Source: Candidatus Aminicenantia bacterium
Lineage (GTDB): Bacteria; Acidobacteriota; Aminicenantia; UBA2199
NCBI GenBank assembly: GCA_965225955.1
Contig: CBDDBX010000009.1
Location: forward strand, 68,880 to 132,879
DNA: 64,000 nucleotides
Direction of reading: 5' to 3'
Below, piece after piece: positions 1 to 64,000 of the stretch; the first letter of the stretch is position 1, and every line of letters starts with the position of its first letter. Below the pieces are notes generated by a model that did not search any database, was not told where the DNA came from, and worked only from the letters and a program-made list of their open reading frames with translations. The position numbers and the translations under genes are program-made.

Positions 1-104
1 TCCTGGAACCAGTAGGTTCCAAACATTAATCCACTAACCATAAAAAGAACGACCCAGCGCATAAAGGCTGAATCTCTTAAAGTCTCTTTAATTCTTTCTG
101 TCAT
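1..104 (-). CDS. Membrane protein, N-terminal fragment only (gene continues beyond the window start); possibly an MFS-type transporter
   Basis: Minus-strand ATG at 104 preceded by GAGGG. Translation MTERIKETLRDSAFMRWVVLFMVSGLMFGTYWFQD is hydrophobic and TM-like. Truncated by the window edge. Confidence 0.4.
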   Translation of the reverse strand, partial: MTERIKETLRDSAFMRWVVLFMVSGLMFGTYWFQ

Positions 105-427
105 TTTCACCCTCATTAATTTATTACCACAGAATATTGCCTTTCTGTGAAGTAGTTTTTCTGCCGGTTAAACAAAACAAATACTCCCTCAAAGGGGTAA
201 TAAAGCAGTTTATGATGGTGGCTGCACTCTATGTGCAACTTTATATGCCTCCTGCAGTAAACAGTAATAAGTTTACTGACTGGTTTTAAAGATGTATCAG
301 ATATCATTCTACAGGAGGATAAAAAAAATTTACAGAAAAACCTGAAAAAATGTGATGAAAGTTGTTTTTTGAGTTCCGGTGTTGAGGTTAGGTAAGCTCT
401 CCCTGAGCTTACCTTTTATTTATATGG

Positions 428-1903
428 TTATTTTTTCCGGTATTTCACCAGTACTGAATTCAGCTTCTTTATTGAAGCAGGTAGCTGGTTAATGAGATAG
501 TTTCCGGGTTTCATCTTTTTCATAACCGGGAACTCCTTTTCTGACCAGTTAATAACTTCCTGCAGTTCAGTTGATAGTTTATTCTCTTTCATGCATTGTA
601 TGAGCTGTTCAGTGTCCGCAATCATCGCCTTTGACGCAGGAGTCTCTTCCTCACTGCCAAAAATTGCAGCAAACCCCTGATGACTTACTGAAGAGAAGAT
701 ACGATCGCTAAGCTTCCTGACTCTTGAATCCTGATTTCTAAGGTTCTCAAATTCGTCAGCATGAGCGTAATAGAGGTGGGTAAGTGCAGCTGCTGAAGGA
801 GATAGTGCTACCATCTCATCTCTGAAGTTATAGAGACTTCCTACAAAAAGATTTTTTTGCTCTTCAGGCATATGCTGTGCAGATTTCTTTACGGGACATT
901 TTTTATCATCCTTGTCGTCGTCTCCGTCGTCAAGCTGATCATCATATTTGCCGGCAATGAAATCTTTATATATTGTATAAGCTGGTTTCTCTGTAAGATC
1001 TGTCTTTATAATGCCCCATGGTGGATTACCATTGTTCAGATCGTCTGCAATTTCGTAGAAGAATATCTTGTCGGGATACTGTTTTTTCTTCATGGATTTC
1101 AGCATTGCAAGATATTTTTCACCCTGGCTCTGTTCGCTGTAATCGTAGGTGTTCCAGCCGGTTTCTGTTATCCAGAAAGGTTTCTGACTGCATCCGGCAT
1201 CTTCAATAATCTTTTTAACAGATGGAATAAGAATATCCCCGTCTTCAAGAGATCTGTATATGTAAGATGCTCCACGCTTATCGTAGATATGGTGGGAAAT
1301 AACATCAATTCTGTCTTTCGTATTTGAAAGTATATACTTGAGCCAGAAGTACCATTCTACTCCTGTACTTGTGAGGTGGGCAAGATCCGGTCCCACAACA
1401 AAAGCTGAAGGATCTTCTGCTTTCACTGCATCAGCGCCGGGGTTGAAGATTCTGTCAAGGAACCTCTCTTTTGATTCGGCGTTGAAGTGCTGCAGATTAG
1501 GCTCGTTCCATATGGCCCAGCACTTAACTCTGGATTTGTATCTTCTGACTGTAGCCTGTACAAATCTCTGCCAGTAGGCAACATTATCGGCTGAATAGTT
1601 GCCTCCTTTTCCTCCGTTTGCCCAGGATGGAGTCGTTCCAAAACCTACCAGTACTGAAACTCCGCGACTGGTAACATAGTTTATTACCCTGTCCATATTG
1701 CTCCAGTGGAATGTGCCGGGTGTTACTTCTATATCACGCCATACTGCATCCACTCTTACCCACTTGATTCCAGCATCAATCGCCTTCTGAAGAACAGCAT
1801 CTGTCTGAACGTGAACATTGATACCGTAAGGTGAAGGTGATACCTGCTGACCGAAACATAAAAACCCGCAAAAAAGTATAGTTATAAGCATTCTGATTAT
1901 CAT
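428..1903 (-). CDS. Secreted glycoside hydrolase family 5 (cellulase/endoglucanase-like), with a C-terminal extension of unknown function
   Basis: 491-aa ORF with an N-terminal signal peptide (MIIRMLITILFCGFLCFG). GH5 catalytic 'NEP' motif in CWAIWNEPN. (beta/alpha)8-type sequence features. Confidence 0.7.
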   Translation of the reverse strand: MIIRMLITILFCGFLCFGQQVSPSPYGINVHVQTDAVLQKAIDAGIKWVRVDAVWRDIEVTPGTFHWSNMDRVINYVTSRGVSVLVGFGTTPSWANGGKGGNYSADNVAYWQRFVQATVRRYKSRVKCWAIWNEPNLQHFNAESKERFLDRIFNPGADAVKAEDPSAFVVGPDLAHLTSTGVEWYFWLKYILSNTKDRIDVISHHIYDKRGASYIYRSLEDGDILIPSVKKIIEDAGCSQKPFWITETGWNTYDYSEQSQGEKYLAMLKSMKKKQYPDKIFFYEIADDLNNGNPPWGIIKTDLTEKPAYTIYKDFIAGKYDDQLDDGDDDKDDKKCPVKKSAQHMPEEQKNLFVGSLYNFRDEMVALSPSAAALTHLYYAHADEFENLRNQDSRVRKLSDRIFSSVSHQGFAAIFGSEEETPASKAMIADTEQLIQCMKENKLSTELQEVINWSEKEFPVMKKMKPGNYLINQLPASIKKLNSVLVKYRKK

Positions 1904-2020
1904 ACCTGAATTATAGAAACTAGCTGTTTCAAAGTCAATTGAAAGAGCAGAGGAAGACTTATGCAGATCTTTTGCAGAAGAAATACTTGACAGTGGTGAG
2001 TTATTATATTAAATTTATTG

Positions 2021-2035
2021 CGAACGTAATGCGAA
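2021..2035 (+). promoter_or_regulatory. GAAC-N7-GAAC direct repeat; candidate LexA/SOS-type operator overlapping the umuD translation start region
   Basis: gaacgtaatgcgaac lies 5 bp upstream of the umuD ATG. It matches the direct-repeat GTTC-N7-GTTC class of LexA boxes. Confidence 0.35.
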
Positions 2036-2039
2036 CAAA

Positions 2040-2453
2040 ATGAATTTTGTAAATGAAAAATATATCGGAGGTGCTCCTGTTTTGCTCACCTGTGTACCTG
2101 CAGGTTTTCCTTCACCTGCAGATGACTATCTTGAAGAGCGCCTTGATCTTAATGAACTTCTGATTGATCATCCTGCAGCAACCTTCTTTGTAAAGGTGGT
2201 GGGGGATTCCATGAGGGACGCCGGTATAATTTCAGGAGATATTCTGGTAGTAGATCGCTCTCTTGAACCAGGGGATGGAAAAGTAGTTGTTGCTGTACTG
2301 AATGGGGAGTTTACGGTAAAAAGAATCCGTTCTACAAAAGAGGGGGTTTTTCTTGTGCCTGAAAATCCTGACTATCCTTTAAAACAGGTCAGTGGAGAAG
2401 ACAGTTTTGAGGTGTGGGGCGTTGTTACCTCTGCAATTCACAGAATTACATAG
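2040..2453 (+). CDS. umuD: Translesion polymerase V accessory subunit UmuD (LexA-like S24 peptidase)
   Basis: 137 aa. Ser-Lys dyad motifs 'GDSM' and 'VKRI'. Immediately followed by umuC. Confidence 0.85.
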   Translation: MNFVNEKYIGGAPVLLTCVPAGFPSPADDYLEERLDLNELLIDHPAATFFVKVVGDSMRDAGIISGDILVVDRSLEPGDGKVVVAVLNGEFTVKRIRSTKEGVFLVPENPDYPLKQVSGEDSFEVWGVVTSAIHRIT

Positions 2454-2454
2454 T

Positions 2455-3747
2455 ATGAGTGCTTTAAATTTTGCTCTTGTGGATTGTAATAGTTTCTACT
2501 CCTCATGTGAAAGAGTATTCAATCCTTCCTTAAAAAATAAGCCTGTTATTGTTCTGTCAAATAATGACGGTTGTGCAATATCTATGTCAGCTGAAGCAAA
2601 AGCTTTTGGGGTAACTCTGGGGGAACCTTTCTATAAATTCCGTGATAAGGCTGTTGAGAAGGGTGCAGGAATTCTATCCTCAAACTACTCTCTTTACGGG
2701 GATATGTCAGCCAGGGTAATGGAGATACTTCAGGAGTATCCCGGAGATGTGGAGATCTACTCTATTGATGAAGCTTTTATTCTTTTTCGGAATATCGACT
2801 CTGCAGAAGTAACTGAAATGTGCAGGGATATGAAAAACAGAATATTGAAATATACCGGCCTTCCTGTATCTGTTGGTACCGGCGCAACCAGAACTATAGC
2901 AAAACTTGCAAGTTACTATGCCAAAAAGAGGGACGGGTTTGATGGAGTTGCGGGGTTCGGGGAGCTGGATTTCAGCAGCCTTAAAGAGTATTACAATATT
3001 ACAGATGTTCAGAATGTCTGGGGAATAGGCCGTAAAAACTCTGCCAGACTAAAGGAAAACGGAGTCGAAAATGTAGCGGATCTGGTGGATCTGGACAACT
3101 CTCTGGTGCGTAAGTTTATGGGAGGGGTAACAGGACTCAGAACTGTTGAGGAACTTAGAGGTCTCTCCTGTATTGGCTCCATGGACCTTTCATCAGATAA
3201 ACAGGGGATTCTCAGTTCCAGATCTTTTGGAAGGAAAACCGGGAACATAAAAGATCTGGAAGAGTCAGTTTCTACATATATAGGGCGTGCAGCCCTTAAA
3301 TTGAGGGAACAGAATTCTGTTGCCGGGGTTGTGGGGGTCTATCTTACTACAGGAAGCCATACAAAACAGGGAGCAGGGGTATATAGTCGATGGCTTACGG
3401 CTGAACTTAAAACACCTACATCTTTTACGCCGGATCTGGTGAGAAAGGCAGAAGAGCTTGTACGGAAACTCTATAAACCTGGCTACATATATAAAAAAAC
3501 CGGAGTAATGCTCCTTGATATAATGCCTGCAGGAGTCCGGCAGAAAAGTCTCTTTGGTGATACTGAGGTTAGCAGAGATAAAAATATGGCACTTATTGAG
3601 GCAGCAGATCTGATAAACCGTAAATGGAAGAACACTCTGCTGTTTCCTGCAAGTGATGGGATTAAGAAAAGCTGGCGTATGAAAAGGGAGATGTTATCTC
3701 CCCGATACACGACCAGCTGGAAGGGGATTTTGCGTATAAATATTTGA
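2455..3747 (+). CDS. umuC: Y-family DNA polymerase UmuC
   Basis: The internal ATG at 2455 gives MSALNFALVDCNSFYSSCERVF..., a typical UmuC/DinB N-terminus. This is translationally coupled to umuD. The ORF-track start at 2392 is probably too early. Confidence 0.85.
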   Translation: MSALNFALVDCNSFYSSCERVFNPSLKNKPVIVLSNNDGCAISMSAEAKAFGVTLGEPFYKFRDKAVEKGAGILSSNYSLYGDMSARVMEILQEYPGDVEIYSIDEAFILFRNIDSAEVTEMCRDMKNRILKYTGLPVSVGTGATRTIAKLASYYAKKRDGFDGVAGFGELDFSSLKEYYNITDVQNVWGIGRKNSARLKENGVENVADLVDLDNSLVRKFMGGVTGLRTVEELRGLSCIGSMDLSSDKQGILSSRSFGRKTGNIKDLEESVSTYIGRAALKLREQNSVAGVVGVYLTTGSHTKQGAGVYSRWLTAELKTPTSFTPDLVRKAEELVRKLYKPGYIYKKTGVMLLDIMPAGVRQKSLFGDTEVSRDKNMALIEAADLINRKWKNTLLFPASDGIKKSWRMKREMLSPRYTTSWKGILRINI

Positions 3748-3826
3748 CAGAAGCCTCTCTATCATTGATTCTTACTGCTTTTTGTGTAAAACTGTAGATG
3801 GAATTTTAAAAGAAGATGGAGGAGTA

Positions 3827-4657
3827 ATGAGACATCTTATCTTGACAATTATGGTTCTTATGTCTGTTTCAGCAACCCTTTTATTCAGCTCAGAAGGAGC
3901 AGACTACTACATAAAAGCTCAGAAAGCCGCAGGACAGGGAGAGATCAAACAGGCTGTCAGGTTAATGAAAATTGCGGTGGAAAATGAGCCTGATAATTCT
4001 GAATATCTCTGTTATCTTGGAGATATGTGTGGCGTTATGGCTCAGAAAGCATCGGTTTTCTCAAAATTCTCATGGGCTAAAAAATGTAAAAAAGCCTATA
4101 TTAAAGCTGTTGAGGTTAATGGTAACAGTGTCAGGGCACGTATGTCACTTATGAGATTCCTTGTTATGGCTCCTGGTATTGCCGGAGGTGATGATGAGGA
4201 AGGTGCCAGACAGGCAGAAGCGGTACTGAAACTTTCACCTGTTATGGGTAAGATCTCATTTGCTTTTATTGCAAATAATGATAAGAAACTTAATGATGCT
4301 ATCCGGTATATTAACGACTCCGTTAATCTGCTGGAAAAAGGGGAAGAATTTTCTGCAAGATGGTATCGTCGTTTTGCTATGAAAGTTATTCGCAATACCG
4401 GTCATAATCTTGGTAAAAAGAAGTTTTATGATGCCTCTGACAAAGTATTTGCTATAGGGTTCTCAATCTTTCCTGAAGAGTTTTCACTTCATCACTATAT
4501 GAGTGTTGTAGCTGAGAAGAAAGGGGACAAGAGAAAAGCTCTTAAGCATATGCAGAAAGCTCTGGAACTTAATAAAAGAAGAAATCTGAAAGAACAGAAA
4601 TATTTCGAATATGACAGTAAAGCAGTAAATCGCCTTAAAAAAGAGGTGAATGTGTGA
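3827..4657 (+). CDS. Secreted TPR-like repeat protein, hypothetical
   Basis: GGAGG RBS before MRHLILTIMVLMSV (signal peptide). Helical-repeat composition. No catalytic motif. Confidence 0.5.
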   Translation: MRHLILTIMVLMSVSATLLFSSEGADYYIKAQKAAGQGEIKQAVRLMKIAVENEPDNSEYLCYLGDMCGVMAQKASVFSKFSWAKKCKKAYIKAVEVNGNSVRARMSLMRFLVMAPGIAGGDDEEGARQAEAVLKLSPVMGKISFAFIANNDKKLNDAIRYINDSVNLLEKGEEFSARWYRRFAMKVIRNTGHNLGKKKFYDASDKVFAIGFSIFPEEFSLHHYMSVVAEKKGDKRKALKHMQKALELNKRRNLKEQKYFEYDSKAVNRLKKEVNV

Positions 4658-5769
4658 GTACCAGCCTCATAGTTTCTATTGCTGTTTCAGTAGCAACAGT
4701 ACTCATACTTGTGGTTGTGGCTGTGGTTACAAGAGTAAGAAAAAACAAGCCGGGAAGCAGGAGAAACAGTGGTTCCGGTACCTTTAACGGAGTGGATTAC
4801 AGTTTCTCCAGCTATGCAGGAGGTAAAAATAATCCTCCTTCCCTTCTTATAACTATTGAATCAGAATCCAGTGGAAGTTTTCATATAAGAAAAGAAACAG
4901 GGTTTGATCGATTCTGGAAAAAGAGGGGACTGGTTAAGGAGATCACCACTTATGATCAGATCTTTGATAACCGTTTCTTCATAGATACAGAGAATGTGCA
5001 TTTTACAGAAGCTGTTCTGAAAAGACAGAAAACCAGGGAACTTATTACATATCTGTTTGATAAAGGGTTTTCCAGAATTCAGCAGAAAAAAAAGAAGCTG
5101 ATTGTACTTTTCAGCCCATACAAGAAGGCTGACAGACTTGAAAATGAAGAGATCAGGGAGATTTCTGAAAAGGTTGCTGAACTGAGTCTGCAGGTTAAGA
5201 GCTGTGACTCAATGGTTCAGGAAGAGGCTGCGGAATGGAGAAAGAAGAAATTAATGCTGCTTCTGGTACCAGGTGTGGTTCTGGTTGCAGGAGTTGTTCT
5301 GCTGGTTACTGGTGGTACAAATTATACTCCTCTGGATGGAGGGGATCTGTTTCTTGATTCTCTGATTCCGGGACTTGCTGCTGCAGTAATAATGACATGG
5401 TTTGCTGTTAAGGTGTTTAGAGAGAGATCGTCTTCGCACTACGTAATTATGGTGGTACTTATTACGTCTCTTTTTGCATGGCCAGCCTCTTTTACCGGGG
5501 GTAAAATGTTTCTTAACGGATATCTGGATGATTCCCCGGGGATGAGTCATAAAGTCAGAATTATAGGAAAGTATAAGAGAAAAACCAAAAGCTCATATGC
5601 CTACTATCTAAGCTATAACAGCTGGAGAAATGAGAAGATAGAAACTCTTAGGGTTAACCGCTCCACTTACAACAATACAATTATAAAGAGGGATTGGGCA
5701 GATATTGTAACCCATACAGGCTTCTATGGTTATGAGTGGATGGAATATTTTGAAATACTTGAGCGATAG
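4654..5769 (+). CDS. Hypothetical membrane protein (N-terminal TM anchor plus a C-terminal 4-TM bundle)
   Basis: GTG start overlapping the previous stop (GTGTGA), with an AAGAGG RBS. Hydrophobic segments at the N-terminus and in the 200-290 region. Confidence 0.45.
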   Translation: MSTSLIVSIAVSVATVLILVVVAVVTRVRKNKPGSRRNSGSGTFNGVDYSFSSYAGGKNNPPSLLITIESESSGSFHIRKETGFDRFWKKRGLVKEITTYDQIFDNRFFIDTENVHFTEAVLKRQKTRELITYLFDKGFSRIQQKKKKLIVLFSPYKKADRLENEEIREISEKVAELSLQVKSCDSMVQEEAAEWRKKKLMLLLVPGVVLVAGVVLLVTGGTNYTPLDGGDLFLDSLIPGLAAAVIMTWFAVKVFRERSSSHYVIMVVLITSLFAWPASFTGGKMFLNGYLDDSPGMSHKVRIIGKYKRKTKSSYAYYLSYNSWRNEKIETLRVNRSTYNNTIIKRDWADIVTHTGFYGYEWMEYFEILER

Positions 5770-5981
5770 TAACTGTTTCAAAACTAATAAAGAATAATTT
5801 AACGCGAAAACACGCTAATAATCGTTCAGGGCGAACATCACAAAAATGTTAAAAAGTTCGGGAAAAATTATGGGCTTTTCTTTTTCCTCATTTTTTAACG
5901 GATCTTTTTTAATACACGCTAAATTAAGGCTATATTGATAGTAGCTGTTTAAATGCTGAACTGAAAAGAGTTTTGTTCCCA

Positions 5982-6890
5982 TCAGGCAGTAGTTGCTTTC
6001 TGTGATTTTGCTGTTCCCCAGACTCCGGTAATAATCATAATGCTGCCTGCAATCTGAATCGGTGTAAACGTCTCGTGCAGAATTACTACTCCGGCTACAA
6101 TGGAAACCACTGTTGTAAGGTTAGTAAGAATGGTAGCTCTGGAGGCTTCAATTTTAGATAAGACATAGTTGAGAGCAAAAAAGGCTATTACAGAAGACAG
6201 AACTCCAAGGTATAAAAGTCCCTGTAGAGATTCCGGATCAGTAAGTGGAGAAAAATATGAAATCGCAGTTTCTGTAATCCTGTATTCCAGCACTGCTATT
6301 ATATTGAAGACTACTGCTCCGGCCCACATCATTATCCAGGTTATTTCAACGGGAGTAAAATCTGTAGAATACTTTCTGGAAAGAATTGTATAGGAGGCAC
6401 CGGATATAACAGCTCCAAGCAGGAAAAATATTCCCGTCATACTTCCTGAATCACTTAATCCGTAACTGTTTACGGTGATTACCCCGGCAACAGAGAGAAC
6501 AATGAAGCCAAGTTGAGTTGCAGTAGGGCGTTCCTTAAGAAACAGAGTTGCAAGAATTACTACTGCAATAGGAATAAAGGCTACCATAATACCTGCCTGG
6601 GAGGATGAAGCGTATTTTATTCCAAATGTTTCAAAGATAAAGTATAAGAATGGCTGAAAGATAGATAAAAGAAGTATTGGGGTTATCTTTTTACCTCTAA
6701 GTCTCACCTTCAGAACTCCTGTTAATACAAGGAGACTCATTGAGATTACTGCAAAGTTGAAACGGTGTGCAAGAAGATGGAAACCACTGTTAAAGCTATC
6801 CAGAAGAGAGCTTGTAAACATAAAAGAGAAACCAAAAATTATTGAAGGTATAGTTCCTATAAATAGTGGGTGAATTTTTATCTTTGCCAT
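5982..6890 (-). CDS. EamA/DMT-family (drug/metabolite) transporter
   Basis: 302 aa, about 10 TM, with a duplicated 5-TM EamA-like architecture. Confidence 0.65.
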   Translation of the reverse strand: MAKIKIHPLFIGTIPSIIFGFSFMFTSSLLDSFNSGFHLLAHRFNFAVISMSLLVLTGVLKVRLRGKKITPILLLSIFQPFLYFIFETFGIKYASSSQAGIMVAFIPIAVVILATLFLKERPTATQLGFIVLSVAGVITVNSYGLSDSGSMTGIFFLLGAVISGASYTILSRKYSTDFTPVEITWIMMWAGAVVFNIIAVLEYRITETAISYFSPLTDPESLQGLLYLGVLSSVIAFFALNYVLSKIEASRATILTNLTTVVSIVAGVVILHETFTPIQIAGSIMIITGVWGTAKSQKATTA

Positions 6891-7140
6891 AATACTACCT
6901 GTTTCTCTGTATAGAGAACGAAATGTGATTATATAGGCAAAGTCAGCTTCTGTCCATAGCCGGATTAATTGACAACAGTCAGATAAATTCTGGTAGTTAA
7001 CTGGTTATCTCATATCTGTTCTGTATTTAATTTAAGTTCTGGAGAAAAAATTGAATATTTGCGTAAATAGATTAGTAGTTCACCTGTACGCTCTCTTATC
7101 AGTATGTTTCAGTACTGATGGGTCAAAAAAATCTTTTTTG

Positions 7141-7169
7141 TTGACATGCGAGTTTTAGTGTACTATTAT
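7141..7169 (+). promoter_or_regulatory. Sigma70-type promoter TTGACA-N17-TATTAT upstream of the beta-propeller gene
   Basis: Exact consensus -35 with a near-consensus -10 and 17-bp spacing. RBS GGAGGG lies 5 bp before the ATG at 7188. Confidence 0.55.
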
Positions 7170-7187
7170 GGTGGTACGGAGGGTTAA

Positions 7188-8210
7188 ATGAAAAAAATAT
7201 TTATCTTTGTGATTGTTATTTTACTGGCGCTGGTTGGAAAGGTAAGTGCAGAAACTGTAGAACTTGAAGGACTTAATAATCCCACTTTTATGACTGTGGA
7301 TTCAAAAAATATCTATGTTGTTGACGGTATTAAGATTAAGATCTATTCACTCAAAGATTACAGTAAAGTCGGTGAATTTGGAAAAGCAGGAACCGGGCCT
7401 GGTGAATTCAGACAGAATCCTGTTGTGGCAAGAGCTTCAATGCAGATTACAACAAGTGGTAATCATATTCTTGTAAACAATATGGACCGATTGTTTCTGT
7501 TCACTAAAGATGGAAAGTATGTTAAAGAACAGAAACTTGCAAACATGAGAACCTCATTTTTCAGAGATATGGGTGATAAATATGCCGCAGTAGCGGTAAA
7601 GGTGGAAGGGACTGAAGTGTACAGAGGTATTGCCATCTGTAATAAATCAGATCTTAAGGAGGTAAAGCTTCTTGCTAAGAGTAAAGTCGAGGGTGGAGCT
7701 TCATCACAGAATCCTCTTCCAAGTACAGTAGAGCACGCTCTGATAGATAACTGCCTCTATGTATCAGCTTCAGATGGAATGGGAGTATTTAAGTTTGATT
7801 CAAAAGGAAATCCACTGGGAAAGGTTGATATCAAAGATTACAAATTCAGAAAAGTTACTGATGCTGATAAGCAGAATGTTCTGGATACTGTAAAAAAGAT
7901 GATACCGGCTAATCTCTTTGAGAGAGTAAAAAAAATGTTGAAATTTCCGGAACATTTTCCTGCAATTCAGAGAATGCTTTCTGATGGTAAGAATATAATA
8001 GTTCAGACCTGGAAGAATAATGGCAAAGGTGAGAGGGAAATTTATATTTTTGATAAAGATCTTAAAACTCACAAAGTAGTGTATGCTCCATTCTTTATGG
8101 AAGATGCTGTTGTGCCTTATCCATCAGATGTAATTAATGGGAAAATGTATCAGGTTGTGGAAAATGAAGATACTGAAGAGTGGGATCTTCATATAACTAA
8201 ATTAATTTAA
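7188..8210 (+). CDS. Secreted NHL-repeat/6-bladed beta-propeller (TolB-like) protein
   Basis: Signal peptide. NHL-like 'GKAGTGPGEFRQNP' motif. Paralogous to the ORF at 62309-63415. Confidence 0.55.
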   Translation: MKKIFIFVIVILLALVGKVSAETVELEGLNNPTFMTVDSKNIYVVDGIKIKIYSLKDYSKVGEFGKAGTGPGEFRQNPVVARASMQITTSGNHILVNNMDRLFLFTKDGKYVKEQKLANMRTSFFRDMGDKYAAVAVKVEGTEVYRGIAICNKSDLKEVKLLAKSKVEGGASSQNPLPSTVEHALIDNCLYVSASDGMGVFKFDSKGNPLGKVDIKDYKFRKVTDADKQNVLDTVKKMIPANLFERVKKMLKFPEHFPAIQRMLSDGKNIIVQTWKNNGKGEREIYIFDKDLKTHKVVYAPFFMEDAVVPYPSDVINGKMYQVVENEDTEEWDLHITKLI

Positions 8211-8258
8211 TTGCCTTTAAAAGTAACATTTGATTAATATTTATGTGTTTCAGCTTCT

Positions 8259-8738
8259 ATGGACAGAGAGGCTGAAACACAGATACCGGATCTGAAAAAC
8301 AGGGTTAACTCAGAGAATTATTCCCAACTGAATTCCTTTCAATTATATGTTTTAGGGAAATTATGGCATAAGCATATTAATCGGGCTGTAATAATGCGCA
8401 CAGTCCCGGGATATGGTGTTAAGGTACTTTCCGCCCTGTTTCGTAATATTTCCTTTCTTTCTTATATTGCACCTCTCCTCAGAAATGTTGTGATGACTCT
8501 TATACCAGAGTGGCAAATTGCTATATCCCTCCCTGTATATGGTGATATATGGGCTCTTGGTAAATTGATTCTCTGGTGTGAAATCCTTGAAGAGGAAGAG
8601 GAGTATATTCAGGCTTTGAAGCAGGTCAGAAGAGCTCTTCGTTCACTTCCTCCCCGTAAAGTTGCAGAAATTATAGAAGATGCTGCAGACAGGCGCAGTA
8701 GTTCTGGATGGTCAACTGAACAGGCTGTATTTTCCTGA
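8259..8738 (+). CDS. Hypothetical protein
   Basis: 159-aa ORF with no recognisable motif. The start region is folded into a hairpin with upstream sequence, so the start is uncertain. Confidence 0.3.
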   Translation: MDREAETQIPDLKNRVNSENYSQLNSFQLYVLGKLWHKHINRAVIMRTVPGYGVKVLSALFRNISFLSYIAPLLRNVVMTLIPEWQIAISLPVYGDIWALGKLILWCEILEEEEEYIQALKQVRRALRSLPPRKVAEIIEDAADRRSSSGWSTEQAVFS

Positions 8739-8865
8739 TACTATTCAAAATCTTTATTATCACTGATTAAACTCTTTTACTGTACCTCAGGTTTTGTTAA
8801 AATGAGCTTTAATTTCTGCTGTACTCCAGCAGCTTTCGATATTATCTACAAGGAGAGATTTAAAA

Positions 8866-10179
8866 ATGAATTTACCTGAAATGTCAGAGCACTTTAAGTC
8901 CAGAAAGCCATCGGCAATCAGACTGTCTCAGATTGAATTTATGAAAAGAGATGATAATGTTAAGGCTATCAATACTGCCATTGGTAATGTATCCCTGCCT
9001 TCCCACCCATCAATGCAGAAAAGGATGTTTGAACTTAACAGTGATAACAGCCCTTTTAGAGACGGAGTAATTAAGTATACCGCTACAGCAGGTATGGAGG
9101 AGACTAATAAGGCTTTTCTGAACATAATCGCTTCCAGTGGTTTTGGTACAGATAATCTCTATTCCCAGATTACAGATGGTGGTAGCCAGGCTATGGAACT
9201 TGTAGTTGTAGGGCTTTGTGGTGATGCAGGGTCTGATGATCGCCCTCTTCTTCTGATTGATGCTGCTTATACAAATTACAATGCAATGGCAGCAAGGGTA
9301 GGACGTAAAACTGTTTCAGTTACAAGAGAACTGCGCAGTAATGGTAAATTCACGTTACCTGATGTTGAAGAGATTGAAGCTGTAATAGAAAAGTACAATC
9401 CTTCTGCAATGGTGGTTATTCCTTACGACAATCCAACAGGCCACTACTATAACAAAGAGTCAATGGTAGCTCTGGCAGAACTGTGTGTGAAACACAATAT
9501 GTGGATTGTTAGTGATGAGGCTTACAGAGAACTCTTTTACACAGATGATGATGTCGCCAGTATCTGGGGGGTAACAGATAAAGATGTGAAAGGTATTGAA
9601 GGAAGAAGAATAAGTATTGAAACAGCTTCAAAGGTATGGAATGCCTGCGGTCTGAGAATTGGCGCTCTTGTAACTGACAGTAGCTCTTTTCATGAAAAAG
9701 CTGTGGCTGAAAATACAGCAAATCTCTGCTCAAACGCTATTGGTCAGTATATTTTTGGTTCACTGGCTGAAGAGAGCCATGAAGATCTGAGAGAGTGGTA
9801 TGGTAAATTAAGAGACTATTACAGACCGATGCTTACAAACCTTTCCCAGGAGCTTAAGGACAGATTGCCAGGGGTAATTGTTTCGAGCCCGGATGCTTCA
9901 ATATACTCAGTTGTGGATGTGAGAAATATTGCACCTGAAGGTTTTGATGCCCAGGATTTTGTAATGTTCTGTTCCAGAAAGGGGAAAGTAGTAGTTGATG
10001 CAGAAAATTATACTCTTCTGGTTTCTCCAATGGCTGGTTTTTACAGTATGGAAGAGGGAGAAAAAAACCCGGGAACTACTCAGATGAGAATTTCATATGT
10101 AGCTCCACCTGAAGAGATGGCTCTGGTGCCTCAACTTTTCGAGAAACTGTTTAAAGAGTATCTGAATACAGTAAAATAG
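8866..10179 (+). CDS. PLP-dependent aminotransferase, class I/II fold
   Basis: 437 aa. Fold-type I aminotransferase sequence features, including a conserved Lys region. RBS GGAGAG upstream. Confidence 0.6.
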   Translation: MNLPEMSEHFKSRKPSAIRLSQIEFMKRDDNVKAINTAIGNVSLPSHPSMQKRMFELNSDNSPFRDGVIKYTATAGMEETNKAFLNIIASSGFGTDNLYSQITDGGSQAMELVVVGLCGDAGSDDRPLLLIDAAYTNYNAMAARVGRKTVSVTRELRSNGKFTLPDVEEIEAVIEKYNPSAMVVIPYDNPTGHYYNKESMVALAELCVKHNMWIVSDEAYRELFYTDDDVASIWGVTDKDVKGIEGRRISIETASKVWNACGLRIGALVTDSSSFHEKAVAENTANLCSNAIGQYIFGSLAEESHEDLREWYGKLRDYYRPMLTNLSQELKDRLPGVIVSSPDASIYSVVDVRNIAPEGFDAQDFVMFCSRKGKVVVDAENYTLLVSPMAGFYSMEEGEKNPGTTQMRISYVAPPEEMALVPQLFEKLFKEYLNTVK

Positions 10180-10197
10180 TGAAAATATAATTTTTAA

Positions 10198-10219
10198 AAG
10201 CCGGGGGTTACTCCGGCTT
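10198..10219. terminator. Bidirectional intrinsic terminator between convergent genes
   Basis: Hairpin aagccgg-gggttact-ccggctt flanked by A/T runs. Confidence 0.5.
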
Positions 10220-10687
10220 CTCATCTTTATCAACAACCGGAATGTCACGGTTAATAGGGGTATCAAGACATATGAGGGTTTCAGTTGACTGAATATATGG
10301 AATTTCCTGCAGTCTTTCTGTAAGAAACATCTGGAGTCCTCTGGTTGAGGTGGCAATAGCTTTTATAAAGATGTTGTATTTGCCGGTTGTGTAGTGAGCT
10401 TCAAGAATTTCGGGTATTCTTCTTAACTCTTCAAGAACAGGCTTGTAATCCCTTGCATTATGCAGGTTTATTCCAACATATGCGCATACATCAAAGCCCA
10501 TTTTGTCTCTGTTAACAGCTATTTTACTGCCTTCAATGAGGCCGGCTTCAACCATTTTGTTGTATCTGATATGAATTGTACCACCCGATACATCAAGCTC
10601 TTTAGCCAGTAGCTGAAAGGGGTATCGGGCATTTTTCTGAAGTCTGTCCAGGATTTTTCTATCCAGTTTGTCAGGATTATAGCTCAT
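10208..10687 (-). CDS. Lrp/AsnC-family transcriptional regulator
   Basis: 159 aa with an N-terminal HTH (KLDRKILDRLQKNARYPFQLLAKELDVS) and a C-terminal RAM domain. Confidence 0.8.
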   Translation of the reverse strand: MSYNPDKLDRKILDRLQKNARYPFQLLAKELDVSGGTIHIRYNKMVEAGLIEGSKIAVNRDKMGFDVCAYVGINLHNARDYKPVLEELRRIPEILEAHYTTGKYNIFIKAIATSTRGLQMFLTERLQEIPYIQSTETLICLDTPINRDIPVVDKDEKPE

Positions 10688-11214
10688 TGGGTATTCCTTT
10701 ATGATTTATAGAATCTATTCTAAATACTATATTATTGTAAAGAGCTTTCTGACAAATTGCAAATCAATAATCAATCTTTTTCTCTTAAATTTTCTTTACA
10801 TTTGATTGGTATAAAAGAAATTACCTGATTTTTGTTTCCCCTTTTATAGTAGGGGTTCTGAAATCAAAAATATCAGAGATGTAATTAAATTATATAATTA
10901 AACATGTACAGTGTTTTGAAGGTAAATCACTATTTGAAACAAACATGAATTGCGTATATGGCTTAAAACAATAGTTTTTTGTGCTTAAAGTAAGAAAAAT
11001 TATAGCTATACTCTATTTATTATATTAAAATGATAAAAAAGATAGAAAAGTATTGACAAAAAATATCTAATATATCAGACTCATTGTGAAAGTTTCTTTT
11101 TTGTAGTTGGGAACTTGTAGCTGGTGTAACAAATTCTGACAGAGTGGAACCGTTACAGGATAAGTGCATACAAAAACTCCTGAGGGGAATCAGGGGAAAA
11201 AGATAGGAGGACGT

Positions 11215-13425
11215 ATGTCTGTAAAGTTTTTGTTTAGAATGTTGGTACTGTTGGTTTTATCAGGGGCTCTGATCGGTGGTCCTGGTAGTGGAAGAGCTTT
11301 TAAGGTTAAGCAGCCTGATGGAAGTCAGATCTGTCTGAAAGCTTATGGAGATGAGTTTCTTAGTTATGTAAGAACAGATGATGGGTATACTGTTGTTAAG
11401 CGTAGTGATGGCTGGTATGTTTATGCGGTTCCATCCAGAAGCGGATACCTGATGGCTTCAGATGTGAAAGTCAGTCCTCAGGGTATGAGAAGTACTCAGG
11501 AGCTTAAGTTTGCTGCTGCTCAGGGGAGAAACCTCATGCCTTCTGATGAGATAATCAGAAAATCGGAGAATAAGAGAAGAGTTTTTAATCAGGGATTAAG
11601 AACTGATAAGGGGCTTGTGCAGGCACTGAAAAAGAGCAGTGGTCCTGCGGAAGAAGCCTCCTCAACTGTAACATGGAATATTCTTGTAATATGTGTGGAC
11701 TTCTCTGATGATCCATCAACTCTCACAACTCAGCAGATTGATAACTTTTTTAATCAGACAGGTTTTACAGGTGGTTTCGGATCTCCTGGCAGCTTTAATG
11801 ACTATTTCAGGGATATCTCCTATGGAAAATTCGGAGTTGTTGCTGATGTAAAAGGATGGTATCGTGCGCCCCAGCCTCATAGTTACTATAACTGGACGCA
11901 TTCCCAGAAATGGGCCAGGTCGCAGGAGCTGACTGTTTTTGCAATGGATCAGGCAGAAGCTGATGGTGTGGACTACTCAAAATACGATAATGATGGAGAT
12001 GGTATTGTAGAGCAGGTGCTTATTGTTCATGCGGGACTTGGTGCTGCCCAGTGGGGAGAAAATCAGTATATCTGGCCTCATAAGAACAATATGTGGTCAA
12101 GTTTTGCCAGAACCTATGATGGCGTTTCGATTGCTGCCTATACTATGCAGGAAGAGATGCATCACAATACCTGGAGTGATGCAACTGAAAGGCAGGCGGG
12201 GCTGGGAATGTATGTTCATGAGTTTGGTCATGCTCTGGGATTACCGGATCTTTACGCTTACACATCCGGTACGTCATCTCTTGGGAACTGGAGTACTATG
12301 GCTTCAGGAAGCTGGCTGAATATTGGTAAGACTCCATCGCATTATGATGCATGGTGTAAAGAGCAGTTGGGATGGGTTGCTCCGACTGTGGTTACTTCAG
12401 GTCAGATGAATGTTAAATCTTTTGATGGTAATGCTGATAGTGTTAAGAGGATAAATATCAGCTCAACAGAGTATTTCCTCATAACCAACAGAACCCAGAG
12501 TGGATTTGATGCATATCTTCCGGGTGCTGGTATGAATATTCTTCATATTGATACAACAAAGGATGCTCAGGGAACCAATCCGAAAAAAGTCATGATGGAG
12601 CAGGCTGACGGGCTGAATGAACTGAATACTTCTGCAGACAGAGGGGATTCCGGCGACCTGTTTCCGGGAAGTGCAAATAACAGAAGTTTTACCAATACCA
12701 CTAATCCTGATACAAAACTGAATAATGGTAATGCCTCAGGAGTTTCAATAACTTCTATAAGTAATGCGCAATCTGTAATGAGTGCTACAGTAAGCAGTGG
12801 TAATACTCCTCCTTCAGCTGAAGCAAATGGTCCCTATTCAGCTACAGTTAACAGTGCAATTCAGTTCTCTTCAAATGGCTCTTATGACCAGGATGGTTCA
12901 ATAGTCTCTTATAGCTGGAATTTTGGTGATGGTACTACTTCTACTCTGACAAATCCATCTAAAACCTACTCTCAGTCAGGAAATTACACTGCAACATTAA
13001 CTGTAACAGATAATGGTGGTGCTACAGGAACAGATAGTGCGGCAGTTACTGTTAATTCACAGGGAGGAAGCTTCATAACTACTGAAACTGAACCTAATGG
13101 GTCACCTGCTACGGCAAGTGGACCTGTTGGTAATAATATTTTAGTAAGTGGTGGATTGAGTTCCTCAGATTATAATGATTACTACTTCTTTAATTCCAAT
13201 AATGGAACTGTAAATATTGAAGTTACTACTACATCCGGTGCACCTATAACCTGGGTTCTGTATAAGGCTTCAGATACTTCAACTTACGCTGCCTGGGGAA
13301 CTGCTTCAAATGGGGTTATTTCAGGTAGTTATAATGTAACAACCAGTGGTAAGTATATAATCAATGTCTATACATGGTCTTCCGGTGCCAGCTATACTCT
13401 CAAGGTAACTGGTCCATTGTATTAA
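11215..13425 (+). CDS. Secreted M6-family (immune inhibitor A-like) zinc metalloprotease with a PKD domain and a C-terminal pre-peptidase domain
   Basis: AGGAGG RBS before MSVKFLFRMLVLLVL (signal peptide). HEFGHALGLPDLY zinc motif. PKD-like 'WNFGDGT' motif. Confidence 0.75.
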   Translation: MSVKFLFRMLVLLVLSGALIGGPGSGRAFKVKQPDGSQICLKAYGDEFLSYVRTDDGYTVVKRSDGWYVYAVPSRSGYLMASDVKVSPQGMRSTQELKFAAAQGRNLMPSDEIIRKSENKRRVFNQGLRTDKGLVQALKKSSGPAEEASSTVTWNILVICVDFSDDPSTLTTQQIDNFFNQTGFTGGFGSPGSFNDYFRDISYGKFGVVADVKGWYRAPQPHSYYNWTHSQKWARSQELTVFAMDQAEADGVDYSKYDNDGDGIVEQVLIVHAGLGAAQWGENQYIWPHKNNMWSSFARTYDGVSIAAYTMQEEMHHNTWSDATERQAGLGMYVHEFGHALGLPDLYAYTSGTSSLGNWSTMASGSWLNIGKTPSHYDAWCKEQLGWVAPTVVTSGQMNVKSFDGNADSVKRINISSTEYFLITNRTQSGFDAYLPGAGMNILHIDTTKDAQGTNPKKVMMEQADGLNELNTSADRGDSGDLFPGSANNRSFTNTTNPDTKLNNGNASGVSITSISNAQSVMSATVSSGNTPPSAEANGPYSATVNSAIQFSSNGSYDQDGSIVSYSWNFGDGTTSTLTNPSKTYSQSGNYTATLTVTDNGGATGTDSAAVTVNSQGGSFITTETEPNGSPATASGPVGNNILVSGGLSSSDYNDYYFFNSNNGTVNIEVTTTSGAPITWVLYKASDTSTYAAWGTASNGVISGSYNVTTSGKYIINVYTWSSGASYTLKVTGPLY

Positions 13426-13444
13426 AAACTACTCCATAAATAAT

Positions 13445-13470
13445 AACAGGGCGGGCTGAAAAGCCCGCTT
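13445..13470 (+). terminator. Intrinsic terminator after the M6 protease gene
   Basis: gcgggc-tgaaaa-gcccgc hairpin followed by a T-containing run. Confidence 0.5.
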
Positions 13471-13568
13471 CTATCGGATAACGCGTCTGGTATATCAGAA
13501 AAAAAACTTTTACCCTGTAATTCAGATCTTTGGATTGACTATGTGCTGTGTTGCTGTTATTTTTAATG

Positions 13569-13583
13569 CATAGAAAGTCTATG
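13569..13583 (+). promoter_or_regulatory. Perfect 6-3-6 palindrome CATAGA-aag-TCTATG; candidate PadR operator overlapping the predicted transcription start site
   Basis: 24 bp upstream of PadR-1. Sits just downstream of a TTGACT-N17-TATTTT promoter at 13535-13563. Confidence 0.4.
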
Positions 13584-13606
13584 TATGTAGACTGCGGAGG
13601 TATTAA

Positions 13607-13954
13607 ATGATTTCAAAAGCCCTTGCTGCAGCATCAACAAAACCGATGATTCTGGCAATATTAAAAGAGGAAGAGAGTTACGGTTATCAGATTGTTAAAA
13701 GAGTAAAGTCTGTTTCCGGCGGAGAACTGGAATGGGCTGAAGGTATGCTTTATCCAGTACTCCACAGAATGCAGAGGGAGGGGCTTGTTGAAACAGAATG
13801 GAAGATATCTGCTGAAGGAAGAAGAAGGAAATATTATAGAATAACAGAGGTCGGTATTGAAGAGCTTAATACTGAGATAGGTCAGTGGGGGAAAATAAAT
13901 TCAATATTTCAAACTCTGCTTGAACCAGTGGAAATGGGGGAGTGTAATGTTTAA
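13607..13954 (+). CDS. PadR-family transcriptional regulator (module 1)
   Basis: 115 aa. Winged-helix PadR motif 'YGYQI...GMLYPVLHRMQREGLVE'. Confidence 0.8.
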   Translation: MISKALAAASTKPMILAILKEEESYGYQIVKRVKSVSGGELEWAEGMLYPVLHRMQREGLVETEWKISAEGRRRKYYRITEVGIEELNTEIGQWGKINSIFQTLLEPVEMGECNV

Positions 13955-16523
13955 TCTGGAAAAAGAGATAAAAAAGTGGAGGCGCAATCTCTATAAATAC
14001 AGAGGTTTTGAAGATGGGCATGTTGAGGAGCTCACAGATCACCTTCGGGATCATGTTGAGGAGTCTGTTAAAACTGGTTTGAGTGAGGAGAAGGCATTCT
14101 CAAAAGCCTGTGCTGAAATGGGGACAGGTGAAGATATGAACCGGGATTTCAGAAGAGCCGGAATAAGTGGCGGACTGCTGGGAAACTATTTTCGTATAGC
14201 CTGGAGAAGCCTTGTAAATAATCGTATCTACTCAGTTATAAACATAGCCGGACTGGCTGTAGGTTTTATCTGCCTTATAATTATGGGGCTTCAGTTTCGC
14301 TGGGAATACAGCTATGACAAACATTTTAAACATTCAGGTCGCCTCTACAGAGTGTATGATAATCAGAAGAGAAACGGAGAAGTCTTTAGTGTAGCAACAG
14401 TTATGCTTCCATTAGGACCGGCTATTGAGAAAGAAGTTCCTGAAATTGAGAAAGCAGTAAGAATCAGTCACAACGGTGCTCTTTTTAAACTCGGAGACAA
14501 GAGATTTGTTGAGAGTATCTATTATGCAGATGATAAGTTTGTTGAAGTTATGGGGCTGGAGTTAGTAAAGGGAACTTCTGATTTCAGCTCTTCAGGTTCA
14601 ATAGTTTTATCTGAATCCTTTGCAAAGAAGTATTTTGGTAAAACTGATCCTCTGGGGAAGGTAATGTATATGAATATTAATACTCCCCTTGTAGTTAGTG
14701 GCGTTATCGGGGATACCCCTCTTAATTCCCATCTGAGTTTTAACATGCTTGTGTCTATGAAGGTATATGAGAAGGTTAAATATAATACTCTTACTAATTG
14801 GAACTCAACGCGGAATGACTATACATACGTTTTGCTTAAACCAGAAAGTTCTGTGGAAAATGTCGAAAGAAGTATAGCTGGAGTACTGAAAAAGAACCTC
14901 TCTGAAAATGGTAGGAAAAGTCACGATATGAAGCTTCAGAAACTCACTGATATACACTTTATGCCTCTTGGGCATGATCATTCAAGATCAGTGCCGGAGA
15001 AGTACATAAAGATTTTTGGGCTTGTGGGAATTCTTATAATGATTATTGCTTGTATAAACTATGTTAATCTTGCAACAGCACGCTCATCCGGCAGAGCCAG
15101 GGAGTCCGGTATGAGAAAGGTTCTGGGAGCAGGAAAAGGTCAGCTTATGAGGCAGTTCCTGACTGAATCCCTCTTTACTTCAGCCGGTGGATTTCTGCTG
15201 GCTGTTTTTATGCTGGGGGCTATTATACCTTTTCTGCAGAGGACTTTTGGTATGGCAATAAGCTTCAGCGGTATGTTTGAACCGGATTTTCTTCTGTACA
15301 TGATTCTTGTGGTTGCTGGGGTAGGTTTACTGTCGGGTTTCTATCCTGCTTTTATTATCTCATCTTTCTCACCGGTAAAGAATTTCAGAGAGAAGAAAAG
15401 TGGAGGAACAAGGTTGAGAGGTGTTCTGGTAACAGGGCAGTTCGCTGTATCCATTCTTCTTATTATTGCAAATATAATGGTTTACCGACAGGTGGATTTT
15501 ATGAAGAAAAGAGATCCGGGATTTGAATCAGATAACATTATGGTTGTACGCACCGGTAAAGATAATGTAGGAAGAAAAATTGATGCTTTCAGGGATACTC
15601 TCATGAGATCTCCCTATGCCTCAGGTGTTACTGTATCCAGCGGTACTCCGGGATCAGGTAGCAGTAGTACAAGTAACTATACACCGGAAGGCAGAGAGAA
15701 AGATGTCTATATGAGAGATATAAGAGTGGATTATGATTTTATGAAGATATATGGAATAAAACTGCTTTCCGGCAGGTGGTTTTCTAAAAAAATGGGGGAA
15801 GACAGAAGTTCTACCTGTATTATTAATGAAGCTGCAGCAAGGAAGATAGGATGGGAAAAACCTGAAGGGAAGTTTATAACTGCTGGTGGAGGAGGCGATA
15901 AGTTCAGGGTAATAGGAGTTATTAAGGACTTTCAGTATGGATCTGCCAGAAAACAGATCTGGCCTACTATATACACTATTGGAACAGGAAGCTTTGTAAC
16001 TGTCAGATTCAGAGAGAGTAATAAGAGTATTATTAAGGATGAAATAAAAAGAATATATCAGAGTTTTAATCCCGAATATCCTTTTTCAGGTTATCATGTG
16101 ACTGTAAGAATGGAACGGTTTTTAAGAATGGAAAACATTATCTTTAAGCTTCTGAATATATCTACTATTGTGGCGCTTCTTATCAGCTGCCTTGGAATAT
16201 ACGGGCTTATCTCATTTACTGTGGAGCAGAAGTCAAAAGAGATAGGAATAAGAAAGGTACTTGGAGCGCCTTCTCCAACAATCTTTATTCAGTTACTTAA
16301 AGGTTTTGGCTTCTGGGTTGTGCTGGCGAATCTGGTAGCTTTTCCTTCAGGCTATTTTCTAATTAACCAGTGGCTTGGAAATTATGCCTATAAAGTAGAT
16401 CTGCCATTATGGATTTTTCCTCTGTCCTCACTGTTTTCACTCATTATTGCAATTATGGCAGCAGGGTTAAAAGCCTGGGCTGCTGCCGGAGCAGATCCGG
16501 TAAAGAGCCTGAAGTATGAATGA
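13947..16523 (+). CDS. Orphan ABC-type permease with duplicated FtsX domains (MacB/ADOP-like) and an N-terminal cytoplasmic 'permease prefix' domain (module 1)
   Basis: About 860 aa. Two FtsX-like 4-TM blocks (about residues 370-490 and the C-terminus). No adjacent ATPase. The ATG at 13947 overlaps the PadR stop. Confidence 0.75.
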   Translation: MFNLEKEIKKWRRNLYKYRGFEDGHVEELTDHLRDHVEESVKTGLSEEKAFSKACAEMGTGEDMNRDFRRAGISGGLLGNYFRIAWRSLVNNRIYSVINIAGLAVGFICLIIMGLQFRWEYSYDKHFKHSGRLYRVYDNQKRNGEVFSVATVMLPLGPAIEKEVPEIEKAVRISHNGALFKLGDKRFVESIYYADDKFVEVMGLELVKGTSDFSSSGSIVLSESFAKKYFGKTDPLGKVMYMNINTPLVVSGVIGDTPLNSHLSFNMLVSMKVYEKVKYNTLTNWNSTRNDYTYVLLKPESSVENVERSIAGVLKKNLSENGRKSHDMKLQKLTDIHFMPLGHDHSRSVPEKYIKIFGLVGILIMIIACINYVNLATARSSGRARESGMRKVLGAGKGQLMRQFLTESLFTSAGGFLLAVFMLGAIIPFLQRTFGMAISFSGMFEPDFLLYMILVVAGVGLLSGFYPAFIISSFSPVKNFREKKSGGTRLRGVLVTGQFAVSILLIIANIMVYRQVDFMKKRDPGFESDNIMVVRTGKDNVGRKIDAFRDTLMRSPYASGVTVSSGTPGSGSSSTSNYTPEGREKDVYMRDIRVDYDFMKIYGIKLLSGRWFSKKMGEDRSSTCIINEAAARKIGWEKPEGKFITAGGGGDKFRVIGVIKDFQYGSARKQIWPTIYTIGTGSFVTVRFRESNKSIIKDEIKRIYQSFNPEYPFSGYHVTVRMERFLRMENIIFKLLNISTIVALLISCLGIYGLISFTVEQKSKEIGIRKVLGAPSPTIFIQLLKGFGFWVVLANLVAFPSGYFLINQWLGNYAYKVDLPLWIFPLSSLFSLIIAIMAAGLKAWAAAGADPVKSLKYE

Positions 16524-16561
16524 GCTATTGATTTAAGATGAATTAGATCTATAATGGCTTT

Positions 16562-17443
16562 ATGTACAGAAAGTTTTTGAAAAGTGCCGGAGATAACAGA
16601 GAGTACAAATATTCAGTTCTGATTCCTACATGGAATAATCTGGATTATCTGAAACTATGTATTGAGAGTATTGAAAAAAACTCTCAATACAAACACCAGA
16701 TAATTATTCATATTAATGAAGGAACGGATGGTACAGTTGAGTGGGTTGAACAGAGTGGCTATGACTATGTACATAGTGATGAGAATATAGGTATCTGCTA
16801 TGCACTTAATCTGGCACGCTCTCTGGTAAGAACAGACTATATCCTGTATATGAATGACGATATGTACGTTTGCCCGGACTGGGATACAGAACTTGGCAGA
16901 GCCGTTGAGAAATCTGAAAGTAAGTTCTTCTTCTATTCATCTACAATGATTGAACCTGAAGATACAGGAAATAGCTGTGTTATTGTTGGGGATTATGGTT
17001 CCGGCCCGGGAGATTTCAGGGAAAAAGAGCTGCTTAAAGAGTTTTCAGGTTATAAAAAAGATAACTGGCTGGGAGCAACATGGCCTCCTAATATAGTGCA
17101 CAGGGATGTGTGGGATCTGGTAGGTGGTTACAGTACGGAATTTTCACCGGGAATGTACTCAGATCCTGATTTCACAATGAAGTTGTGGAATCTTGGAGTA
17201 AGGGATATCAGAGGTATTGCCTCTTCCAGAGTATACCATTTTGGTGGAAGATCTACTGGAAGACTTAAAAGAAAGAGTCAGGGTAAGAAGATCTTTTTAA
17301 ATAAATGGGGAATGACTCCCGGGAATTTTGTGAGATATATTATAAAAAGAGGAGAGACGGGGGACTCTGTGCTTAGTGAACCTGCAAAATGTATCAGAAG
17401 CAGATTCAGAGCTCTGGCAGATAGAATAAGAAGGTATTGCTGA
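16562..17443 (+). CDS. Family 2 glycosyltransferase
   Basis: YSVLIPTWNN N-terminus and a DDMYVCPDWD (DxD) motif. Confidence 0.7.
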   Translation: MYRKFLKSAGDNREYKYSVLIPTWNNLDYLKLCIESIEKNSQYKHQIIIHINEGTDGTVEWVEQSGYDYVHSDENIGICYALNLARSLVRTDYILYMNDDMYVCPDWDTELGRAVEKSESKFFFYSSTMIEPEDTGNSCVIVGDYGSGPGDFREKELLKEFSGYKKDNWLGATWPPNIVHRDVWDLVGGYSTEFSPGMYSDPDFTMKLWNLGVRDIRGIASSRVYHFGGRSTGRLKRKSQGKKIFLNKWGMTPGNFVRYIIKRGETGDSVLSEPAKCIRSRFRALADRIRRYC

Positions 17444-17509
17444 AGATTCATAATGCTGTTGACATAATGTTTTCTTTATGGGAAAATTAAAATTGGACGG
17501 TGTACGCTA

Positions 17510-18139
17510 ATGCCTCAGATAAAGAAAGATGAAATAAGAAATGCACTGCTTGAAACTGCTGCTTCAGAGTTTATGAGCAAAGGGTTCAAGGATGCTTCGA
17601 TAAGAAAAATCGGAGAAATTGCAGGAGTATCAAAGAGTAATCTGTATACATATTTCAGAAATAAGGATCACCTTTTTGAAGAACTGGTTAAGCCTGCAGT
17701 AATTGAGATAGAAGGCTGGTTCAAAGATATTGACCGACCTGAGAGGTTTGGGGAAGACACATGGGGACTGAATTACCATCTTGAACTAATAGAAGGACTT
17801 GCAGATTTTATAGATAGAAGAAGAATGGAATTGTATCTGATTGTATTCAAGTCTTTCGGTTCATCTTTTCAGAACTACTACAACAATTTCATTGGGCGTT
17901 GTACAGCTCTTAATATTAAAAACTTACCTTATTATGCTGAGAAGATGAATTTTAAGAACCGTAATGTATCAAAATTTTTTACTCATAATCTTGCAGCATC
18001 ATATGCAGGGTTTATTAAAGAACTACTGATGCATAATGTCCAGAGAAAGGAAATACTTATATACGGAAAAGAGTTTATGACTTACTCTTATTGCGGTAGC
18101 GCGTCACTTTATGGTTATGAAGAGTGGTTGGATAGATAA
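17510..18139 (+). CDS. TetR/AcrR-family transcriptional regulator
   Basis: N-terminal HTH 'FMSKGFKDASIRKIGEIAGVSKSNLYTYF'. Confidence 0.8.
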   Translation: MPQIKKDEIRNALLETAASEFMSKGFKDASIRKIGEIAGVSKSNLYTYFRNKDHLFEELVKPAVIEIEGWFKDIDRPERFGEDTWGLNYHLELIEGLADFIDRRRMELYLIVFKSFGSSFQNYYNNFIGRCTALNIKNLPYYAEKMNFKNRNVSKFFTHNLAASYAGFIKELLMHNVQRKEILIYGKEFMTYSYCGSASLYGYEEWLDR

Positions 18140-18188
18140 AAAATTTAAATAAAAAAAGGACGCTGTCCTTTTATTGAGGAGAGGATAG

Positions 18189-19208
18189 ATGAAAAAATTA
18201 CCTGAAGTCAGGGGGTCCTGGAAAAGCTTTTATGAGCTTACAACATATTCTGTCAAAAGCACAGTCTTTATGGCTTCACTGAAACTGAAGATATACGACT
18301 ATATGCAGAACTGGAGTACCCCTGAGGAGATTGCATGGGAAGCGGGTTGTAATAAACGTAATCTTGAGTTAATACTCAATGCTCTGGCAGGAATGGACAT
18401 AGTAATCAAATCAAATGGAAAGTTTGTAAACAGCCCAGAATCACAGGAATTTCTCGTTTCTGACAAAGATACATGGATTGGTGATTTTCTGCTCCACGTA
18501 TCAGCCTGGAACAACCTGACAGAAGAGGATTATGTTAAACTTGTAAAACAGGGCCCTCCTGCAGAGAGTCCCGATATCTCTGAAGCAGGCTTGTGGGCTA
18601 AGAGTGCAAAATTGTCTGCACCTTATCAATATACCGGAGCAGCCCAGAGAGTTGCAGGAATAATATCTTCTGTGTCTGATTTCAGAAATATGAAGAGAAT
18701 GATGGATCTTGGTGGTGGTTCCGGTTTCTACTCCATGGCGGTTGCTGAATTGCATCCGGAAATACAGGTTGTTGTATTTGATCAGCCTGAAGTTACAGAG
18801 GTGGCAAAGGAGTTTATATGCCAGTATGATATGGAGCACAGGGTTTCTGTACTTCCTGGGGATTACATGACTGATTCATTTCAGAATACATATGATCTGA
18901 TTCTTGCGAGTGCAACTCTCAATTTTGTCAAAAAAGATCTGAATGAAATAGTTCAGAAGATATACGATGCTCTGGAGCCTGGAGGATATTTTGTGAGTCA
19001 TGCAGATGGTCTTCTTAAAGAGAGAACCCATCCTGTTAATTTTATATCAGAGTTTCTGGTTGGAGAACTTATGGGCAATGATTTTGGTTTCCCTTCAGGT
19101 ATGATCGGTAATGCTATGGCGGAAACCGGGTTCATTCATATAAGAAGTTTCTTTGTGGATTCTGATTCAGGTGAAATGGAGATCACTATAGGAAGAAAAG
19201 GCAAGTAG
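18189..19208 (+). CDS. SAM-dependent O-methyltransferase (family 2-like), tandem copy 1
   Basis: SAM-binding motif 'DLGGGSGFYS'. N-terminal dimerisation-like domain. Close paralog of the downstream ORF. Confidence 0.7.
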   Translation: MKKLPEVRGSWKSFYELTTYSVKSTVFMASLKLKIYDYMQNWSTPEEIAWEAGCNKRNLELILNALAGMDIVIKSNGKFVNSPESQEFLVSDKDTWIGDFLLHVSAWNNLTEEDYVKLVKQGPPAESPDISEAGLWAKSAKLSAPYQYTGAAQRVAGIISSVSDFRNMKRMMDLGGGSGFYSMAVAELHPEIQVVVFDQPEVTEVAKEFICQYDMEHRVSVLPGDYMTDSFQNTYDLILASATLNFVKKDLNEIVQKIYDALEPGGYFVSHADGLLKERTHPVNFISEFLVGELMGNDFGFPSGMIGNAMAETGFIHIRSFFVDSDSGEMEITIGRKGK

Positions 19209-19256
19209 ATATAGAGATGAGGGTAATTGCCGTGTTTTGTTAAAGGAGGAGTTAAA

Positions 19257-20276
19257 ATGAAAAAAATGCCTGAAATTAAAGGATCATGGAAGAGATTTTA
19301 TGATCTTACAGGTTTTACAGTAAGAAGTACTCTGTTTAAGGCATCACTGGAATGGAAGATATATGATTATATGCAGAATAGAGTTTCAGCTTCAGACATT
19401 GCGTCAGATCTTGATTACAATAAACGTAATCTTGAGCTGGTTCTGAATGCACTTGCAGGTATGGGGATTATAGAAAAAAGTAACGGTCTTTTTATTAACA
19501 GCCCTGATGCACAGGAGTTTCTTGTATCAACGGGTAGTGCATATATAGGTGAATTTCTTCTCTATATATCCAAGTGGAATACACTGACTGAAGAAGATTA
19601 TGGAAATCTTGTTAAGAATGGCCCCCCGGAAGAGCAACCTGACATGTCTGATGAGGCGTTCTGGGCTAAAGGTGCTGAATTATCAGCAGCTTATCAATAT
19701 GCAGGTGACGCTCAGAAGGTGGCATCAATTATTGCGGGAATTCCTGAGTTTTCTTCAATAAAAACTATGCTTGATATGGGCGGAGGGCCTGGTTTCTATG
19801 CTATGGCCATGGTTAACAGGCACCCTGATATGAAAGCTGTGATCTTTGATCAGCCTGCTGTTACTGAAGTAGCAGCTGATTTTATAAAAAGCTATGAAAT
19901 GGAAGACAGAATCTCTGTAAGAGCTGGTAACTATATGGAGGATTCTCTTGGTGGGAAGTACGATCTTATATTTGCCAGTGCTACTTTGAATTTTTTTAAG
20001 GGCAGACTGGACGAAATTATAGAGAAAATATACGAGTCACTTGAACCCGGGGGGAGTTTTATAAGTTATTCTGATGGAATGACTAAAGAGAAAACACACC
20101 CTGTAGAGTTTGCAACAGGTTTTCTGGCTGCAGAACTAGGGGGTAATGATTTTAGTTTCCACTCTGGTCTGGTAGGAGATATTATGCTGGAGAAAGGCTT
20201 CAATAGAGTAAGAAGTTTCTTTGTAAATGCCACTACAGGTGAGATGGAGATAACTATAGGAAGAAAAGGTAAGTAG
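19257..20276 (+). CDS. SAM-dependent O-methyltransferase (family 2-like), tandem copy 2
   Basis: GGAGG RBS before MKKMPEIKGSWKRFY. 'DMGGGPGFYA' motif. About 60-65 % identical to copy 1 across the whole length, and the 30 bp after the stop codon are also conserved. Confidence 0.7.
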   Translation: MKKMPEIKGSWKRFYDLTGFTVRSTLFKASLEWKIYDYMQNRVSASDIASDLDYNKRNLELVLNALAGMGIIEKSNGLFINSPDAQEFLVSTGSAYIGEFLLYISKWNTLTEEDYGNLVKNGPPEEQPDMSDEAFWAKGAELSAAYQYAGDAQKVASIIAGIPEFSSIKTMLDMGGGPGFYAMAMVNRHPDMKAVIFDQPAVTEVAADFIKSYEMEDRISVRAGNYMEDSLGGKYDLIFASATLNFFKGRLDEIIEKIYESLEPGGSFISYSDGMTKEKTHPVEFATGFLAAELGGNDFSFHSGLVGDIMLEKGFNRVRSFFVNATTGEMEITIGRKGK

Positions 20277-20345
20277 ATATAGAAATAAGGGTAGTACCGT
20301 TTCGCTGGTGACACAAAGAACAGAGATTTTTACGTACTGACAATG

Positions 20346-20397
20346 ACAAACACAGGTGATTGCAGGATAAACTATTGTCGTGTACTCCTGTGTTTGT
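20346..20397. repeat. Perfect 11-bp inverted repeat (acaaacacagg ... cctgtgtttgt) with a 30-nt spacer
   Basis: Read directly from the sequence. Located in the OMT2-GT4 intergenic region. Confidence 0.6.
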
Positions 20398-20498
20398 TTC
20401 TGTATGTCATTTCCTGGATTTAGCTGAGATATATTCCTGGCATATTTTAGTTTTGACAATAAGTCTCAATCAATTAAAATGGAAACAGGAGATTAGTA

Positions 20499-21608
20499 TT
20501 GAGCAGAAAAAAACGGATTGCAGTTGACTGCCGTATGGTTGAACATTCTGGTATAGGAAGGTATATACAGATGATCATGCCGTTTCTGGCAGAAAATTTT
20601 AAAGTAACTACAATGGGGTGCGCTGAATTGTTGTCCGGGTATGACTGGTTTGATAAAGACAGGCATATAGAACTGAAAAGTAACATATACAACCCTCTTG
20701 AACAGATTGAATTATCTTTTAAGATTCCTGCTACAGATCTGTTCTGGTCTCCACATTTTACTGTTCCGGTGTTTTCCATAAGAGCAAGAAAGCGGGTTGT
20801 AACAGTTCATGATATGTTTCATCTGAGATATATTGAAGACTTTGGTGCTGCTGCAACCTGGTATCTGAAGCTGCTTTTCAGTAAGGTTTCAAAATCAGAC
20901 AGAGTAATAACGGTGTCAGAGTTTTCCAAAAGAGAGATTGATGCTCTGACTGATACACCGCCAGATAAAATTGAAGTTATTCATAATGGCGTTGATACAG
21001 AAAAGTTTGGGAACTCTACAGTAGAACCGGAAATTCAGGGGCAGCAGATGCCGGAGCAATATCTTTTATATGTTGGAAATGTTAAGCCTCATAAGAATCT
21101 CAAAAGGCTTGTTAAGGCTTTCAGTGATATTTCCGATGAATTCCCTGATATGAAACTGGTTATAGCAGGAAAGATGGATGGCTTTATAAATGGTGATCCT
21201 GAACTCAGAAATATAATAGAAGAAAACTCTTCACTAAAAAGCAGAGTGATTTTTACAGGGTATGTAAAAGAAGAGATGCTGCCCGCTCTCTACAGAAAAA
21301 GCAGTGCTCTGGTTTTTCCTTCAATATATGAAGGGTTTGGGCTACCTCCACTCGAAGCAATGGCAGCAGAAGTACCGGTAATAGCGGCAGACTCAGCAAG
21401 TATCCCCGAGGTTTGTGGTGAAGGAGCTCTCTATTTTGACCCTGAAAGTGAAGGTGATATAGCAGAAAAGATCAGTAAGTTACTTAAAGATAAGAACCTT
21501 GCTTCTGAACTTGTTAAAACAGGGAGACTTGTAGTGAATGGATTCCGGTGGAGTGCTTCGGCATCAAAGCATGTTGAACTCTTTAAAGAATTACTTAAAG
21601 AGAGTTAA
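20499..21608 (+). CDS. Family 4 glycosyltransferase (GT-B, 'glycosyl transferase group 1')
   Basis: TTG start with an AGGAG RBS. 'EGFGLPPLEAMAAEVPVIA' motif. Confidence 0.75.
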   Translation: MSRKKRIAVDCRMVEHSGIGRYIQMIMPFLAENFKVTTMGCAELLSGYDWFDKDRHIELKSNIYNPLEQIELSFKIPATDLFWSPHFTVPVFSIRARKRVVTVHDMFHLRYIEDFGAAATWYLKLLFSKVSKSDRVITVSEFSKREIDALTDTPPDKIEVIHNGVDTEKFGNSTVEPEIQGQQMPEQYLLYVGNVKPHKNLKRLVKAFSDISDEFPDMKLVIAGKMDGFINGDPELRNIIEENSSLKSRVIFTGYVKEEMLPALYRKSSALVFPSIYEGFGLPPLEAMAAEVPVIAADSASIPEVCGEGALYFDPESEGDIAEKISKLLKDKNLASELVKTGRLVVNGFRWSASASKHVELFKELLKES

Positions 21609-21640
21609 CCGGAGTGATATGTTACACTCCGGTTTCTATT
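21608..21640. terminator. Bidirectional intrinsic terminator
   Basis: accggagtg-atatgtta-cactccggt hairpin followed by TTCTATT. It lies between convergent genes. Confidence 0.6.
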
Positions 21641-21648
21641 ATTATTGG

Positions 21649-22110
21649 TTATAGGCTATTTTTGAAATCTACAAGAGCTTTATAGTGCTCTCTCTCTTCA
21701 TTAATGAGGCTCTTAATCTGAAGTTCCTGAGACTCTGAAATAAAAGGTGAAATTTCCTGATAGAAGAGTATTGTGTCAAGTTCTCTTCTCATAGCAAATT
21801 TTACTGCATCAACAAGAGTTTCCACTTTGTCAGCTTCTTCCTGCTGAGCCTGCTCGTTGAACAGGTTATCTGCAAAGCTTCTAAGATACTCATCGTAAAA
21901 TTCATAGTTTTCTATATCTGCAGTAAAGTCTCCTGCAGTTGTTTCCAGTCTTTCAAATAGTGCTGCATGGTTGACCTCTTCGTCAGCAAGGTGAGTGAAA
22001 AACTCTTTGTGTTTCGGATCATCTACTCTTTCAGCCCATTTACGGTAGAATACTTCTCCCATTTTCTCTATTCTTACAGCCTGTTTTATTACCTGTTTAA
22101 ATCCCAGCAT
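21649..22110 (-). CDS. Rubrerythrin/ferritin-like diiron-carboxylate protein (no rubredoxin domain), copy 2
   Basis: Two E...ExxH motifs (ADEEVNH, EEREH) in a 4-helix-bundle-sized 153-aa protein. Confidence 0.55.
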   Translation of the reverse strand: MLGFKQVIKQAVRIEKMGEVFYRKWAERVDDPKHKEFFTHLADEEVNHAALFERLETTAGDFTADIENYEFYDEYLRSFADNLFNEQAQQEEADKVETLVDAVKFAMRRELDTILFYQEISPFISESQELQIKSLINEEREHYKALVDFKNSL

Positions 22111-22120
22111 AGTTTACCTC

Positions 22121-22570
22121 CTAATTATCAATAAGTACTTCGTCTTCATAAAGTTTTTCGAAGTGTAGTTTATGTCTTGCCTCTTCCTCTGCAAGTCTGT
22201 AGAAGATTTTTCTGGTGTCTTCGCTTGTGGAGTTTTCAGCAAGGTATTTATAGAGATTAAGTGCTCTCTCTTCTCTTTTCATTGCGATGAGAACGATATC
22301 CTGAAAAGTCATCTCATCCTTCTGCTCAGGTTCTTCAAGGTAATCGGACATCTTCAGAGTATCAAGATTGATTGAAGGCCGTTTCTCTTCGAATGAATCC
22401 CTCATGGATTCAAGAAGTTTTGCATGACCTCTCTCCATGGCTTCATACTCTTTAAGCATCTCCAGCTGTCCCTTGAATGCTGCATGAAACTGAAGCTCTT
22501 TATAGAATTCAGCAGCTTCGTGCTCGCGATCTATGGCAAAAGAGATAATTTTATCAAGTTTCTCATCCAT
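22121..22570 (-). CDS. Rubrerythrin/ferritin-like diiron-carboxylate protein, copy 1
   Basis: AGGAG RBS before MDEKLDKII. ExxH motifs (MERGHAK, EEEARHK). The ORF-track start at 22654 is probably too early. Confidence 0.55.
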   Translation of the reverse strand: MDEKLDKIISFAIDREHEAAEFYKELQFHAAFKGQLEMLKEYEAMERGHAKLLESMRDSFEEKRPSINLDTLKMSDYLEEPEQKDEMTFQDIVLIAMKREERALNLYKYLAENSTSEDTRKIFYRLAEEEARHKLHFEKLYEDEVLIDN

Positions 22571-22589
22571 ATCTATTTCTCCTGATTGA

Positions 22590-22970
22590 TCAGCTCTTCC
22601 AGAAACCGTGCAGGTTACAGTATGCCCGGGCATAAATGTCAGCCCCCTCAACATTGAATACTGCTACAGGTTCTTCTCCCGGATTCAGATACTTCAGATG
22701 GCTTGTAGAACCTTCAACCAGTTCTATCCATTCAATATAGTGTCCGTCAGTCATTGGATGAAGTACTGATCCTACTTTTACTGTAACTCTGTTACCTTCT
22801 CTTTCAATTACAGGAACATGCTTTTCTGTTGCAGCATCTGTAGTATTTTCTGTTAATTTAACCATATCCTGTCCGCAACATACCATATGACCTTTTGCAT
22901 CATGCAGTACGCTTGCTATAACTCCACATCTTTCGCACTTGTAAACATCCATCTTCTTGTATTCCATCAT
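22590..22970 (-). CDS. dfx: Desulfoferrodoxin (2Fe superoxide reductase)
   Basis: N-terminal desulforedoxin CxxC...CC (CERCG...CCG). C-terminal SOR-centre His/Cys ligands. 126 aa. Confidence 0.8.
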   Translation of the reverse strand: MMEYKKMDVYKCERCGVIASVLHDAKGHMVCCGQDMVKLTENTTDAATEKHVPVIEREGNRVTVKVGSVLHPMTDGHYIEWIELVEGSTSHLKYLNPGEEPVAVFNVEGADIYARAYCNLHGFWKS

Positions 22971-22999
22971 TTCCTCCTTAATGAAAAAATCGTATTAAT

Positions 23000-23986
23000 C
23001 TATTTGACAATACCTCTGAAGGTTTTGAATAGATAGCGTGTATAATACAGAACAAGGGGAACACCAATAGCAGCAATTATCAGCATTACAGTCAGAGTCA
23101 GCTGGGATGATGAGGTGTTGTAAATAGTCATGTCCAGTTCAGTGCCGTTATTTGCTCTCACAAGCACTGGGAAGAGCATTGAGCCTACACAGCCCCATAG
23201 TCCTGTAATCATAATTGACGACATAATAAATGAGCTCTTTGCTTTTCCTGATGAGGTGCGGAACCATGCTGTCAGGGAAATCACTATTGAAACCCACAGA
23301 AGAGGTCTTGAATATATACCTTCCGGTAACTGCAGGAAACCTGTGATAAGCATCAGAGCGAAAACAGGTAGAAATACCATTCTGCTTAGTTTTTTTACCT
23401 TTTCAGCCCGTTCTTTTATCGGACCGTCGGTTTTAGTAGTTGTGTAGATACTGCCCTGCATGATAAAGGCAAGTAAACTTACCAGTCCCATCAGAAGAGG
23501 GAAGGGACGCAGGAGAGTAAAGAAGTTTCCGGTAAAGTTCATAGACTGATCAAGTGGAACTCCTACAATTATATTGCCAAGGGCGACACCAAAAAGCAGG
23601 GATGGCAAAAAACTGCCTATAGCAAAGCCTTTAAACCAGAACTCTTTCCCTTCTTCCAGATAGTGAATGAATTCTATGGAAACAGCTCTTATGATAAGGG
23701 CAAACAGTACCAGCATTATTGCCAGATAGAAACCACTGAAAACCGTTGCATAAACGTGAGGGAAAGATGCAAACAGGGCACCACCACCGGTTAAAAGCCA
23801 TACCTCATTTCCGTCCCAGTAAGGGCCAATTGCTTTCATAAGTTTCAGTTTTTCTTTTTCATTCTTTGCAACAAAGGGATAAATTGTACCAACTCCCAAA
23901 TCAAATCCTCCGAGAATAGAGTAGCCAAGAAGCAGTACCCCAACAAGAATAAACCATACAACTCTAAGTATATCTAATAGTTCCAT
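23000..23986 (-). CDS. cydB: Cytochrome bd ubiquinol oxidase subunit II
   Basis: 328-aa polytopic protein with a 'WDGNEVWLL' motif. Directly downstream of cydA. Confidence 0.85.
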   Translation of the reverse strand: MELLDILRVVWFILVGVLLLGYSILGGFDLGVGTIYPFVAKNEKEKLKLMKAIGPYWDGNEVWLLTGGGALFASFPHVYATVFSGFYLAIMLVLFALIIRAVSIEFIHYLEEGKEFWFKGFAIGSFLPSLLFGVALGNIIVGVPLDQSMNFTGNFFTLLRPFPLLMGLVSLLAFIMQGSIYTTTKTDGPIKERAEKVKKLSRMVFLPVFALMLITGFLQLPEGIYSRPLLWVSIVISLTAWFRTSSGKAKSSFIMSSIMITGLWGCVGSMLFPVLVRANNGTELDMTIYNTSSSQLTLTVMLIIAAIGVPLVLYYTRYLFKTFRGIVK

Positions 23987-24054
23987 TTTTTTCTCCTTAA
24001 TAGTTTCCGCTTGTCAGGGATTCCGGTCCTTTTTTAACTATCTGTTTGAAGATT

Positions 24055-25323
24055 TTAAGGAAAATCACAAAAATCAATGAGTATACAATTACAAAAAAGT
24101 ATCAGAGTAGCAAGAATCTGCCATGCCGGTACAGTAGGGGATACAGCTGCTGAAGTTTTCATGATATTGTAAACAACCCAGGGTTGCCTTCCTACCTCTG
24201 CAGCCATCCAGCCAATTTCATTGGCAATGTATGGAAGAGGTATAGCCCATAATAGTAGTTTCAGGAACCATGGAGTTTCAGCAAATTTATCTTTTCTCAT
24301 CATGTATAAAGCAAGAAGCCCTATACCCATCATTGCAACTCCTGCAAAGATCATTATGTGATAAGAAACAAAGGAGAGTACCACCGGGGGTCTCTCATCT
24401 TTTGGAAAATCCTTTAAGCCGATTACTTTACCATCGGGATCAAAATGGATCATGTAGCTGAGCATTTTGGGAAGGCTGAACCAGACTGCAGTCTCTTCTT
24501 TCTCTTCGTCAGGCATACCAAGTACAGTATAGTCAACTCCTGTACCAGTTTCCCATACTCCTTCAAAGGCAGCCATCTTTGCAGGCTGGGTCAGAGCAAC
24601 CTGAACTGCATGGAAATGACCTGCTCCCAGCTGGATAAAGCAGGATATTGCAAATACCGGAAGAGCTATCTTCATAAGAAGTTTTGCAGAGTCAAGGGCT
24701 CTTTTTTTAAGAATATACCAGCCACCTATTGCTGCAGCTACAAGTGAACCGGTTATCCAGCCACCTATTATTACATGTATATATCTTGGTATTGTAGAGT
24801 GATTAATGGCGGCTTCAAAAAAGTCAGTAAGAACAGCTCTGCCTTCTACAATTTTATAGCCTGCAGGTGTTTGCATAAATGAGTTGGCTATAATAATCCA
24901 CAAACCTGACAGATGTGAGCCGAAACATACCATTATTGCTGCTACCAGATAAGCTTTTTTTGATACTTTATCTCTTCCAAAAATCAGAACTCCCAGGAAG
25001 ATCGATTCCATAAAGAATGCGAAAAGTCCTTCAGCTGCAAGAGGGGCTCCAAAAATATCCCCAACCATTCTTGAGTATTCAGACCAGTTTGTTCCGAATG
25101 CAAACTCAAGAGTTATACCTGTAGCAACTCCAACTACAAAGACAAGACCCAGTAACTTTATCATTACTGTTGATATCTTTTTGTACTCTTCTTTGCCTGT
25201 TTTATAGAACATCGCCTCAAGAAGAACTATAACCAGAGTCAACCCAAGTGTTGTGGGTGGGAAAATGTAGTGAAAACCCGCTGCAAAAGCGAATTGTATC
25301 CTTGCAAGTAAAACTGCTTCCAT
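24055..25323 (-). CDS. cydA: Cytochrome bd ubiquinol oxidase subunit I (short Q-loop type)
   Basis: 422 aa with a 'GRQPWVVY' motif and N-terminal heme-ligand region. Confidence 0.85.
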   Translation of the reverse strand: MEAVLLARIQFAFAAGFHYIFPPTTLGLTLVIVLLEAMFYKTGKEEYKKISTVMIKLLGLVFVVGVATGITLEFAFGTNWSEYSRMVGDIFGAPLAAEGLFAFFMESIFLGVLIFGRDKVSKKAYLVAAIMVCFGSHLSGLWIIIANSFMQTPAGYKIVEGRAVLTDFFEAAINHSTIPRYIHVIIGGWITGSLVAAAIGGWYILKKRALDSAKLLMKIALPVFAISCFIQLGAGHFHAVQVALTQPAKMAAFEGVWETGTGVDYTVLGMPDEEKEETAVWFSLPKMLSYMIHFDPDGKVIGLKDFPKDERPPVVLSFVSYHIMIFAGVAMMGIGLLALYMMRKDKFAETPWFLKLLLWAIPLPYIANEIGWMAAEVGRQPWVVYNIMKTSAAVSPTVPAWQILATLILFCNCILIDFCDFP

Positions 25324-25338
25324 TAATGCCTCCTGACT

Positions 25339-25722
25339 TTATTTATTACATTTATTGCATAAGCCTTTGAATATCATTCTCATACCTGTAACTGTAAATT
25401 CCCCTGTATCCAATTTTAACATAATATCTTTTTTATCTTTTGCATTCAATCGGATATCTTCAATAGAGTGGCATTTTACACAGACAGCATGTGAGTGAGG
25501 GGTAGGGTCCCAGTCGTATCTGGCGGGTCCATTCATGAAAGTCAGTTTGGATATATCTCCACTTTCACATAGTTGTTCAAGGTTACGATAAACTGTTGCA
25601 ATACTTATTTTTGGAAAAAGATCTCTCATCTGCATGTATAGTTCATCGGCAGTAGGATGTAATCTGCTGCTTCTTATTAACTTAAGTATTTCGTTTCTTT
25701 GTTTTGAGTTTCTTCTTTTCAT
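25339..25722 (-). CDS. Fur-family metalloregulator (PerR-like by context)
   Basis: 127 aa. HTH 'ISIATVYRNLEQL'. C-terminal CxxC...CxxC (CVKC...CNKC). Sits 15 bp upstream of cydA. Confidence 0.75.
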   Translation of the reverse strand: MKRRNSKQRNEILKLIRSSRLHPTADELYMQMRDLFPKISIATVYRNLEQLCESGDISKLTFMNGPARYDWDPTPHSHAVCVKCHSIEDIRLNAKDKKDIMLKLDTGEFTVTGMRMIFKGLCNKCNK

Positions 25723-25932
25723 TTTTCAATAATAGTAATTATTATCAATTTAAATATAAATAGATTAGAAACGTTTGTCAATAGTAAAAAATTTATATAA
25801 ATACTTTTTCATATTTTTTCTGCTACATGCTGAATAAAACGTTTTTATGTATATTCTAAATAGAGTGAGAGTGGGATCTGTAAGGGTGTTATGTGAAGTG
25901 GAAAATTTTTTCTTAAAAAAAAATTTTTTTTC

Positions 25933-25961
25933 TTGACAACACAAATTAGTTGGATTATCAT
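25933..25961 (+). promoter_or_regulatory. Sigma70-type promoter TTGACA-N17-TATCAT for ahpC
   Basis: Consensus -35 with 17-bp spacing. Preceded by a long A/T tract (UP-like). Confidence 0.45.
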
Positions 25962-25964
25962 GCT

Positions 25965-25983
25965 AATGATAACGATTATCATT
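25965..25983. promoter_or_regulatory. Fur/PerR-type box AATGATAAcgaTTATCATT
   Basis: Palindrome closely matching the GATAATGATAATCATTATC class. Overlaps the ahpC promoter/TSS and is divergent from the fur-cydAB-dfx operon. Confidence 0.55.
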
Positions 25984-26004
25984 AACAAAAAAATGGAGGA
26001 AAAG

Positions 26005-26565
26005 ATGTTAAAGATTAATGAAAAAGTAGAAAGTTGTACAGTTAAAGCGTTTCATGATGGTGAATTAAAAGAGATTAATTTAAAAGAGTATGACGGTAAA
26101 TGGAAAATCTTCTTCTTCTATCCTGCAGATTTTACTTTTGTATGCCCAACAGAACTGGGTGAAATGGCAGATTATTATGAAGAGTTTAAGAAAGAGGGAG
26201 CGGAAGTTTTCAGTGTAAGTACTGATACTGAATTTGTTCATCTGGCATGGCATAATGATTCTCCTACAATTAAAAAGATAAAATACCCAATGCTTGCAGA
26301 TCCCGCAGGTAAACTTAGCCGTTACTTTGGTGTGCATATCGAAGATGCCGGTGTAGCACTCAGAGGAACATTTGTAGTTGATCCTGATGGTGTTCTGAAA
26401 ATAGCAGAAATTCATGACCTGGGTATTGGAAGAAGTGCAAAAGAGCTTTTAAGAAAAGTAAGAGCTGCTAAGTTTGTACGTGAAAACGGAGAAGTTTGTC
26501 CTGCAAGCTGGGAACCTGGTGCAGATACACTGAAGCCTGGTGCTGATCTCGTAGGTAAAATATAG
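26005..26565 (+). CDS. ahpC: Typical 2-Cys peroxiredoxin (AhpC/Tsa family)
   Basis: GGAGG RBS before MLKINEK. Peroxidatic 'FTFVCPTE' and resolving 'EVCPA' motifs. Confidence 0.85.
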   Translation: MLKINEKVESCTVKAFHDGELKEINLKEYDGKWKIFFFYPADFTFVCPTELGEMADYYEEFKKEGAEVFSVSTDTEFVHLAWHNDSPTIKKIKYPMLADPAGKLSRYFGVHIEDAGVALRGTFVVDPDGVLKIAEIHDLGIGRSAKELLRKVRAAKFVRENGEVCPASWEPGADTLKPGADLVGKI

Positions 26566-26579
26566 GATAACCTTAATTT

Positions 26580-26603
26580 GCCGGCAGATTTCTTCTGCCG
26601 GCA
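26580..26603 (+). terminator. Hairpin after ahpC (weak terminator or attenuator)
   Basis: gccggcag-atttctt-ctgccggc. There is no T-tract on the + strand. Confidence 0.3.
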
Positions 26604-26676
26604 TGTGTAGTAAAAAAACGTGTCCTGAAGTATAATTATAGACTTAAATAGTTCAAACGAAATAGGAGAAGATGAT

Positions 26677-27183
26677 ATGATATCAAAAAAGATCGAGCAG
26701 TTACTGAATGATCAGATGAATTTCGAGATTTTTTCAGCTTATGTATACAGAGCAATGGGAGCATATTGTGATGTAAGAGATCTCTCCGGTTTTTCCAACT
26801 GGTTCAAAGTGCAGGCTCAGGAAGAAGAGATGCATGCAGAAAAGATTTATAATTTTGTTCTGGACCGTGGTGGAGAACCTGTATATAAAGGTTTTGGTGA
26901 CCCCGGACATGACTGGGAATCGGTTATTAAAGTATTTGAAGAAGCTCTCGGGCATGAGCAGGTTGTTACCGAAAGGTTTAACAATCTTATGACTGAAGCA
27001 GTTAAAGAAAATGATCACGCAACAAGATCTTTTCTGAACTGGTTTATTGACGAGCAGGTTGAAGAAGAAGCTACTGCTCAGTCAGTGGTAAATCAGCTGA
27101 AAATTTTAGGCGATAGTGGACACGGTATTCTGATGATGGACAGAGAAATGGCTGCCAGAAAGTTCGTGCCTGCTGCTGAGTAA
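26677..27183 (+). CDS. Bacterial non-heme ferritin
   Basis: 168 aa. Ferroxidase-centre residues 'EEEMHAEK' and 'EQVEEE'. Confidence 0.75.
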   Translation: MISKKIEQLLNDQMNFEIFSAYVYRAMGAYCDVRDLSGFSNWFKVQAQEEEMHAEKIYNFVLDRGGEPVYKGFGDPGHDWESVIKVFEEALGHEQVVTERFNNLMTEAVKENDHATRSFLNWFIDEQVEEEATAQSVVNQLKILGDSGHGILMMDREMAARKFVPAAE

Positions 27184-27209
27184 ATATATAAAAAAATCTG
27201 GAGTTGTAA

Positions 27210-28409
27210 ATGGGTAAACTAGACGCTGTAAAGATATCCGAGTCAGTATACTGGGTCGGAGCAATAGACTGGAATGTAAGAAATTTTCATGGATACAGAA
27301 CAGGAAGAGGAACTACATATAATGCTTTTCTGATTCTGGCTGATAAAATAACACTGATTGACACTGTAAAAAGCGGCTTTTTCAGTGAAATGAAGGCAAG
27401 AATTGCTTCACTTATCGATCCTGAAAAAATAGATTATATAGTATCAAACCATGCTGAACCTGATCATTCAGGATCAATGGTTGAGGCAATAGAGTGTTTT
27501 AAGCCTGAAAAGGTTTATGCTTCAAAAATGGGAGTGAAAGCTCTTAATCAGCACTACAATTTCCCAATTGATCTTGTAGCAGTTGCTGATAATGAAGTAC
27601 TGGACCTTGGTAATATGAATCTGACTTGTATTGAAACAAGAATGCTTCACTGGCCGGATAGTATGTTTACCTATCTTAATGAAGAGAAAGTACTCTTTAC
27701 TCAGGATGCATTTGGTATGCATCTGGCTTCAAGTGAGAGATTCGGGGATGAACTGCCATGGACTACACTTGAAAGATGGGCGAAGAGTTACTATGCAAAT
27801 ATTATAACTCTCTATTCACCTCATGTGAGACGATTACTGGAAAAGGTTGAACAATCCGGACTGGATTTCAGTATTGTTGCGCCTGACCATGGGCCTGTAT
27901 GGAGAAATACCGGCAACTTCACCAAACTTCTCGGACTATATAAAAAATGGTCTGACAGGGTTATGGATAAAAAAGTTGTTGTACTTTATGACACAATGTG
28001 GAAGGCTACAGAGACTATGTCACGATACTTTGAAGATGGTCTGAGAAAGGGTGGTGTTCAGGTTGTGTCAATGTCAATGACTCACAGTGACAGAAGTGAA
28101 GTTGCAGACGAACTGCTTGAAGCTGCAGGTGTGGTTGTAGGTTCTCCTACACTCAATAACAACCTTCTGCCTTCAATAGCGGATATTCTTGTCTATATGA
28201 AAGGACTCAAGTTCGGAACTCCGTACTCAGCTGTTTTTGGTTCCTATGGATGGAGTGGTGAATCAATTAAACAGGTTAAAGAGAAGCTTGAGGAGATGGG
28301 GACTGAAGTTGTAGGCGAAGTAAAGTGCCAGTATACTCCTGATGAGGAGACCCTCAGAAAGTGCTACGATATAGGCCTTGAACTGGCTGAGAAAATTAAT
28401 AAAAACTAA
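27210..28409 (+). CDS. Flavodiiron protein (rubredoxin:oxygen/NO oxidoreductase, FprA/ROO type)
   Basis: Metallo-beta-lactamase-like diiron motif 'HAEPDHSG' plus a C-terminal flavodoxin domain. 399 aa. Confidence 0.8.
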
Positions 28410-28429
28410 CTAAATTTGGGAGGCTAATT

Positions 28430-28591
28430 ATGAAAAAGTATGTATGTGATGTTTGTGGATATGTTTATGATGCTGAAACAGGGGATCCTGAAAATGGTGT
28501 AGAAGCAGGAACTGCTTTTGAAAATATTCCGGAAGGATGGCTCTGTCCTCTTTGTGGTGTTGGTGTTGATCAGTTTTCCGAGGATGAATAA
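28430..28591 (+). CDS. Rubredoxin (53 aa)
   Basis: Absent from the ORF track (under 60 aa). [14 protein letters not shown]...GWLCPLCGV carries both CxxCG knuckles. RBS GGGAGG upstream. Confidence 0.85.
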
Positions 28592-28770
28592 TGGCTGATA
28601 CCGAAAAAGTACTTTCTGCTATGAAGGATGCCGGGAAACCTGTAAGACCTGGTGAAATAGCTGAAGCTACAGGTATTGATAAAAAAGATCTTACAAAAAT
28701 TTTCAAATCATTAAAGGAAGAAGGAAAAATTATCTCACCTAAGAGATGTTTTTACTCTCTTCCGGAATAG
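28591..28770 (+). CDS. Small (59 aa) winged-helix-like protein, hypothetical
   Basis: Absent from the ORF track. Its ATG overlaps the rubredoxin stop (TAATG). Translation [59 protein letters not shown]. Confidence 0.45.
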   Translation: MADTEKVLSAMKDAGKPVRPGEIAEATGIDKKDLTKIFKSLKEEGKIISPKRCFYSLPE

Positions 28771-28791
28771 AAAAAAATCTTAAATATAATT

Positions 28792-28813
28792 CGGGAGGCA
28801 ATATCGCCTCCCG
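28792..28813. terminator. Bidirectional intrinsic terminator
   Basis: cgggaggc-aatatc-gcctcccg hairpin. A-run on the + side and U-run on the - side. Confidence 0.55.
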
Positions 28814-28819
28814 GATAGA

Positions 28820-29080
28820 TTAATCTACTTGCAGAGTGACTCTTTTAGCTTCACAGCCGCTGATGAGATTCAGTTTTCTGCAGAACTCATCAAGTTTTGC
28901 TTCCTCTCCCATCATTTCAAGGATTATAAGACCAGTCTGGGTACAGTTGTCCATAACTCCATCGTGGATACCAAGGCGGGTTTTAATCATACAGCCCCAG
29001 CCAGTAAGAATTTTCTGAACATTTACTGCACTCTCTTTTCTTTCGTCCATAAGAATGGCTACAATCTCTCTTCTTTTCAC
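28820..29080 (-). CDS. Small ACT/NikR-C-like regulatory protein (resembles TM1266-type 'iron-only hydrogenase system regulator')
   Basis: GTG start at 29080 with a GGAGGA RBS gives an 86-aa protein, MKRREIVAILMDERKESAVNVQKILTGWGCMIKTRLGIHDG.... The ORF-track start at 29176 is probably too early. Confidence 0.4.
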   Translation of the reverse strand: MKRREIVAILMDERKESAVNVQKILTGWGCMIKTRLGIHDGVMDNCTQTGLIILEMMGEEAKLDEFCRKLNLISGCEAKRVTLQVD

Positions 29081-29314
29081 TATGAATCCTCCATTAATTT
29101 TTGAAATAACTCCTTTTTTATAGTACAGATTCACTTTTTTTTCAAAGGCATTTGTTTGTGGATGAATCCGGTACACAGTCCGTTTATATTCAAAAAGTTG
29201 AATTTGTAGGGTATGAAGAGAAAAGGTAACTGTTTTGGTTAAAATTTGTGTACATAATTTTTCTTTCGTTTGACAAAATTATGACAAAACACGCATACTT
29301 ATAACAGGACAACC

Positions 29315-29866
29315 ATGAACTTGTTGAAAAAAATTTTCAGGAACAGGTATGTTACTTACGGGTTTATCTTTGGTGCGGTATTTGCTTTTGGAGTTGCTTA
29401 TGCAATAAGCTCTGCAGTAAAGCATACCGGTGATGATAAGTTCTGCGGAACCTGCCATATAATGGATTTTGCTATTAATGCATATCATCAGGACGTGCAT
29501 GGGGGAAACAATAAAAACGGATTCAAGGCAGAGTGTACTGACTGTCATCTTCCTCATGACACAATAGTCAATTTTATTCTTACAAAAGGGTATAAAGGGC
29601 TTCATGATCCTATCTCCCAGTTGATAAATGATGAAGAAAAACTGGATTGGGTAGGGATTCTGAAGGACCGGGAGAAGTTTACCTACTCTTCAGGTTGCCT
29701 GAAGTGCCACGATCTTGATGCAATAAAAATGGAAATTCCCAAAGCCTGGCAGGCTCACAGGGATTTTAAGCAGGGTAAGGTTAAAAGCTGTATTGAGTGC
29801 CATAAACATGTCGGTCATAAAGATATTCTGGTTCATATAAAAAAACGTTTTGGAGGTGACAGGTGA
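29315..29866 (+). CDS. NapC/NirT/NrfH-family membrane-anchored tetraheme cytochrome c (quinol dehydrogenase)
   Basis: N-terminal TM helix and 4 CxxCH motifs (CGTCH, CTDCH, CLKCH, CIECH). 183 aa. Confidence 0.8.
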   Translation: MNLLKKIFRNRYVTYGFIFGAVFAFGVAYAISSAVKHTGDDKFCGTCHIMDFAINAYHQDVHGGNNKNGFKAECTDCHLPHDTIVNFILTKGYKGLHDPISQLINDEEKLDWVGILKDREKFTYSSGCLKCHDLDAIKMEIPKAWQAHRDFKQGKVKSCIECHKHVGHKDILVHIKKRFGGDR

Positions 29867-31167
29867 GAAGACTGAAATTAATATTTATCACCGCTGCGGT
29901 GATATTCAGTTTCACAGCACTATGGGCTTCTGTTAAAGGAGTTAAAGAGCTGAAGGTTAACCGGGGGTTAACAAAAGAGGCGGCAAAATGTATAGAGTGC
30001 CACTCAACTAAACAGCCGGGAATAGTTGCTGACTGGAAACAGAGCAGACATGGTCATGTAGGAGTTTCCTGCATAGATTGTCATAAGGTGGAGAAGGGTT
30101 CAAAGATGGCATCCCAGTTTTGTGAGGGGGTCAAAGGAACAGATACTTATCTCTCCTCTCTTGTTACTCCTGAAACCTGTGCCAAGTGCCACGCTCTTGA
30201 AGTTAAGCAGTTTAAAGCCAGTGGCCATTACAGAGCCAGGAAACAGTATGTAAATAAGAAAAATCTTAACGATCTTATTGCAGTTCACGAAGGGCAGAAT
30301 ATGCCGGAATTTGCAACTGCAGCAGAAGAGACTGGTTGCATGCAGTGTCATGGTTCTATTATTAAACTTGACAAGAATAATCGCCCGATAAAATCCACCT
30401 GGCCTACAGCAGGTATTGGTACAATGTATCCAAATGGTGATATTGGTAATTGTACCGTATGTCATACAAGACATACTTTCAGTATAGAAGAAGCAAGAAA
30501 ACCTGATGCGTGCTCTTCATGCCATCTGGGACCTGATCATCCAAATATTGAGATATTTGAAAACAGTAAGCATGGTCATATTTATAAGACCCAGGGGCAT
30601 AAATGGAACTACAGTAGTGCACCGGATGCCTGGGAACCTGGAGATTACAGAGCTCCAACCTGTGCTGTTTGCCACATGAGTGGAATTGGTGATCTTAAAA
30701 CCACTCACAATATTTCTGAAAGATTAAAATGGAATCTCTGGGCTAAAGAATCAAAGATACGTAATTCCAAAGACCCAATGAGTCCTCTTACAGGCAATGG
30801 AATTGAAGGTAGAAAAAAGATGGAACGTGTGTGTAGTAATTGTCATTCAACTCAACACACTAAAGGATTCTTCTCAGCAGCAGATAAGCATATCCGTCTC
30901 TATAATGAGGGGTACTGGAAACCTGCCAAAAAGATGCATGATGAGCTTAAGGCAAAGAACCTCCTTAAGAAAAACCCATGGGAAGATGAGTTCCAGAAAA
31001 TCTTCTATCATCTGTGGCATCACCAGGGAAGAAGAATGCGTCAGGGAGCTGCAATGGGAGCGCCTGATTACGCTCACTGGCATGGAGTCTTTGAATGTCA
31101 GCAGGATATTGCTGAGTTGAGACTGATTCATGCAAAACGTTTAAAAACAGGTAAAATAGAGCATTAA
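29863..31167 (+). CDS. Periplasmic octaheme c-type cytochrome, HAO/Otr-like (reductive type; candidate nitrite/hydroxylamine/NO reductase)
   Basis: Signal peptide. 8 CxxCH motifs (CIECH, CIDCH, CAKCH, CMQCH, CTVCH, CSSCH, CAVCH, CSNCH). Overlapping start, consistent with translational coupling to the NrfH-like gene. Confidence 0.6.
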   Translation: MRRLKLIFITAAVIFSFTALWASVKGVKELKVNRGLTKEAAKCIECHSTKQPGIVADWKQSRHGHVGVSCIDCHKVEKGSKMASQFCEGVKGTDTYLSSLVTPETCAKCHALEVKQFKASGHYRARKQYVNKKNLNDLIAVHEGQNMPEFATAAEETGCMQCHGSIIKLDKNNRPIKSTWPTAGIGTMYPNGDIGNCTVCHTRHTFSIEEARKPDACSSCHLGPDHPNIEIFENSKHGHIYKTQGHKWNYSSAPDAWEPGDYRAPTCAVCHMSGIGDLKTTHNISERLKWNLWAKESKIRNSKDPMSPLTGNGIEGRKKMERVCSNCHSTQHTKGFFSAADKHIRLYNEGYWKPAKKMHDELKAKNLLKKNPWEDEFQKIFYHLWHHQGRRMRQGAAMGAPDYAHWHGVFECQQDIAELRLIHAKRLKTGKIEH

Positions 31168-31179
31168 CAGAATATAAAC

Positions 31180-31199
31180 AGGAGCCGGTAACGGCTCCT
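31180..31199 (+). terminator. Intrinsic terminator after the octaheme cytochrome gene
   Basis: aggagccg-gtaa-cggctcct hairpin. Confidence 0.45.
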
Positions 31200-31220
31200 G
31201 AATGTTTGGGTAAGGGGTGA

Positions 31221-31631
31221 TTCATAGTTGCTGACAAGGGAAAAACAGTTGTCTATGATGGATACTGCAATCTTTGTAGTGGCCTGATAAACATCATCTA
31301 TCAGAAAGCAGTAACAAAAGGTATTGTTTTCGTTCCTTCCGATTCAGAAGAGGGACTGGCTATATTGAGCCGACATAAAATAACTACTGTAAATATAGAA
31401 ATTATCTACATTTCTGACAATAAAGTTCTCAGCGGAGCTGAAGCTGCGCTGCGTATAGCTGAAGATACTGGTGGTATACTGAAATTTTTTGCTGTTTTCA
31501 GGATATTTCCTTTAAAACTCAGAGAGTATATATATCGCTTTATTGCAGAGAGAAGATACCGGATTGCCGGAAAAAGAGATTCCTGTTATATGGTAGTAGA
31601 TAAAAAAGAAAAGAGTAAAGACAAAACTTAA
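31221..31631 (+). CDS. DCC-family (DUF393) thiol-disulfide oxidoreductase; no canonical start codon is available
   Basis: The in-frame sequence after the TGA at 31218 reads FIVADKGKTVVYDGYCNLCSGLINIIYQK..., a conserved DCC N-terminus with a CxxC motif. The first ATG/GTG/TTG (31365) lies downstream of that motif. ATA at 31224 is the only start-like codon. Confidence 0.5.
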   Translation, partial: FIVADKGKTVVYDGYCNLCSGLINIIYQKAVTKGIVFVPSDSEEGLAILSRHKITTVNIEIIYISDNKVLSGAEAALRIAEDTGGILKFFAVFRIFPLKLREYIYRFIAERRYRIAGKRDSCYMVVDKKEKSKDKT

Positions 31632-31676
31632 TCTCCTTATGCTAAGATAGTGGCATATTTTGAAACAGGAGTAGTT

Positions 31677-32234
31677 ATGAAGAGGATTTGTCTTTTATTT
31701 ATACTGATAGTATGTCTGGGGAATGTCATAAAATCTGAAGTACCTGCCGGAAGATTTGTTCTGGAAGGAAGTGTTGGTTATTTTCAGCCAGCCAGTAATA
31801 CATTGAAAGATATCTACAGTAACAGAATTTTTCTTGAATTTGCAGCTGAGTATGTAATTGATTCGAAGTTATCTGTATGGGGGAGTGCTGCATTATATAG
31901 CGGAAATGGTGAATTAACTTTTACAAAAGATAAAACGGAAATAAGTATTGTTCCTCTTATTGCAGGAATAAAATATAAGTTGCCTTTCATAGTTAAAGGG
32001 ATGTATGTTGGTGCAGGAGCAGGTTTTTTCTCATTCAGGGAGAAGAATTTTCTGGGAACAGCTACATCTTTCAGTCCGGGAGTACAGGTCAAAGCTGGAG
32101 TAATGCTCCCCTTGTCAGGGGTTCTGGGACTGGATATTCAGGGACGATATGATTTTTGTACCACTGAGCCTGAAGATATAAAGGTGAAAGTTGGTGGCTT
32201 TAAAACATCAGCCGGACTATTTGTTCATCTATAG
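31677..32234 (+). CDS. Outer-membrane beta-barrel protein (OmpA-like/OmpW-like porin family)
   Basis: AGGAG RBS before MKRICLLFILIVCLG (signal peptide). Alternating amphipathic beta-strands. C-terminal '...GLFVHL' aromatic end. Confidence 0.55.
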   Translation: MKRICLLFILIVCLGNVIKSEVPAGRFVLEGSVGYFQPASNTLKDIYSNRIFLEFAAEYVIDSKLSVWGSAALYSGNGELTFTKDKTEISIVPLIAGIKYKLPFIVKGMYVGAGAGFFSFREKNFLGTATSFSPGVQVKAGVMLPLSGVLGLDIQGRYDFCTTEPEDIKVKVGGFKTSAGLFVHL

Positions 32235-32243
32235 GAGAGGATA

Positions 32244-33812
32244 ATGAAAAAGAAGCTAATATTAACCGGATTAATTATTCTTACTATGACCCTGGGTTCT
32301 GTTGTAATGGCTGACGATTACCTTAAAAAGGTAAAGCCTTTAAAGTGGATGGGGGAAAAATCTCCTGATACTTATGATCAGTATAAAAAAAGAAAAAGAA
32401 TCATGCCTTTTTATATAGAATCGGTTCCCATTGAAGCGAAAGGGAAGAAGGATTCTATGGGAAAGATAATTGTTATGGTTCAGAAAGAACTTTATGGGGA
32501 ACTTTCTGAATATATCAGCAGGTATCTGGGGCATATTGTTTCGGGGGGCTACAGCTCTGAATTGTATCTGGTACAGGGGGGAGTTGCTGAAGATCTTAAA
32601 AAATTCCTGATAGATTCCGGGAGCTCTCTCAGAGGATGCGTTATGATTGGTGAGTTTCCAATAGCGTGGTATGAAGTGGAAAATGATTATGATGAACATG
32701 GAAAGGCAGAATTTCCCTGTGATCTTTTTTTTATGGATCTGGATGGTAACTGGAAAGATAGCGATAATAACGGTCGCTATGATGAACACAGCAATGGTGC
32801 AGGTAATATGCTGCCTGAGATTTTTATTGCACGTATTGATACTACAGGAATGGCTGGAAATGAGGTTAGCTTACTGAAAAACTTCTTTGATAAAAACCAT
32901 AAATTCTGGAAAGGAGATGTAAGTTTCAGTAACAGAGGACTCACTTATACTGATGATGACTGGGTGGATTTTACTGATATAACCGGAGGCATTGTAAGTC
33001 TTTATCCTGATACAGCAGATAGGATAAAAGCTCCCTCTACTCACAGGGATGACTATTATAACAGGCGCCTTGATAATCCGGTGTATTACCTTACCCAGCT
33101 GGCATGCCATTCCGGTCCGGAAACTCACTATTTTGAGAGAGGAGGGACACTGGGATACGAAAGTGTCGTAAATTCATCTCCAGGTGCTCTTGTTTACAAT
33201 CTGTTCTGCTGTAGTGCTTTAAGATATAGTAATGGTAAATGTCTTGGAAAGGCATATCTATATAATGAAGGAAAAGGGCTTGCAGTGGTTGGAAGTACCA
33301 AAACAGGCAGTATGCTGAAGTTCAGATACTTTTATGAAAAACTTGGAAAAGGTGATTCCGTTGGAGCAGCCTTTCTGCACTGGTTCAGAAGTATAGGGGA
33401 CTATGATATATGGGATGTTTACTGGCATTACGGCATGACAATTCTTGGAGATCCTATGGTATTTCCTGATAGAAAGCCTGACATGTCATCCAGTGGAGTT
33501 AAAGCTCCTGCTGAATTTAAAGGCAGAAGAGTTCTTAACAGATCTCTGGCTATTAAAGAGTATATTAATATACTTGAGTGGAAGAAGCCTGTGGAAATGG
33601 ATGAATCAGAGATAGAAGGTTTTACAATCTGGTTTACTGTAAACAATGAAGAGAAGTTGATAAAACTTATCGACACAGAGGCTTCTGCTACAGGTTATAT
33701 GCATAGAAAAACAGAAGGTAATAATATTTATCACTACTATATAAAGACCAGAGATAAGCAAGGTAATGAGAGTATTTCAGCAGAGGTAACCCTGCAGGAA
33801 TATGTAGATTAG
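32244..33812 (+). CDS. Secreted putative clan-CD cysteine peptidase (C25 gingipain-like/C11-like) with a C-terminal Ig/FN3-like domain
   Basis: Signal peptide. Candidate His ('LTQLACHSG') and Cys ('VYNLFCCSAL') sites, each after a hydrophobic strand as in clan CD. C-terminal beta-rich domain. Confidence 0.35.
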   Translation: MKKKLILTGLIILTMTLGSVVMADDYLKKVKPLKWMGEKSPDTYDQYKKRKRIMPFYIESVPIEAKGKKDSMGKIIVMVQKELYGELSEYISRYLGHIVSGGYSSELYLVQGGVAEDLKKFLIDSGSSLRGCVMIGEFPIAWYEVENDYDEHGKAEFPCDLFFMDLDGNWKDSDNNGRYDEHSNGAGNMLPEIFIARIDTTGMAGNEVSLLKNFFDKNHKFWKGDVSFSNRGLTYTDDDWVDFTDITGGIVSLYPDTADRIKAPSTHRDDYYNRRLDNPVYYLTQLACHSGPETHYFERGGTLGYESVVNSSPGALVYNLFCCSALRYSNGKCLGKAYLYNEGKGLAVVGSTKTGSMLKFRYFYEKLGKGDSVGAAFLHWFRSIGDYDIWDVYWHYGMTILGDPMVFPDRKPDMSSSGVKAPAEFKGRRVLNRSLAIKEYINILEWKKPVEMDESEIEGFTIWFTVNNEEKLIKLIDTEASATGYMHRKTEGNNIYHYYIKTRDKQGNESISAEVTLQEYVD

Positions 33813-33844
33813 CATTTTTCTGTTTTTTTTTGTGGAACTATTTC

Positions 33845-33859
33845 TACTGAAAATCAGTA
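33845..33859 (+). promoter_or_regulatory. Perfect 6-3-6 palindrome TACTGA-aaa-TCAGTA; candidate operator of PadR-2
   Basis: 20 bp upstream of the PadR-2 start. Same 6-3-6 architecture as the module 1 palindrome but a different sequence. Confidence 0.4.
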
Positions 33860-33878
33860 TATATGATTGGAGGTTTAA

Positions 33879-34214
33879 ATGGTACAAGTACTTACACTTT
33901 CTGAATCGATAATACTACTGACTATTCATAAGTTACAGCAAGAGGCTTATGGAGTAAAAATCAGACGATCAATAGAAGAAAATACAGGAATAGAATACTC
34001 TTACGGAGCTCTCTACAGCTCTCTGGAGCAGCTTACCAGGAAAGGGTATGCTGATAAAAAGGACGGAGATCCTACACCTGAGCGCGGAGGTCGCAGGAAA
34101 TCCTTTTATACAGTTACTTCTGATGGCATAAAAGCTCTTGAAGCAGCCAGAGAGCTCAACAAAACAATCTGGAAAGATTTCTCATCTGTCAGAGCTGAAG
34201 GAGAGGAAGCATGA
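33879..34214 (+). CDS. PadR-family transcriptional regulator (module 2)
   Basis: 111 aa with a 'YGVKIRRSIEENTG...GALYSSLEQLTRKGY' motif. Confidence 0.8.
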   Translation: MVQVLTLSESIILLTIHKLQQEAYGVKIRRSIEENTGIEYSYGALYSSLEQLTRKGYADKKDGDPTPERGGRRKSFYTVTSDGIKALEAARELNKTIWKDFSSVRAEGEEA

Positions 34215-36769
34215 AGAACTTTTTTATTAAATTCCTTTCAAAAGAGAGCTTTGATGATCTTGCGGGAGATATTGCTGAAGAGTATAACCTTGTAAAAAAG
34301 GAGAGAGGAGCTGTACAGGGAATAGTGTGGCTTATGAAACAGCTTTTTACTACTTTAATTTCTCTTCTGAAATCAGAGGCAGGATGGCGATCAGGGCTTT
34401 TCAGGAGTTTTCTGAAATCAGCTTTCAGAACTCTTCTGAGACAGAAAGCATACTCTTTTGTAAATATAACAGGCCTTGCACTTGGTATATGTGCTGTTAT
34501 TCTGATTATGGTCTATATTGGCTATGAATACAGTTATGAAAATATTCATGAAAAGAGAGAGTCAATCTACAGAATATGTATAAAAACATATAAAGGTGAG
34601 AGGCATATGGGGGATTCAACTTACTATCCTCCTCCCCTTGGAGAAGAGATGACACGGGTTGCTCCTGAAGTGAAGGATTTTGCAACTATGAGTGGAGAGA
34701 AGAAGAGGCATGTGGTTGTTGGTAAGAGGGGATTCATGGTTGATGGGATCAGATATACAACTTCGGGTATTCTAAGAGTTTTCTCTTTTGGTCTCAAAAA
34801 TGGAGTTTATCCGGTTGATTTTGATAAACCCTTTAAGGTGATTCTAACCAGAAGCCTTGAAAAAAGATTGTTTGGAGATGAAACTTCTATTGGTAAATTA
34901 ATAGGTATAAATGGAACGGGTAACTATCAGGTTGTATCTGTAATAGATGACCCTCCCGGGAATTCTCACCTTAAATTTGAGATGCTGGTCTCCTTTTCAT
35001 CACTGGCAAAAGATAGAAACATCTATATACATAAGAATCCCGCCTCTTATCTTGGCTGGAATGGGGGACACCAGTATGTGTCTTACCTGCAGCTGCGAAA
35101 AGGTAGTTCTGCAGAAGCTGTTCAGAAGAGAGCACAGAGTATTGCAGATGATAAGGTAAACAGATCAAGTGGCCCCTGGTATATTAAACCTGTGCTGCAG
35201 AAACTTGGGGATATTCACCTTCATCATACATCGCCGGTGATTATGAGAAATATTAAGATATTCTCTCTGATTGCTGTTTTCATACTCCTGATAGCCTGTA
35301 TAAATTTTGTTAATATGAGTACTGTCGGTGCTGTTAAAAGAGCAAAAGAGATTGGTGTGAGAAAAGTAATGGGAGCAGAGCGGCAGGGACTTATTAAACA
35401 GTTTCTTACAGAATCTTCAGTTCTGAGTAGTGCTGGATTTGCCGGAGGATTTATACTGGCATCTCTTGTAGGAGGGAGATTTTTCAGTCTCCTGGGAAGA
35501 GAACTGGATTTCTGGGGAGCAGTGCAGGTGCAGTATTTTGTACCAGGCATTCTGCTGGCTCTTACTGTAGGAGTTCTGGCAGGGTTATATCCTGCGTTTT
35601 ATCTGTCTTCATGCAGTATAGATGGTAACTTTAAGAAAGGAGCCAGAAAGGGGAAGTTCTTCAGAAACGGGCTTGTGATACTTCAGTTTGCCATATCTAT
35701 CGTTTTGATTGCAGCCACAATACTTGTAAACGGACAGATAAAGTTTATGAAAAACAGAGATCTGGGGTTTCAGAAGGAAAATATGCTCTATCTTCCTTTG
35801 TCCAGCAGAAACGCAGCTGTGAAATCCCATATAATAAAGAAGAAGATAATGGAAATTCCTGGCATAAAAGCCGTTGGTGGAGTTTCACAGCTACCTGGTA
35901 AAGGTTTTACAATGAATGGCTACCGGCCTCAGGGAAAAGATGAGTTTATGATGATAAATGTTGTGGATGTAGACTCAGATTTCTTCAGACTTTTTGGGAT
36001 AACTGTTAAAGATGGAAGAGGATTTCTGCCTGATAATAGTGGGGACATGAACAGGTATGTTGTTAATGAAAAGTTTGCCGATGTAATGGGATGGAGCAGA
36101 GCCACGGGAAAGAGAGTGGAGAGAAACGGTATCCATGAAATTATCGGAGTTGTTAAGGATTTCAGTTTTGATAAAGGATATAAGGATATTGCTCCGCTTA
36201 TTATTACAGCCAGACCATGGGATGGTAAATTTAACTATCTTGTTTTTCGGACATCCGGGAATATAGATGGTGCTGAGTTACTTAACAGAGTTGAAGCGGT
36301 GTGGAGAGATACAGCTCCGCTTACTCCTTTTGAGCCTGGGTTTCTGGAAGATGATATCGATAATCTTTATAGAAGTGAGGAGCGCTTTGAAGGCCTCTTT
36401 TTCTGGTTTTCCTGTATTGCATTGGGGATAGCTTTACTGGGAGTAATAAGTCTGGCTTCCTATTCTGTAGAACAGAGGCTCAGGGAAATTGGTGTCAGGA
36501 AGGTTCTTGGAGCTTCCGGTATGTCAATATTCGGAATGTTTTCCCTGGAGTTTGTGATACTTATTACTGTAGGTAATGTTCTGGCCCTTCCAATTGTATG
36601 GTATTGGGGGAACCTGTGGCTTGAAAATTTTGTGCACAGAATATCAGTTACTCCGGATATTTTTCTTCTCTCCCTTTTTATAAGTGTATTTATGGGAGTT
36701 CTGGTAGTATCTTTTCAGATAATAAGAGGTGTAAATTCCAACCCTGTAGAAGTGTTGAAATGTGATTAA
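34211..36769 (+). CDS. Orphan duplicated-FtsX permease (ADOP/MacB-like) with an N-terminal prefix domain (module 2)
   Basis: 852 aa with two FtsX blocks. Start overlaps the PadR stop (ATGA). Confidence 0.75.
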   Translation: MKNFFIKFLSKESFDDLAGDIAEEYNLVKKERGAVQGIVWLMKQLFTTLISLLKSEAGWRSGLFRSFLKSAFRTLLRQKAYSFVNITGLALGICAVILIMVYIGYEYSYENIHEKRESIYRICIKTYKGERHMGDSTYYPPPLGEEMTRVAPEVKDFATMSGEKKRHVVVGKRGFMVDGIRYTTSGILRVFSFGLKNGVYPVDFDKPFKVILTRSLEKRLFGDETSIGKLIGINGTGNYQVVSVIDDPPGNSHLKFEMLVSFSSLAKDRNIYIHKNPASYLGWNGGHQYVSYLQLRKGSSAEAVQKRAQSIADDKVNRSSGPWYIKPVLQKLGDIHLHHTSPVIMRNIKIFSLIAVFILLIACINFVNMSTVGAVKRAKEIGVRKVMGAERQGLIKQFLTESSVLSSAGFAGGFILASLVGGRFFSLLGRELDFWGAVQVQYFVPGILLALTVGVLAGLYPAFYLSSCSIDGNFKKGARKGKFFRNGLVILQFAISIVLIAATILVNGQIKFMKNRDLGFQKENMLYLPLSSRNAAVKSHIIKKKIMEIPGIKAVGGVSQLPGKGFTMNGYRPQGKDEFMMINVVDVDSDFFRLFGITVKDGRGFLPDNSGDMNRYVVNEKFADVMGWSRATGKRVERNGIHEIIGVVKDFSFDKGYKDIAPLIITARPWDGKFNYLVFRTSGNIDGAELLNRVEAVWRDTAPLTPFEPGFLEDDIDNLYRSEERFEGLFFWFSCIALGIALLGVISLASYSVEQRLREIGVRKVLGASGMSIFGMFSLEFVILITVGNVLALPIVWYWGNLWLENFVHRISVTPDIFLLSLFISVFMGVLVVSFQIIRGVNSNPVEVLKCD

Positions 36770-37329
36770 GGGAACTTTTTTTTGTCTGAAGTATTTTTTT
36801 TCATATATACAGTTGATTTTTGCCTTGAGATGTGTGATATATTAGAAATGACTTGCGATTATTTAATTGTAGGTGATGTGTATTTTTTCTGATATATACG
36901 CTTAAAGTTCTTTGAAATTTCTGAATATGCCGGATCTGCACTGTTTTACGTAGCCAATACAGACTGTTTTTAAATTAAGTTTGAAGTAGAATGAATTTTT
37001 GATTCGTTATTTTGAATTTGGCTGAAGTTTCTGTGTTTAAACAAAAAATTGAAGTTGTATTTTATGTTTTTGAATTATGTAAATTTTATTTTGCATGAGT
37101 TTAGTTTTAATTCTTTGTCTGATTGTGTTATCATGTTATGTTTGCTGGAAGTTAAGTTTTGCATAGTTTGAGATGAGTTAAAGAGGAAATGAATTTATTT
37201 TCTATGGAACTTGCTTCATTCCGAATCGTATCAGGTATATTCAGTAACGATTTTAGATTATGTTTCTGAATAAGAAAATAGTAATGTGTGACCCGAAAGG
37301 GGAGCCTCTTTTTTAACAATTCCAACAGA

Positions 37330-37364
37330 AACGGGAACAGAGGGCAATCTGTTCCCGTTTTTGA
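37330..37364 (+). terminator. Strong + strand intrinsic terminator at the end of a 750-bp AT-rich non-coding tract
   Basis: aacgggaacag-agggcaat-ctgttcccgtt hairpin followed by TTTTT. Confidence 0.6.
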
Positions 37365-37524
37365 TTATCACTGAATATTCTTCAATAATATTCACAGTTT
37401 GTCTTTTAATATAGCCTGATATAATCTTATTATCCGGTATTAATAGTATTTTTGAGTAGCCATTGCAAAATCCAGGGATATCCATATAAGGAAATTCCTG
37501 TATACTGTACTGAGGAGATTAATA

Positions 37525-37911
37525 ATGAAAATTGGTCATGTAGCATTATGGGTTAAGGATCTGGAGAAAATCAGAAATTTCTATGTTAAGTATTTTAACT
37601 GCTCATGTAATGCTAAATATATAAACAAGGAAAAAGGCTTCTCTTCATACTTCCTCTCTTTTAGTGAAGGCCCACGCATAGAAATAATGAACCGAACAGA
37701 TATTACGGAAGAAATATTTAGTGAAGTAATGGGTTACACCCATATAGCAATCATTCTTGAAAACCGGAGTAAAGTGGATATATTTACAGATAAGCTGAAA
37801 GCAGAAGGTGTGAAAATTGTTTCCAGTCCCAGGGTAACAGGAGACGGATATTATGAGAGTGTTATTGCAGATCCGGAAGGCAATCTTATTGAACTGGTAA
37901 GCGGGACTTAG
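37525..37911 (+). CDS. VOC-family (glyoxalase/bleomycin-resistance fold) protein
   Basis: 128 aa with an 'MKIGHVALWVKDLEKIRNFY' N-terminus. RBS GAGG upstream. Confidence 0.65.
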   Translation: MKIGHVALWVKDLEKIRNFYVKYFNCSCNAKYINKEKGFSSYFLSFSEGPRIEIMNRTDITEEIFSEVMGYTHIAIILENRSKVDIFTDKLKAEGVKIVSSPRVTGDGYYESVIADPEGNLIELVSGT

Positions 37912-38178
37912 TGATTCTGATCTTTTCTACAATATTCAGGAAAATCTGCCGGATCTATACCCCGTAGATATAGAAGGTGCATCAGGCTGTTTTTGTAGAT
38001 ATTATGCAAAACCCCTCTTTCAGCCATTTTAATGGAGAAGTAATAACCGGAGAGATGAGTATCTTTAGTGGTTGACCAGGGTTTTTATATTTTCTGATAA
38101 TATCTATATCTTCCTGGGGATATCGGAAAATCCACTACAGTTGATATGTTTATCATTGAGCCCCTCCTTTTACATCTC

Positions 38179-39990
38179 TTAAACCTCTTTGTATTTCTCA
38201 TAAATTTCCCGTATTTCAGGTAAAGCTTCAAAGAAAGCTTTAACTATGTCGGGAGCAAAATGTGTACCTGAAGACTCTTCAATTATTTTGAGACTTTTTT
38301 CAATTGAAAAAGGCTCTTTATAAGGCCTTCTTGATGTAAGGGCATCAAAAACATCCGCAACAGCAACAATTTTTGCTGAAAGAGGAATTTCTTCACCTGA
38401 AACTCCTCCGGGGTAGCCTGAGCCATCATACTTTTCATGATGGTAATTGGCTATTTCTGCAGCCATAGAGAAATAGGTGATACCGTAACTTCTGAATCTT
38501 CTGTTAAGATTTGTAAGAATGACTCCTCCGGCTGTGGCATGCTCTTTCATGATTTTGAACTCATCTTCATTAAGGCGTCCCGGCTTAAGAAGTATATTGT
38601 CCGGTGTCGCAACTTTACCAATATCGTGCATTGGAGCAGAGATCCGCAGATCTGTTACATACTGACTGTCTATTATATCTTTGTATTCACCTTTTTCCAT
38701 TAAACGCTGTGCAATTATTGCTGAATAACTGGACATTCTAACAAGATGCAAGCCGGTCTCCGGATCTTTTGCTTCAGCCATCTCAGCCAGAGATTCTGTG
38801 ATTATTGAAAGAAGTGATTTAAATAGAATTCCTTTATAGAAGGCCATAGAGAGTTTTGCCTTAAAGAGTTCCAGAAAATTGATCCAGGTTTTATCTACTT
38901 CTCTGTCTTTAAATGAGAAGAATATGTAGCCAACATAAGTATTGTTAATTGTTATGGGAGTTATAAGGCTATTCTGTTCAATTACTGTTGTATCAAACTC
39001 TTCCAGATCATCTCCGTTATCTACTGTGCTTATTCTTCCTTCTTCGTCAAGTATAGTTGTAAGAATACTTTTCTGCATGTATCTGTACTTAAGACCCATA
39101 GTGCTGAAGGGTATAAACGTTTTGAAGTTCTGATGAATATATTGAAGTATCTGTTCAAGCTTCTCTTCAAGAATAATCGTATCTTCCAGAGCAAAAATGG
39201 TATTCAGATTATCTATGAAGTTGTTGAAGTTGCTGTAAAGTTCAGTAAATTCGTCATCTTTGGTTCTTTTGAAGCTCTGTTTTATTCTACCTCTGCTCAT
39301 ACTTCTGAATACCCTCTTTATCTCTTTTAGTGGAGTATAGAAGTTGACTGTTATGTGATAAATAAGAAACAGGAATACAGATAGTGCAAGAATAATGCTT
39401 ACTAACTGAATGGTATTACTGGTATTTTTCCTTTTATGTGCATCATTTTCACAAAGCCTTACAACTTCAGAAGAACTCGTAAAGAGACTCTTGTTAAGTT
39501 TTCTGAAGCTTTTAAGCCTGGAAGTATACTGTTCCGGCATGCTTTCTGCTTTGCTGTCAATAAGATATAGAGCCAGCTTTTTAAGATTATCCCACTCTTC
39601 TATAGCTTTTTTAAGATTAAAATTGAAGTCATGTACTATATCTTCACTGAACTTCAGTGTAACCATATCGTTTTCATAAAAATATCTTTTTACAAGAAGT
39701 ACGTTGAGTATTTTATCTATCTCTGTAATTGAATGCTGTATCTCTTTTTCGGACTCTTTTGTTCTGATTCTGTATATTGTGGGATTTGCAAATTTCAGAT
39801 CAGAGTAACCAAGGGTTTTGCTCACTACTTTTGAGACATGATATCTCATGTTGTGTAGCAGGTTACTCAGGATTATATGCTGCTCCTGAGTGTCAGTGGC
39901 GATGAAGCCACTTATAATGGTAGAACCAAGGCCAATAAGAAGAAGTAAAAAAACTGCAAAAATCTTTGATGATATTCTTTTTAAAAACAT
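38179..39990 (-). CDS. Membrane-anchored sensor with a C-terminal HD-GYP domain (c-di-GMP phosphodiesterase)
   Basis: N-terminal TM helix, periplasmic region, second TM helix, and HD-GYP motifs 'HDIGK' and 'YHHEKYDGSGYPGG'. Confidence 0.75.
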   Translation of the reverse strand: MFLKRISSKIFAVFLLLLIGLGSTIISGFIATDTQEQHIILSNLLHNMRYHVSKVVSKTLGYSDLKFANPTIYRIRTKESEKEIQHSITEIDKILNVLLVKRYFYENDMVTLKFSEDIVHDFNFNLKKAIEEWDNLKKLALYLIDSKAESMPEQYTSRLKSFRKLNKSLFTSSSEVVRLCENDAHKRKNTSNTIQLVSIILALSVFLFLIYHITVNFYTPLKEIKRVFRSMSRGRIKQSFKRTKDDEFTELYSNFNNFIDNLNTIFALEDTIILEEKLEQILQYIHQNFKTFIPFSTMGLKYRYMQKSILTTILDEEGRISTVDNGDDLEEFDTTVIEQNSLITPITINNTYVGYIFFSFKDREVDKTWINFLELFKAKLSMAFYKGILFKSLLSIITESLAEMAEAKDPETGLHLVRMSSYSAIIAQRLMEKGEYKDIIDSQYVTDLRISAPMHDIGKVATPDNILLKPGRLNEDEFKIMKEHATAGGVILTNLNRRFRSYGITYFSMAAEIANYHHEKYDGSGYPGGVSGEEIPLSAKIVAVADVFDALTSRRPYKEPFSIEKSLKIIEESSGTHFAPDIVKAFFEALPEIREIYEKYKEV

Positions 39991-40040
39991 CTGCTCTCCC
40001 TTTACAGAATAAAGTTAGTTCAGTTTTTATGAATATCAAA

Positions 40041-41846
40041 CTATTTTTTTCTATCTTCTCCGGGAATAGTAACAGATACAATAAAAAGCAGTTCAGCCGT
40101 TACATATACAAAGAGAGGAATTGCTACTCCTGAAGTGAATCCGTATGAGTGCAGTCCTACTCCAAGAAGATTCACTCCGAACCAGGCCAGTGCAACCATT
40201 ACAGCTCCTGCAACTGAGCCTGCAGCAAAGCCTTTTTCTTTTATCATACCAGCTTTTTTTGCATGGAAGAGAATGGCTGAGAAAATGAGAACTGCCAGAG
40301 CTCCGTTTTCTTTTGGATCCCACCCCCAGAAGCGTCCCCAGCTCTGATCAGCCCATACACCTCCCAGTACTGTACCAGTAAATGTAAATATAAGGCCAAA
40401 CACCTGGGTTGAAAAAACAGCTTTAAAAAGGTTGCTGTCTTTTATTCCTCTCAGATTCTTAACCAGCCAGACATGGGCTGTAAAACCAGATAATATGATG
40501 CCTGCATATCCCAGAATTATGGTTATTACATGAGCTGCCAGCCAGAAGTTTGAATCAAGAACTGCAACAAGAACCCCCATAGTATCTCCATCAAGAGAGT
40601 ATCGTCCGGCAATAAGCATCATTATAAGAGCCGTAACATTTCCCCCAATGAGAGAGGTGGTGTTGTTAAGTCTGAAATAGAGAAAGCCTCCCAGTACAAC
40701 TGTAATAAGGCCTGTGAATATAAAGGTCTCATACAGATTTGTTACCGGAGGTCGTCCTGTTATTGTATATCTGATTGCTACTCCCCACAAGTGGAGAAGA
40801 AAACCACCTGATGTAAGTATCATCCCAGCTGTAAAAAGAGGTTTTTTGTTTCTGAAAAGAGAAGAGAGAAGGAGCAGGAGGGCAGCTATCCCATAAAAAA
40901 ACTGAGCTTTGTAAAACGGATCAACAGAGTTATATAGAACTTCATTCCTTATTGTACTGCTGTCAGTTTGTATAATTGAATCTGTACTATCAATGAATTT
41001 AGTTACAATTCTGTTGAAATTATCTCCGTTACGGTATGCCAGAACAATCTGTTCCAGCTGCTTTATCAGTGGGGGAGCCCCGTTGCCGGTATTGTGCTCT
41101 GCAAGATAAGTCCATGGGGATTTCCAGTCTCCTGAAGCAGAAGGAATGAAGGGGGGAGTTGTAGCACCGTAAAACTCCGGGAAGCTTTTGAGTATTGCCA
41201 GAAGGCGTGATGCCTCTCTCAGTTCCCTGCTATCTTCTGGAGATTCATTGATAAAATTTTCAAGTATCTTCTGAGTCTTTCTGAATTGAAGATATGAGTG
41301 GACGCCGGATCTGGCTCCTGTAATTTTCTGTAATTCCGGTGACTCTATTTTCAGATGGGGAGATGGAATTGCAAACATCATGCAGTTTCTGAGATCTTTG
41401 TAGATAAGGAGCCTGTTGTAGAGAAGTATTATGTCTCTTTCAAGAAGTGAGCGGGATGCTTCACTTTTTGAAGAGATCTGCCTTACAAGCCTGTCTATAT
41501 TTCCTGCACCATGGATCAGCTGGTTATAACTGTATCTGTCCCTGCCTTTTCCGGTTCCTTTTATCCCTATTGCTCCGGGAATATCAGGATTTGAAATAAG
41601 AAAGACTCTGTGATGGGCAGCTTTTTCCGGTTTAAACATTGTTTCCGCCAGCCATCTGGCTGCACTCATCTTCTCATATTTACTCTTCCCGGATAGTTGT
41701 CTCAGAATGTTTATCGCATAAGTATCAAGAGGCAGAGGTCGGCCTTTAAGAATTACCGGTATCTTTCGGAACTCTTCTATATCTGGTGCTGCATCTACTG
41801 GTAGTGTGCAGATAAGTAATAGTATAACCGGTATAATTCTAATCAT
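40041..41846 (-). CDS. ccsA: System II cytochrome c biogenesis protein CcsA (ResC), with a roughly 300-aa N-terminal extracytoplasmic extension
   Basis: WWD heme-handling motif 'WGRFWGWDPKENGA', multiple TM helices, and a signal-like N-terminus. Overlaps the ccsB stop. Confidence 0.75.
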   Translation of the reverse strand: MIRIIPVILLLICTLPVDAAPDIEEFRKIPVILKGRPLPLDTYAINILRQLSGKSKYEKMSAARWLAETMFKPEKAAHHRVFLISNPDIPGAIGIKGTGKGRDRYSYNQLIHGAGNIDRLVRQISSKSEASRSLLERDIILLYNRLLIYKDLRNCMMFAIPSPHLKIESPELQKITGARSGVHSYLQFRKTQKILENFINESPEDSRELREASRLLAILKSFPEFYGATTPPFIPSASGDWKSPWTYLAEHNTGNGAPPLIKQLEQIVLAYRNGDNFNRIVTKFIDSTDSIIQTDSSTIRNEVLYNSVDPFYKAQFFYGIAALLLLLSSLFRNKKPLFTAGMILTSGGFLLHLWGVAIRYTITGRPPVTNLYETFIFTGLITVVLGGFLYFRLNNTTSLIGGNVTALIMMLIAGRYSLDGDTMGVLVAVLDSNFWLAAHVITIILGYAGIILSGFTAHVWLVKNLRGIKDSNLFKAVFSTQVFGLIFTFTGTVLGGVWADQSWGRFWGWDPKENGALAVLIFSAILFHAKKAGMIKEKGFAAGSVAGAVMVALAWFGVNLLGVGLHSYGFTSGVAIPLFVYVTAELLFIVSVTIPGEDRKK

Positions 41847-42921
41847 TTTTTCTCCTGCGAAGCAGAGACTTCAATATAAAGTGAAGTGCCATACCCACAA
41901 AAATTATTGCGCTTGATATATATGGAATAAGCCGTCCTCTGTTCTTTACAACAGCTATTATTGAGTACTCTTCTCCATCACGGTTTTTGAAAAAAGATGA
42001 TTGGTAAAGAGTGTAATCTTTGAAACGCAGAGGTTTGTTCATAGATATTTCTGCATCAAAGGTGTTGCCTTCAGGAGTGGAAACTTTAACTTTGCTTATG
42101 TAACTTCTGGGAATGTTTGAGTTGGGGTGAAACCCGGTAACGAAATCTTTCAGAAATACTTTAACCGGAAGAATTGCTACTTTTCTGCGGAGACTTAAAA
42201 AGCAGGTTCCGGTTCCGGTGTTAATAGTTGCCGGAGATCTGTCTTCTCCCCACAAAGTTATCAGGTGATCTTTTTTATCTGATGATTCTACAGATACGGT
42301 TGCTCCCGGAACTGCTGAAGAATGATCTTCAATAAGCTTTCTGTCTGTGCTCCCCATTTCTTTGATACTCACACTGTTTCTGATTAATTTACGTGGAACT
42401 ATTCTCATATTAAGGTCTTTTAGTTGCAGAGGTTTACCTTCTGAGAGAGCTCCGTAGTCTACTGCCCGAGTAGTTAAGCCATCTTTCTCTTCTGTCTGTA
42501 CTGCAAGTTCCCATTTATGGAGATGAAATACTTTTGAAGAGGCGGTTCCTTCTTTTATATTGAGTCTTGTATGTTCTGAATTAACAAAACTTATAAATGA
42601 ACCTGTAAGCAGTACGGCTATTCCTGCATGGGTAATCAGGTTGCCGGAATTTTTTATAGAAAAGTCCATTCTGAATATTACAGAAAGAATTAAATTTATA
42701 AAAAGTACCAGAGATATGGTGAGAACCCCGGGAAATGGCAGAAACCCGAAAATAGTAAAGAACCATGAGTGAAAAAACTTAGCCTGTGAAGCGTAGAGCC
42801 CGTTACCTGCCTGAAAAAGTGTTCCCCAGAATACAACAACAAGAAGAAATATAAGTCCCCAGGTAGTTAGTTTCAGTGAACCTCCTTTTTTAAGAAGTTC
42901 AACTATTTTTTCTCTATTCAT
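41839..42921 (-). CDS. ccsB: System II cytochrome c biogenesis protein CcsB (ResB-like)
   Basis: 360 aa. N-terminal TM helices, a periplasmic domain and a C-terminal TM helix. Immediately upstream of ccsA. Confidence 0.65.
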   Translation of the reverse strand: MNREKIVELLKKGGSLKLTTWGLIFLLVVVFWGTLFQAGNGLYASQAKFFHSWFFTIFGFLPFPGVLTISLVLFINLILSVIFRMDFSIKNSGNLITHAGIAVLLTGSFISFVNSEHTRLNIKEGTASSKVFHLHKWELAVQTEEKDGLTTRAVDYGALSEGKPLQLKDLNMRIVPRKLIRNSVSIKEMGSTDRKLIEDHSSAVPGATVSVESSDKKDHLITLWGEDRSPATINTGTGTCFLSLRRKVAILPVKVFLKDFVTGFHPNSNIPRSYISKVKVSTPEGNTFDAEISMNKPLRFKDYTLYQSSFFKNRDGEEYSIIAVVKNRGRLIPYISSAIIFVGMALHFILKSLLRRRKND

Positions 42922-43492
42922 TTGTAATTGACTGGCAGAAGGTTATAAGGTCTGTTCTCTCTTTTTTAAGAGATTCAGGCTTTCCTTTGAGTTTTATGAA
43001 CATTCTGCTGTCTCCTGTATTTACAATAGCAATCAGAAAAGAGGTCTCTTCCGGCGCAGATAGTGAGGAAAAATCGTATAGTTTGCCTTTTAATCTGCCA
43101 ATTGTGCTGAACTCTTCAGCACCTTTTATTATAGATTCTATATTCTCTTTTGTATCCTCTTTTTTTAACTGTCTGAGCCATCTGGAGATATTTGCGTTTA
43201 TAGTACCGGCTTCTCCGGGAATCATTATTATTGAACAGACAGACTGAAGAGGAGTATTGTATGTAGCCAGTCTTAAAGAAGATTTTGACTTTACCACAGA
43301 CCAGTTTCCGGGAACTCCCCACAACGGAATTGCCGGCTTTTCTGTCTCTTTTTCTGTCACCCTGGCTCTGGTATTTTCAGATGCAGGTTCTTTATACTTT
43401 CTTACTTCATCTTCTTTACCGCAACTACTCACAGTCAGCAGGGAAAAGAGAAGTACCGCAACAAAAATTAGTAAATTATTTTTTCTACCCAT
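42914..43492 (-). CDS. Lipoprotein, hypothetical (first gene of the ccs operon)
   Basis: Lipobox 'LTVSSC'. 192 aa. Overlaps the ccsB start. Confidence 0.5.
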   Translation of the reverse strand: MGRKNNLLIFVAVLLFSLLTVSSCGKEDEVRKYKEPASENTRARVTEKETEKPAIPLWGVPGNWSVVKSKSSLRLATYNTPLQSVCSIIMIPGEAGTINANISRWLRQLKKEDTKENIESIIKGAEEFSTIGRLKGKLYDFSSLSAPEETSFLIAIVNTGDSRMFIKLKGKPESLKKERTDLITFCQSITNE

Positions 43493-43594
43493 ACCTGAAT
43501 ATTAGCATTAATAGAAATTATTATCATTATTTTCCGGTTTTAAAAAAGGGAAAGCGTAATTACTCTCCCTTATAAATTTTTGCTGATCTTTTAT

Positions 43595-43960
43595 TCAGAA
43601 CTGGTTTGTACTGAGAAGAACCAGAGTACATGCTTCCACGCACTCAATGTCGTTCTCTTCAAACTTCTCTTTTATTGTAGAATCTTCAGTACCAGGATTA
43701 AAGATTATTCTTCTGGGTTTCAATGTAATGATCTTATTCAGCTCTTCAAGAACCCTCTGGGGCTTAATGTAAAGAGTCAGCGTGTCTATGGGACTTTTTA
43801 TGTGTTCGAGGCTCCGGGTAACTTCCACACCGTCAATCTCTTTCAGAACCGGATTAACTGGTATTACATTATAATTTTTACCTTCAAGCATTTTTAAGGC
43901 TTTATATGAATATCGTTCTGGCTTATTGCTTGCTCCCAGAATAGCTACTGTATTTTTCAT
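43595..43960 (-). CDS. CoA-binding domain protein (YccU-like)
   Basis: 'VAILGASNKPERYSYKALKMLEGKNYNVIPVNP' Rossmann-like CoA-binding signature. 121 aa. Confidence 0.7.
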   Translation of the reverse strand: MKNTVAILGASNKPERYSYKALKMLEGKNYNVIPVNPVLKEIDGVEVTRSLEHIKSPIDTLTLYIKPQRVLEELNKIITLKPRRIIFNPGTEDSTIKEKFEENDIECVEACTLVLLSTNQF

Positions 43961-44029
43961 TTAAAACTCCTGTACTTAACTCTATATTCTTAAGTATAAA
44001 TAATTATTGATTTTTTGAAAAAAACAAAT

Positions 44030-44446
44030 TTATATTTTCTTTATTTTGTTAAGAACTGACGTTGTATCGGATGTTTTAAATGAAAATTCAACTCTTCCAC
44101 TGCTATTACTGTTAAAATCCTCTGCATTAAAGGCAAGTTGAAGAAGCCCTCTGGAGGTCTCTTTAAACTGTGCTTTTTTTATAAACTGTTTTTTTAAAGG
44201 AAAATCAGCTATTCTGGTTGAGAAAGAGTAGGCAATGAACCTCTTCTTTGTAATTATTACCGAGCCGGCAAAAACGGATGTTTTTCTGACAAAATGTTTG
44301 CCTGGAGCTTTGTAATTTCTGAAATATACTTTTCCCCTAATACCTTCATCTAAGTATACAATCCCCTCAGCTTCAAGATTTTTTCTGTCTTTGCCGGGGA
44401 TTTTTCCAATTCCAAACCATCTGAAAAGAATAGATTTTTTACTCAT
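44030..44446 (-). CDS. Hypothetical protein
   Basis: 138-aa ORF with no diagnostic motif. Confidence 0.35.
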   Translation of the reverse strand: MSKKSILFRWFGIGKIPGKDRKNLEAEGIVYLDEGIRGKVYFRNYKAPGKHFVRKTSVFAGSVIITKKRFIAYSFSTRIADFPLKKQFIKKAQFKETSRGLLQLAFNAEDFNSNSSGRVEFSFKTSDTTSVLNKIKKI

Positions 44447-44577
44447 TGATTTCTCCGCTTCTGATTATGACACTATTTTTTTCCATTTTCTATTTAATTT
44501 ATTTTTTTATGGAACTATTTAAACTTAAAAGTCGTTAATATATTTTCACGAAAAAGTAGTTAATACAGGAGGCGCTT

Positions 44578-44913
44578 GTGAAAATACTCACAATAAATGA
44601 AGAGATTCTTCTTATGGGAATCTGGAAACTAGGGGAAAATGCTTACGGTGTAAAAATTATGGAGTTCTATTCAGATGCTACGGGCCGGGAAGTAAGTTTT
44701 GGCACCCTTTATAATAATCTTGATCAGCTTGTTAAGAAAGAGTATGTTGTTTCGGTTAAAGGTGAACCAACTGCTGTAAGAGGTGGAAAGAGGAAAGTCT
44801 ATTATACAATCACTGAAATAGGCCGGGAGGCTCTGGGAAGAGCCAGAGAGCTTCATCGGAAAATCTGGGAAGGTGTAGCAGAAACAAACTTCATAGCTGG
44901 AGATTCTGAATGA
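44578..44913 (+). CDS. PadR-family transcriptional regulator (module 3)
   Basis: GTG start with an AGGAGG RBS. 'YGVKIMEF...GTLYNNLDQLVKKEY' motif. Confidence 0.8.
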   Translation: MKILTINEEILLMGIWKLGENAYGVKIMEFYSDATGREVSFGTLYNNLDQLVKKEYVVSVKGEPTAVRGGKRKVYYTITEIGREALGRARELHRKIWEGVAETNFIAGDSE

Positions 44914-47483
44914 ATCAGAAAAATTCACCTCCTTCATCAGCTAAATGGCTTGTATCAAGATTAAGTGAGTATGAGAACAGATACTCTCTCGAAGGGGATA
45001 TGGCTGAAGTGTGGGAAAGTAAGTGTAAAAATCGTGGAAGACTCAGAGCCAATCACTGGTATATAAAAGAGACTGTTAAAAGCAGTTTTTCATATATGAA
45101 ATTTATATCCGGCAGGAACTGCTCTCTTATATTGAATAGTTTTAAACCTGTACTGAGAAATATTGTAAAATTCAAAGGTTACTCACTTATTAATATTCTT
45201 GGACTGGCGATAGCTGTTACTGTTGCTCTGATGATAGCTTTCTTCATCAGAGGTGAAATGCAGATGGACAGTTTTCAGAAAAAAGGTGACAGGATTTACA
45301 GACTTGAAGCCGGTAACTGGGCCATTCTGGGAGCTCCTCACGGAAAGATTGTTAAAGAGAAATTTGCCGAAGTTGAAGAGTATGTTACTTTTAATAACAT
45401 CTCATATACAGGAATGTATGTTAAGAAAAAGGACAATACCAATGTCTCTCTGAAACGAACTATGATGGCTACAGAGGCTTTTTTCAGAATTTTTAATGTG
45501 GATTTCATCCATGCCGTCCCAGAAGGTGCTCTGAAAGCTCCTTTTACGATAGTTCTTAATAGAAGTGAAGCAATGAAGATCTTTGGTACAGTTGATGTGG
45601 TGGGCCGGAACCTGGTTGTAAATAAGGTATATACATTTAAAGTCGTTGGTGTTATGGAGGATATGAAGAATGTTCACTTCAGAGTGGGGTCAGTCATGTC
45701 GTTTATAACTCTTAGCAAAATTATTGATGATAAAAGGTTTATGACCCGTCTCGGTTCCTGGAATCACGGTACTTTTCTCCTGTTAAAACCGGGAGTTAAT
45801 TTACGAAACCTGGAAAAGAAGATTACCGCTCATTTTAGTGATCTCTATTTCAGCAGACATAATGAAAAAAGTGATGCTGTATTCTCTCTGAGAAATTACA
45901 GAAACATCTATTTCTGCAAAGATAAGTTTCATGAGTACAGTATGAAGCGGGGTAGTAGTGGTTTTCTGATGATTCTTGGAGGGATAGCAGTTTTTATAAT
46001 TTTAATTGCATGTATGAACTATATAAATATATCGACTGCAATAGCTGGTTTACGGGCAAAAGAGATCGGTTTGAGGAAAACAGTAGGCGGAAGTCGGGGA
46101 AATCTTATAATGCAGTTTATGATGGAAACAGCTGTAATATGTTCAACAGGATTTGTTATTGCATCAGGATTGTTATGGTCTATTATGCCGGGGTTCAGTA
46201 AATTTCTTAACAGTGAGATGAGTTTTACTCTCTTTGATCCATGGGTTATTGGAATAATGGGAGGTGTCTGGTTAACAGTTACAATTATGGCAGGACTTTA
46301 TCCTGCACTATATCTGACATCCTTTAAACCTGCAGAAGTACTGAAAGGAAGAAGTAGTAACAGACAGAAGGGAAGTTTAAGAAAAATACTTGTAGTTTTT
46401 CAGTTCGCAGTATCAGTTGGACTCTCTATTGCAACACTGATCATTTTTGATCAGATTAACTATATGAGAAATGCGGAAACCGGTTTTACTAAAGATCAGG
46501 TGATAAATTTTGCTTTGAGGGGTGATTTGAGAAAAAAGAAAGATATGGTTAAAGAGGAGCTGTTAAAGATGCCTGATATAAAAGGTGTTGCATACTCAAA
46601 TACAATTCCCGGCAGAATAAGATGGACTGAAACATTTAAAGCAGAGGGCAGATTCTGTAGTGCAAGTTTTAATCCTGTTGATGAGGACTACCTTAAAGTT
46701 ATGGATTTAAAGCTCCTTGAAGGACGCAACCTTATAAAGAGTGACTGTAGCTCAGAATCAGAAGGCTTTCTCTGTAATGAAACAGCTGTTAAAGCTCTTG
46801 ATCTTAAAAAACCCTGGGCTGGTAAGAGAGTTGATAACGGCTATGCAAAAAATGCAAGAATAGTGGGAGTTGTTAAAGATTTTCATATAGACTCTCTCCA
46901 TACAAAAATCAAGCCACTGTTTATGTCTATAAGAAATCATGGGTTGTCCTGCGCAAACGTAAGGGTTAGCGGAAAGAATGTTCCAGAAGTACTGAGTCAT
47001 ATTGAGAAACTATGGAAAAGATATGCCCCTGATTATCCATTCAGGTATGTTTTTCTAAATGAGTCCTTTGATAGTCAATACAGAAAAGAGGAAAAAATGG
47101 GTAATATGGTCGGTTATTTTGCTCTTATAGCTCTCTTTATTGCCGGAGCAGGGCTCACAGGTTTATCTTCATTTACAGCAAGACAGAAGAGAAAAGAGGT
47201 TAGTTTAAGGAAAGTTCTGGGAGCTTCAGTGCCGAAAGTTGTTCTGCTACTATCTGCTGATTTCATGAAATGGGTACTTCTGGCTAATATCATTGCATGG
47301 CCTCTTGCATGGAGCGGTATGAATACCTGGCTCAGCAATTTTGCATACAGAACAGACATTGACATTACTCTTTTTATCCTCTCAGGTTCAGTTGCATTTA
47401 TAACAGCTTTTATAACTATATGTTTTCATTCAGTTAAAGCTGCTACAGAGAATCCTGCAGAGGTTTTGAGGTGTGATATCTGA
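44910..47483 (+). CDS. Orphan duplicated-FtsX permease (ADOP/MacB-like) with an N-terminal prefix domain (module 3)
   Basis: 857 aa with two FtsX blocks. Start overlaps the PadR stop. Confidence 0.75.
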   Translation: MNQKNSPPSSAKWLVSRLSEYENRYSLEGDMAEVWESKCKNRGRLRANHWYIKETVKSSFSYMKFISGRNCSLILNSFKPVLRNIVKFKGYSLINILGLAIAVTVALMIAFFIRGEMQMDSFQKKGDRIYRLEAGNWAILGAPHGKIVKEKFAEVEEYVTFNNISYTGMYVKKKDNTNVSLKRTMMATEAFFRIFNVDFIHAVPEGALKAPFTIVLNRSEAMKIFGTVDVVGRNLVVNKVYTFKVVGVMEDMKNVHFRVGSVMSFITLSKIIDDKRFMTRLGSWNHGTFLLLKPGVNLRNLEKKITAHFSDLYFSRHNEKSDAVFSLRNYRNIYFCKDKFHEYSMKRGSSGFLMILGGIAVFIILIACMNYINISTAIAGLRAKEIGLRKTVGGSRGNLIMQFMMETAVICSTGFVIASGLLWSIMPGFSKFLNSEMSFTLFDPWVIGIMGGVWLTVTIMAGLYPALYLTSFKPAEVLKGRSSNRQKGSLRKILVVFQFAVSVGLSIATLIIFDQINYMRNAETGFTKDQVINFALRGDLRKKKDMVKEELLKMPDIKGVAYSNTIPGRIRWTETFKAEGRFCSASFNPVDEDYLKVMDLKLLEGRNLIKSDCSSESEGFLCNETAVKALDLKKPWAGKRVDNGYAKNARIVGVVKDFHIDSLHTKIKPLFMSIRNHGLSCANVRVSGKNVPEVLSHIEKLWKRYAPDYPFRYVFLNESFDSQYRKEEKMGNMVGYFALIALFIAGAGLTGLSSFTARQKRKEVSLRKVLGASVPKVVLLLSADFMKWVLLANIIAWPLAWSGMNTWLSNFAYRTDIDITLFILSGSVAFITAFITICFHSVKAATENPAEVLRCDI

Positions 47484-47496
47484 CTATTTATAAAAA

Positions 47497-47530
47497 GGGA
47501 GGCAGATTTCTGCCTCCGTTTACTTTTGTG
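47497..47530 (+). terminator. Intrinsic terminator after permease 3
   Basis: gggaggcag-attt-ctgcctcc hairpin followed by GTTTACTTTTGTG. Confidence 0.6.
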
Positions 47531-47796
47531 TACATTTTGTACGGTTTTTTTGATGCAGGGGGCTTTTATTAAAAATAAAGAAATTTATCCCTTGACTTTG
47601 AATTTGCAATTAATTAAATTGTGTAAGTTGATACAAATTTAGAGATATTATGGAATCATCGGTATCTCATTATGGTTTATGAATTATCAGAATAAGATTG
47701 ATTGTACAGGCAATCTCAAAGTTGAAGACTAACCTGACTACTCGTTTGTATCGATAGATTTTAAAGGATTGTTGTAAAATAATCTGCCAAAGGGAT

Positions 47797-49062
47797 TTGT
47801 TTGTGACTGTTTGCAGTTCGGAATATTACTGGGTGTTTTTAAAACCTTATGTTAAGGTGTTTCGCAATAATGATAGGGCACTACTGTATAATACCAGCAA
47901 CGGGGATCGACTGATTGTTGAAAGACCAGATCAGCTGAATGGTATAGATGAATTGAACAGAGACAGAAGCAGGCCTGTTTTAAAAGAATCCGGCGAACTT
48001 AATGTTTCAGATACAGACTCTTTAATAGAAGAACTAAAAAGCAGAGGTATGCTTGAAGTTCTTCAGGTTGCAGAAAACAGAAGCCCGTTGATAATAGGTG
48101 CTCCCATTGAGAAGGGAAGAGTAGGGCACGATGGTGAATTGATAGCTTCCGGGCTTCTGAATCATCTTAAAAAACTGAATATAAACATATATTCAGAAGC
48201 AGGTGTGTTTCCACAATCATTCAGGGAAGCGGGGAAACAGTTCCCTTTTTTTGAACATACTGAACATGGAGTTGCAGAAATAGAAACCTCTTTGCTGGAA
48301 AAGATATTCTGTGAGTTAAAGGGAAGAGGGGTATCTGAACTGTCTGTTTTCACTACTTCCCTTGGTAGACACAGGGATTTTGATATTATTACAGAGATGG
48401 CAGGAGATTATAGTGAGGATATTGTGTTCAATATACCTGCAACTGACCTTAGTCGTCAGCTGGAGAGCATAGGAAAGATTAATATTTACAGTAATATTTC
48501 TGTAAAAATACACTTTGCCTCTTCTATTCCTGAAACAGAACTTGATGCAGCACTTAAAGGTTTGAGATTGTCCTGGATACCTTTTGAGTTCAATTTTATT
48601 GTAAAAGGGGAGGAGGATCTTGACTACTATTCAGATCTTATTGAAGAGTTCAGCCCTGAATCTTACTGGATGCAGCCTTTTTTTGATGGAGGTAATCTGG
48701 GATTCTTCAAAGATAATGTGGTTGTTAAAAGTGCTGGATTTGAGAGAATAAGAAGCAGTGAAGATATATTTACTAATTCAATATTTAATACTGAAAATTA
48801 CGGAAGTCTGACAGTGTCCACCGATGGCAGAGTGTATGGTAGTATGAATAAATCCTCTATCGGAGAGCTTACCCACTCCTCTCTTTTTGAAATAATCTAT
48901 AAAGAGTTGAGAGAAGGGAACTCCTGGGGAGATGTGCGAACTAAACTGGAGTTTTGTAAAGACTGTGTGTATAACAGAATCTGCCCCCCGATTAAAGGTT
49001 ATGAGCATGTAATAGGTACAGAACATGTATGTATGCTCAATGATAACCCCGAGAGTAGCTGA
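47797..49062 (+). CDS. Radical-SAM-like protein lacking the CxxxCxxC cluster but retaining a C-terminal SPASM/twitch-like Cys motif ('pseudo-rSAM'-like)
   Basis: N-terminal 'YWVFLKPYVKVFRNNDRALLYNTSNGDRL', typical of SPASM-family peptide maturases. No CxxxCxxC anywhere in the protein. C-terminal 'CKDCVYNRICPP...C'. Start uncertain (TTG at 47797 or GTG at 47803). Confidence 0.4.
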   Translation: MFVTVCSSEYYWVFLKPYVKVFRNNDRALLYNTSNGDRLIVERPDQLNGIDELNRDRSRPVLKESGELNVSDTDSLIEELKSRGMLEVLQVAENRSPLIIGAPIEKGRVGHDGELIASGLLNHLKKLNINIYSEAGVFPQSFREAGKQFPFFEHTEHGVAEIETSLLEKIFCELKGRGVSELSVFTTSLGRHRDFDIITEMAGDYSEDIVFNIPATDLSRQLESIGKINIYSNISVKIHFASSIPETELDAALKGLRLSWIPFEFNFIVKGEEDLDYYSDLIEEFSPESYWMQPFFDGGNLGFFKDNVVVKSAGFERIRSSEDIFTNSIFNTENYGSLTVSTDGRVYGSMNKSSIGELTHSSLFEIIYKELREGNSWGDVRTKLEFCKDCVYNRICPPIKGYEHVIGTEHVCMLNDNPESS

Positions 49063-49079
49063 AAAAGGAAGGTGCTATA

Positions 49080-49535
49080 ATGGAATCTATATATCATCAG
49101 GTCATAATTGATGCGGACGAAAAGGTGGTTTTGAAAGCAATTACTTCAACAGAAGGAGTCGCAGGCTGGTGGATTGCTGAATGTAAAATCGGAGAAAAAA
49201 CTGGCGAGGAAAATGTATTCTATTACAATAATGAACCTTCACTGAAGATGAGAATAAACAGGCTTGAAGAAACCGGAGTGGAATGGGAGTGTGTAAAAGG
49301 GCCGGAAGAGTGGATGGGAACAAAAATAGTGTTCAGTTTCACTGTATATAATAGCTATATAAAGCTCGATTTCAGGCATACAGGGTGGAAAGAGCAGTCT
49401 GAATTTTTTGGAACCTGCAGTTATCACTGGGCAAGACACATGAGAATGTTAAGAGCTCTCTGTGAAACTGGTGAGAATCAGGTGAAACCTGAAGTAGAGA
49501 AAAATGAGATCCAGAGGGTAGCTGGAATCCGATAA
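49080..49535 (+). CDS. SRPBCC-superfamily protein (AHSA1/polyketide-cyclase-like fold)
   Basis: 151 aa with a 'VVLKAITSTEGVAGWW' N-terminus, typical of Aha1-like SRPBCC proteins. Confidence 0.6.
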   Translation: MESIYHQVIIDADEKVVLKAITSTEGVAGWWIAECKIGEKTGEENVFYYNNEPSLKMRINRLEETGVEWECVKGPEEWMGTKIVFSFTVYNSYIKLDFRHTGWKEQSEFFGTCSYHWARHMRMLRALCETGENQVKPEVEKNEIQRVAGIR

Positions 49536-50040
49536 AATTTTAATCCATTTTTTTTATCCAATATTCCACCTTTTTGGAGTATATGGTTTATTGCAGTTTT
49601 ACTGCATTTAAATTTCTGTTGTATTCGGACTTTCTTTAAGAACTGAGAGTACAGCTTTGAGCTGTAACCGGGCTTGAACGCAGGGGTTTGTTCCCGGATT
49701 ATACAGAACTTTACAGGAATAATTGGGCAGGAGCGCAATGAAGGCCAGGGAGACAGCAGGTACTGTTCAGCCTGCTTTTCCGGTCTTTCACTTTTCCAGA
49801 GATGATAAATTGTACTCTTTAGTTTAATCGGTAAAAATACTAAAGGAGATAGTAACAGGCGGATCTGGTAATGAAAGAAAACTCTCTATCTTTATGGGGA
49901 GAAGAACTATAAAAGAGGAAATGCTTTCTGTAGTAATTACTATCGATACAGTTTCACTAAAGAGAACAGATTTTTCCGGTGCCTACCTGAGAGCTGGAAC
50001 TGGTTTAAGATTCTGATTTAACTAATTATTCGATATAGGA

Positions 50041-50070
50041 GAGCACCGGATTTCCGGTGCTCTTATTGTT
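50041..50070 (+). terminator. Hairpin, possible terminator
   Basis: gagcaccgg-attt-ccggtgctc followed by TTATTGTT. Confidence 0.4.
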
Positions 50071-50075
50071 AACTT

Positions 50076-50329
50076 CGTTACGTCATTCAGTGGGAAGTAT
50101 AAGGAGACAGCTGCGTTCCTCTGAATAAGAGAACACAGTGCGTTGCCCATCTTTGCGAAGCAATGCTTCCCGCTTCGCTTCAGCATTGGCAAAGACCCAT
50201 CTCACCTATATTTTCATTCCTTCGCTTCGCTACGTCATTCAGTGGGAAGTATAAGGAGACAGCTGCGTTCCTCGCTGCACCCATCTCACCTATATTTTCA
50301 TTCCTTCGCTTCGCTACGTCATTCAGTGG
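50076..50329. repeat. Cluster of tandem/degenerate direct repeats (period about 84 bp; 2 full-ish copies plus a 45-bp partial copy)
   Basis: 'cccatctcacctatattttcattccttcgcttcgctacgtcattcagtgg' occurs at 50196 and 50280. 'cg(c/t)tacgtcattcagtgggaagtataaggagacagctgcgttcct' occurs at 50076 and 50228. The last copy supplies the final codons of dcp. Confidence 0.8.
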
Positions 50330-52479
50330 TGAGACCACGTTTTTTCATGAGGCCTTCAATTTTTGGTTCTCTGCCACGGAAAGCTTTATACATTTCCATC
50401 TCATCCATCTTGCCACCCATTGAAAGGATGTTGTTTCTAAAGGATTCTGCAGTTTTTTTGTCAAAGAGTGATGTCTCTTTAAATGCTTCAAATGCATCAC
50501 AGTCAAGAACTTCTGCCCAGATATATGCATGGTAACCGCAGTCGTAACCACCAATAATGTGCTGGAAGTATGTGCTTCTGTATCTGGAGATAACTTCAGG
50601 AATAAGGCCGATTTTTTTGAAATAATCTGCTTCAAACTTAGCTGTATCAACCTCTTTCTCTTCTGTAATTGTGTGATAGTTCATGTCAAGAAGTGATGCT
50701 GCCAGATATTCAACTGTAGCAAAGCCCTGGTTGAAGTGGCTGCTTTTTTCAAGTTTTTTAATAAGTGAATCGGGAATTGGTTTACCGGTTTTGTAGTGTT
50801 TTGCATAAACCTTAAGAACTTCAGGTTCTGCACACCAGTGTTCCATGATCTGTGATGGAAGCTCTACAAAATCTCTTGATGTTCTTGAAACACCAGGATA
50901 GTTACACTTATTAAAGAGTCCGTGAAGAGCGTGACCAAATTCGTGGAAAAGGGTTGTTGCTTCATCAAAACTCAGAAGTGCAGGTTTATCTCCTGATGGA
51001 GGAGTAAAGTTACATACATTGTAGATAACCGGAGTTTTCAGTTTACCTTCAATATTTGAGTAGCCTCTCAGACCACCGCACCATGCGCCGCCTCTTTTAC
51101 TGTTTCTGTAGAAATAATCAGTGTATAGAATACCGAGGTGTGAACCATCAGCTTCCTGAACTTCAAATACTTTTGCATCTTTATGGAAAACAGGAATATC
51201 TTTTCTTTCGATAAATTTGAGACCGTACAACTTAGTTGCTACATAGAAAGCTCCTTCACGTACGTTATCTACATCGAAATATGGTCTGAGTTCTTTCTCA
51301 TCCAGGTTGTATCTGGCTTTACGCAGCTTTTCTGCATAATACCACCAGTCCCAGGATTCAAGTTTCTCCTTTTTTACCCTCTTTATCCATAAGCTCCTGC
51401 ATGGCAGCGCGCTCTTTTTTTGCCATATTCAGAGCAGGAGTCCATAGTTTGTTGAGAAGTTTATAAACATTTGCAGGCTCTTTGGACATATTTATTTCCA
51501 GTCTGAAGTCTGCGTGTGTTTTATATCCCATTATTCTGGCTTTCTTTAATCTTAACAGAGCAATTCTTGCAATAATTTTCTTATTGTCATACTTGTCATT
51601 ATTGTTACATCTGTTGATATAGCCTTTATATAATTTTTCTCTGAGTTCTCTTTTGGGAGAGTACTGAAGGAATGGAATCCAGCTTGGTTTATGAAGTGTA
51701 AAAAGCCATTTGCCTTCCTGACCATCTTTTTTTGCAGCAGCAGCAGCGGTTTTTACAAGTGTTGCAGGAAGACCTTCCAGATCTTCTTTCTTATCGATGA
51801 AAAGTTTGAAACCGTTGGTGTCGTGGAGGAGGTTCTTTCTGAATTTAAGAGCCAGTACAGCCATCTCTTCGTTGATTGCTTTGATCTTTGCCTTCTCTTC
51901 AGGTTTCAGTTTTGCTCCACTTCTCACAAAACCTCTCCAGGTGTCAGTAAGAAGAGTCATCTCTTCAGAAGTAAGTTTCAGGTTATCCTTTTTTGCATAG
52001 AGAGTGTCAATTCTTTTGAAAAGCTCTGCATTGAGATTAACGAAATTACGATATTTACTGAGCATTGGTGTGATTTTGTCAGAAAGTTTCTGAAGTCCGG
52101 GAGTTGTATCGGCTCCATTCAGATGAAAGAATACAGCAGATACTTTACCAAGAAGTTCTCCATTTTTCTGCATCGCTACAATTGTATTGGCAAAAGTTGG
52201 TTCTTCTTTATTGTTGATAATAGCAAGAATTCCATCTTTTGCTTCTTTCAGGCCCTTTTCAAATGCCGGCATATAGTGCTCTTCTTTTATGAGCTTGAAT
52301 GGGGGCACTTTAAAAGGAGTGTTGTACTCTTTAAAGAATGGGTTCTCAGCTGTTACCGGAGCTTTTTCTGATGCAGGTTTAACCTCCTTCTTATCAGACC
52401 CGCTATTACATCCGGTGAAAATCAGCATTGAGAAAAATAGTATCCAGGACAGATTTTTAACAAAAGCTATTTTTTTCAT
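50319..52479 (-). pseudogene. dcp: M3-family peptidyl-dipeptidase (Dcp/oligopeptidase A-like) lipoprotein, interrupted by a single -1 frameshift near 51353-51364
   Basis: N-terminal part 51358-52479 has lipobox 'FTGC'. C-terminal part 50319-51230 carries HEFGH. Re-reading the junction in the +1 frame gives the contiguous ...GKKGET/LESWDWWYYAEKL..., the conserved M3 sequence. This is either a sequencing error or a recent pseudogene. Confidence 0.7.
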
Positions 52480-52550
52480 TATCCAAATACGTGAATTTAC
52501 ATACTTTTGTTTATGCAATATCTGATGGAAAATGAAAAATTTTTATTAAT

Positions 52551-52961
52551 TCAGTCTTTTTTTCCACCTTCCAGCAGGCATTTGTCACCTTCTTTGGTAA
52601 GTGTACATCTGTAGCTGCTGTAAGAGAGCCATAAAAGAATGATTGCAATGAGTGCGGGGGTGAATTTATTATCTGCAGCATATATGTGTGCAATAAGTGC
52701 CAGAAGAAAATTGAAAAAGAATCCTGAGTAGGCCAGATGTTTAAGAAAAAATGATCTGTTGCTCCATATAGCAATAAGTCCCAGGAGTTTGGCTATTGCA
52801 AGGGGATATATGATATATAAAGGAAATCCAAGGGCTTCAAATGAGGGTGCTGCAGTTTCCTCAAATTTGAAAAAATATATGTAGACTGAAGAGATCATCA
52901 TTATTGTAAGAAGTCCTGTTGAGAAAAAATATATAATCTTTGATCTGTTGTCTTTTAACAT
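52551..52961 (-). CDS. DoxX-like small membrane protein
   Basis: 136 aa, 4 TM, hydrophobic composition similar to the DoxX/SURF4 family. Confidence 0.4.
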   Translation of the reverse strand: MLKDNRSKIIYFFSTGLLTIMMISSVYIYFFKFEETAAPSFEALGFPLYIIYPLAIAKLLGLIAIWSNRSFFLKHLAYSGFFFNFLLALIAHIYAADNKFTPALIAIILLWLSYSSYRCTLTKEGDKCLLEGGKKD

Positions 52962-53893
52962 ATCTCCTCCTTAAAATTAATCTATAGTTAAAATATTGTA
53001 TTCAGGAGCTGATTTTTCAAGCGTCTGCTGGTGTTGGAAGTAAGATAGATTGTGATGTTGATGTGAATAGTGTTGATGTTAAAGTTGGTCGGAAGTAACT
53101 GGCAGCAGGTATGGGTTTTAGTTTTTTTAATTCAGGTGTTGATTTTTTATCAGGTCTGAACTAAAATAGAGTTGGGTTAGTTTTTAAAACATAAATATTG
53201 ATGATTTGGTAAACTGAGAGATCTGAATTGTTGAATTTGTTTTAATGGTGTTGCGTTTAGCTCATACCGGATAAACTGTTGAATGCAAACAATTGGGAAA
53301 ACATTGTTCAACCTGATGTGAATCAACCTCTCTTTCTATTTTCATCAACAAATTTATAAAAAGTTTTAAAAGCGAGGTATTTATGGGGCCGAAGGTCATT
53401 TTTAGCTACAAACCTGTATGGTTAATTCCAGATCCCTATTCTTCTTTTTTCGAAAATTTCATGATACTTCCTTTAAAAAACAGGGAGGTTTCTGCTCATA
53501 TATACATAAAATTCAGTAGCAGTTAGCTTATTTAAAAATTTTTAATGCCAGCCTTGATAGTCATAGGGACAGGTCTGTTCAGAAAACAGCCTGTAATTTT
53601 CTGCTGTAACTCTTTCAGGCAGGCAGATATGAAGAAATTATATTGCAGATATTGCTCTGCATGCGTTTTAGATAGTAGTGTTTATGTTTTAAACATAACC
53701 CAAACAAGGTGACTTCTCCGGATTCACCGGTATGAATCCGGGGAGGTTGCCCGGGTATGATGTAGTCAGTTTTTTAATAAAATAACGGGCTTTATCCGTC
53801 AATCGAAGCAGAAAGGATCCGGTTATTATTCTCCTGATTGCTGAACAGCCCCCTCAGTTCAGCACTATTTGGGGGCGGGTCCTGCTAATCCGG

Positions 53894-53925
53894 CCTTCCT
53901 GCCTTTTTGAGGCAGGAAGGTTTTT
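53894..53925 (+). terminator. Strong + strand intrinsic terminator ending a non-coding region (candidate sRNA 3' end)
   Basis: ccttcctgcc-tttttga-ggcaggaagg hairpin followed by TTTTT on the + strand only. It abuts the stop codon of the minus-strand C69 gene. Confidence 0.6.
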
Positions 53926-55563
53926 CTATAACTCCCGTTCGCCGTCTCTTAATTGTTTAATGCGATGTTTTCTGCCTTTTTTTCTGATCTCTTTTTTGAG
54001 CCATTTTACCGGGTATCCTACCTCTTCCGGTCGGTGTTTCTGGTTCTGAATATAACCGTCATTGTATTTTGTAATAAGATGTGTTCCCAGTTCTCTCCAG
54101 CGATTTACAACTGAAGTTGCATTCTCTCCACAATATTTTGTCATAAATTTACTTACAAGCTCGGGTTTTCTTTTAAGAAGATCTTTCGCAGCTATCTCAA
54201 TTGATGGCTGAAGATCAAACTCAATGTCTTCAAGTTCCTGCTGAACCTTCTTAATATCTTTTATCATATAGCTGTATCTTAAATTTGCGTAGTTCGCCAC
54301 AAAATTAAAAACCCACCATGCAGATTTATCTGAGTATTTTCTGAGTGTTCCTGTAGAGTATGCAGGTGGCATTTTCGTAATTGATGAGTAGAAAGGGACA
54401 AAAACAGATGTATATGGTGTATCTATACCGTACCAGTATATACCTCCAATTTCATCCGGCAGATCTGACCTTGATTCTGATACAAAAACGAAGGCTGCCT
54501 GTTGTGTTGAAATTGGTCTCTCCCATGCATAGATTTTTTTATCAACCTTCCATTTCATAGGTCTCCATCTGTCAGGACTTCCAAAAGGTCCTGCAACAAC
54601 ATCTTTTGTCATATCAAATTCTGTGCCTTCATAGTGATCTCTATGTAGTGCAATAACATCCCTGATATCAAGCTTTTTATCTGGTTTTATGCATAGAGGG
54701 TAAGGCTTTGTTCCTTTCCTGTTTGAACTGTAATCCGGGGAGAAGCCTGCAGAAGGTTTAACTCTCCTGAATATGCTCCATATTCTTCTGGAGGAGTATC
54801 TTACCTGCTCATCAGTAGGCGGATTGTAGGCTTCAGAAAAACTGAATGGTTTACCACTTTTCGGATTGTAATAGCCCTTTTCTATTGCAAACTTTATTAC
54901 GTTTTCTGAATAGACTGCTTTATCAGGATTGTTAAGGGGAAATTCCCTTATACGTGACATATTGGCTGTAGCACAGATTTCACCTTCAGGTATTCTTACA
55001 GCAACCCAGTTTGCTCCTTTTCCTCCCGGCCCGGGACCTACTATTTCAAGAAGCCAGGCTTCTTCTTTATCTGCAATTGAAATAGATTCCCCGCTGCTTC
55101 TGTATCCATATTTCTCTACAAGATCTCCAATGACCTTTATAGCTTCTCTAGCGGTTTTTGCTCTTTGAAGAGTTATCATCATGAGGGGATAGTAGTGAAA
55201 CATTCCTTCAGGATTGATCAGCTCTTTACGGCCATCAAAAGTTGTTTCACCGATAGCAAGCTGGTGCTCATTCATATGCCCCACAACACGGTAAGTATAA
55301 GGAACCTGCGGGATCTTTCCTACAATTCCACTCCAGCTTTTTATAACATGCATTTCACCAGGTTTATAGTGTGCTGCAGGAATTATTTTAGGATAAGTAT
55401 GAAATTCACCATCACAGGAATAGCTGATCATTGGTGCGCCTTTTTTTGATGCTCCTTTGGAAACCAGTATTGAGGTGCAGGCATTTATATAGTTATATAT
55501 ACTTACCGACAGTATCAGTGTTAACTGTAAAGTTATTATTGTTAAGGCTTTCAAGATTTTCAT
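53926..55563 (-). CDS. C69-family dipeptidase (Ntn-hydrolase with an N-terminal Cys nucleophile)
   Basis: Signal peptide followed by 'NACTSILVSK' (Cys at the mature N-terminus). 545 aa. Confidence 0.65.
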   Translation of the reverse strand: MKILKALTIITLQLTLILSVSIYNYINACTSILVSKGASKKGAPMISYSCDGEFHTYPKIIPAAHYKPGEMHVIKSWSGIVGKIPQVPYTYRVVGHMNEHQLAIGETTFDGRKELINPEGMFHYYPLMMITLQRAKTAREAIKVIGDLVEKYGYRSSGESISIADKEEAWLLEIVGPGPGGKGANWVAVRIPEGEICATANMSRIREFPLNNPDKAVYSENVIKFAIEKGYYNPKSGKPFSFSEAYNPPTDEQVRYSSRRIWSIFRRVKPSAGFSPDYSSNRKGTKPYPLCIKPDKKLDIRDVIALHRDHYEGTEFDMTKDVVAGPFGSPDRWRPMKWKVDKKIYAWERPISTQQAAFVFVSESRSDLPDEIGGIYWYGIDTPYTSVFVPFYSSITKMPPAYSTGTLRKYSDKSAWWVFNFVANYANLRYSYMIKDIKKVQQELEDIEFDLQPSIEIAAKDLLKRKPELVSKFMTKYCGENATSVVNRWRELGTHLITKYNDGYIQNQKHRPEEVGYPVKWLKKEIRKKGRKHRIKQLRDGEREL

Positions 55564-55689
55564 TTTCTCCTCCCTGAATCTTTTTACTCAGTTAATACGG
55601 AAGATTTTTTCTGTGAGTTCAAATAATTGAAATAAAAAAAACTGATGTCATCCAAAAAGAACTTAGCATTGTTAATTGAGTTGTTGGCA

Positions 55690-56256
55690 ATGGAAAGAAA
55701 TATCGATCTTATAGTAACTGATGCTCAGAAGGGATGTCCGGAAGCGATGGAAGAGATTTTTGAACTCTACAGAGAAAAACTCTACAGACTTACTATGGGT
55801 ATGACAGGAAACAGAGAGGATGCAGAGGATCTTCTCCAGGAGATCTTTACAAAAATTTTTGTATCACTTCATGGTTTTAAGGTTAAACCTGGTGGTGGAT
55901 TTACTACCTGGGTGTTGAGAGTAGGTACCAACCACTCTATAAGTTATGTAAAAAAGCACAGGGGGTATGGTAGAGATGAGTGTGAGCTTAAAGATGAGTT
56001 TATGGCAGATACCTCTTCTCCACCAGATAATGTAGAGAAGGCGGAGATTGGTACCATTGTTCTTAAGAAACTTGGGAACCTGTCCCCAAAACAGAGAGCG
56101 GTTATTATTCACAGATATTATAACGGTTTGACAATAAGAGAGATTGGCGGGGCCATGAAATGTCATGAAGGAAGCGTAAAAAGACATTTGTACAGAGGAC
56201 TTGATAAATTAAGGAGGCTTCTGGGCATGTCTGAAGAGGTTGGAAATGAAGTGTAG
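55690..56256 (+). CDS. ECF-subfamily sigma-70 factor
   Basis: Region 2 'LLQEIFTKIF...TWVLRVGTN'. Region 4 'LSPKQRAVIIHRYYNGLTIREIG'. Confidence 0.8.
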   Translation: MERNIDLIVTDAQKGCPEAMEEIFELYREKLYRLTMGMTGNREDAEDLLQEIFTKIFVSLHGFKVKPGGGFTTWVLRVGTNHSISYVKKHRGYGRDECELKDEFMADTSSPPDNVEKAEIGTIVLKKLGNLSPKQRAVIIHRYYNGLTIREIGGAMKCHEGSVKRHLYRGLDKLRRLLGMSEEVGNEV

Positions 56257-57022
56257 AAAAGTTTTGGAGAACTCATCTTATCTATTTTCAGATACAGTTG
56301 ATGTTAGTGATTCTGCAGCTCTTGAAAAACACCTTGCAAACTGCAGCAGATGTACAGAAAAGTATGAGGATTTTAAAAGAATTGCCGGATCAATAGAGAG
56401 TGAAGCGGTTAATCTGGAAGAACCTGACTGGAATCGGACTTACAGTAGAGCAATAAGGAATAGTCTGAGACAGAAACAGCAAAAAAATGGAAGTACGAGT
56501 AGGTTTCTCAAACCAGCTCTGACTATTATCATGATGTTGATGGTTTTCTCCATAGGACTGTTTTTTAATGACCTTTTTACTATTAGTAACAATCCGGTTT
56601 ACAGAAAATCTGTAGATTCTCTTCCGGTTGTAGCAATTCTTGATAACCTGGAAAAAAGCAGAATGGTATTACTGGAGTATATTAATATGGATCAGGAAGG
56701 TTCGCCTGAAAGAGGATGGGGCAGTAATAATATAAAACTGGCGAAAAGAGTTCTGATTAAAAACAGACAACTTAGTCAAAGATATAGAAAGCTCATGTCT
56801 GAGCAGCTTCTTGTACTTATGGAAGACCTGGAGATGCTCTTTATGGAGATTAAAAATCTTGACGAAGAGATTGACAGTAAATTCTATATTGAGAAGTTAA
56901 TGAAAAGCAGAAGAATTCTGCTTAAGATTGAACGTATCTTTTTAAACAGCCGCAAAGACAGTGGAGGAAAGAATGCTTTTGGTAAAGATAAGGTATTTGT
57001 TGGTTCTGATTGCTCTCTGTAG
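56240..57022 (+). CDS. Zinc-finger anti-sigma factor with a single TM helix
   Basis: 'HLANCSRCTEKYEDF' (HxxxCxxC) motif. TM helix 'ALTIIMMLMVFSIGLFF'. Overlaps the sigma-factor stop. Confidence 0.65.
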   Translation: MEMKCRKVLENSSYLFSDTVDVSDSAALEKHLANCSRCTEKYEDFKRIAGSIESEAVNLEEPDWNRTYSRAIRNSLRQKQQKNGSTSRFLKPALTIIMMLMVFSIGLFFNDLFTISNNPVYRKSVDSLPVVAILDNLEKSRMVLLEYINMDQEGSPERGWGSNNIKLAKRVLIKNRQLSQRYRKLMSEQLLVLMEDLEMLFMEIKNLDEEIDSKFYIEKLMKSRRILLKIERIFLNSRKDSGGKNAFGKDKVFVGSDCSL

Positions 57023-57917
57023 TGTTTTACATCCTGCACAGGGTAGCATGGATAATAGAGCAGAGCTTACATATAGAGAAGGAAAAGAGGCTGTTTTGAG
57101 AAAAGAATGGAGAACAGCTGTTTCTGTTCTGGAAAAATTTAAATCAGAATTCAGAGATAGCAGAGTAGCTGCTGCTGGTATCTACTGGCTGGCGTACAGC
57201 CGTTACAATATTGGTGTTGGATTTAAAGGAGAAAAGGGACTTGCTGAATTAACAGGAACTCTTGAGGATCTTAAATATCTGGCGACCAGATATGAAAACA
57301 GCAAATGGGTTGATGATGGCATGGTACTTAAAGTACGTGTGGCAGTAGAACTGAAAGACAGAGGAGATGCAGGAGGAGAGAAATTACTGACAGAAGTTCT
57401 TGTACGTTATGGAGATAGTTTGTCTGATTGTGTCTTACTTGCAATGGAAGCTTTGATAGATATTAAAGGGGAAAAAATATTTCAGCATCTTCTTGAAATA
57501 AAAAAACCTTTCCTGGCAAGGGAGGCGGTATTCAGCTTCTCAAGATCAAGAGAGGATATGGTGCCATTTGAAGAAAAACCGGATTTTCTGAAATATCCGG
57601 CTGACCTGACCTATCCATCTCTGGCTCTTAAATCATGGATATCCTGGACTTCAGTTATGGAAATTAAAATAGATAAAACAGGAAAAGTTGTTAAGGTAAG
57701 AACCATTTGTGGAGCGGTTAATCACAGAAAACTTGATAGTGAAGTTGAGAAAGAGTTGTTCAGATGCAGGTATGCTCCGGTAAAAGATGACATGGGGAGA
57801 GAGATGGAAGTATCTTTTGTAGAGATCTGGCGATATAAATACAACCATACCAGAAGAACATGGAAAATTCTGAGGTGGATAGATCAGAGTCGGGGAGGAA
57901 TTGCTGATTATGAATAG
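56973..57917 (+). CDS. Secreted TPR-like protein with a TonB-C-like C-terminal domain
   Basis: Signal peptide MLLVKIRYLLVLIALCSV. C-terminal 'EIKIDKTGKVVKVRTICGAVNHRKLDSEVEKELFRCRYAPV' resembles the TonB_C fold. Overlaps the anti-sigma gene 3' end in another frame. Confidence 0.4.
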   Translation: MLLVKIRYLLVLIALCSVLHPAQGSMDNRAELTYREGKEAVLRKEWRTAVSVLEKFKSEFRDSRVAAAGIYWLAYSRYNIGVGFKGEKGLAELTGTLEDLKYLATRYENSKWVDDGMVLKVRVAVELKDRGDAGGEKLLTEVLVRYGDSLSDCVLLAMEALIDIKGEKIFQHLLEIKKPFLAREAVFSFSRSREDMVPFEEKPDFLKYPADLTYPSLALKSWISWTSVMEIKIDKTGKVVKVRTICGAVNHRKLDSEVEKELFRCRYAPVKDDMGREMEVSFVEIWRYKYNHTRRTWKILRWIDQSRGGIADYE

Positions 57918-59766
57918 AAAAAGAGGAAGTTTTTTATTGATTCTACTGTTTTTTACTATCGGAATATCAGCTCAGAATCAGTTTGACTGGAAAAAGATCA
58001 ATCAGCAGGCTATTGATCACTATGTAAAGGGTGAATATGAAATAGCCGAAGGAAAAGCATCTGAAGCATTGATTATAGCTGAGAAGGTCTTTGGAGGAAA
58101 ACACGATAATTACAGGGTATCCCTCAATAATTACGGTAGAATTCTACATCTGAGAAAGAAGTTTAAAGAGGCTGATAAGATATATACAGCTCTTCTTGGT
58201 AGTCTTACAGATAATGATAAACAAGGTGAAGAATACCTTACTATTCTGAATAATGCTGGGGAGTTGCAGATGAAAATCGGGAAAAACAGGGAAGCTGAAG
58301 ATAAATTTTCTGAAATAATACGTCTATGTAATAGAACCGATAATTCCGAAAGTAATATCTGTTTTGCTGCTCTGGTTAACATCGGTAATCTTAAAAAGAG
58401 AGCTGGTAATCTGAACCGTGCAGCAGGTTATCTTGAAAAGGCTCTTAAAACAGGAAAAAAAGTATTTGGAGAAGAGTCCTGGAAATTAAAAGAGGTAATG
58501 AGGAGTCTCGGGGTAATATATTTCGAATTAAAGCAATTTATTAAGGCAGATGAAATTATCAAATACAGAGCAGAGCTTAATAGAAAAACAGCAACCTCAA
58601 ATTTTGTTGAATATAACAACAGTGGAGCAATATATTTTTATAAAGGACTCAACCGTGCAGCTGAGAGAAAATTCATGGCAGCTGTGGAAACTGCGCCGGA
58701 AGGGGAACTTGTTACTGTTCTGATAAACCTTGGCACCCTGTACTATTCGGTGAATCGTTACCGTAGAGCTATTAAGGTGCTTAAAAAAGCTGATGAAATC
58801 ATCAGTAAAGAGAGTGGTAGTGATACCAGTTTTAATAAAGGCCTTATATTTTATAAACTGGGACAGGTATATGAAAGACAGCACAGGTATCTTAAAGCTT
58901 CAGACTATCTCAAAAAAGCTTATGAAATTTTCAGAGGTGATGGGAGAGAAGAAGTGAATAGCGTTGATGTTTCAAAAACCCTTTACCGACTTGGGCAGAT
59001 GTATATATCCAGGAGATTGCCGGGAAGGGCAGAAGACTATTTTAATGAATCACGGCGTGCAGGGCGTGAGCATGGTATGGACAGGAACCCTTATATTTTT
59101 GGATGTATAAATTATCTACGAAGAATCTATGAGATAAGAAAAGAGAAAAAATCGGTTCTGAAAATGTTTGATGAAGAAATCACCCTGAGTGGAACTGGAA
59201 AAGTCAGGAATGTTGAACATATGATTGCTGTATTAATGGAGAAGGCCAGTTATCTCAGATCTGTTAATATGACAGATGAGGCACTGCAAGCTTTAAAGAA
59301 GGCAGAAGAGGCGAGCCAGCAGCTCAATATTGCTGATCACCCAGTAACTTTGCACTCTCTTACTGAACTTATGGCGGAAATACTTATGGATATGAAACAG
59401 TATAAAGAGAGTGAGAAGTACTACAGGGCAAGACTTAAACAGATAACTGAATCAAAAGGAGAGGAGAATCCTGATAAGGGAAGTATACTGGTAGCACTGG
59501 CAGAACTTAAATATAAAATGAGAGAGAAGGAAGAAGCCCTGAAGCTCTGCAGAGAGAGCCTGACTTTTAATATAAGATACATAAAACCAGGCAGTATATA
59601 CATGAAACAGTTTCTGCAGCAGATGTCTGAGTTGTTCAAAAAGTGTGGAGACAAAGTTACTGCAGGAAAACTAAAGAAAGAGGCTGCGATGATTAAACTA
59701 CCATTCTCTGAAGATGAGAGAGGATATGAAGAGAAGATGAAGAGATGGGACTCTGATAGGAAATAA
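57901..59766 (+). CDS. Secreted tetratricopeptide-repeat protein
   Basis: Signal peptide, then about 600 aa of TPR-like repeats (recurring 'A...Y...G.Y..A...Y' patterns). Confidence 0.6.
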   Translation: MLIMNRKRGSFLLILLFFTIGISAQNQFDWKKINQQAIDHYVKGEYEIAEGKASEALIIAEKVFGGKHDNYRVSLNNYGRILHLRKKFKEADKIYTALLGSLTDNDKQGEEYLTILNNAGELQMKIGKNREAEDKFSEIIRLCNRTDNSESNICFAALVNIGNLKKRAGNLNRAAGYLEKALKTGKKVFGEESWKLKEVMRSLGVIYFELKQFIKADEIIKYRAELNRKTATSNFVEYNNSGAIYFYKGLNRAAERKFMAAVETAPEGELVTVLINLGTLYYSVNRYRRAIKVLKKADEIISKESGSDTSFNKGLIFYKLGQVYERQHRYLKASDYLKKAYEIFRGDGREEVNSVDVSKTLYRLGQMYISRRLPGRAEDYFNESRRAGREHGMDRNPYIFGCINYLRRIYEIRKEKKSVLKMFDEEITLSGTGKVRNVEHMIAVLMEKASYLRSVNMTDEALQALKKAEEASQQLNIADHPVTLHSLTELMAEILMDMKQYKESEKYYRARLKQITESKGEENPDKGSILVALAELKYKMREKEEALKLCRESLTFNIRYIKPGSIYMKQFLQQMSELFKKCGDKVTAGKLKKEAAMIKLPFSEDERGYEEKMKRWDSDRK

Positions 59767-59837
59767 TGCCTCTTAAGGTAGATGAGTCAGGTATTAAGGT
59801 AAATTGAAGTTTGATTTTTATACCTTACTGAAGGATA

Positions 59838-60311
59838 ATGTCGTTGATATTTTTTTGTGGAGGCCTAATGGAGTCAAAATATATACTCATCGATAACGAA
59901 ATAATTCCCGAAGTTTACAGTAAAGTTCTTGAAGCTAAAGCACTGATAAAATCGGGAGAAGCCAGCGGTATATCTGAGGCAGTTAAGATGGTGAATATAT
60001 CCCGGAGTGCTTACTACAAATATCATAAACATATTTTTCAGCTATCTCAGGGAAGGGAGAAGGTTAAAAAAGCAACTCTCAGATTTGTGCTGTGCCATCA
60101 GCATGGAGTTCTCTCAAATATTCTTAACTACCTTGCAGATACTGGTGGTAATATTCTTACTATAAGTCAGGATATTCCAATTAATGATATTGCGAATCTA
60201 AGTATAACTCTTGATATAAGTGGTCTGAAGTCAGCGATTAATGAATCTATAGAAGAGATGAATGGAATGGATGGAGTTGTTAAGGTTGAACTGCTGGCTG
60301 TAGGGTACTGA
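59838..60311 (+). CDS. ACT-domain protein of the UPF0735 (PheB-like) family
   Basis: 'IPEVYSKVLEAKALI...ISEAVKMVNISRSAYYKY' HTH-like N-terminus plus an ACT domain 'LRFVLCHQHGVLSNILNYLADTGGNILTISQ'. Confidence 0.6.
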   Translation: MSLIFFCGGLMESKYILIDNEIIPEVYSKVLEAKALIKSGEASGISEAVKMVNISRSAYYKYHKHIFQLSQGREKVKKATLRFVLCHQHGVLSNILNYLADTGGNILTISQDIPINDIANLSITLDISGLKSAINESIEEMNGMDGVVKVELLAVGY

Positions 60312-60326
60312 TAACTAACTGAGTAA

Positions 60327-60356
60327 ACCGGCAAGTATCTATTGCCGGTATTTCTG
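60327..60356 (+). terminator. Intrinsic terminator
   Basis: accggcaa-gtatcta-ttgccggt hairpin followed by ATTTCTGATCTTGTTTTT. Confidence 0.6.
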
Positions 60357-60452
60357 ATCTTGTTTTTACTATCTATTTAACAGCAAACATAGGCATAATT
60401 TCTTTGCCATAAACTTCGTTAAGTACCTGAGCTATTGACGCATACATTGCGC

Positions 60453-60961
60453 TTAATCCCCGCAGATAATTCCTTCATAACCGGCTATGGTTTTTAATGT
60501 CTCACTACCTGTAAAGTCAGCAGTAGCAAGAAGAAAGAAGAGCACAACAAGTGAGCCGAAAACAAACTGAAGTACTTTGTTAATTCTGAAAGTACCAGCA
60601 AACATTCCTATAGTAAAAATACCCCATACTGTCAGGTATGATCCCATTGCTTCTTTGGTAGGAGCAGAGCCCAGACCGAACTTAGGCATGAGAATCAGAG
60701 CTACAAGAGAGATCCAGAAGAATCCATAAGCTGTGAATGCAGTTGTACCAAAAGTATTATTCTTTTTCCACTCCATAATACCAACGCATACCTGTGACAG
60801 GCCGCCAATGGTAAGTCCCATAGCAAGAATCATTGCGTCAAGGCCGAAGAATCCTGCATTATGCAGATTGAGAAGAATTGTTGTCATACCAAAACCAATT
60901 AATCCAAGGGGGGCAGGATTTGCTGTGGTATCTTTAATTTCCATTGCGTTTTTTTCCATAA
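60453..60961 (-). CDS. satP: GPR1/FUN34/YaaH-family acetate/succinate channel (SatP-like)
   Basis: AGGAG RBS before MEKNAMEIK. Signature 'NPAPLGLIGFGMTT'. 6 TM. The ORF-track start at 61124 is probably too early. Confidence 0.75.
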
Positions 60962-61205
60962 AAATCTCCTGAGTTGAACATATCTTTTTTTGTATAAAAA
61001 AACAGAGAAGCCAAAGCTTAACACAAATTGTTACTCTGTCAAGTAAAAAAATACCCCTGAAAACCGTATGAGAACAGAATCTGAGGAAGTAATTCCTGTA
61101 CCACAGGATATGATTTGTGTCCAAATACAGATACGTAGTACGTATAAGTAGCTGATTCTCTTATTTTTCAGGGAATTTGTAAGAGAGTTATTAAGAGGAG
61201 AAGGT

Positions 61206-62213
61206 ATGAACAAGGGAGTAAAGATGTTGCTCTGCTTTATAATTGTTATCACTGTGTCAGTTCTGGATGCCAGGCAGGAGGTAAAACTCTATGTACCATC
61301 AGAAATGACCTTACATGAAGGTACATGGCTTCAGTGGCCATATATTTATGGTGGTGATGGAGAAGAGTATAAATATGAAGATGCCTGGGTAAGAATTTCA
61401 ACGGCTCTTCATAGAGGTGAAAACCTTCATATAGCTGTATTTAGTGATAAAGAGAAGGAGAGAGTTAAAGGACTTCTTGAAAATGCAGATGTAAATATGG
61501 AGAGGGTAGACTTTCATATTGTAGGTAAAGAGAGTTCTGTAACCGGAAACAGGGAAATCTGTTTTGTGTATAACAGAAATGATGAACTTGTTGTTGTTAA
61601 CTGGAAGTCAGAAAAAATCAGAGATAAAAAAGATAAGAGTCATGGTTTTGCAGACAAAATCAGCCGTATACTTAATTTACCCCGCTTATCTATAGATTTT
61701 CTGAGTAATCTTAAGGATATGGATGTAGATGGTAAGGGAACTATGATTGTAAAGACCGGGGAATCCCGGATTAACAAAGAAGATTGTATTAAATCTGCAG
61801 AAAAATATCTTAGACGCAATTTTGGAATAAAGCGTTTTATCTGGTTGAATGAGGGGTATGCAAGGTTTGTAGACAGCGATACAATTGTGGTATCAGGTAA
61901 AAGAAGCAGAGAGTGTTACAGCAGGATAAGAATGGCTATTAATGCTAAAGGGGCGGGTTACAGAATTGTGGGAATTCCCGAAACAGAGCTACCTGTTGAA
62001 GGAACCAGGTTTTCTGGTAGTTATGTAGATTTCTATGTAGGTAACAGTGTTGTTCTTATACCGCAGTATTATGATAATAATGATTCTGAAGCTGTAAGGC
62101 TTTTTCAACAGTTCTATCCTGACAGAGAGATTGTTGGAGTAGATTGCCGGAAACTTTTCAGAAATGGTATAAAACTTCGCAGTCTGGCTTTTCCTCAGCC
62201 AATGTCAAGGTAA
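61206..62213 (+). CDS. Secreted agmatine-deiminase/Porphyromonas-type peptidylarginine-deiminase-family protein, possibly non-catalytic
   Basis: Signal peptide. 'TWLQWPY' matches the family N-terminal motif. The C-terminal region reads '...VGVDCRKLFRNGIKLRSLAFPQP' where '...GGNIHCITQQ' (catalytic Cys) is expected. Confidence 0.45.
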   Translation: MNKGVKMLLCFIIVITVSVLDARQEVKLYVPSEMTLHEGTWLQWPYIYGGDGEEYKYEDAWVRISTALHRGENLHIAVFSDKEKERVKGLLENADVNMERVDFHIVGKESSVTGNREICFVYNRNDELVVVNWKSEKIRDKKDKSHGFADKISRILNLPRLSIDFLSNLKDMDVDGKGTMIVKTGESRINKEDCIKSAEKYLRRNFGIKRFIWLNEGYARFVDSDTIVVSGKRSRECYSRIRMAINAKGAGYRIVGIPETELPVEGTRFSGSYVDFYVGNSVVLIPQYYDNNDSEAVRLFQQFYPDREIVGVDCRKLFRNGIKLRSLAFPQPMSR

Positions 62214-62308
62214 GAGAGCTTCTGTTTTAAAAGATAATTTTATGAAACGTTTTGTTTCAGAATCGCGTCCTTTATTTTTTAGCACGAAATATTGCAATGG
62301 AGGATGTG

Positions 62309-63415
62309 ATGAAGAAACTGATTCTTTTGGTTGTATGCCTTGTACTGGCAGTTTATCTTAACGGAGATGTAAAGAATATTGATAAACCTTTGAAAGGGGA
62401 ATGGAAACCTGAATTAACAAAGGTAGCTGATCTTGAATGTGGTAATGGGGAGTTTTTCAGTAGAATTGATTCAATAAAGACTTCAGAAGATGGAAGAGTT
62501 TTTATTGCAGATGATAAAAACAGCAAAATCTATATTTTTGATAAAAACGGAAAATATATTACTGCTTTTGGCAAAAAAGGCGAAGGACCGGGAGAGTTCA
62601 GGTATCTGGAATCCATCCATGTTTTAAAAGATATGGTTGTAGTAGTGGGAAGAGCTCATCTTATCTATTTTGATACAGATGGTAAATACATTAAAACAGA
62701 AAAGTATCCTTCTGATCTTGAACCAAGAGTTTTCATCGATAAAGACAGATTTGTATCTGCACCTTCAGTTCCCTCCAGCAGAACAAAAGATACCAGACTT
62801 AAACTGGAAATATATAATATTGCAGATGAGAAGCGCACCGTTCTTACTGAATACAGCGCATTTGATAAAGCTTCTGTATCAAAAACTAAAGGGGGGCAGC
62901 AGATGGTTGTTAATATGATCGTCGGAGGAGTTACCCCTTTAATGGTTGTTGCATATAATGACGGAATAATCTATTACGGTATGAACGATCAGTACAGAGT
63001 TAATATGGTTGACCTTAATGGTAAGAGTAAAGGTGCTTTTGTTCTGGAAGGAAGAGATAAAGACCCTTTTACTACTGATAAAAAGAAGGAGCTTTTCACA
63101 AAAGTTAAAGGAATACCTCAGTCAACAATCAAAGTGCTGGTAAACGGACTTCCTGATGAACTGACATATTTCGACTCAGTGGAATTTGGCAATAATGGAA
63201 TGAGATATCTCTTTTTATCAGATGCCAGTGATGGAGAAGAGAAGAGAGTGGATATCTTCTCTGCTGAAGGTAAATATTTGTATAAAGGCCTTCTTGTATT
63301 TGAAGAAGGACTTGATATGAAAGCCTTTCATATTGATGGTAAGAGAGTAATTGTGGCCGCGGAAAATGAAGATGGAGAAGTTGTTGCGTCAATATACAGT
63401 GCTTCTCTTAAATAA
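62309..63415 (+). CDS. Secreted NHL-repeat/6-bladed beta-propeller (TolB-like) protein, paralog of 7188-8210
   Basis: GGAGG RBS before MKKLILLVVCLVLAV. 'GKKGEGPGEFRY' NHL motif. Shares its architecture with the first copy. Confidence 0.55.
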   Translation: MKKLILLVVCLVLAVYLNGDVKNIDKPLKGEWKPELTKVADLECGNGEFFSRIDSIKTSEDGRVFIADDKNSKIYIFDKNGKYITAFGKKGEGPGEFRYLESIHVLKDMVVVVGRAHLIYFDTDGKYIKTEKYPSDLEPRVFIDKDRFVSAPSVPSSRTKDTRLKLEIYNIADEKRTVLTEYSAFDKASVSKTKGGQQMVVNMIVGGVTPLMVVAYNDGIIYYGMNDQYRVNMVDLNGKSKGAFVLEGRDKDPFTTDKKKELFTKVKGIPQSTIKVLVNGLPDELTYFDSVEFGNNGMRYLFLSDASDGEEKRVDIFSAEGKYLYKGLLVFEEGLDMKAFHIDGKRVIVAAENEDGEVVASIYSASLK

Positions 63416-63457
63416 GAATAAGTTATTAGTGTAGATAAAAAACTTCATTACCTTAGA

Positions 63458-63490
63458 ATGCCCGGTATATTTTTACCGGGCATTTCTATT
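63458..63490 (+). terminator. Intrinsic terminator
   Basis: atgcccggta-tatttt-taccgggcat hairpin followed by a T-rich run. Confidence 0.6.
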
Positions 63491-63576
63491 GTGTAACATG
63501 ATTAAGTTGAAATTCTTATGTATAAATAATATTCTCATCAATGGTACTCTGAAACTACCAGATAAAGGAGGAATTT

Positions 63577-64000
63577 ATGGAAGTTATTAAAAAACATAAT
63601 CCCGGTACATTCTGCTGGGTTGAACTGGCTACTTCAGATAGTGAAAAAGCAAAACAATTTTATAGAGAACTTTTTGGATGGGAAGCTATAGATCAGACCA
63701 TGGGAGATGGCGGAGTCTATACTATGTTTAAACTTGATGGTAAAGAGGTTGGTGCAATGTATCAGCTGGATAAAAATCATAGTGAAGTTCCACCACACTG
63801 GCTGGCTTATATTAGTGTTGATAACATTGATGATACAGTGAAAAAAGTGGTTGAAGCAGGAGGTACTACATGCGTAGGTCCTTTCGATGTATCAACTGCC
63901 GGACGTATGGCAGTAATTACAGCACCTGAAGGCGAGTATTTTGGAGTATGGCAGCCTAAGGATCATATAGGAACAAAGGTTAAAAATGTGCCTGGAAGTT
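63577..64000 (+). CDS. VOC-family (glyoxalase/PhnB-like) protein, 3' end beyond the window
   Basis: AAGGAGG RBS. 'FCWVELATSDSEKAKQFYRELFGWEA' VOC N-terminus. The ORF runs off the window end. Confidence 0.6.
   Translation, partial: MEVIKKHNPGTFCWVELATSDSEKAKQFYRELFGWEAIDQTMGDGGVYTMFKLDGKEVGAMYQLDKNHSEVPPHWLAYISVDNIDDTVKKVVEAGGTTCVGPFDVSTAGRMAVITAPEGEYFGVWQPKDHIGTKVKNVPGS

Follow-up and report, generated by a model that had tools for sequence, protein, structure and literature searches.

An orphan pseudo-rSAM-like protein, a divergent relative of TIGR04150 kept intact apart from the usual maturase partners

What role can be left to a relative of radical-SAM peptide maturases that has neither the catalytic motif nor the partner genes of its family? 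The question is raised by a gene in the 64,000-nucleotide stretch of DNA analyzed here (the window), which an earlier note had described as a 421-amino-acid 'pseudo-rSAM' protein paired with an SRPBCC protein. The corresponding open reading frame is present (47797-49062, forward strand, if read from a TTG at 47797), and its translation contains both the N-terminal string YWVFLKPYVKVF...ALLYNTSNGDRL and the C-terminal string CKDCVYNRICPP...C that had been singled out. The length of 421 residues probably does not hold, since an AGGGA-7 nt-GTG arrangement is conserved in the ortholog on contig L001 and the database copy of the protein (P0001) has 419 residues, which makes the GTG at 47803 the likely start. 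The features of the locus are collected in Table 1.

Table 1. Positions of the features of the pseudo-rSAM-like locus within the window
Feature	Coordinates	Strand	Basis
PadR-family transcriptional regulator, upstream neighbor	44578..44913	+	Pfam PF03551, E 3.7e-12
ADOP/MacB-FtsX duplicated permease, no adjacent ATPase	44910..47483	+	TIGR03434, E 1.2e-78 (below cutoff); Pfam MacB_PCD, FtsX
Intrinsic-terminator-like hairpin, closes permease unit	47498..47517	+	8 bp stem, 6 GC pairs, T-rich tail
Conserved non-coding block with predicted promoter	47518..47646	+	Identity with L001; promoter scan
Orphan pseudo-rSAM-like protein (419 aa), divergent TIGR04150 relative	47803..49062	+	TIGR04150 match, one close relative, dN/dS
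Putative N-terminal RRE-like domain, residues 8-93, beta-beta-beta-beta then helices	47824..48081	+	AF2, Foldseek
Degenerate radical-SAM core, residues ~115-294, beta/alpha repeats	48145..48684	+	Family profile-PDB, hhalign, AF2
Lost CxxxCxxC site, A133-G-V-F-P137-Q-S-F140	48199..48222	+	MAFFT alignment, BLASTP with P0287
TT replacing GG of the GGE/GGN SAM-binding motif, positions 184-185	48352..48357	+	Family alignment
C385-x2-C388-x5-C394...x15...C410, AuxII-type spacing	48955..49032	+	Alignments; ligands by analogy with AhbD
SRPBCC/AHSA1-fold protein, 151 aa	49080..49535	+	PDB 2m89, Pfam AHSA1
Interleaved 49-51-nt direct repeats, spacings 84 and 152 nt	50073..50357	.	Local duplications

The NCBIfam TIGR04150 'pseudo-rSAM' profile aligned with the protein from end to end (residues 12-415 against profile positions 1-407 of 407, E 5.7e-58), a match that is not a chance pattern and that identifies the protein as a homolog of this family. 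However, its whole-protein HMM score of 196.8 bits lies under the curated cutoff of 250 bits, as does that of its ortholog P0002 (211.9 bits), whereas all other family members tested scored between 299.7 and 410 bits. The protein is thus a divergent outlier, and the earlier assignment to the 'pseudo-rSAM' family, which an HMM search was meant to check, stands as to homology but not as to regular membership. P0002, encoded on contig L001 and 54% identical, is its only close relative: a genome scan, a metagenome scan and a HMMER search of 1.84 billion proteins found no further members of the clade. In pairwise BLASTP the window protein matched the family member P0287 with an E value of 3e-27, and it keeps 28 of the 42 family-conserved positions (mean 38 and minimum 30 in other members), the two-member clade forming a long, deep branch. 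Shared with TIGR04150 are an N-terminal YW..EPYV...LLYNTLNG domain, a degenerate rSAM core, a C-terminal CxxCx5C...C, and the residues Q146 and W375. TIGR04150 proteins are common in the peptide clusters of gut and termite-gut Bacteroidales; the family (GG-Bacteroidales system) is known solely from in-silico work (e.g. PMC4573289), and our literature search found no experimental paper on it.

Descent from radical-SAM enzymes is visible through the family. Among 60 diverse members compared with Pfam, 22 matched Radical_SAM, 15 Fer4_12 and 15 SPASM, with other families appearing as singletons; the window protein alone had no Pfam match. The best 12 PDB matches of the family profile were all rSAM enzymes with SuiB at the top, profile positions 115-294 aligning in register with SuiB 113-294, and hhalign likewise brought the motifs into register with a TIGR04148-type rSAM profile (E 2.6e-4). 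Moreover, the AF2 model of P0287 (pTM 0.75) had a full-length match in SuiB (E 2.9e-10) and a further match in SkfB (6e-8). The window protein's own model was mediocre (pLDDT 64.9, pTM 0.42, below 50 in the C-terminal Cys region) and found nothing significant in a global fold search; the beta/alpha repeats of its core reach pLDDT 80-89 at residues 200-300. Taken transitively, via the family, these alignments and models identify the core as homologous to the rSAM-type partial TIM barrel, and they bear out the radical SAM/SPASM descent that had been proposed.

The catalytic parts of this barrel have been replaced. In a MAFFT alignment of 132 family representatives, the three rSAM-cluster Cys columns are occupied by A133, P137 and F140 in the window protein, and in the pairwise BLASTP alignment P0287 reads ECELNCNYC where the window protein reads AGVFPQSF. 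As had been claimed, none of the six cysteines lies in a CxxxCxxC, and no second three-Cys cluster is conserved between the window protein and P0002. A frameshift concealing the motif, which had been named as a possible refutation, was rejected: all frames of the gene region lack a CxxxCxxC, the aligned positions carry substitutions in both orthologs, and the loss at the homologous position is real. The two glycines of the SAM-binding motif are lost as well; family-wide their conservation is 93% and 81%, paired members without CxxxCxxC being among those that have them. Since all three cysteines are replaced, the protein cannot bind the radical-SAM [4Fe-4S] cluster, and its residues mark it as a catalytically dead radical-SAM relative. 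The label 'pseudo' fits the window protein but not the family as a whole, since about half of the nearest representatives retain CxxxCxxC; this, together with the occurrence of maturase fusions, bears on annotation and on the mining of peptide gene clusters.

At the C terminus, C385, C388, C394 and C410 are invariant in alignments A1, A5 and A7, and across 130 representatives their conservation is 98-100%. A full SPASM motif (PF13186 / TIGR04085) comprises seven cysteines, CX9-15GX4C ... CX2CX5CX3C ... C, and two auxiliary clusters, whereas the window protein has just the CX2CX5C and the distal Cys: the AuxI position (+3 after C394) is Ile397, and there is no upstream Cys. Judged by these positions, the set is an AuxII-only remnant; the 'SPASM-like Cys remnant' of the earlier note is indeed retained, but it is better described as a complete, family-invariant four-Cys set of AuxII type. 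Profile comparisons of this region gave matches to PF13186 for 15 of 60 family members (best E 1.4e-5) and, for the window protein, a match to TIGR04193 alone (E 0.017), while hhalign of the C-terminal region against the SPASM region of the partner was not significant. In AhbD, the AuxII ligands have this arrangement, CX2CX5C with a distal Cys, and AhbD of non-methanogenic archaea likewise keeps these ligands and lacks those of AuxI, but it is an active rSAM enzyme with an intact CxxxCxxC (PMC10452713). By analogy, the four cysteines would hold one AuxII-type [4Fe-4S] cluster, although they could bind zinc instead.

The N-terminal domain is modeled with a pLDDT of 80-92, and local Foldseek searches matched it to the TbiB1-leader complex (5v1v, probability 0.97, TM 0.61) and to ThcOx (5lq4, probability 0.97), with E values of 0.04-0.17; sequence-level RRE and PqqD tests on the isolated domain were not significant. 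These model-based matches suggest an RRE-like peptide-binding module, that is, a winged-helix domain of the leader-recognition type. SuiB carries an N-terminal RRE, and the domain order of the window protein is the same as in SuiB (the streptide Lys-Trp cyclase, 5v1q) and SkfB (6efn), rSAM RiPP maturases with auxiliary-cluster domains. However, identity to SuiB is only about 12%, and the radical-SAM cluster ligands, the GGE motif and the AuxI ligands are all absent, so that SuiB-type chemistry is impossible. Stand-alone RRE chaperones such as PqqD and TbiB1 offer a second comparison: the ~90 residues at the N terminus show local matches to RRE structures, leader-bound TbiB1 included, and non-catalytic peptide binding is the role that we propose for the window protein, although it is about four times larger, carries a dead barrel and a Cys-rich domain, and has no sequence similarity to PqqD.

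Family members normally stand next to a maturase. Of the 15 other family loci whose upstream sequence can be read (within L002-L018, the decayed L007 left out), 14 have a true rSAM gene immediately upstream, in most cases together with a GG-leader peptide; L017 is the exception. Natural TIGR04148-TIGR04150 fusions also occur. The window locus, in contrast, lacks an adjacent TIGR04148 rSAM, TIGR04149-like GG-leader peptide and DUF5128 gene. In agreement with the claim that no rSAM maturase, precursor or C39 exporter is nearby, rSAM and leader-peptide HMMs and tblastn found nothing in the 64-kb window or in L001; within the window, no real ORF contains CxxxCxxC, no C39/ABC exporter is encoded, and Pfam annotation of the other genes revealed no RiPP enzyme and no exporter. 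The searches spanned 47.8 kb upstream and 14.9 kb downstream of the gene in the window and 3.3 kb and 6.6 kb in L001, the window covering 64 kb of a 170-kb contig. Candidate cassette members were rejected. Short leader ORFs as precursor peptides are not conserved; a 38-codon TTG ORF (47526-47642) lies within the promoter block and shares 58% amino acid but 77% nucleotide identity with L001, indicating conservation of DNA, not protein; and a DUF5128 gene at 62252-63415, considered as a displaced member of the cassette, resembles the DUF5128 proteins of the cassettes only weakly, lies 13 kb away, is followed by a VOC gene, and was treated as coincidental.

Because the visible DNA is part of a genome, the protein might act in trans as an accessory subunit, binding leaders or relaying electrons for a maturase set (a TIGR04148-type rSAM and a GG-leader precursor) encoded elsewhere. 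The tie of the family to TIGR04148, through adjacency and fusion, would fit such a role, as would the retention under purifying selection of the four invariant cysteines and the N-terminal domain, and PapB provides a precedent for electron transfer between molecules by way of a second auxiliary cluster (PMC10470005). We nonetheless consider this arrangement somewhat unlikely. No partner appears in either span searched, and the only other locus at which the pair is separated, L017, is a short contig. Furthermore, positions retained by paired members are changed in the clade (GG to TT, 14 of 42 conserved sites), and its scores stay under the family cutoff, all of which fits release from the partner.

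The gene also differs from TIGR04150 loci in its setting: it follows a PadR and permease pair and has a predicted promoter of its own. This promoter is sigma-70-like and the window genes carry Shine-Dalgarno-like sites, two features that hint at an organism outside Bacteroidia. The spacer upstream of the ORF, put at 310 bp in the earlier note, measures 313 bp (47484-47796). Within it, a 129-nt block shows 77.5% nucleotide identity with L001, compared with 62-70% for the flanking coding DNA, and contains a predicted promoter (TTGACT at 47592-47597, 17 nt, TAAATT at 47615-47620); an inverted repeat, ATAAA-N4-TTTAT, immediately precedes it. The conserved block probably serves the pseudo-rSAM gene as a promoter of its own. 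Rfam searches of the 5' leader and the downstream spacer gave no match at E values up to 1, and a PadR operator common to the PadR and pseudo-rSAM promoters was rejected, since AT-rich 8-mers alone were shared. With the PadR fragment that opens L001, the PadR protein shares 69% identity and its window paralog 54%, which marks the fragment and the PadR protein as orthologous; the permease shares 69% amino acid identity with the L001 permease, versus ~29% for the two window paralogs. PadR and permease are conserved neighbors of the gene in both the window and L001, a synteny argument that is thin because the orphan clade has two members.

Between the window gene and its L001 ortholog, both intact ORFs of 414-419 amino acids, dN/dS is about 0.12-0.17 at a dS above 2, that is, at saturation. 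This ratio is that of a maintained gene and indicates that the pseudo-rSAM-like gene is kept intact under purifying selection. A decaying relic of a lost RiPP cassette might be suspected from the loss of the catalytic motifs and of the partner genes, from a divergence that is the highest in the family, from local signs of decay and duplication (a frameshifted M3 peptidase gene and repeats), and from the existence of a clearly decaying cassette elsewhere, at L007. We give this reading very little credence, because the two ORFs have stayed open across saturated synonymous divergence, conservation extends to the ribosome-binding site, the start context and the promoter block, and the invariant cysteines and most C-terminal consensus positions are retained.

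An intact gene under selection, despite the lost parts of the radical chemistry and the lost partners, probably fulfils a function of its own that is not enzymatic. Our main reading, to which we assign a probability of roughly 0.55, is that the protein stands alone and is catalytically dead, having descended from an RRE-rSAM-SPASM maturase as a deep and fast-evolving offshoot of TIGR04150, and has been re-purposed as an accessory protein; the earlier description as 'orphan or re-purposed' was fair and agrees with the purifying selection. The ancestor would have been an RRE-rSAM-SPASM peptide maturase that lost its rSAM cluster cysteines and the GG SAM motif, was released from its RiPP cassette, and was put to a new use, which we infer to be that of a non-enzymatic Fe-S accessory binding a peptide (or another ligand). 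This role may be tied to the PadR-regulated MacB-type permease, the only conserved neighbor. A more specific version, in which a recruited Fe-S, RRE-based protein senses or sequesters foreign Cys-rich GG-type peptides (immunity) and forms, with the PadR-controlled MacB-type permease, a peptide-resistance module in a non-producer, appears quite unlikely. As a partner-less variant of a known, uncharacterised family, with a function that we infer, the re-purposed protein would offer a clean subject for the role of a pseudo-enzyme, be it Fe-S cluster, peptide binding or electron relay, and a partner-less lineage under selection points to the parts that matter alone: the C-terminal site with its four cysteines, and the N-terminal domain.

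Downstream, as had been noted, an SRPBCC gene begins after 17 bp. Its product matched the PDB entry 2m89 ('Aha1 domain protein') over its full length (residues 2-134, E 1.7e-13) and Pfam AHSA1 (PF08327) with 18.3 bits, below the gathering score of 22.1 (E 0.0027), and by these matches it is a homolog of AHSA1-type SRPBCC proteins. The 17-bp spacer carries a Shine-Dalgarno-like GGAAGG, which suggests that the two genes are probably co-transcribed in this genome. Co-transcription on the same strand, with no terminator between the genes, might reflect a functional pair in which, for instance, the SRPBCC pocket supplies the Fe-S protein with a small hydrophobic ligand or senses one for it, but such a pair is very unlikely: the only ortholog locus, L001, has no SRPBCC gene and continues, after 139 bp, with a response regulator with an HD-GYP domain. 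No RiPP-related role was found for AHSA1-type SRPBCC proteins, and this one has no close named relatives. The pairing claimed in the earlier note therefore does not extend to the ortholog.

The ~500 bp of non-coding DNA plus repeats described beyond the SRPBCC gene proved to be a single spacer of 783 bp (49536-50318) with the repeats in its last ~250 bp. It contains no protein-family relics, a candidate relic of an AraC-type gene on the minus strand (49478-49738) having been dropped for want of Pfam support. Tandem Repeats Finder called no array on the repeats, and no link between them and the pseudo-rSAM gene was detected. They sit where the convergent M3 peptidase gene has its 3' end.

The pseudo-rSAM-like gene and the SRPBCC gene behind it were both present as the earlier note had given them. 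The pseudo-rSAM gene most likely starts at GTG 47803, since AGGGA-7 nt-GTG is conserved at the ortholog locus (contig L001) and the database copy of the protein, P0001, has 419 aa; residues are numbered on this 419-aa form. The N- and C-terminal strings quoted in the note were found in the protein, which has six cysteines and, as reported there, no CxxxCxxC, a motif carried by none of the genuine ORFs in the whole 64-kb window. The upstream non-coding flank, put at 310 bp, measured 313 bp. Downstream, the repeats were recovered, forming the 3′ end of the spacer, which is 783 bp long.

Pfam gave no match for the window protein. The NCBIfam model TIGR04150 ("pseudo-rSAM protein"), however, aligned with residues 12-415 over its entire length (profile 1-407 of 407, E 5.7e-58). 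At 196.8 bits the match falls short of the curated cutoff of 250, as does that of the only close relative, P0002 (211.9 bits; Logan run ERR15087788; 54% identity to the window protein), whereas all other members tested scored 299.7-410 bits. Among 5.8 billion proteins searched by word index, the only matches were the protein itself, P0002 and one ordinary TIGR04150 protein (25% identity). When 1.84 billion cluster representatives were scanned exhaustively with HMMER, 1,270 relatives emerged, 980 of them at E up to 1e-10, with P0002 at 509 bits and the runner-up at 164 bits and 27% identity. Of 42 positions with at least 80% conservation among 130 other representatives, the window protein keeps 28; those representatives keep 38 on average and 30 at minimum. 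A neighbour-joining tree places the window protein and P0002 together on a long, deep branch, and neither the genome scan nor the metagenome scan produced a third clade member. The family is already known, from in-silico work only, and was named in a genome-mining survey (PMC4573289), the one naming paper found in the literature searched; the orphan clade represents a newly recognised variant within it. The clade is of moderate interest, as it isolates which parts of a widespread, unexplained pseudo-enzyme selection preserves. "Pseudo" is not uniform across the family: CxxxCxxC was seen in 78 of the 149 closest cluster representatives (P0121-P0269), at residue ~130-150 in single-domain members, and sampled carriers still scored 324-353 bits on TIGR04150.

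Among 60 diverse family members, Pfam matched Radical_SAM in 22 (best E 5e-9), Fer4_12 in 15 and SPASM in 15 (best E 1.4e-5), and no other family recurred. The best 12 PDB matches of a family-member profile were radical-SAM enzymes only, led by the streptide maturase SuiB, in register (profile 115-294, SuiB 113-294). The AlphaFold model of P0287, a member that retains CxxxCxxC (pLDDT 75, pTM 0.75), matched SuiB over the full length (E 2.9e-10), followed by SkfB, MoaA, BlsE, viperin and PqqE, and P0287 in turn aligned with the window protein (E 3e-27, residues 95-413). This family evidence and the P0287 alignment thus argue against the outcome that the earlier note had named as refuting, a lack of homology to the radical SAM/SPASM fold. 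The window protein's own model was moderate (pLDDT 64.9, pTM 0.42), good at residues 10-95 and 200-300 and poor at 98-123 and in the Cys-rich tail, and a global fold search with it returned nothing significant. Locally, the N-terminal ~90 residues resembled RiPP recognition elements (RREs), namely the TbiB1-leader complex 5v1v (prob 0.97, TM 0.61) and ThcOx 5lq4. Neither sequence profiles for the N-terminal domain by itself nor a profile-profile comparison with the C-terminal domain produced a match, so we refer to these domains as a putative RRE and a putative SPASM domain.

Where relatives carry C-x3-C-x2-C (CGLNCPNC in P0121, CELNCNYC in P0287), the window protein reads A133-GVF-P137-QS-F140 and P0002 reads EKTISPEF. 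The GG of the GGE/GGN SAM-binding motif, 93% and 81% conserved family-wide, paired members without CxxxCxxC included, is TT in both. C385, C388, C394 and C410 are invariant in all alignments, as are Q146 and W375. The ligand set of the second auxiliary [4Fe-4S] site (AuxII) is completed by a distal cysteine. In SPASM enzymes, CX2CX5C serves this second cluster and a cysteine three residues later the first (AuxI), and natural AuxII-only variants such as AhbD exist (PMC10452713). Since the window protein keeps CX2CX5C and the distal cysteine, has Ile at the AuxI position (+3) and lacks an upstream cysteine, it appears equipped to bind one cluster, of the AuxII type, and no other.

The usual cassette runs from a GG-leader Cys-rich peptide through a TIGR04148-type rSAM maturase to the pseudo-rSAM, as seen at all eleven genome loci, the Prevotellaceae loci and three ~420-aa-type loci. 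The rSAM and pseudo-rSAM genes often overlap, natural TIGR04148-TIGR04150 fusions of 800-970 aa occur (P0147, P0192, P0206, P0224, P0265), and DUF5128 lipoproteins usually come next in Bacteroidales-type loci. In agreement with the earlier view that no rSAM maturase, precursor or C39 exporter lies nearby, neither leader and rSAM HMMs built from family loci nor tblastn for leaders and rSAMs found a match in the window or L001, and Pfam detected no RiPP enzyme, C39 peptidase or ABC ATPase among the window's other genes. The main rival explanation is that genes for the rSAM and its peptides lie in another part of the genome and that the window protein acts in trans; we hold this to be possible, at about one chance in four, as the sequence examined spans 64 kb of a 170-kb contig and PapB offers a precedent for relaying electrons via a second auxiliary cluster (PMC10470005).

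The P0287 gene (1493-2839 on contig L017, Logan DRR203970; 323.9 bits on TIGR04150) is neighboured by genes for a TPR Ser/Thr protein kinase and a sigma-54-type regulator, with no TIGR04148 rSAM adjacent on the 3.6-kb contig; non-cassette contexts therefore exist elsewhere in the family. At a Tannerellaceae MAG locus (L007, 5638-8558), a canonical cassette is decaying, with its GG-leader peptide intact, its rSAM fragmented (83-aa piece) and its pseudo-rSAM cut to 210 aa. The window also encodes, 13 kb downstream of the pseudo-rSAM gene, a six-bladed beta-propeller protein of the DUF5128 type (E 1.4e-17), the Pfam family whose members come directly behind the pseudo-rSAM in cassettes of Bacteroidales. 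Its similarity to those cassette proteins is only weak, and its gene is flanked by PAD_porph and VOC genes.

Upstream, the window and L001 share an orthologous PadR regulator and an ADOP/MacB-type permease, 69% identical between the loci, compared to about 29% for the two paralogous pairs in the window. After the terminator hairpin comes a promoter block of 129 nt that contains TTGACT-17 nt-TAAATT and is 77.5% identical between the loci, compared to 62-70% in coding DNA. The SRPBCC gene does begin 17 bp after the pseudo-rSAM gene, with GGAAGG in the spacer. In L001, an HD-GYP-domain response regulator takes its place, so the SRPBCC pairing is not a conserved feature and a specific partnership between the two proteins is unlikely. 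The window holds three pairs of PadR and ADOP/MacB-FtsX duplicated-permease genes, none of them next to a gene for an ABC ATPase; the permease of L001 is the ortholog of the third and only ~29% identical to the other two.

Synonymous divergence between the window gene and that of P0002 is saturated (dS above 2), with dN/dS at 0.12-0.17, compared to 0.05-0.10 for the neighbouring permease gene; the C-terminal half is best conserved. These low values, together with the intact ORFs of both orthologs, argue against a decaying relic, which we consider very improbable. Judged from its sequence, the window protein is a pseudo-rSAM offshoot that is catalytically dead, has no partner beside it, is maintained by selection and is served by a promoter of its own. 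Its most likely function, at a probability of roughly 55%, would be that of a non-enzymatic Fe-S protein carrying a peptide-recognition-type domain, freed from the cassette for a new purpose that may be linked to the PadR and permease module.

Coordinates of features in the window
Feature	Position	Strand
PadR/permease pair 1	13607-16523	
Glycosyltransferase and O-methyltransferase genes	16562-21608	
Presumed oxygen-defence cluster	21649-28409	
NapC/NirT and multihaem cytochrome genes	29315-31167	
PadR/permease pair 2	33879-36769	
PadR/permease pair 3, upstream of pseudo-rSAM gene	44578-47483	
Terminator hairpin after permease gene	47498-47517	
Pseudo-rSAM gene	47797-49062	+
SRPBCC gene	49080-49535	+
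Stretch without recognisable gene	49536-50072	+
Possible 40-codon ORF	49894-50016	
Terminator-like hairpin	~50043-50072	+
Interleaved 49-51-nt direct repeats	50073-50357	
Peptidase_M3 gene, two ORFs	50319-51230, 51358-52518	-
DUF5128 protein gene	62252-63415	+

The 537 bp between the SRPBCC gene and the repeats gave no Rfam or Pfam match and end in a good terminator-like hairpin (GAGCACCGGA-TT-TCCGGTGCTC, then TTATTGTT); they may encode an unannotated small RNA or a 40-codon ORF. One frameshift, within an A-rich run, divides the Peptidase_M3 (Dcp-like) gene (one frame ends ...KKGET*, and the next reads KKEKLESWDWWYY...). Either the gene is a pseudogene or the homopolymer was misread during sequencing. 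After the first PadR/permease pair, genes for a GT2 glycosyltransferase, two paralogous O-methyltransferases (the second judged by its near-identical N-terminus) and a GT4 glycosyltransferase may form a small tailoring or cell-surface modification cluster, in which the GT2 gene is followed by what we take, on reading, to be a TetR-like regulator. From reading of ORF translations, the adjoining cluster is presumably for oxygen defence of the anaerobe/microaerophile type, with rubrerythrin-like and desulfoferrodoxin-like proteins, cytochrome bd CydAB, a Fur/PerR-type regulator, ferritin and a flavodiiron protein. The NapC/NirT and multihaem cytochrome genes were confirmed by Pfam.
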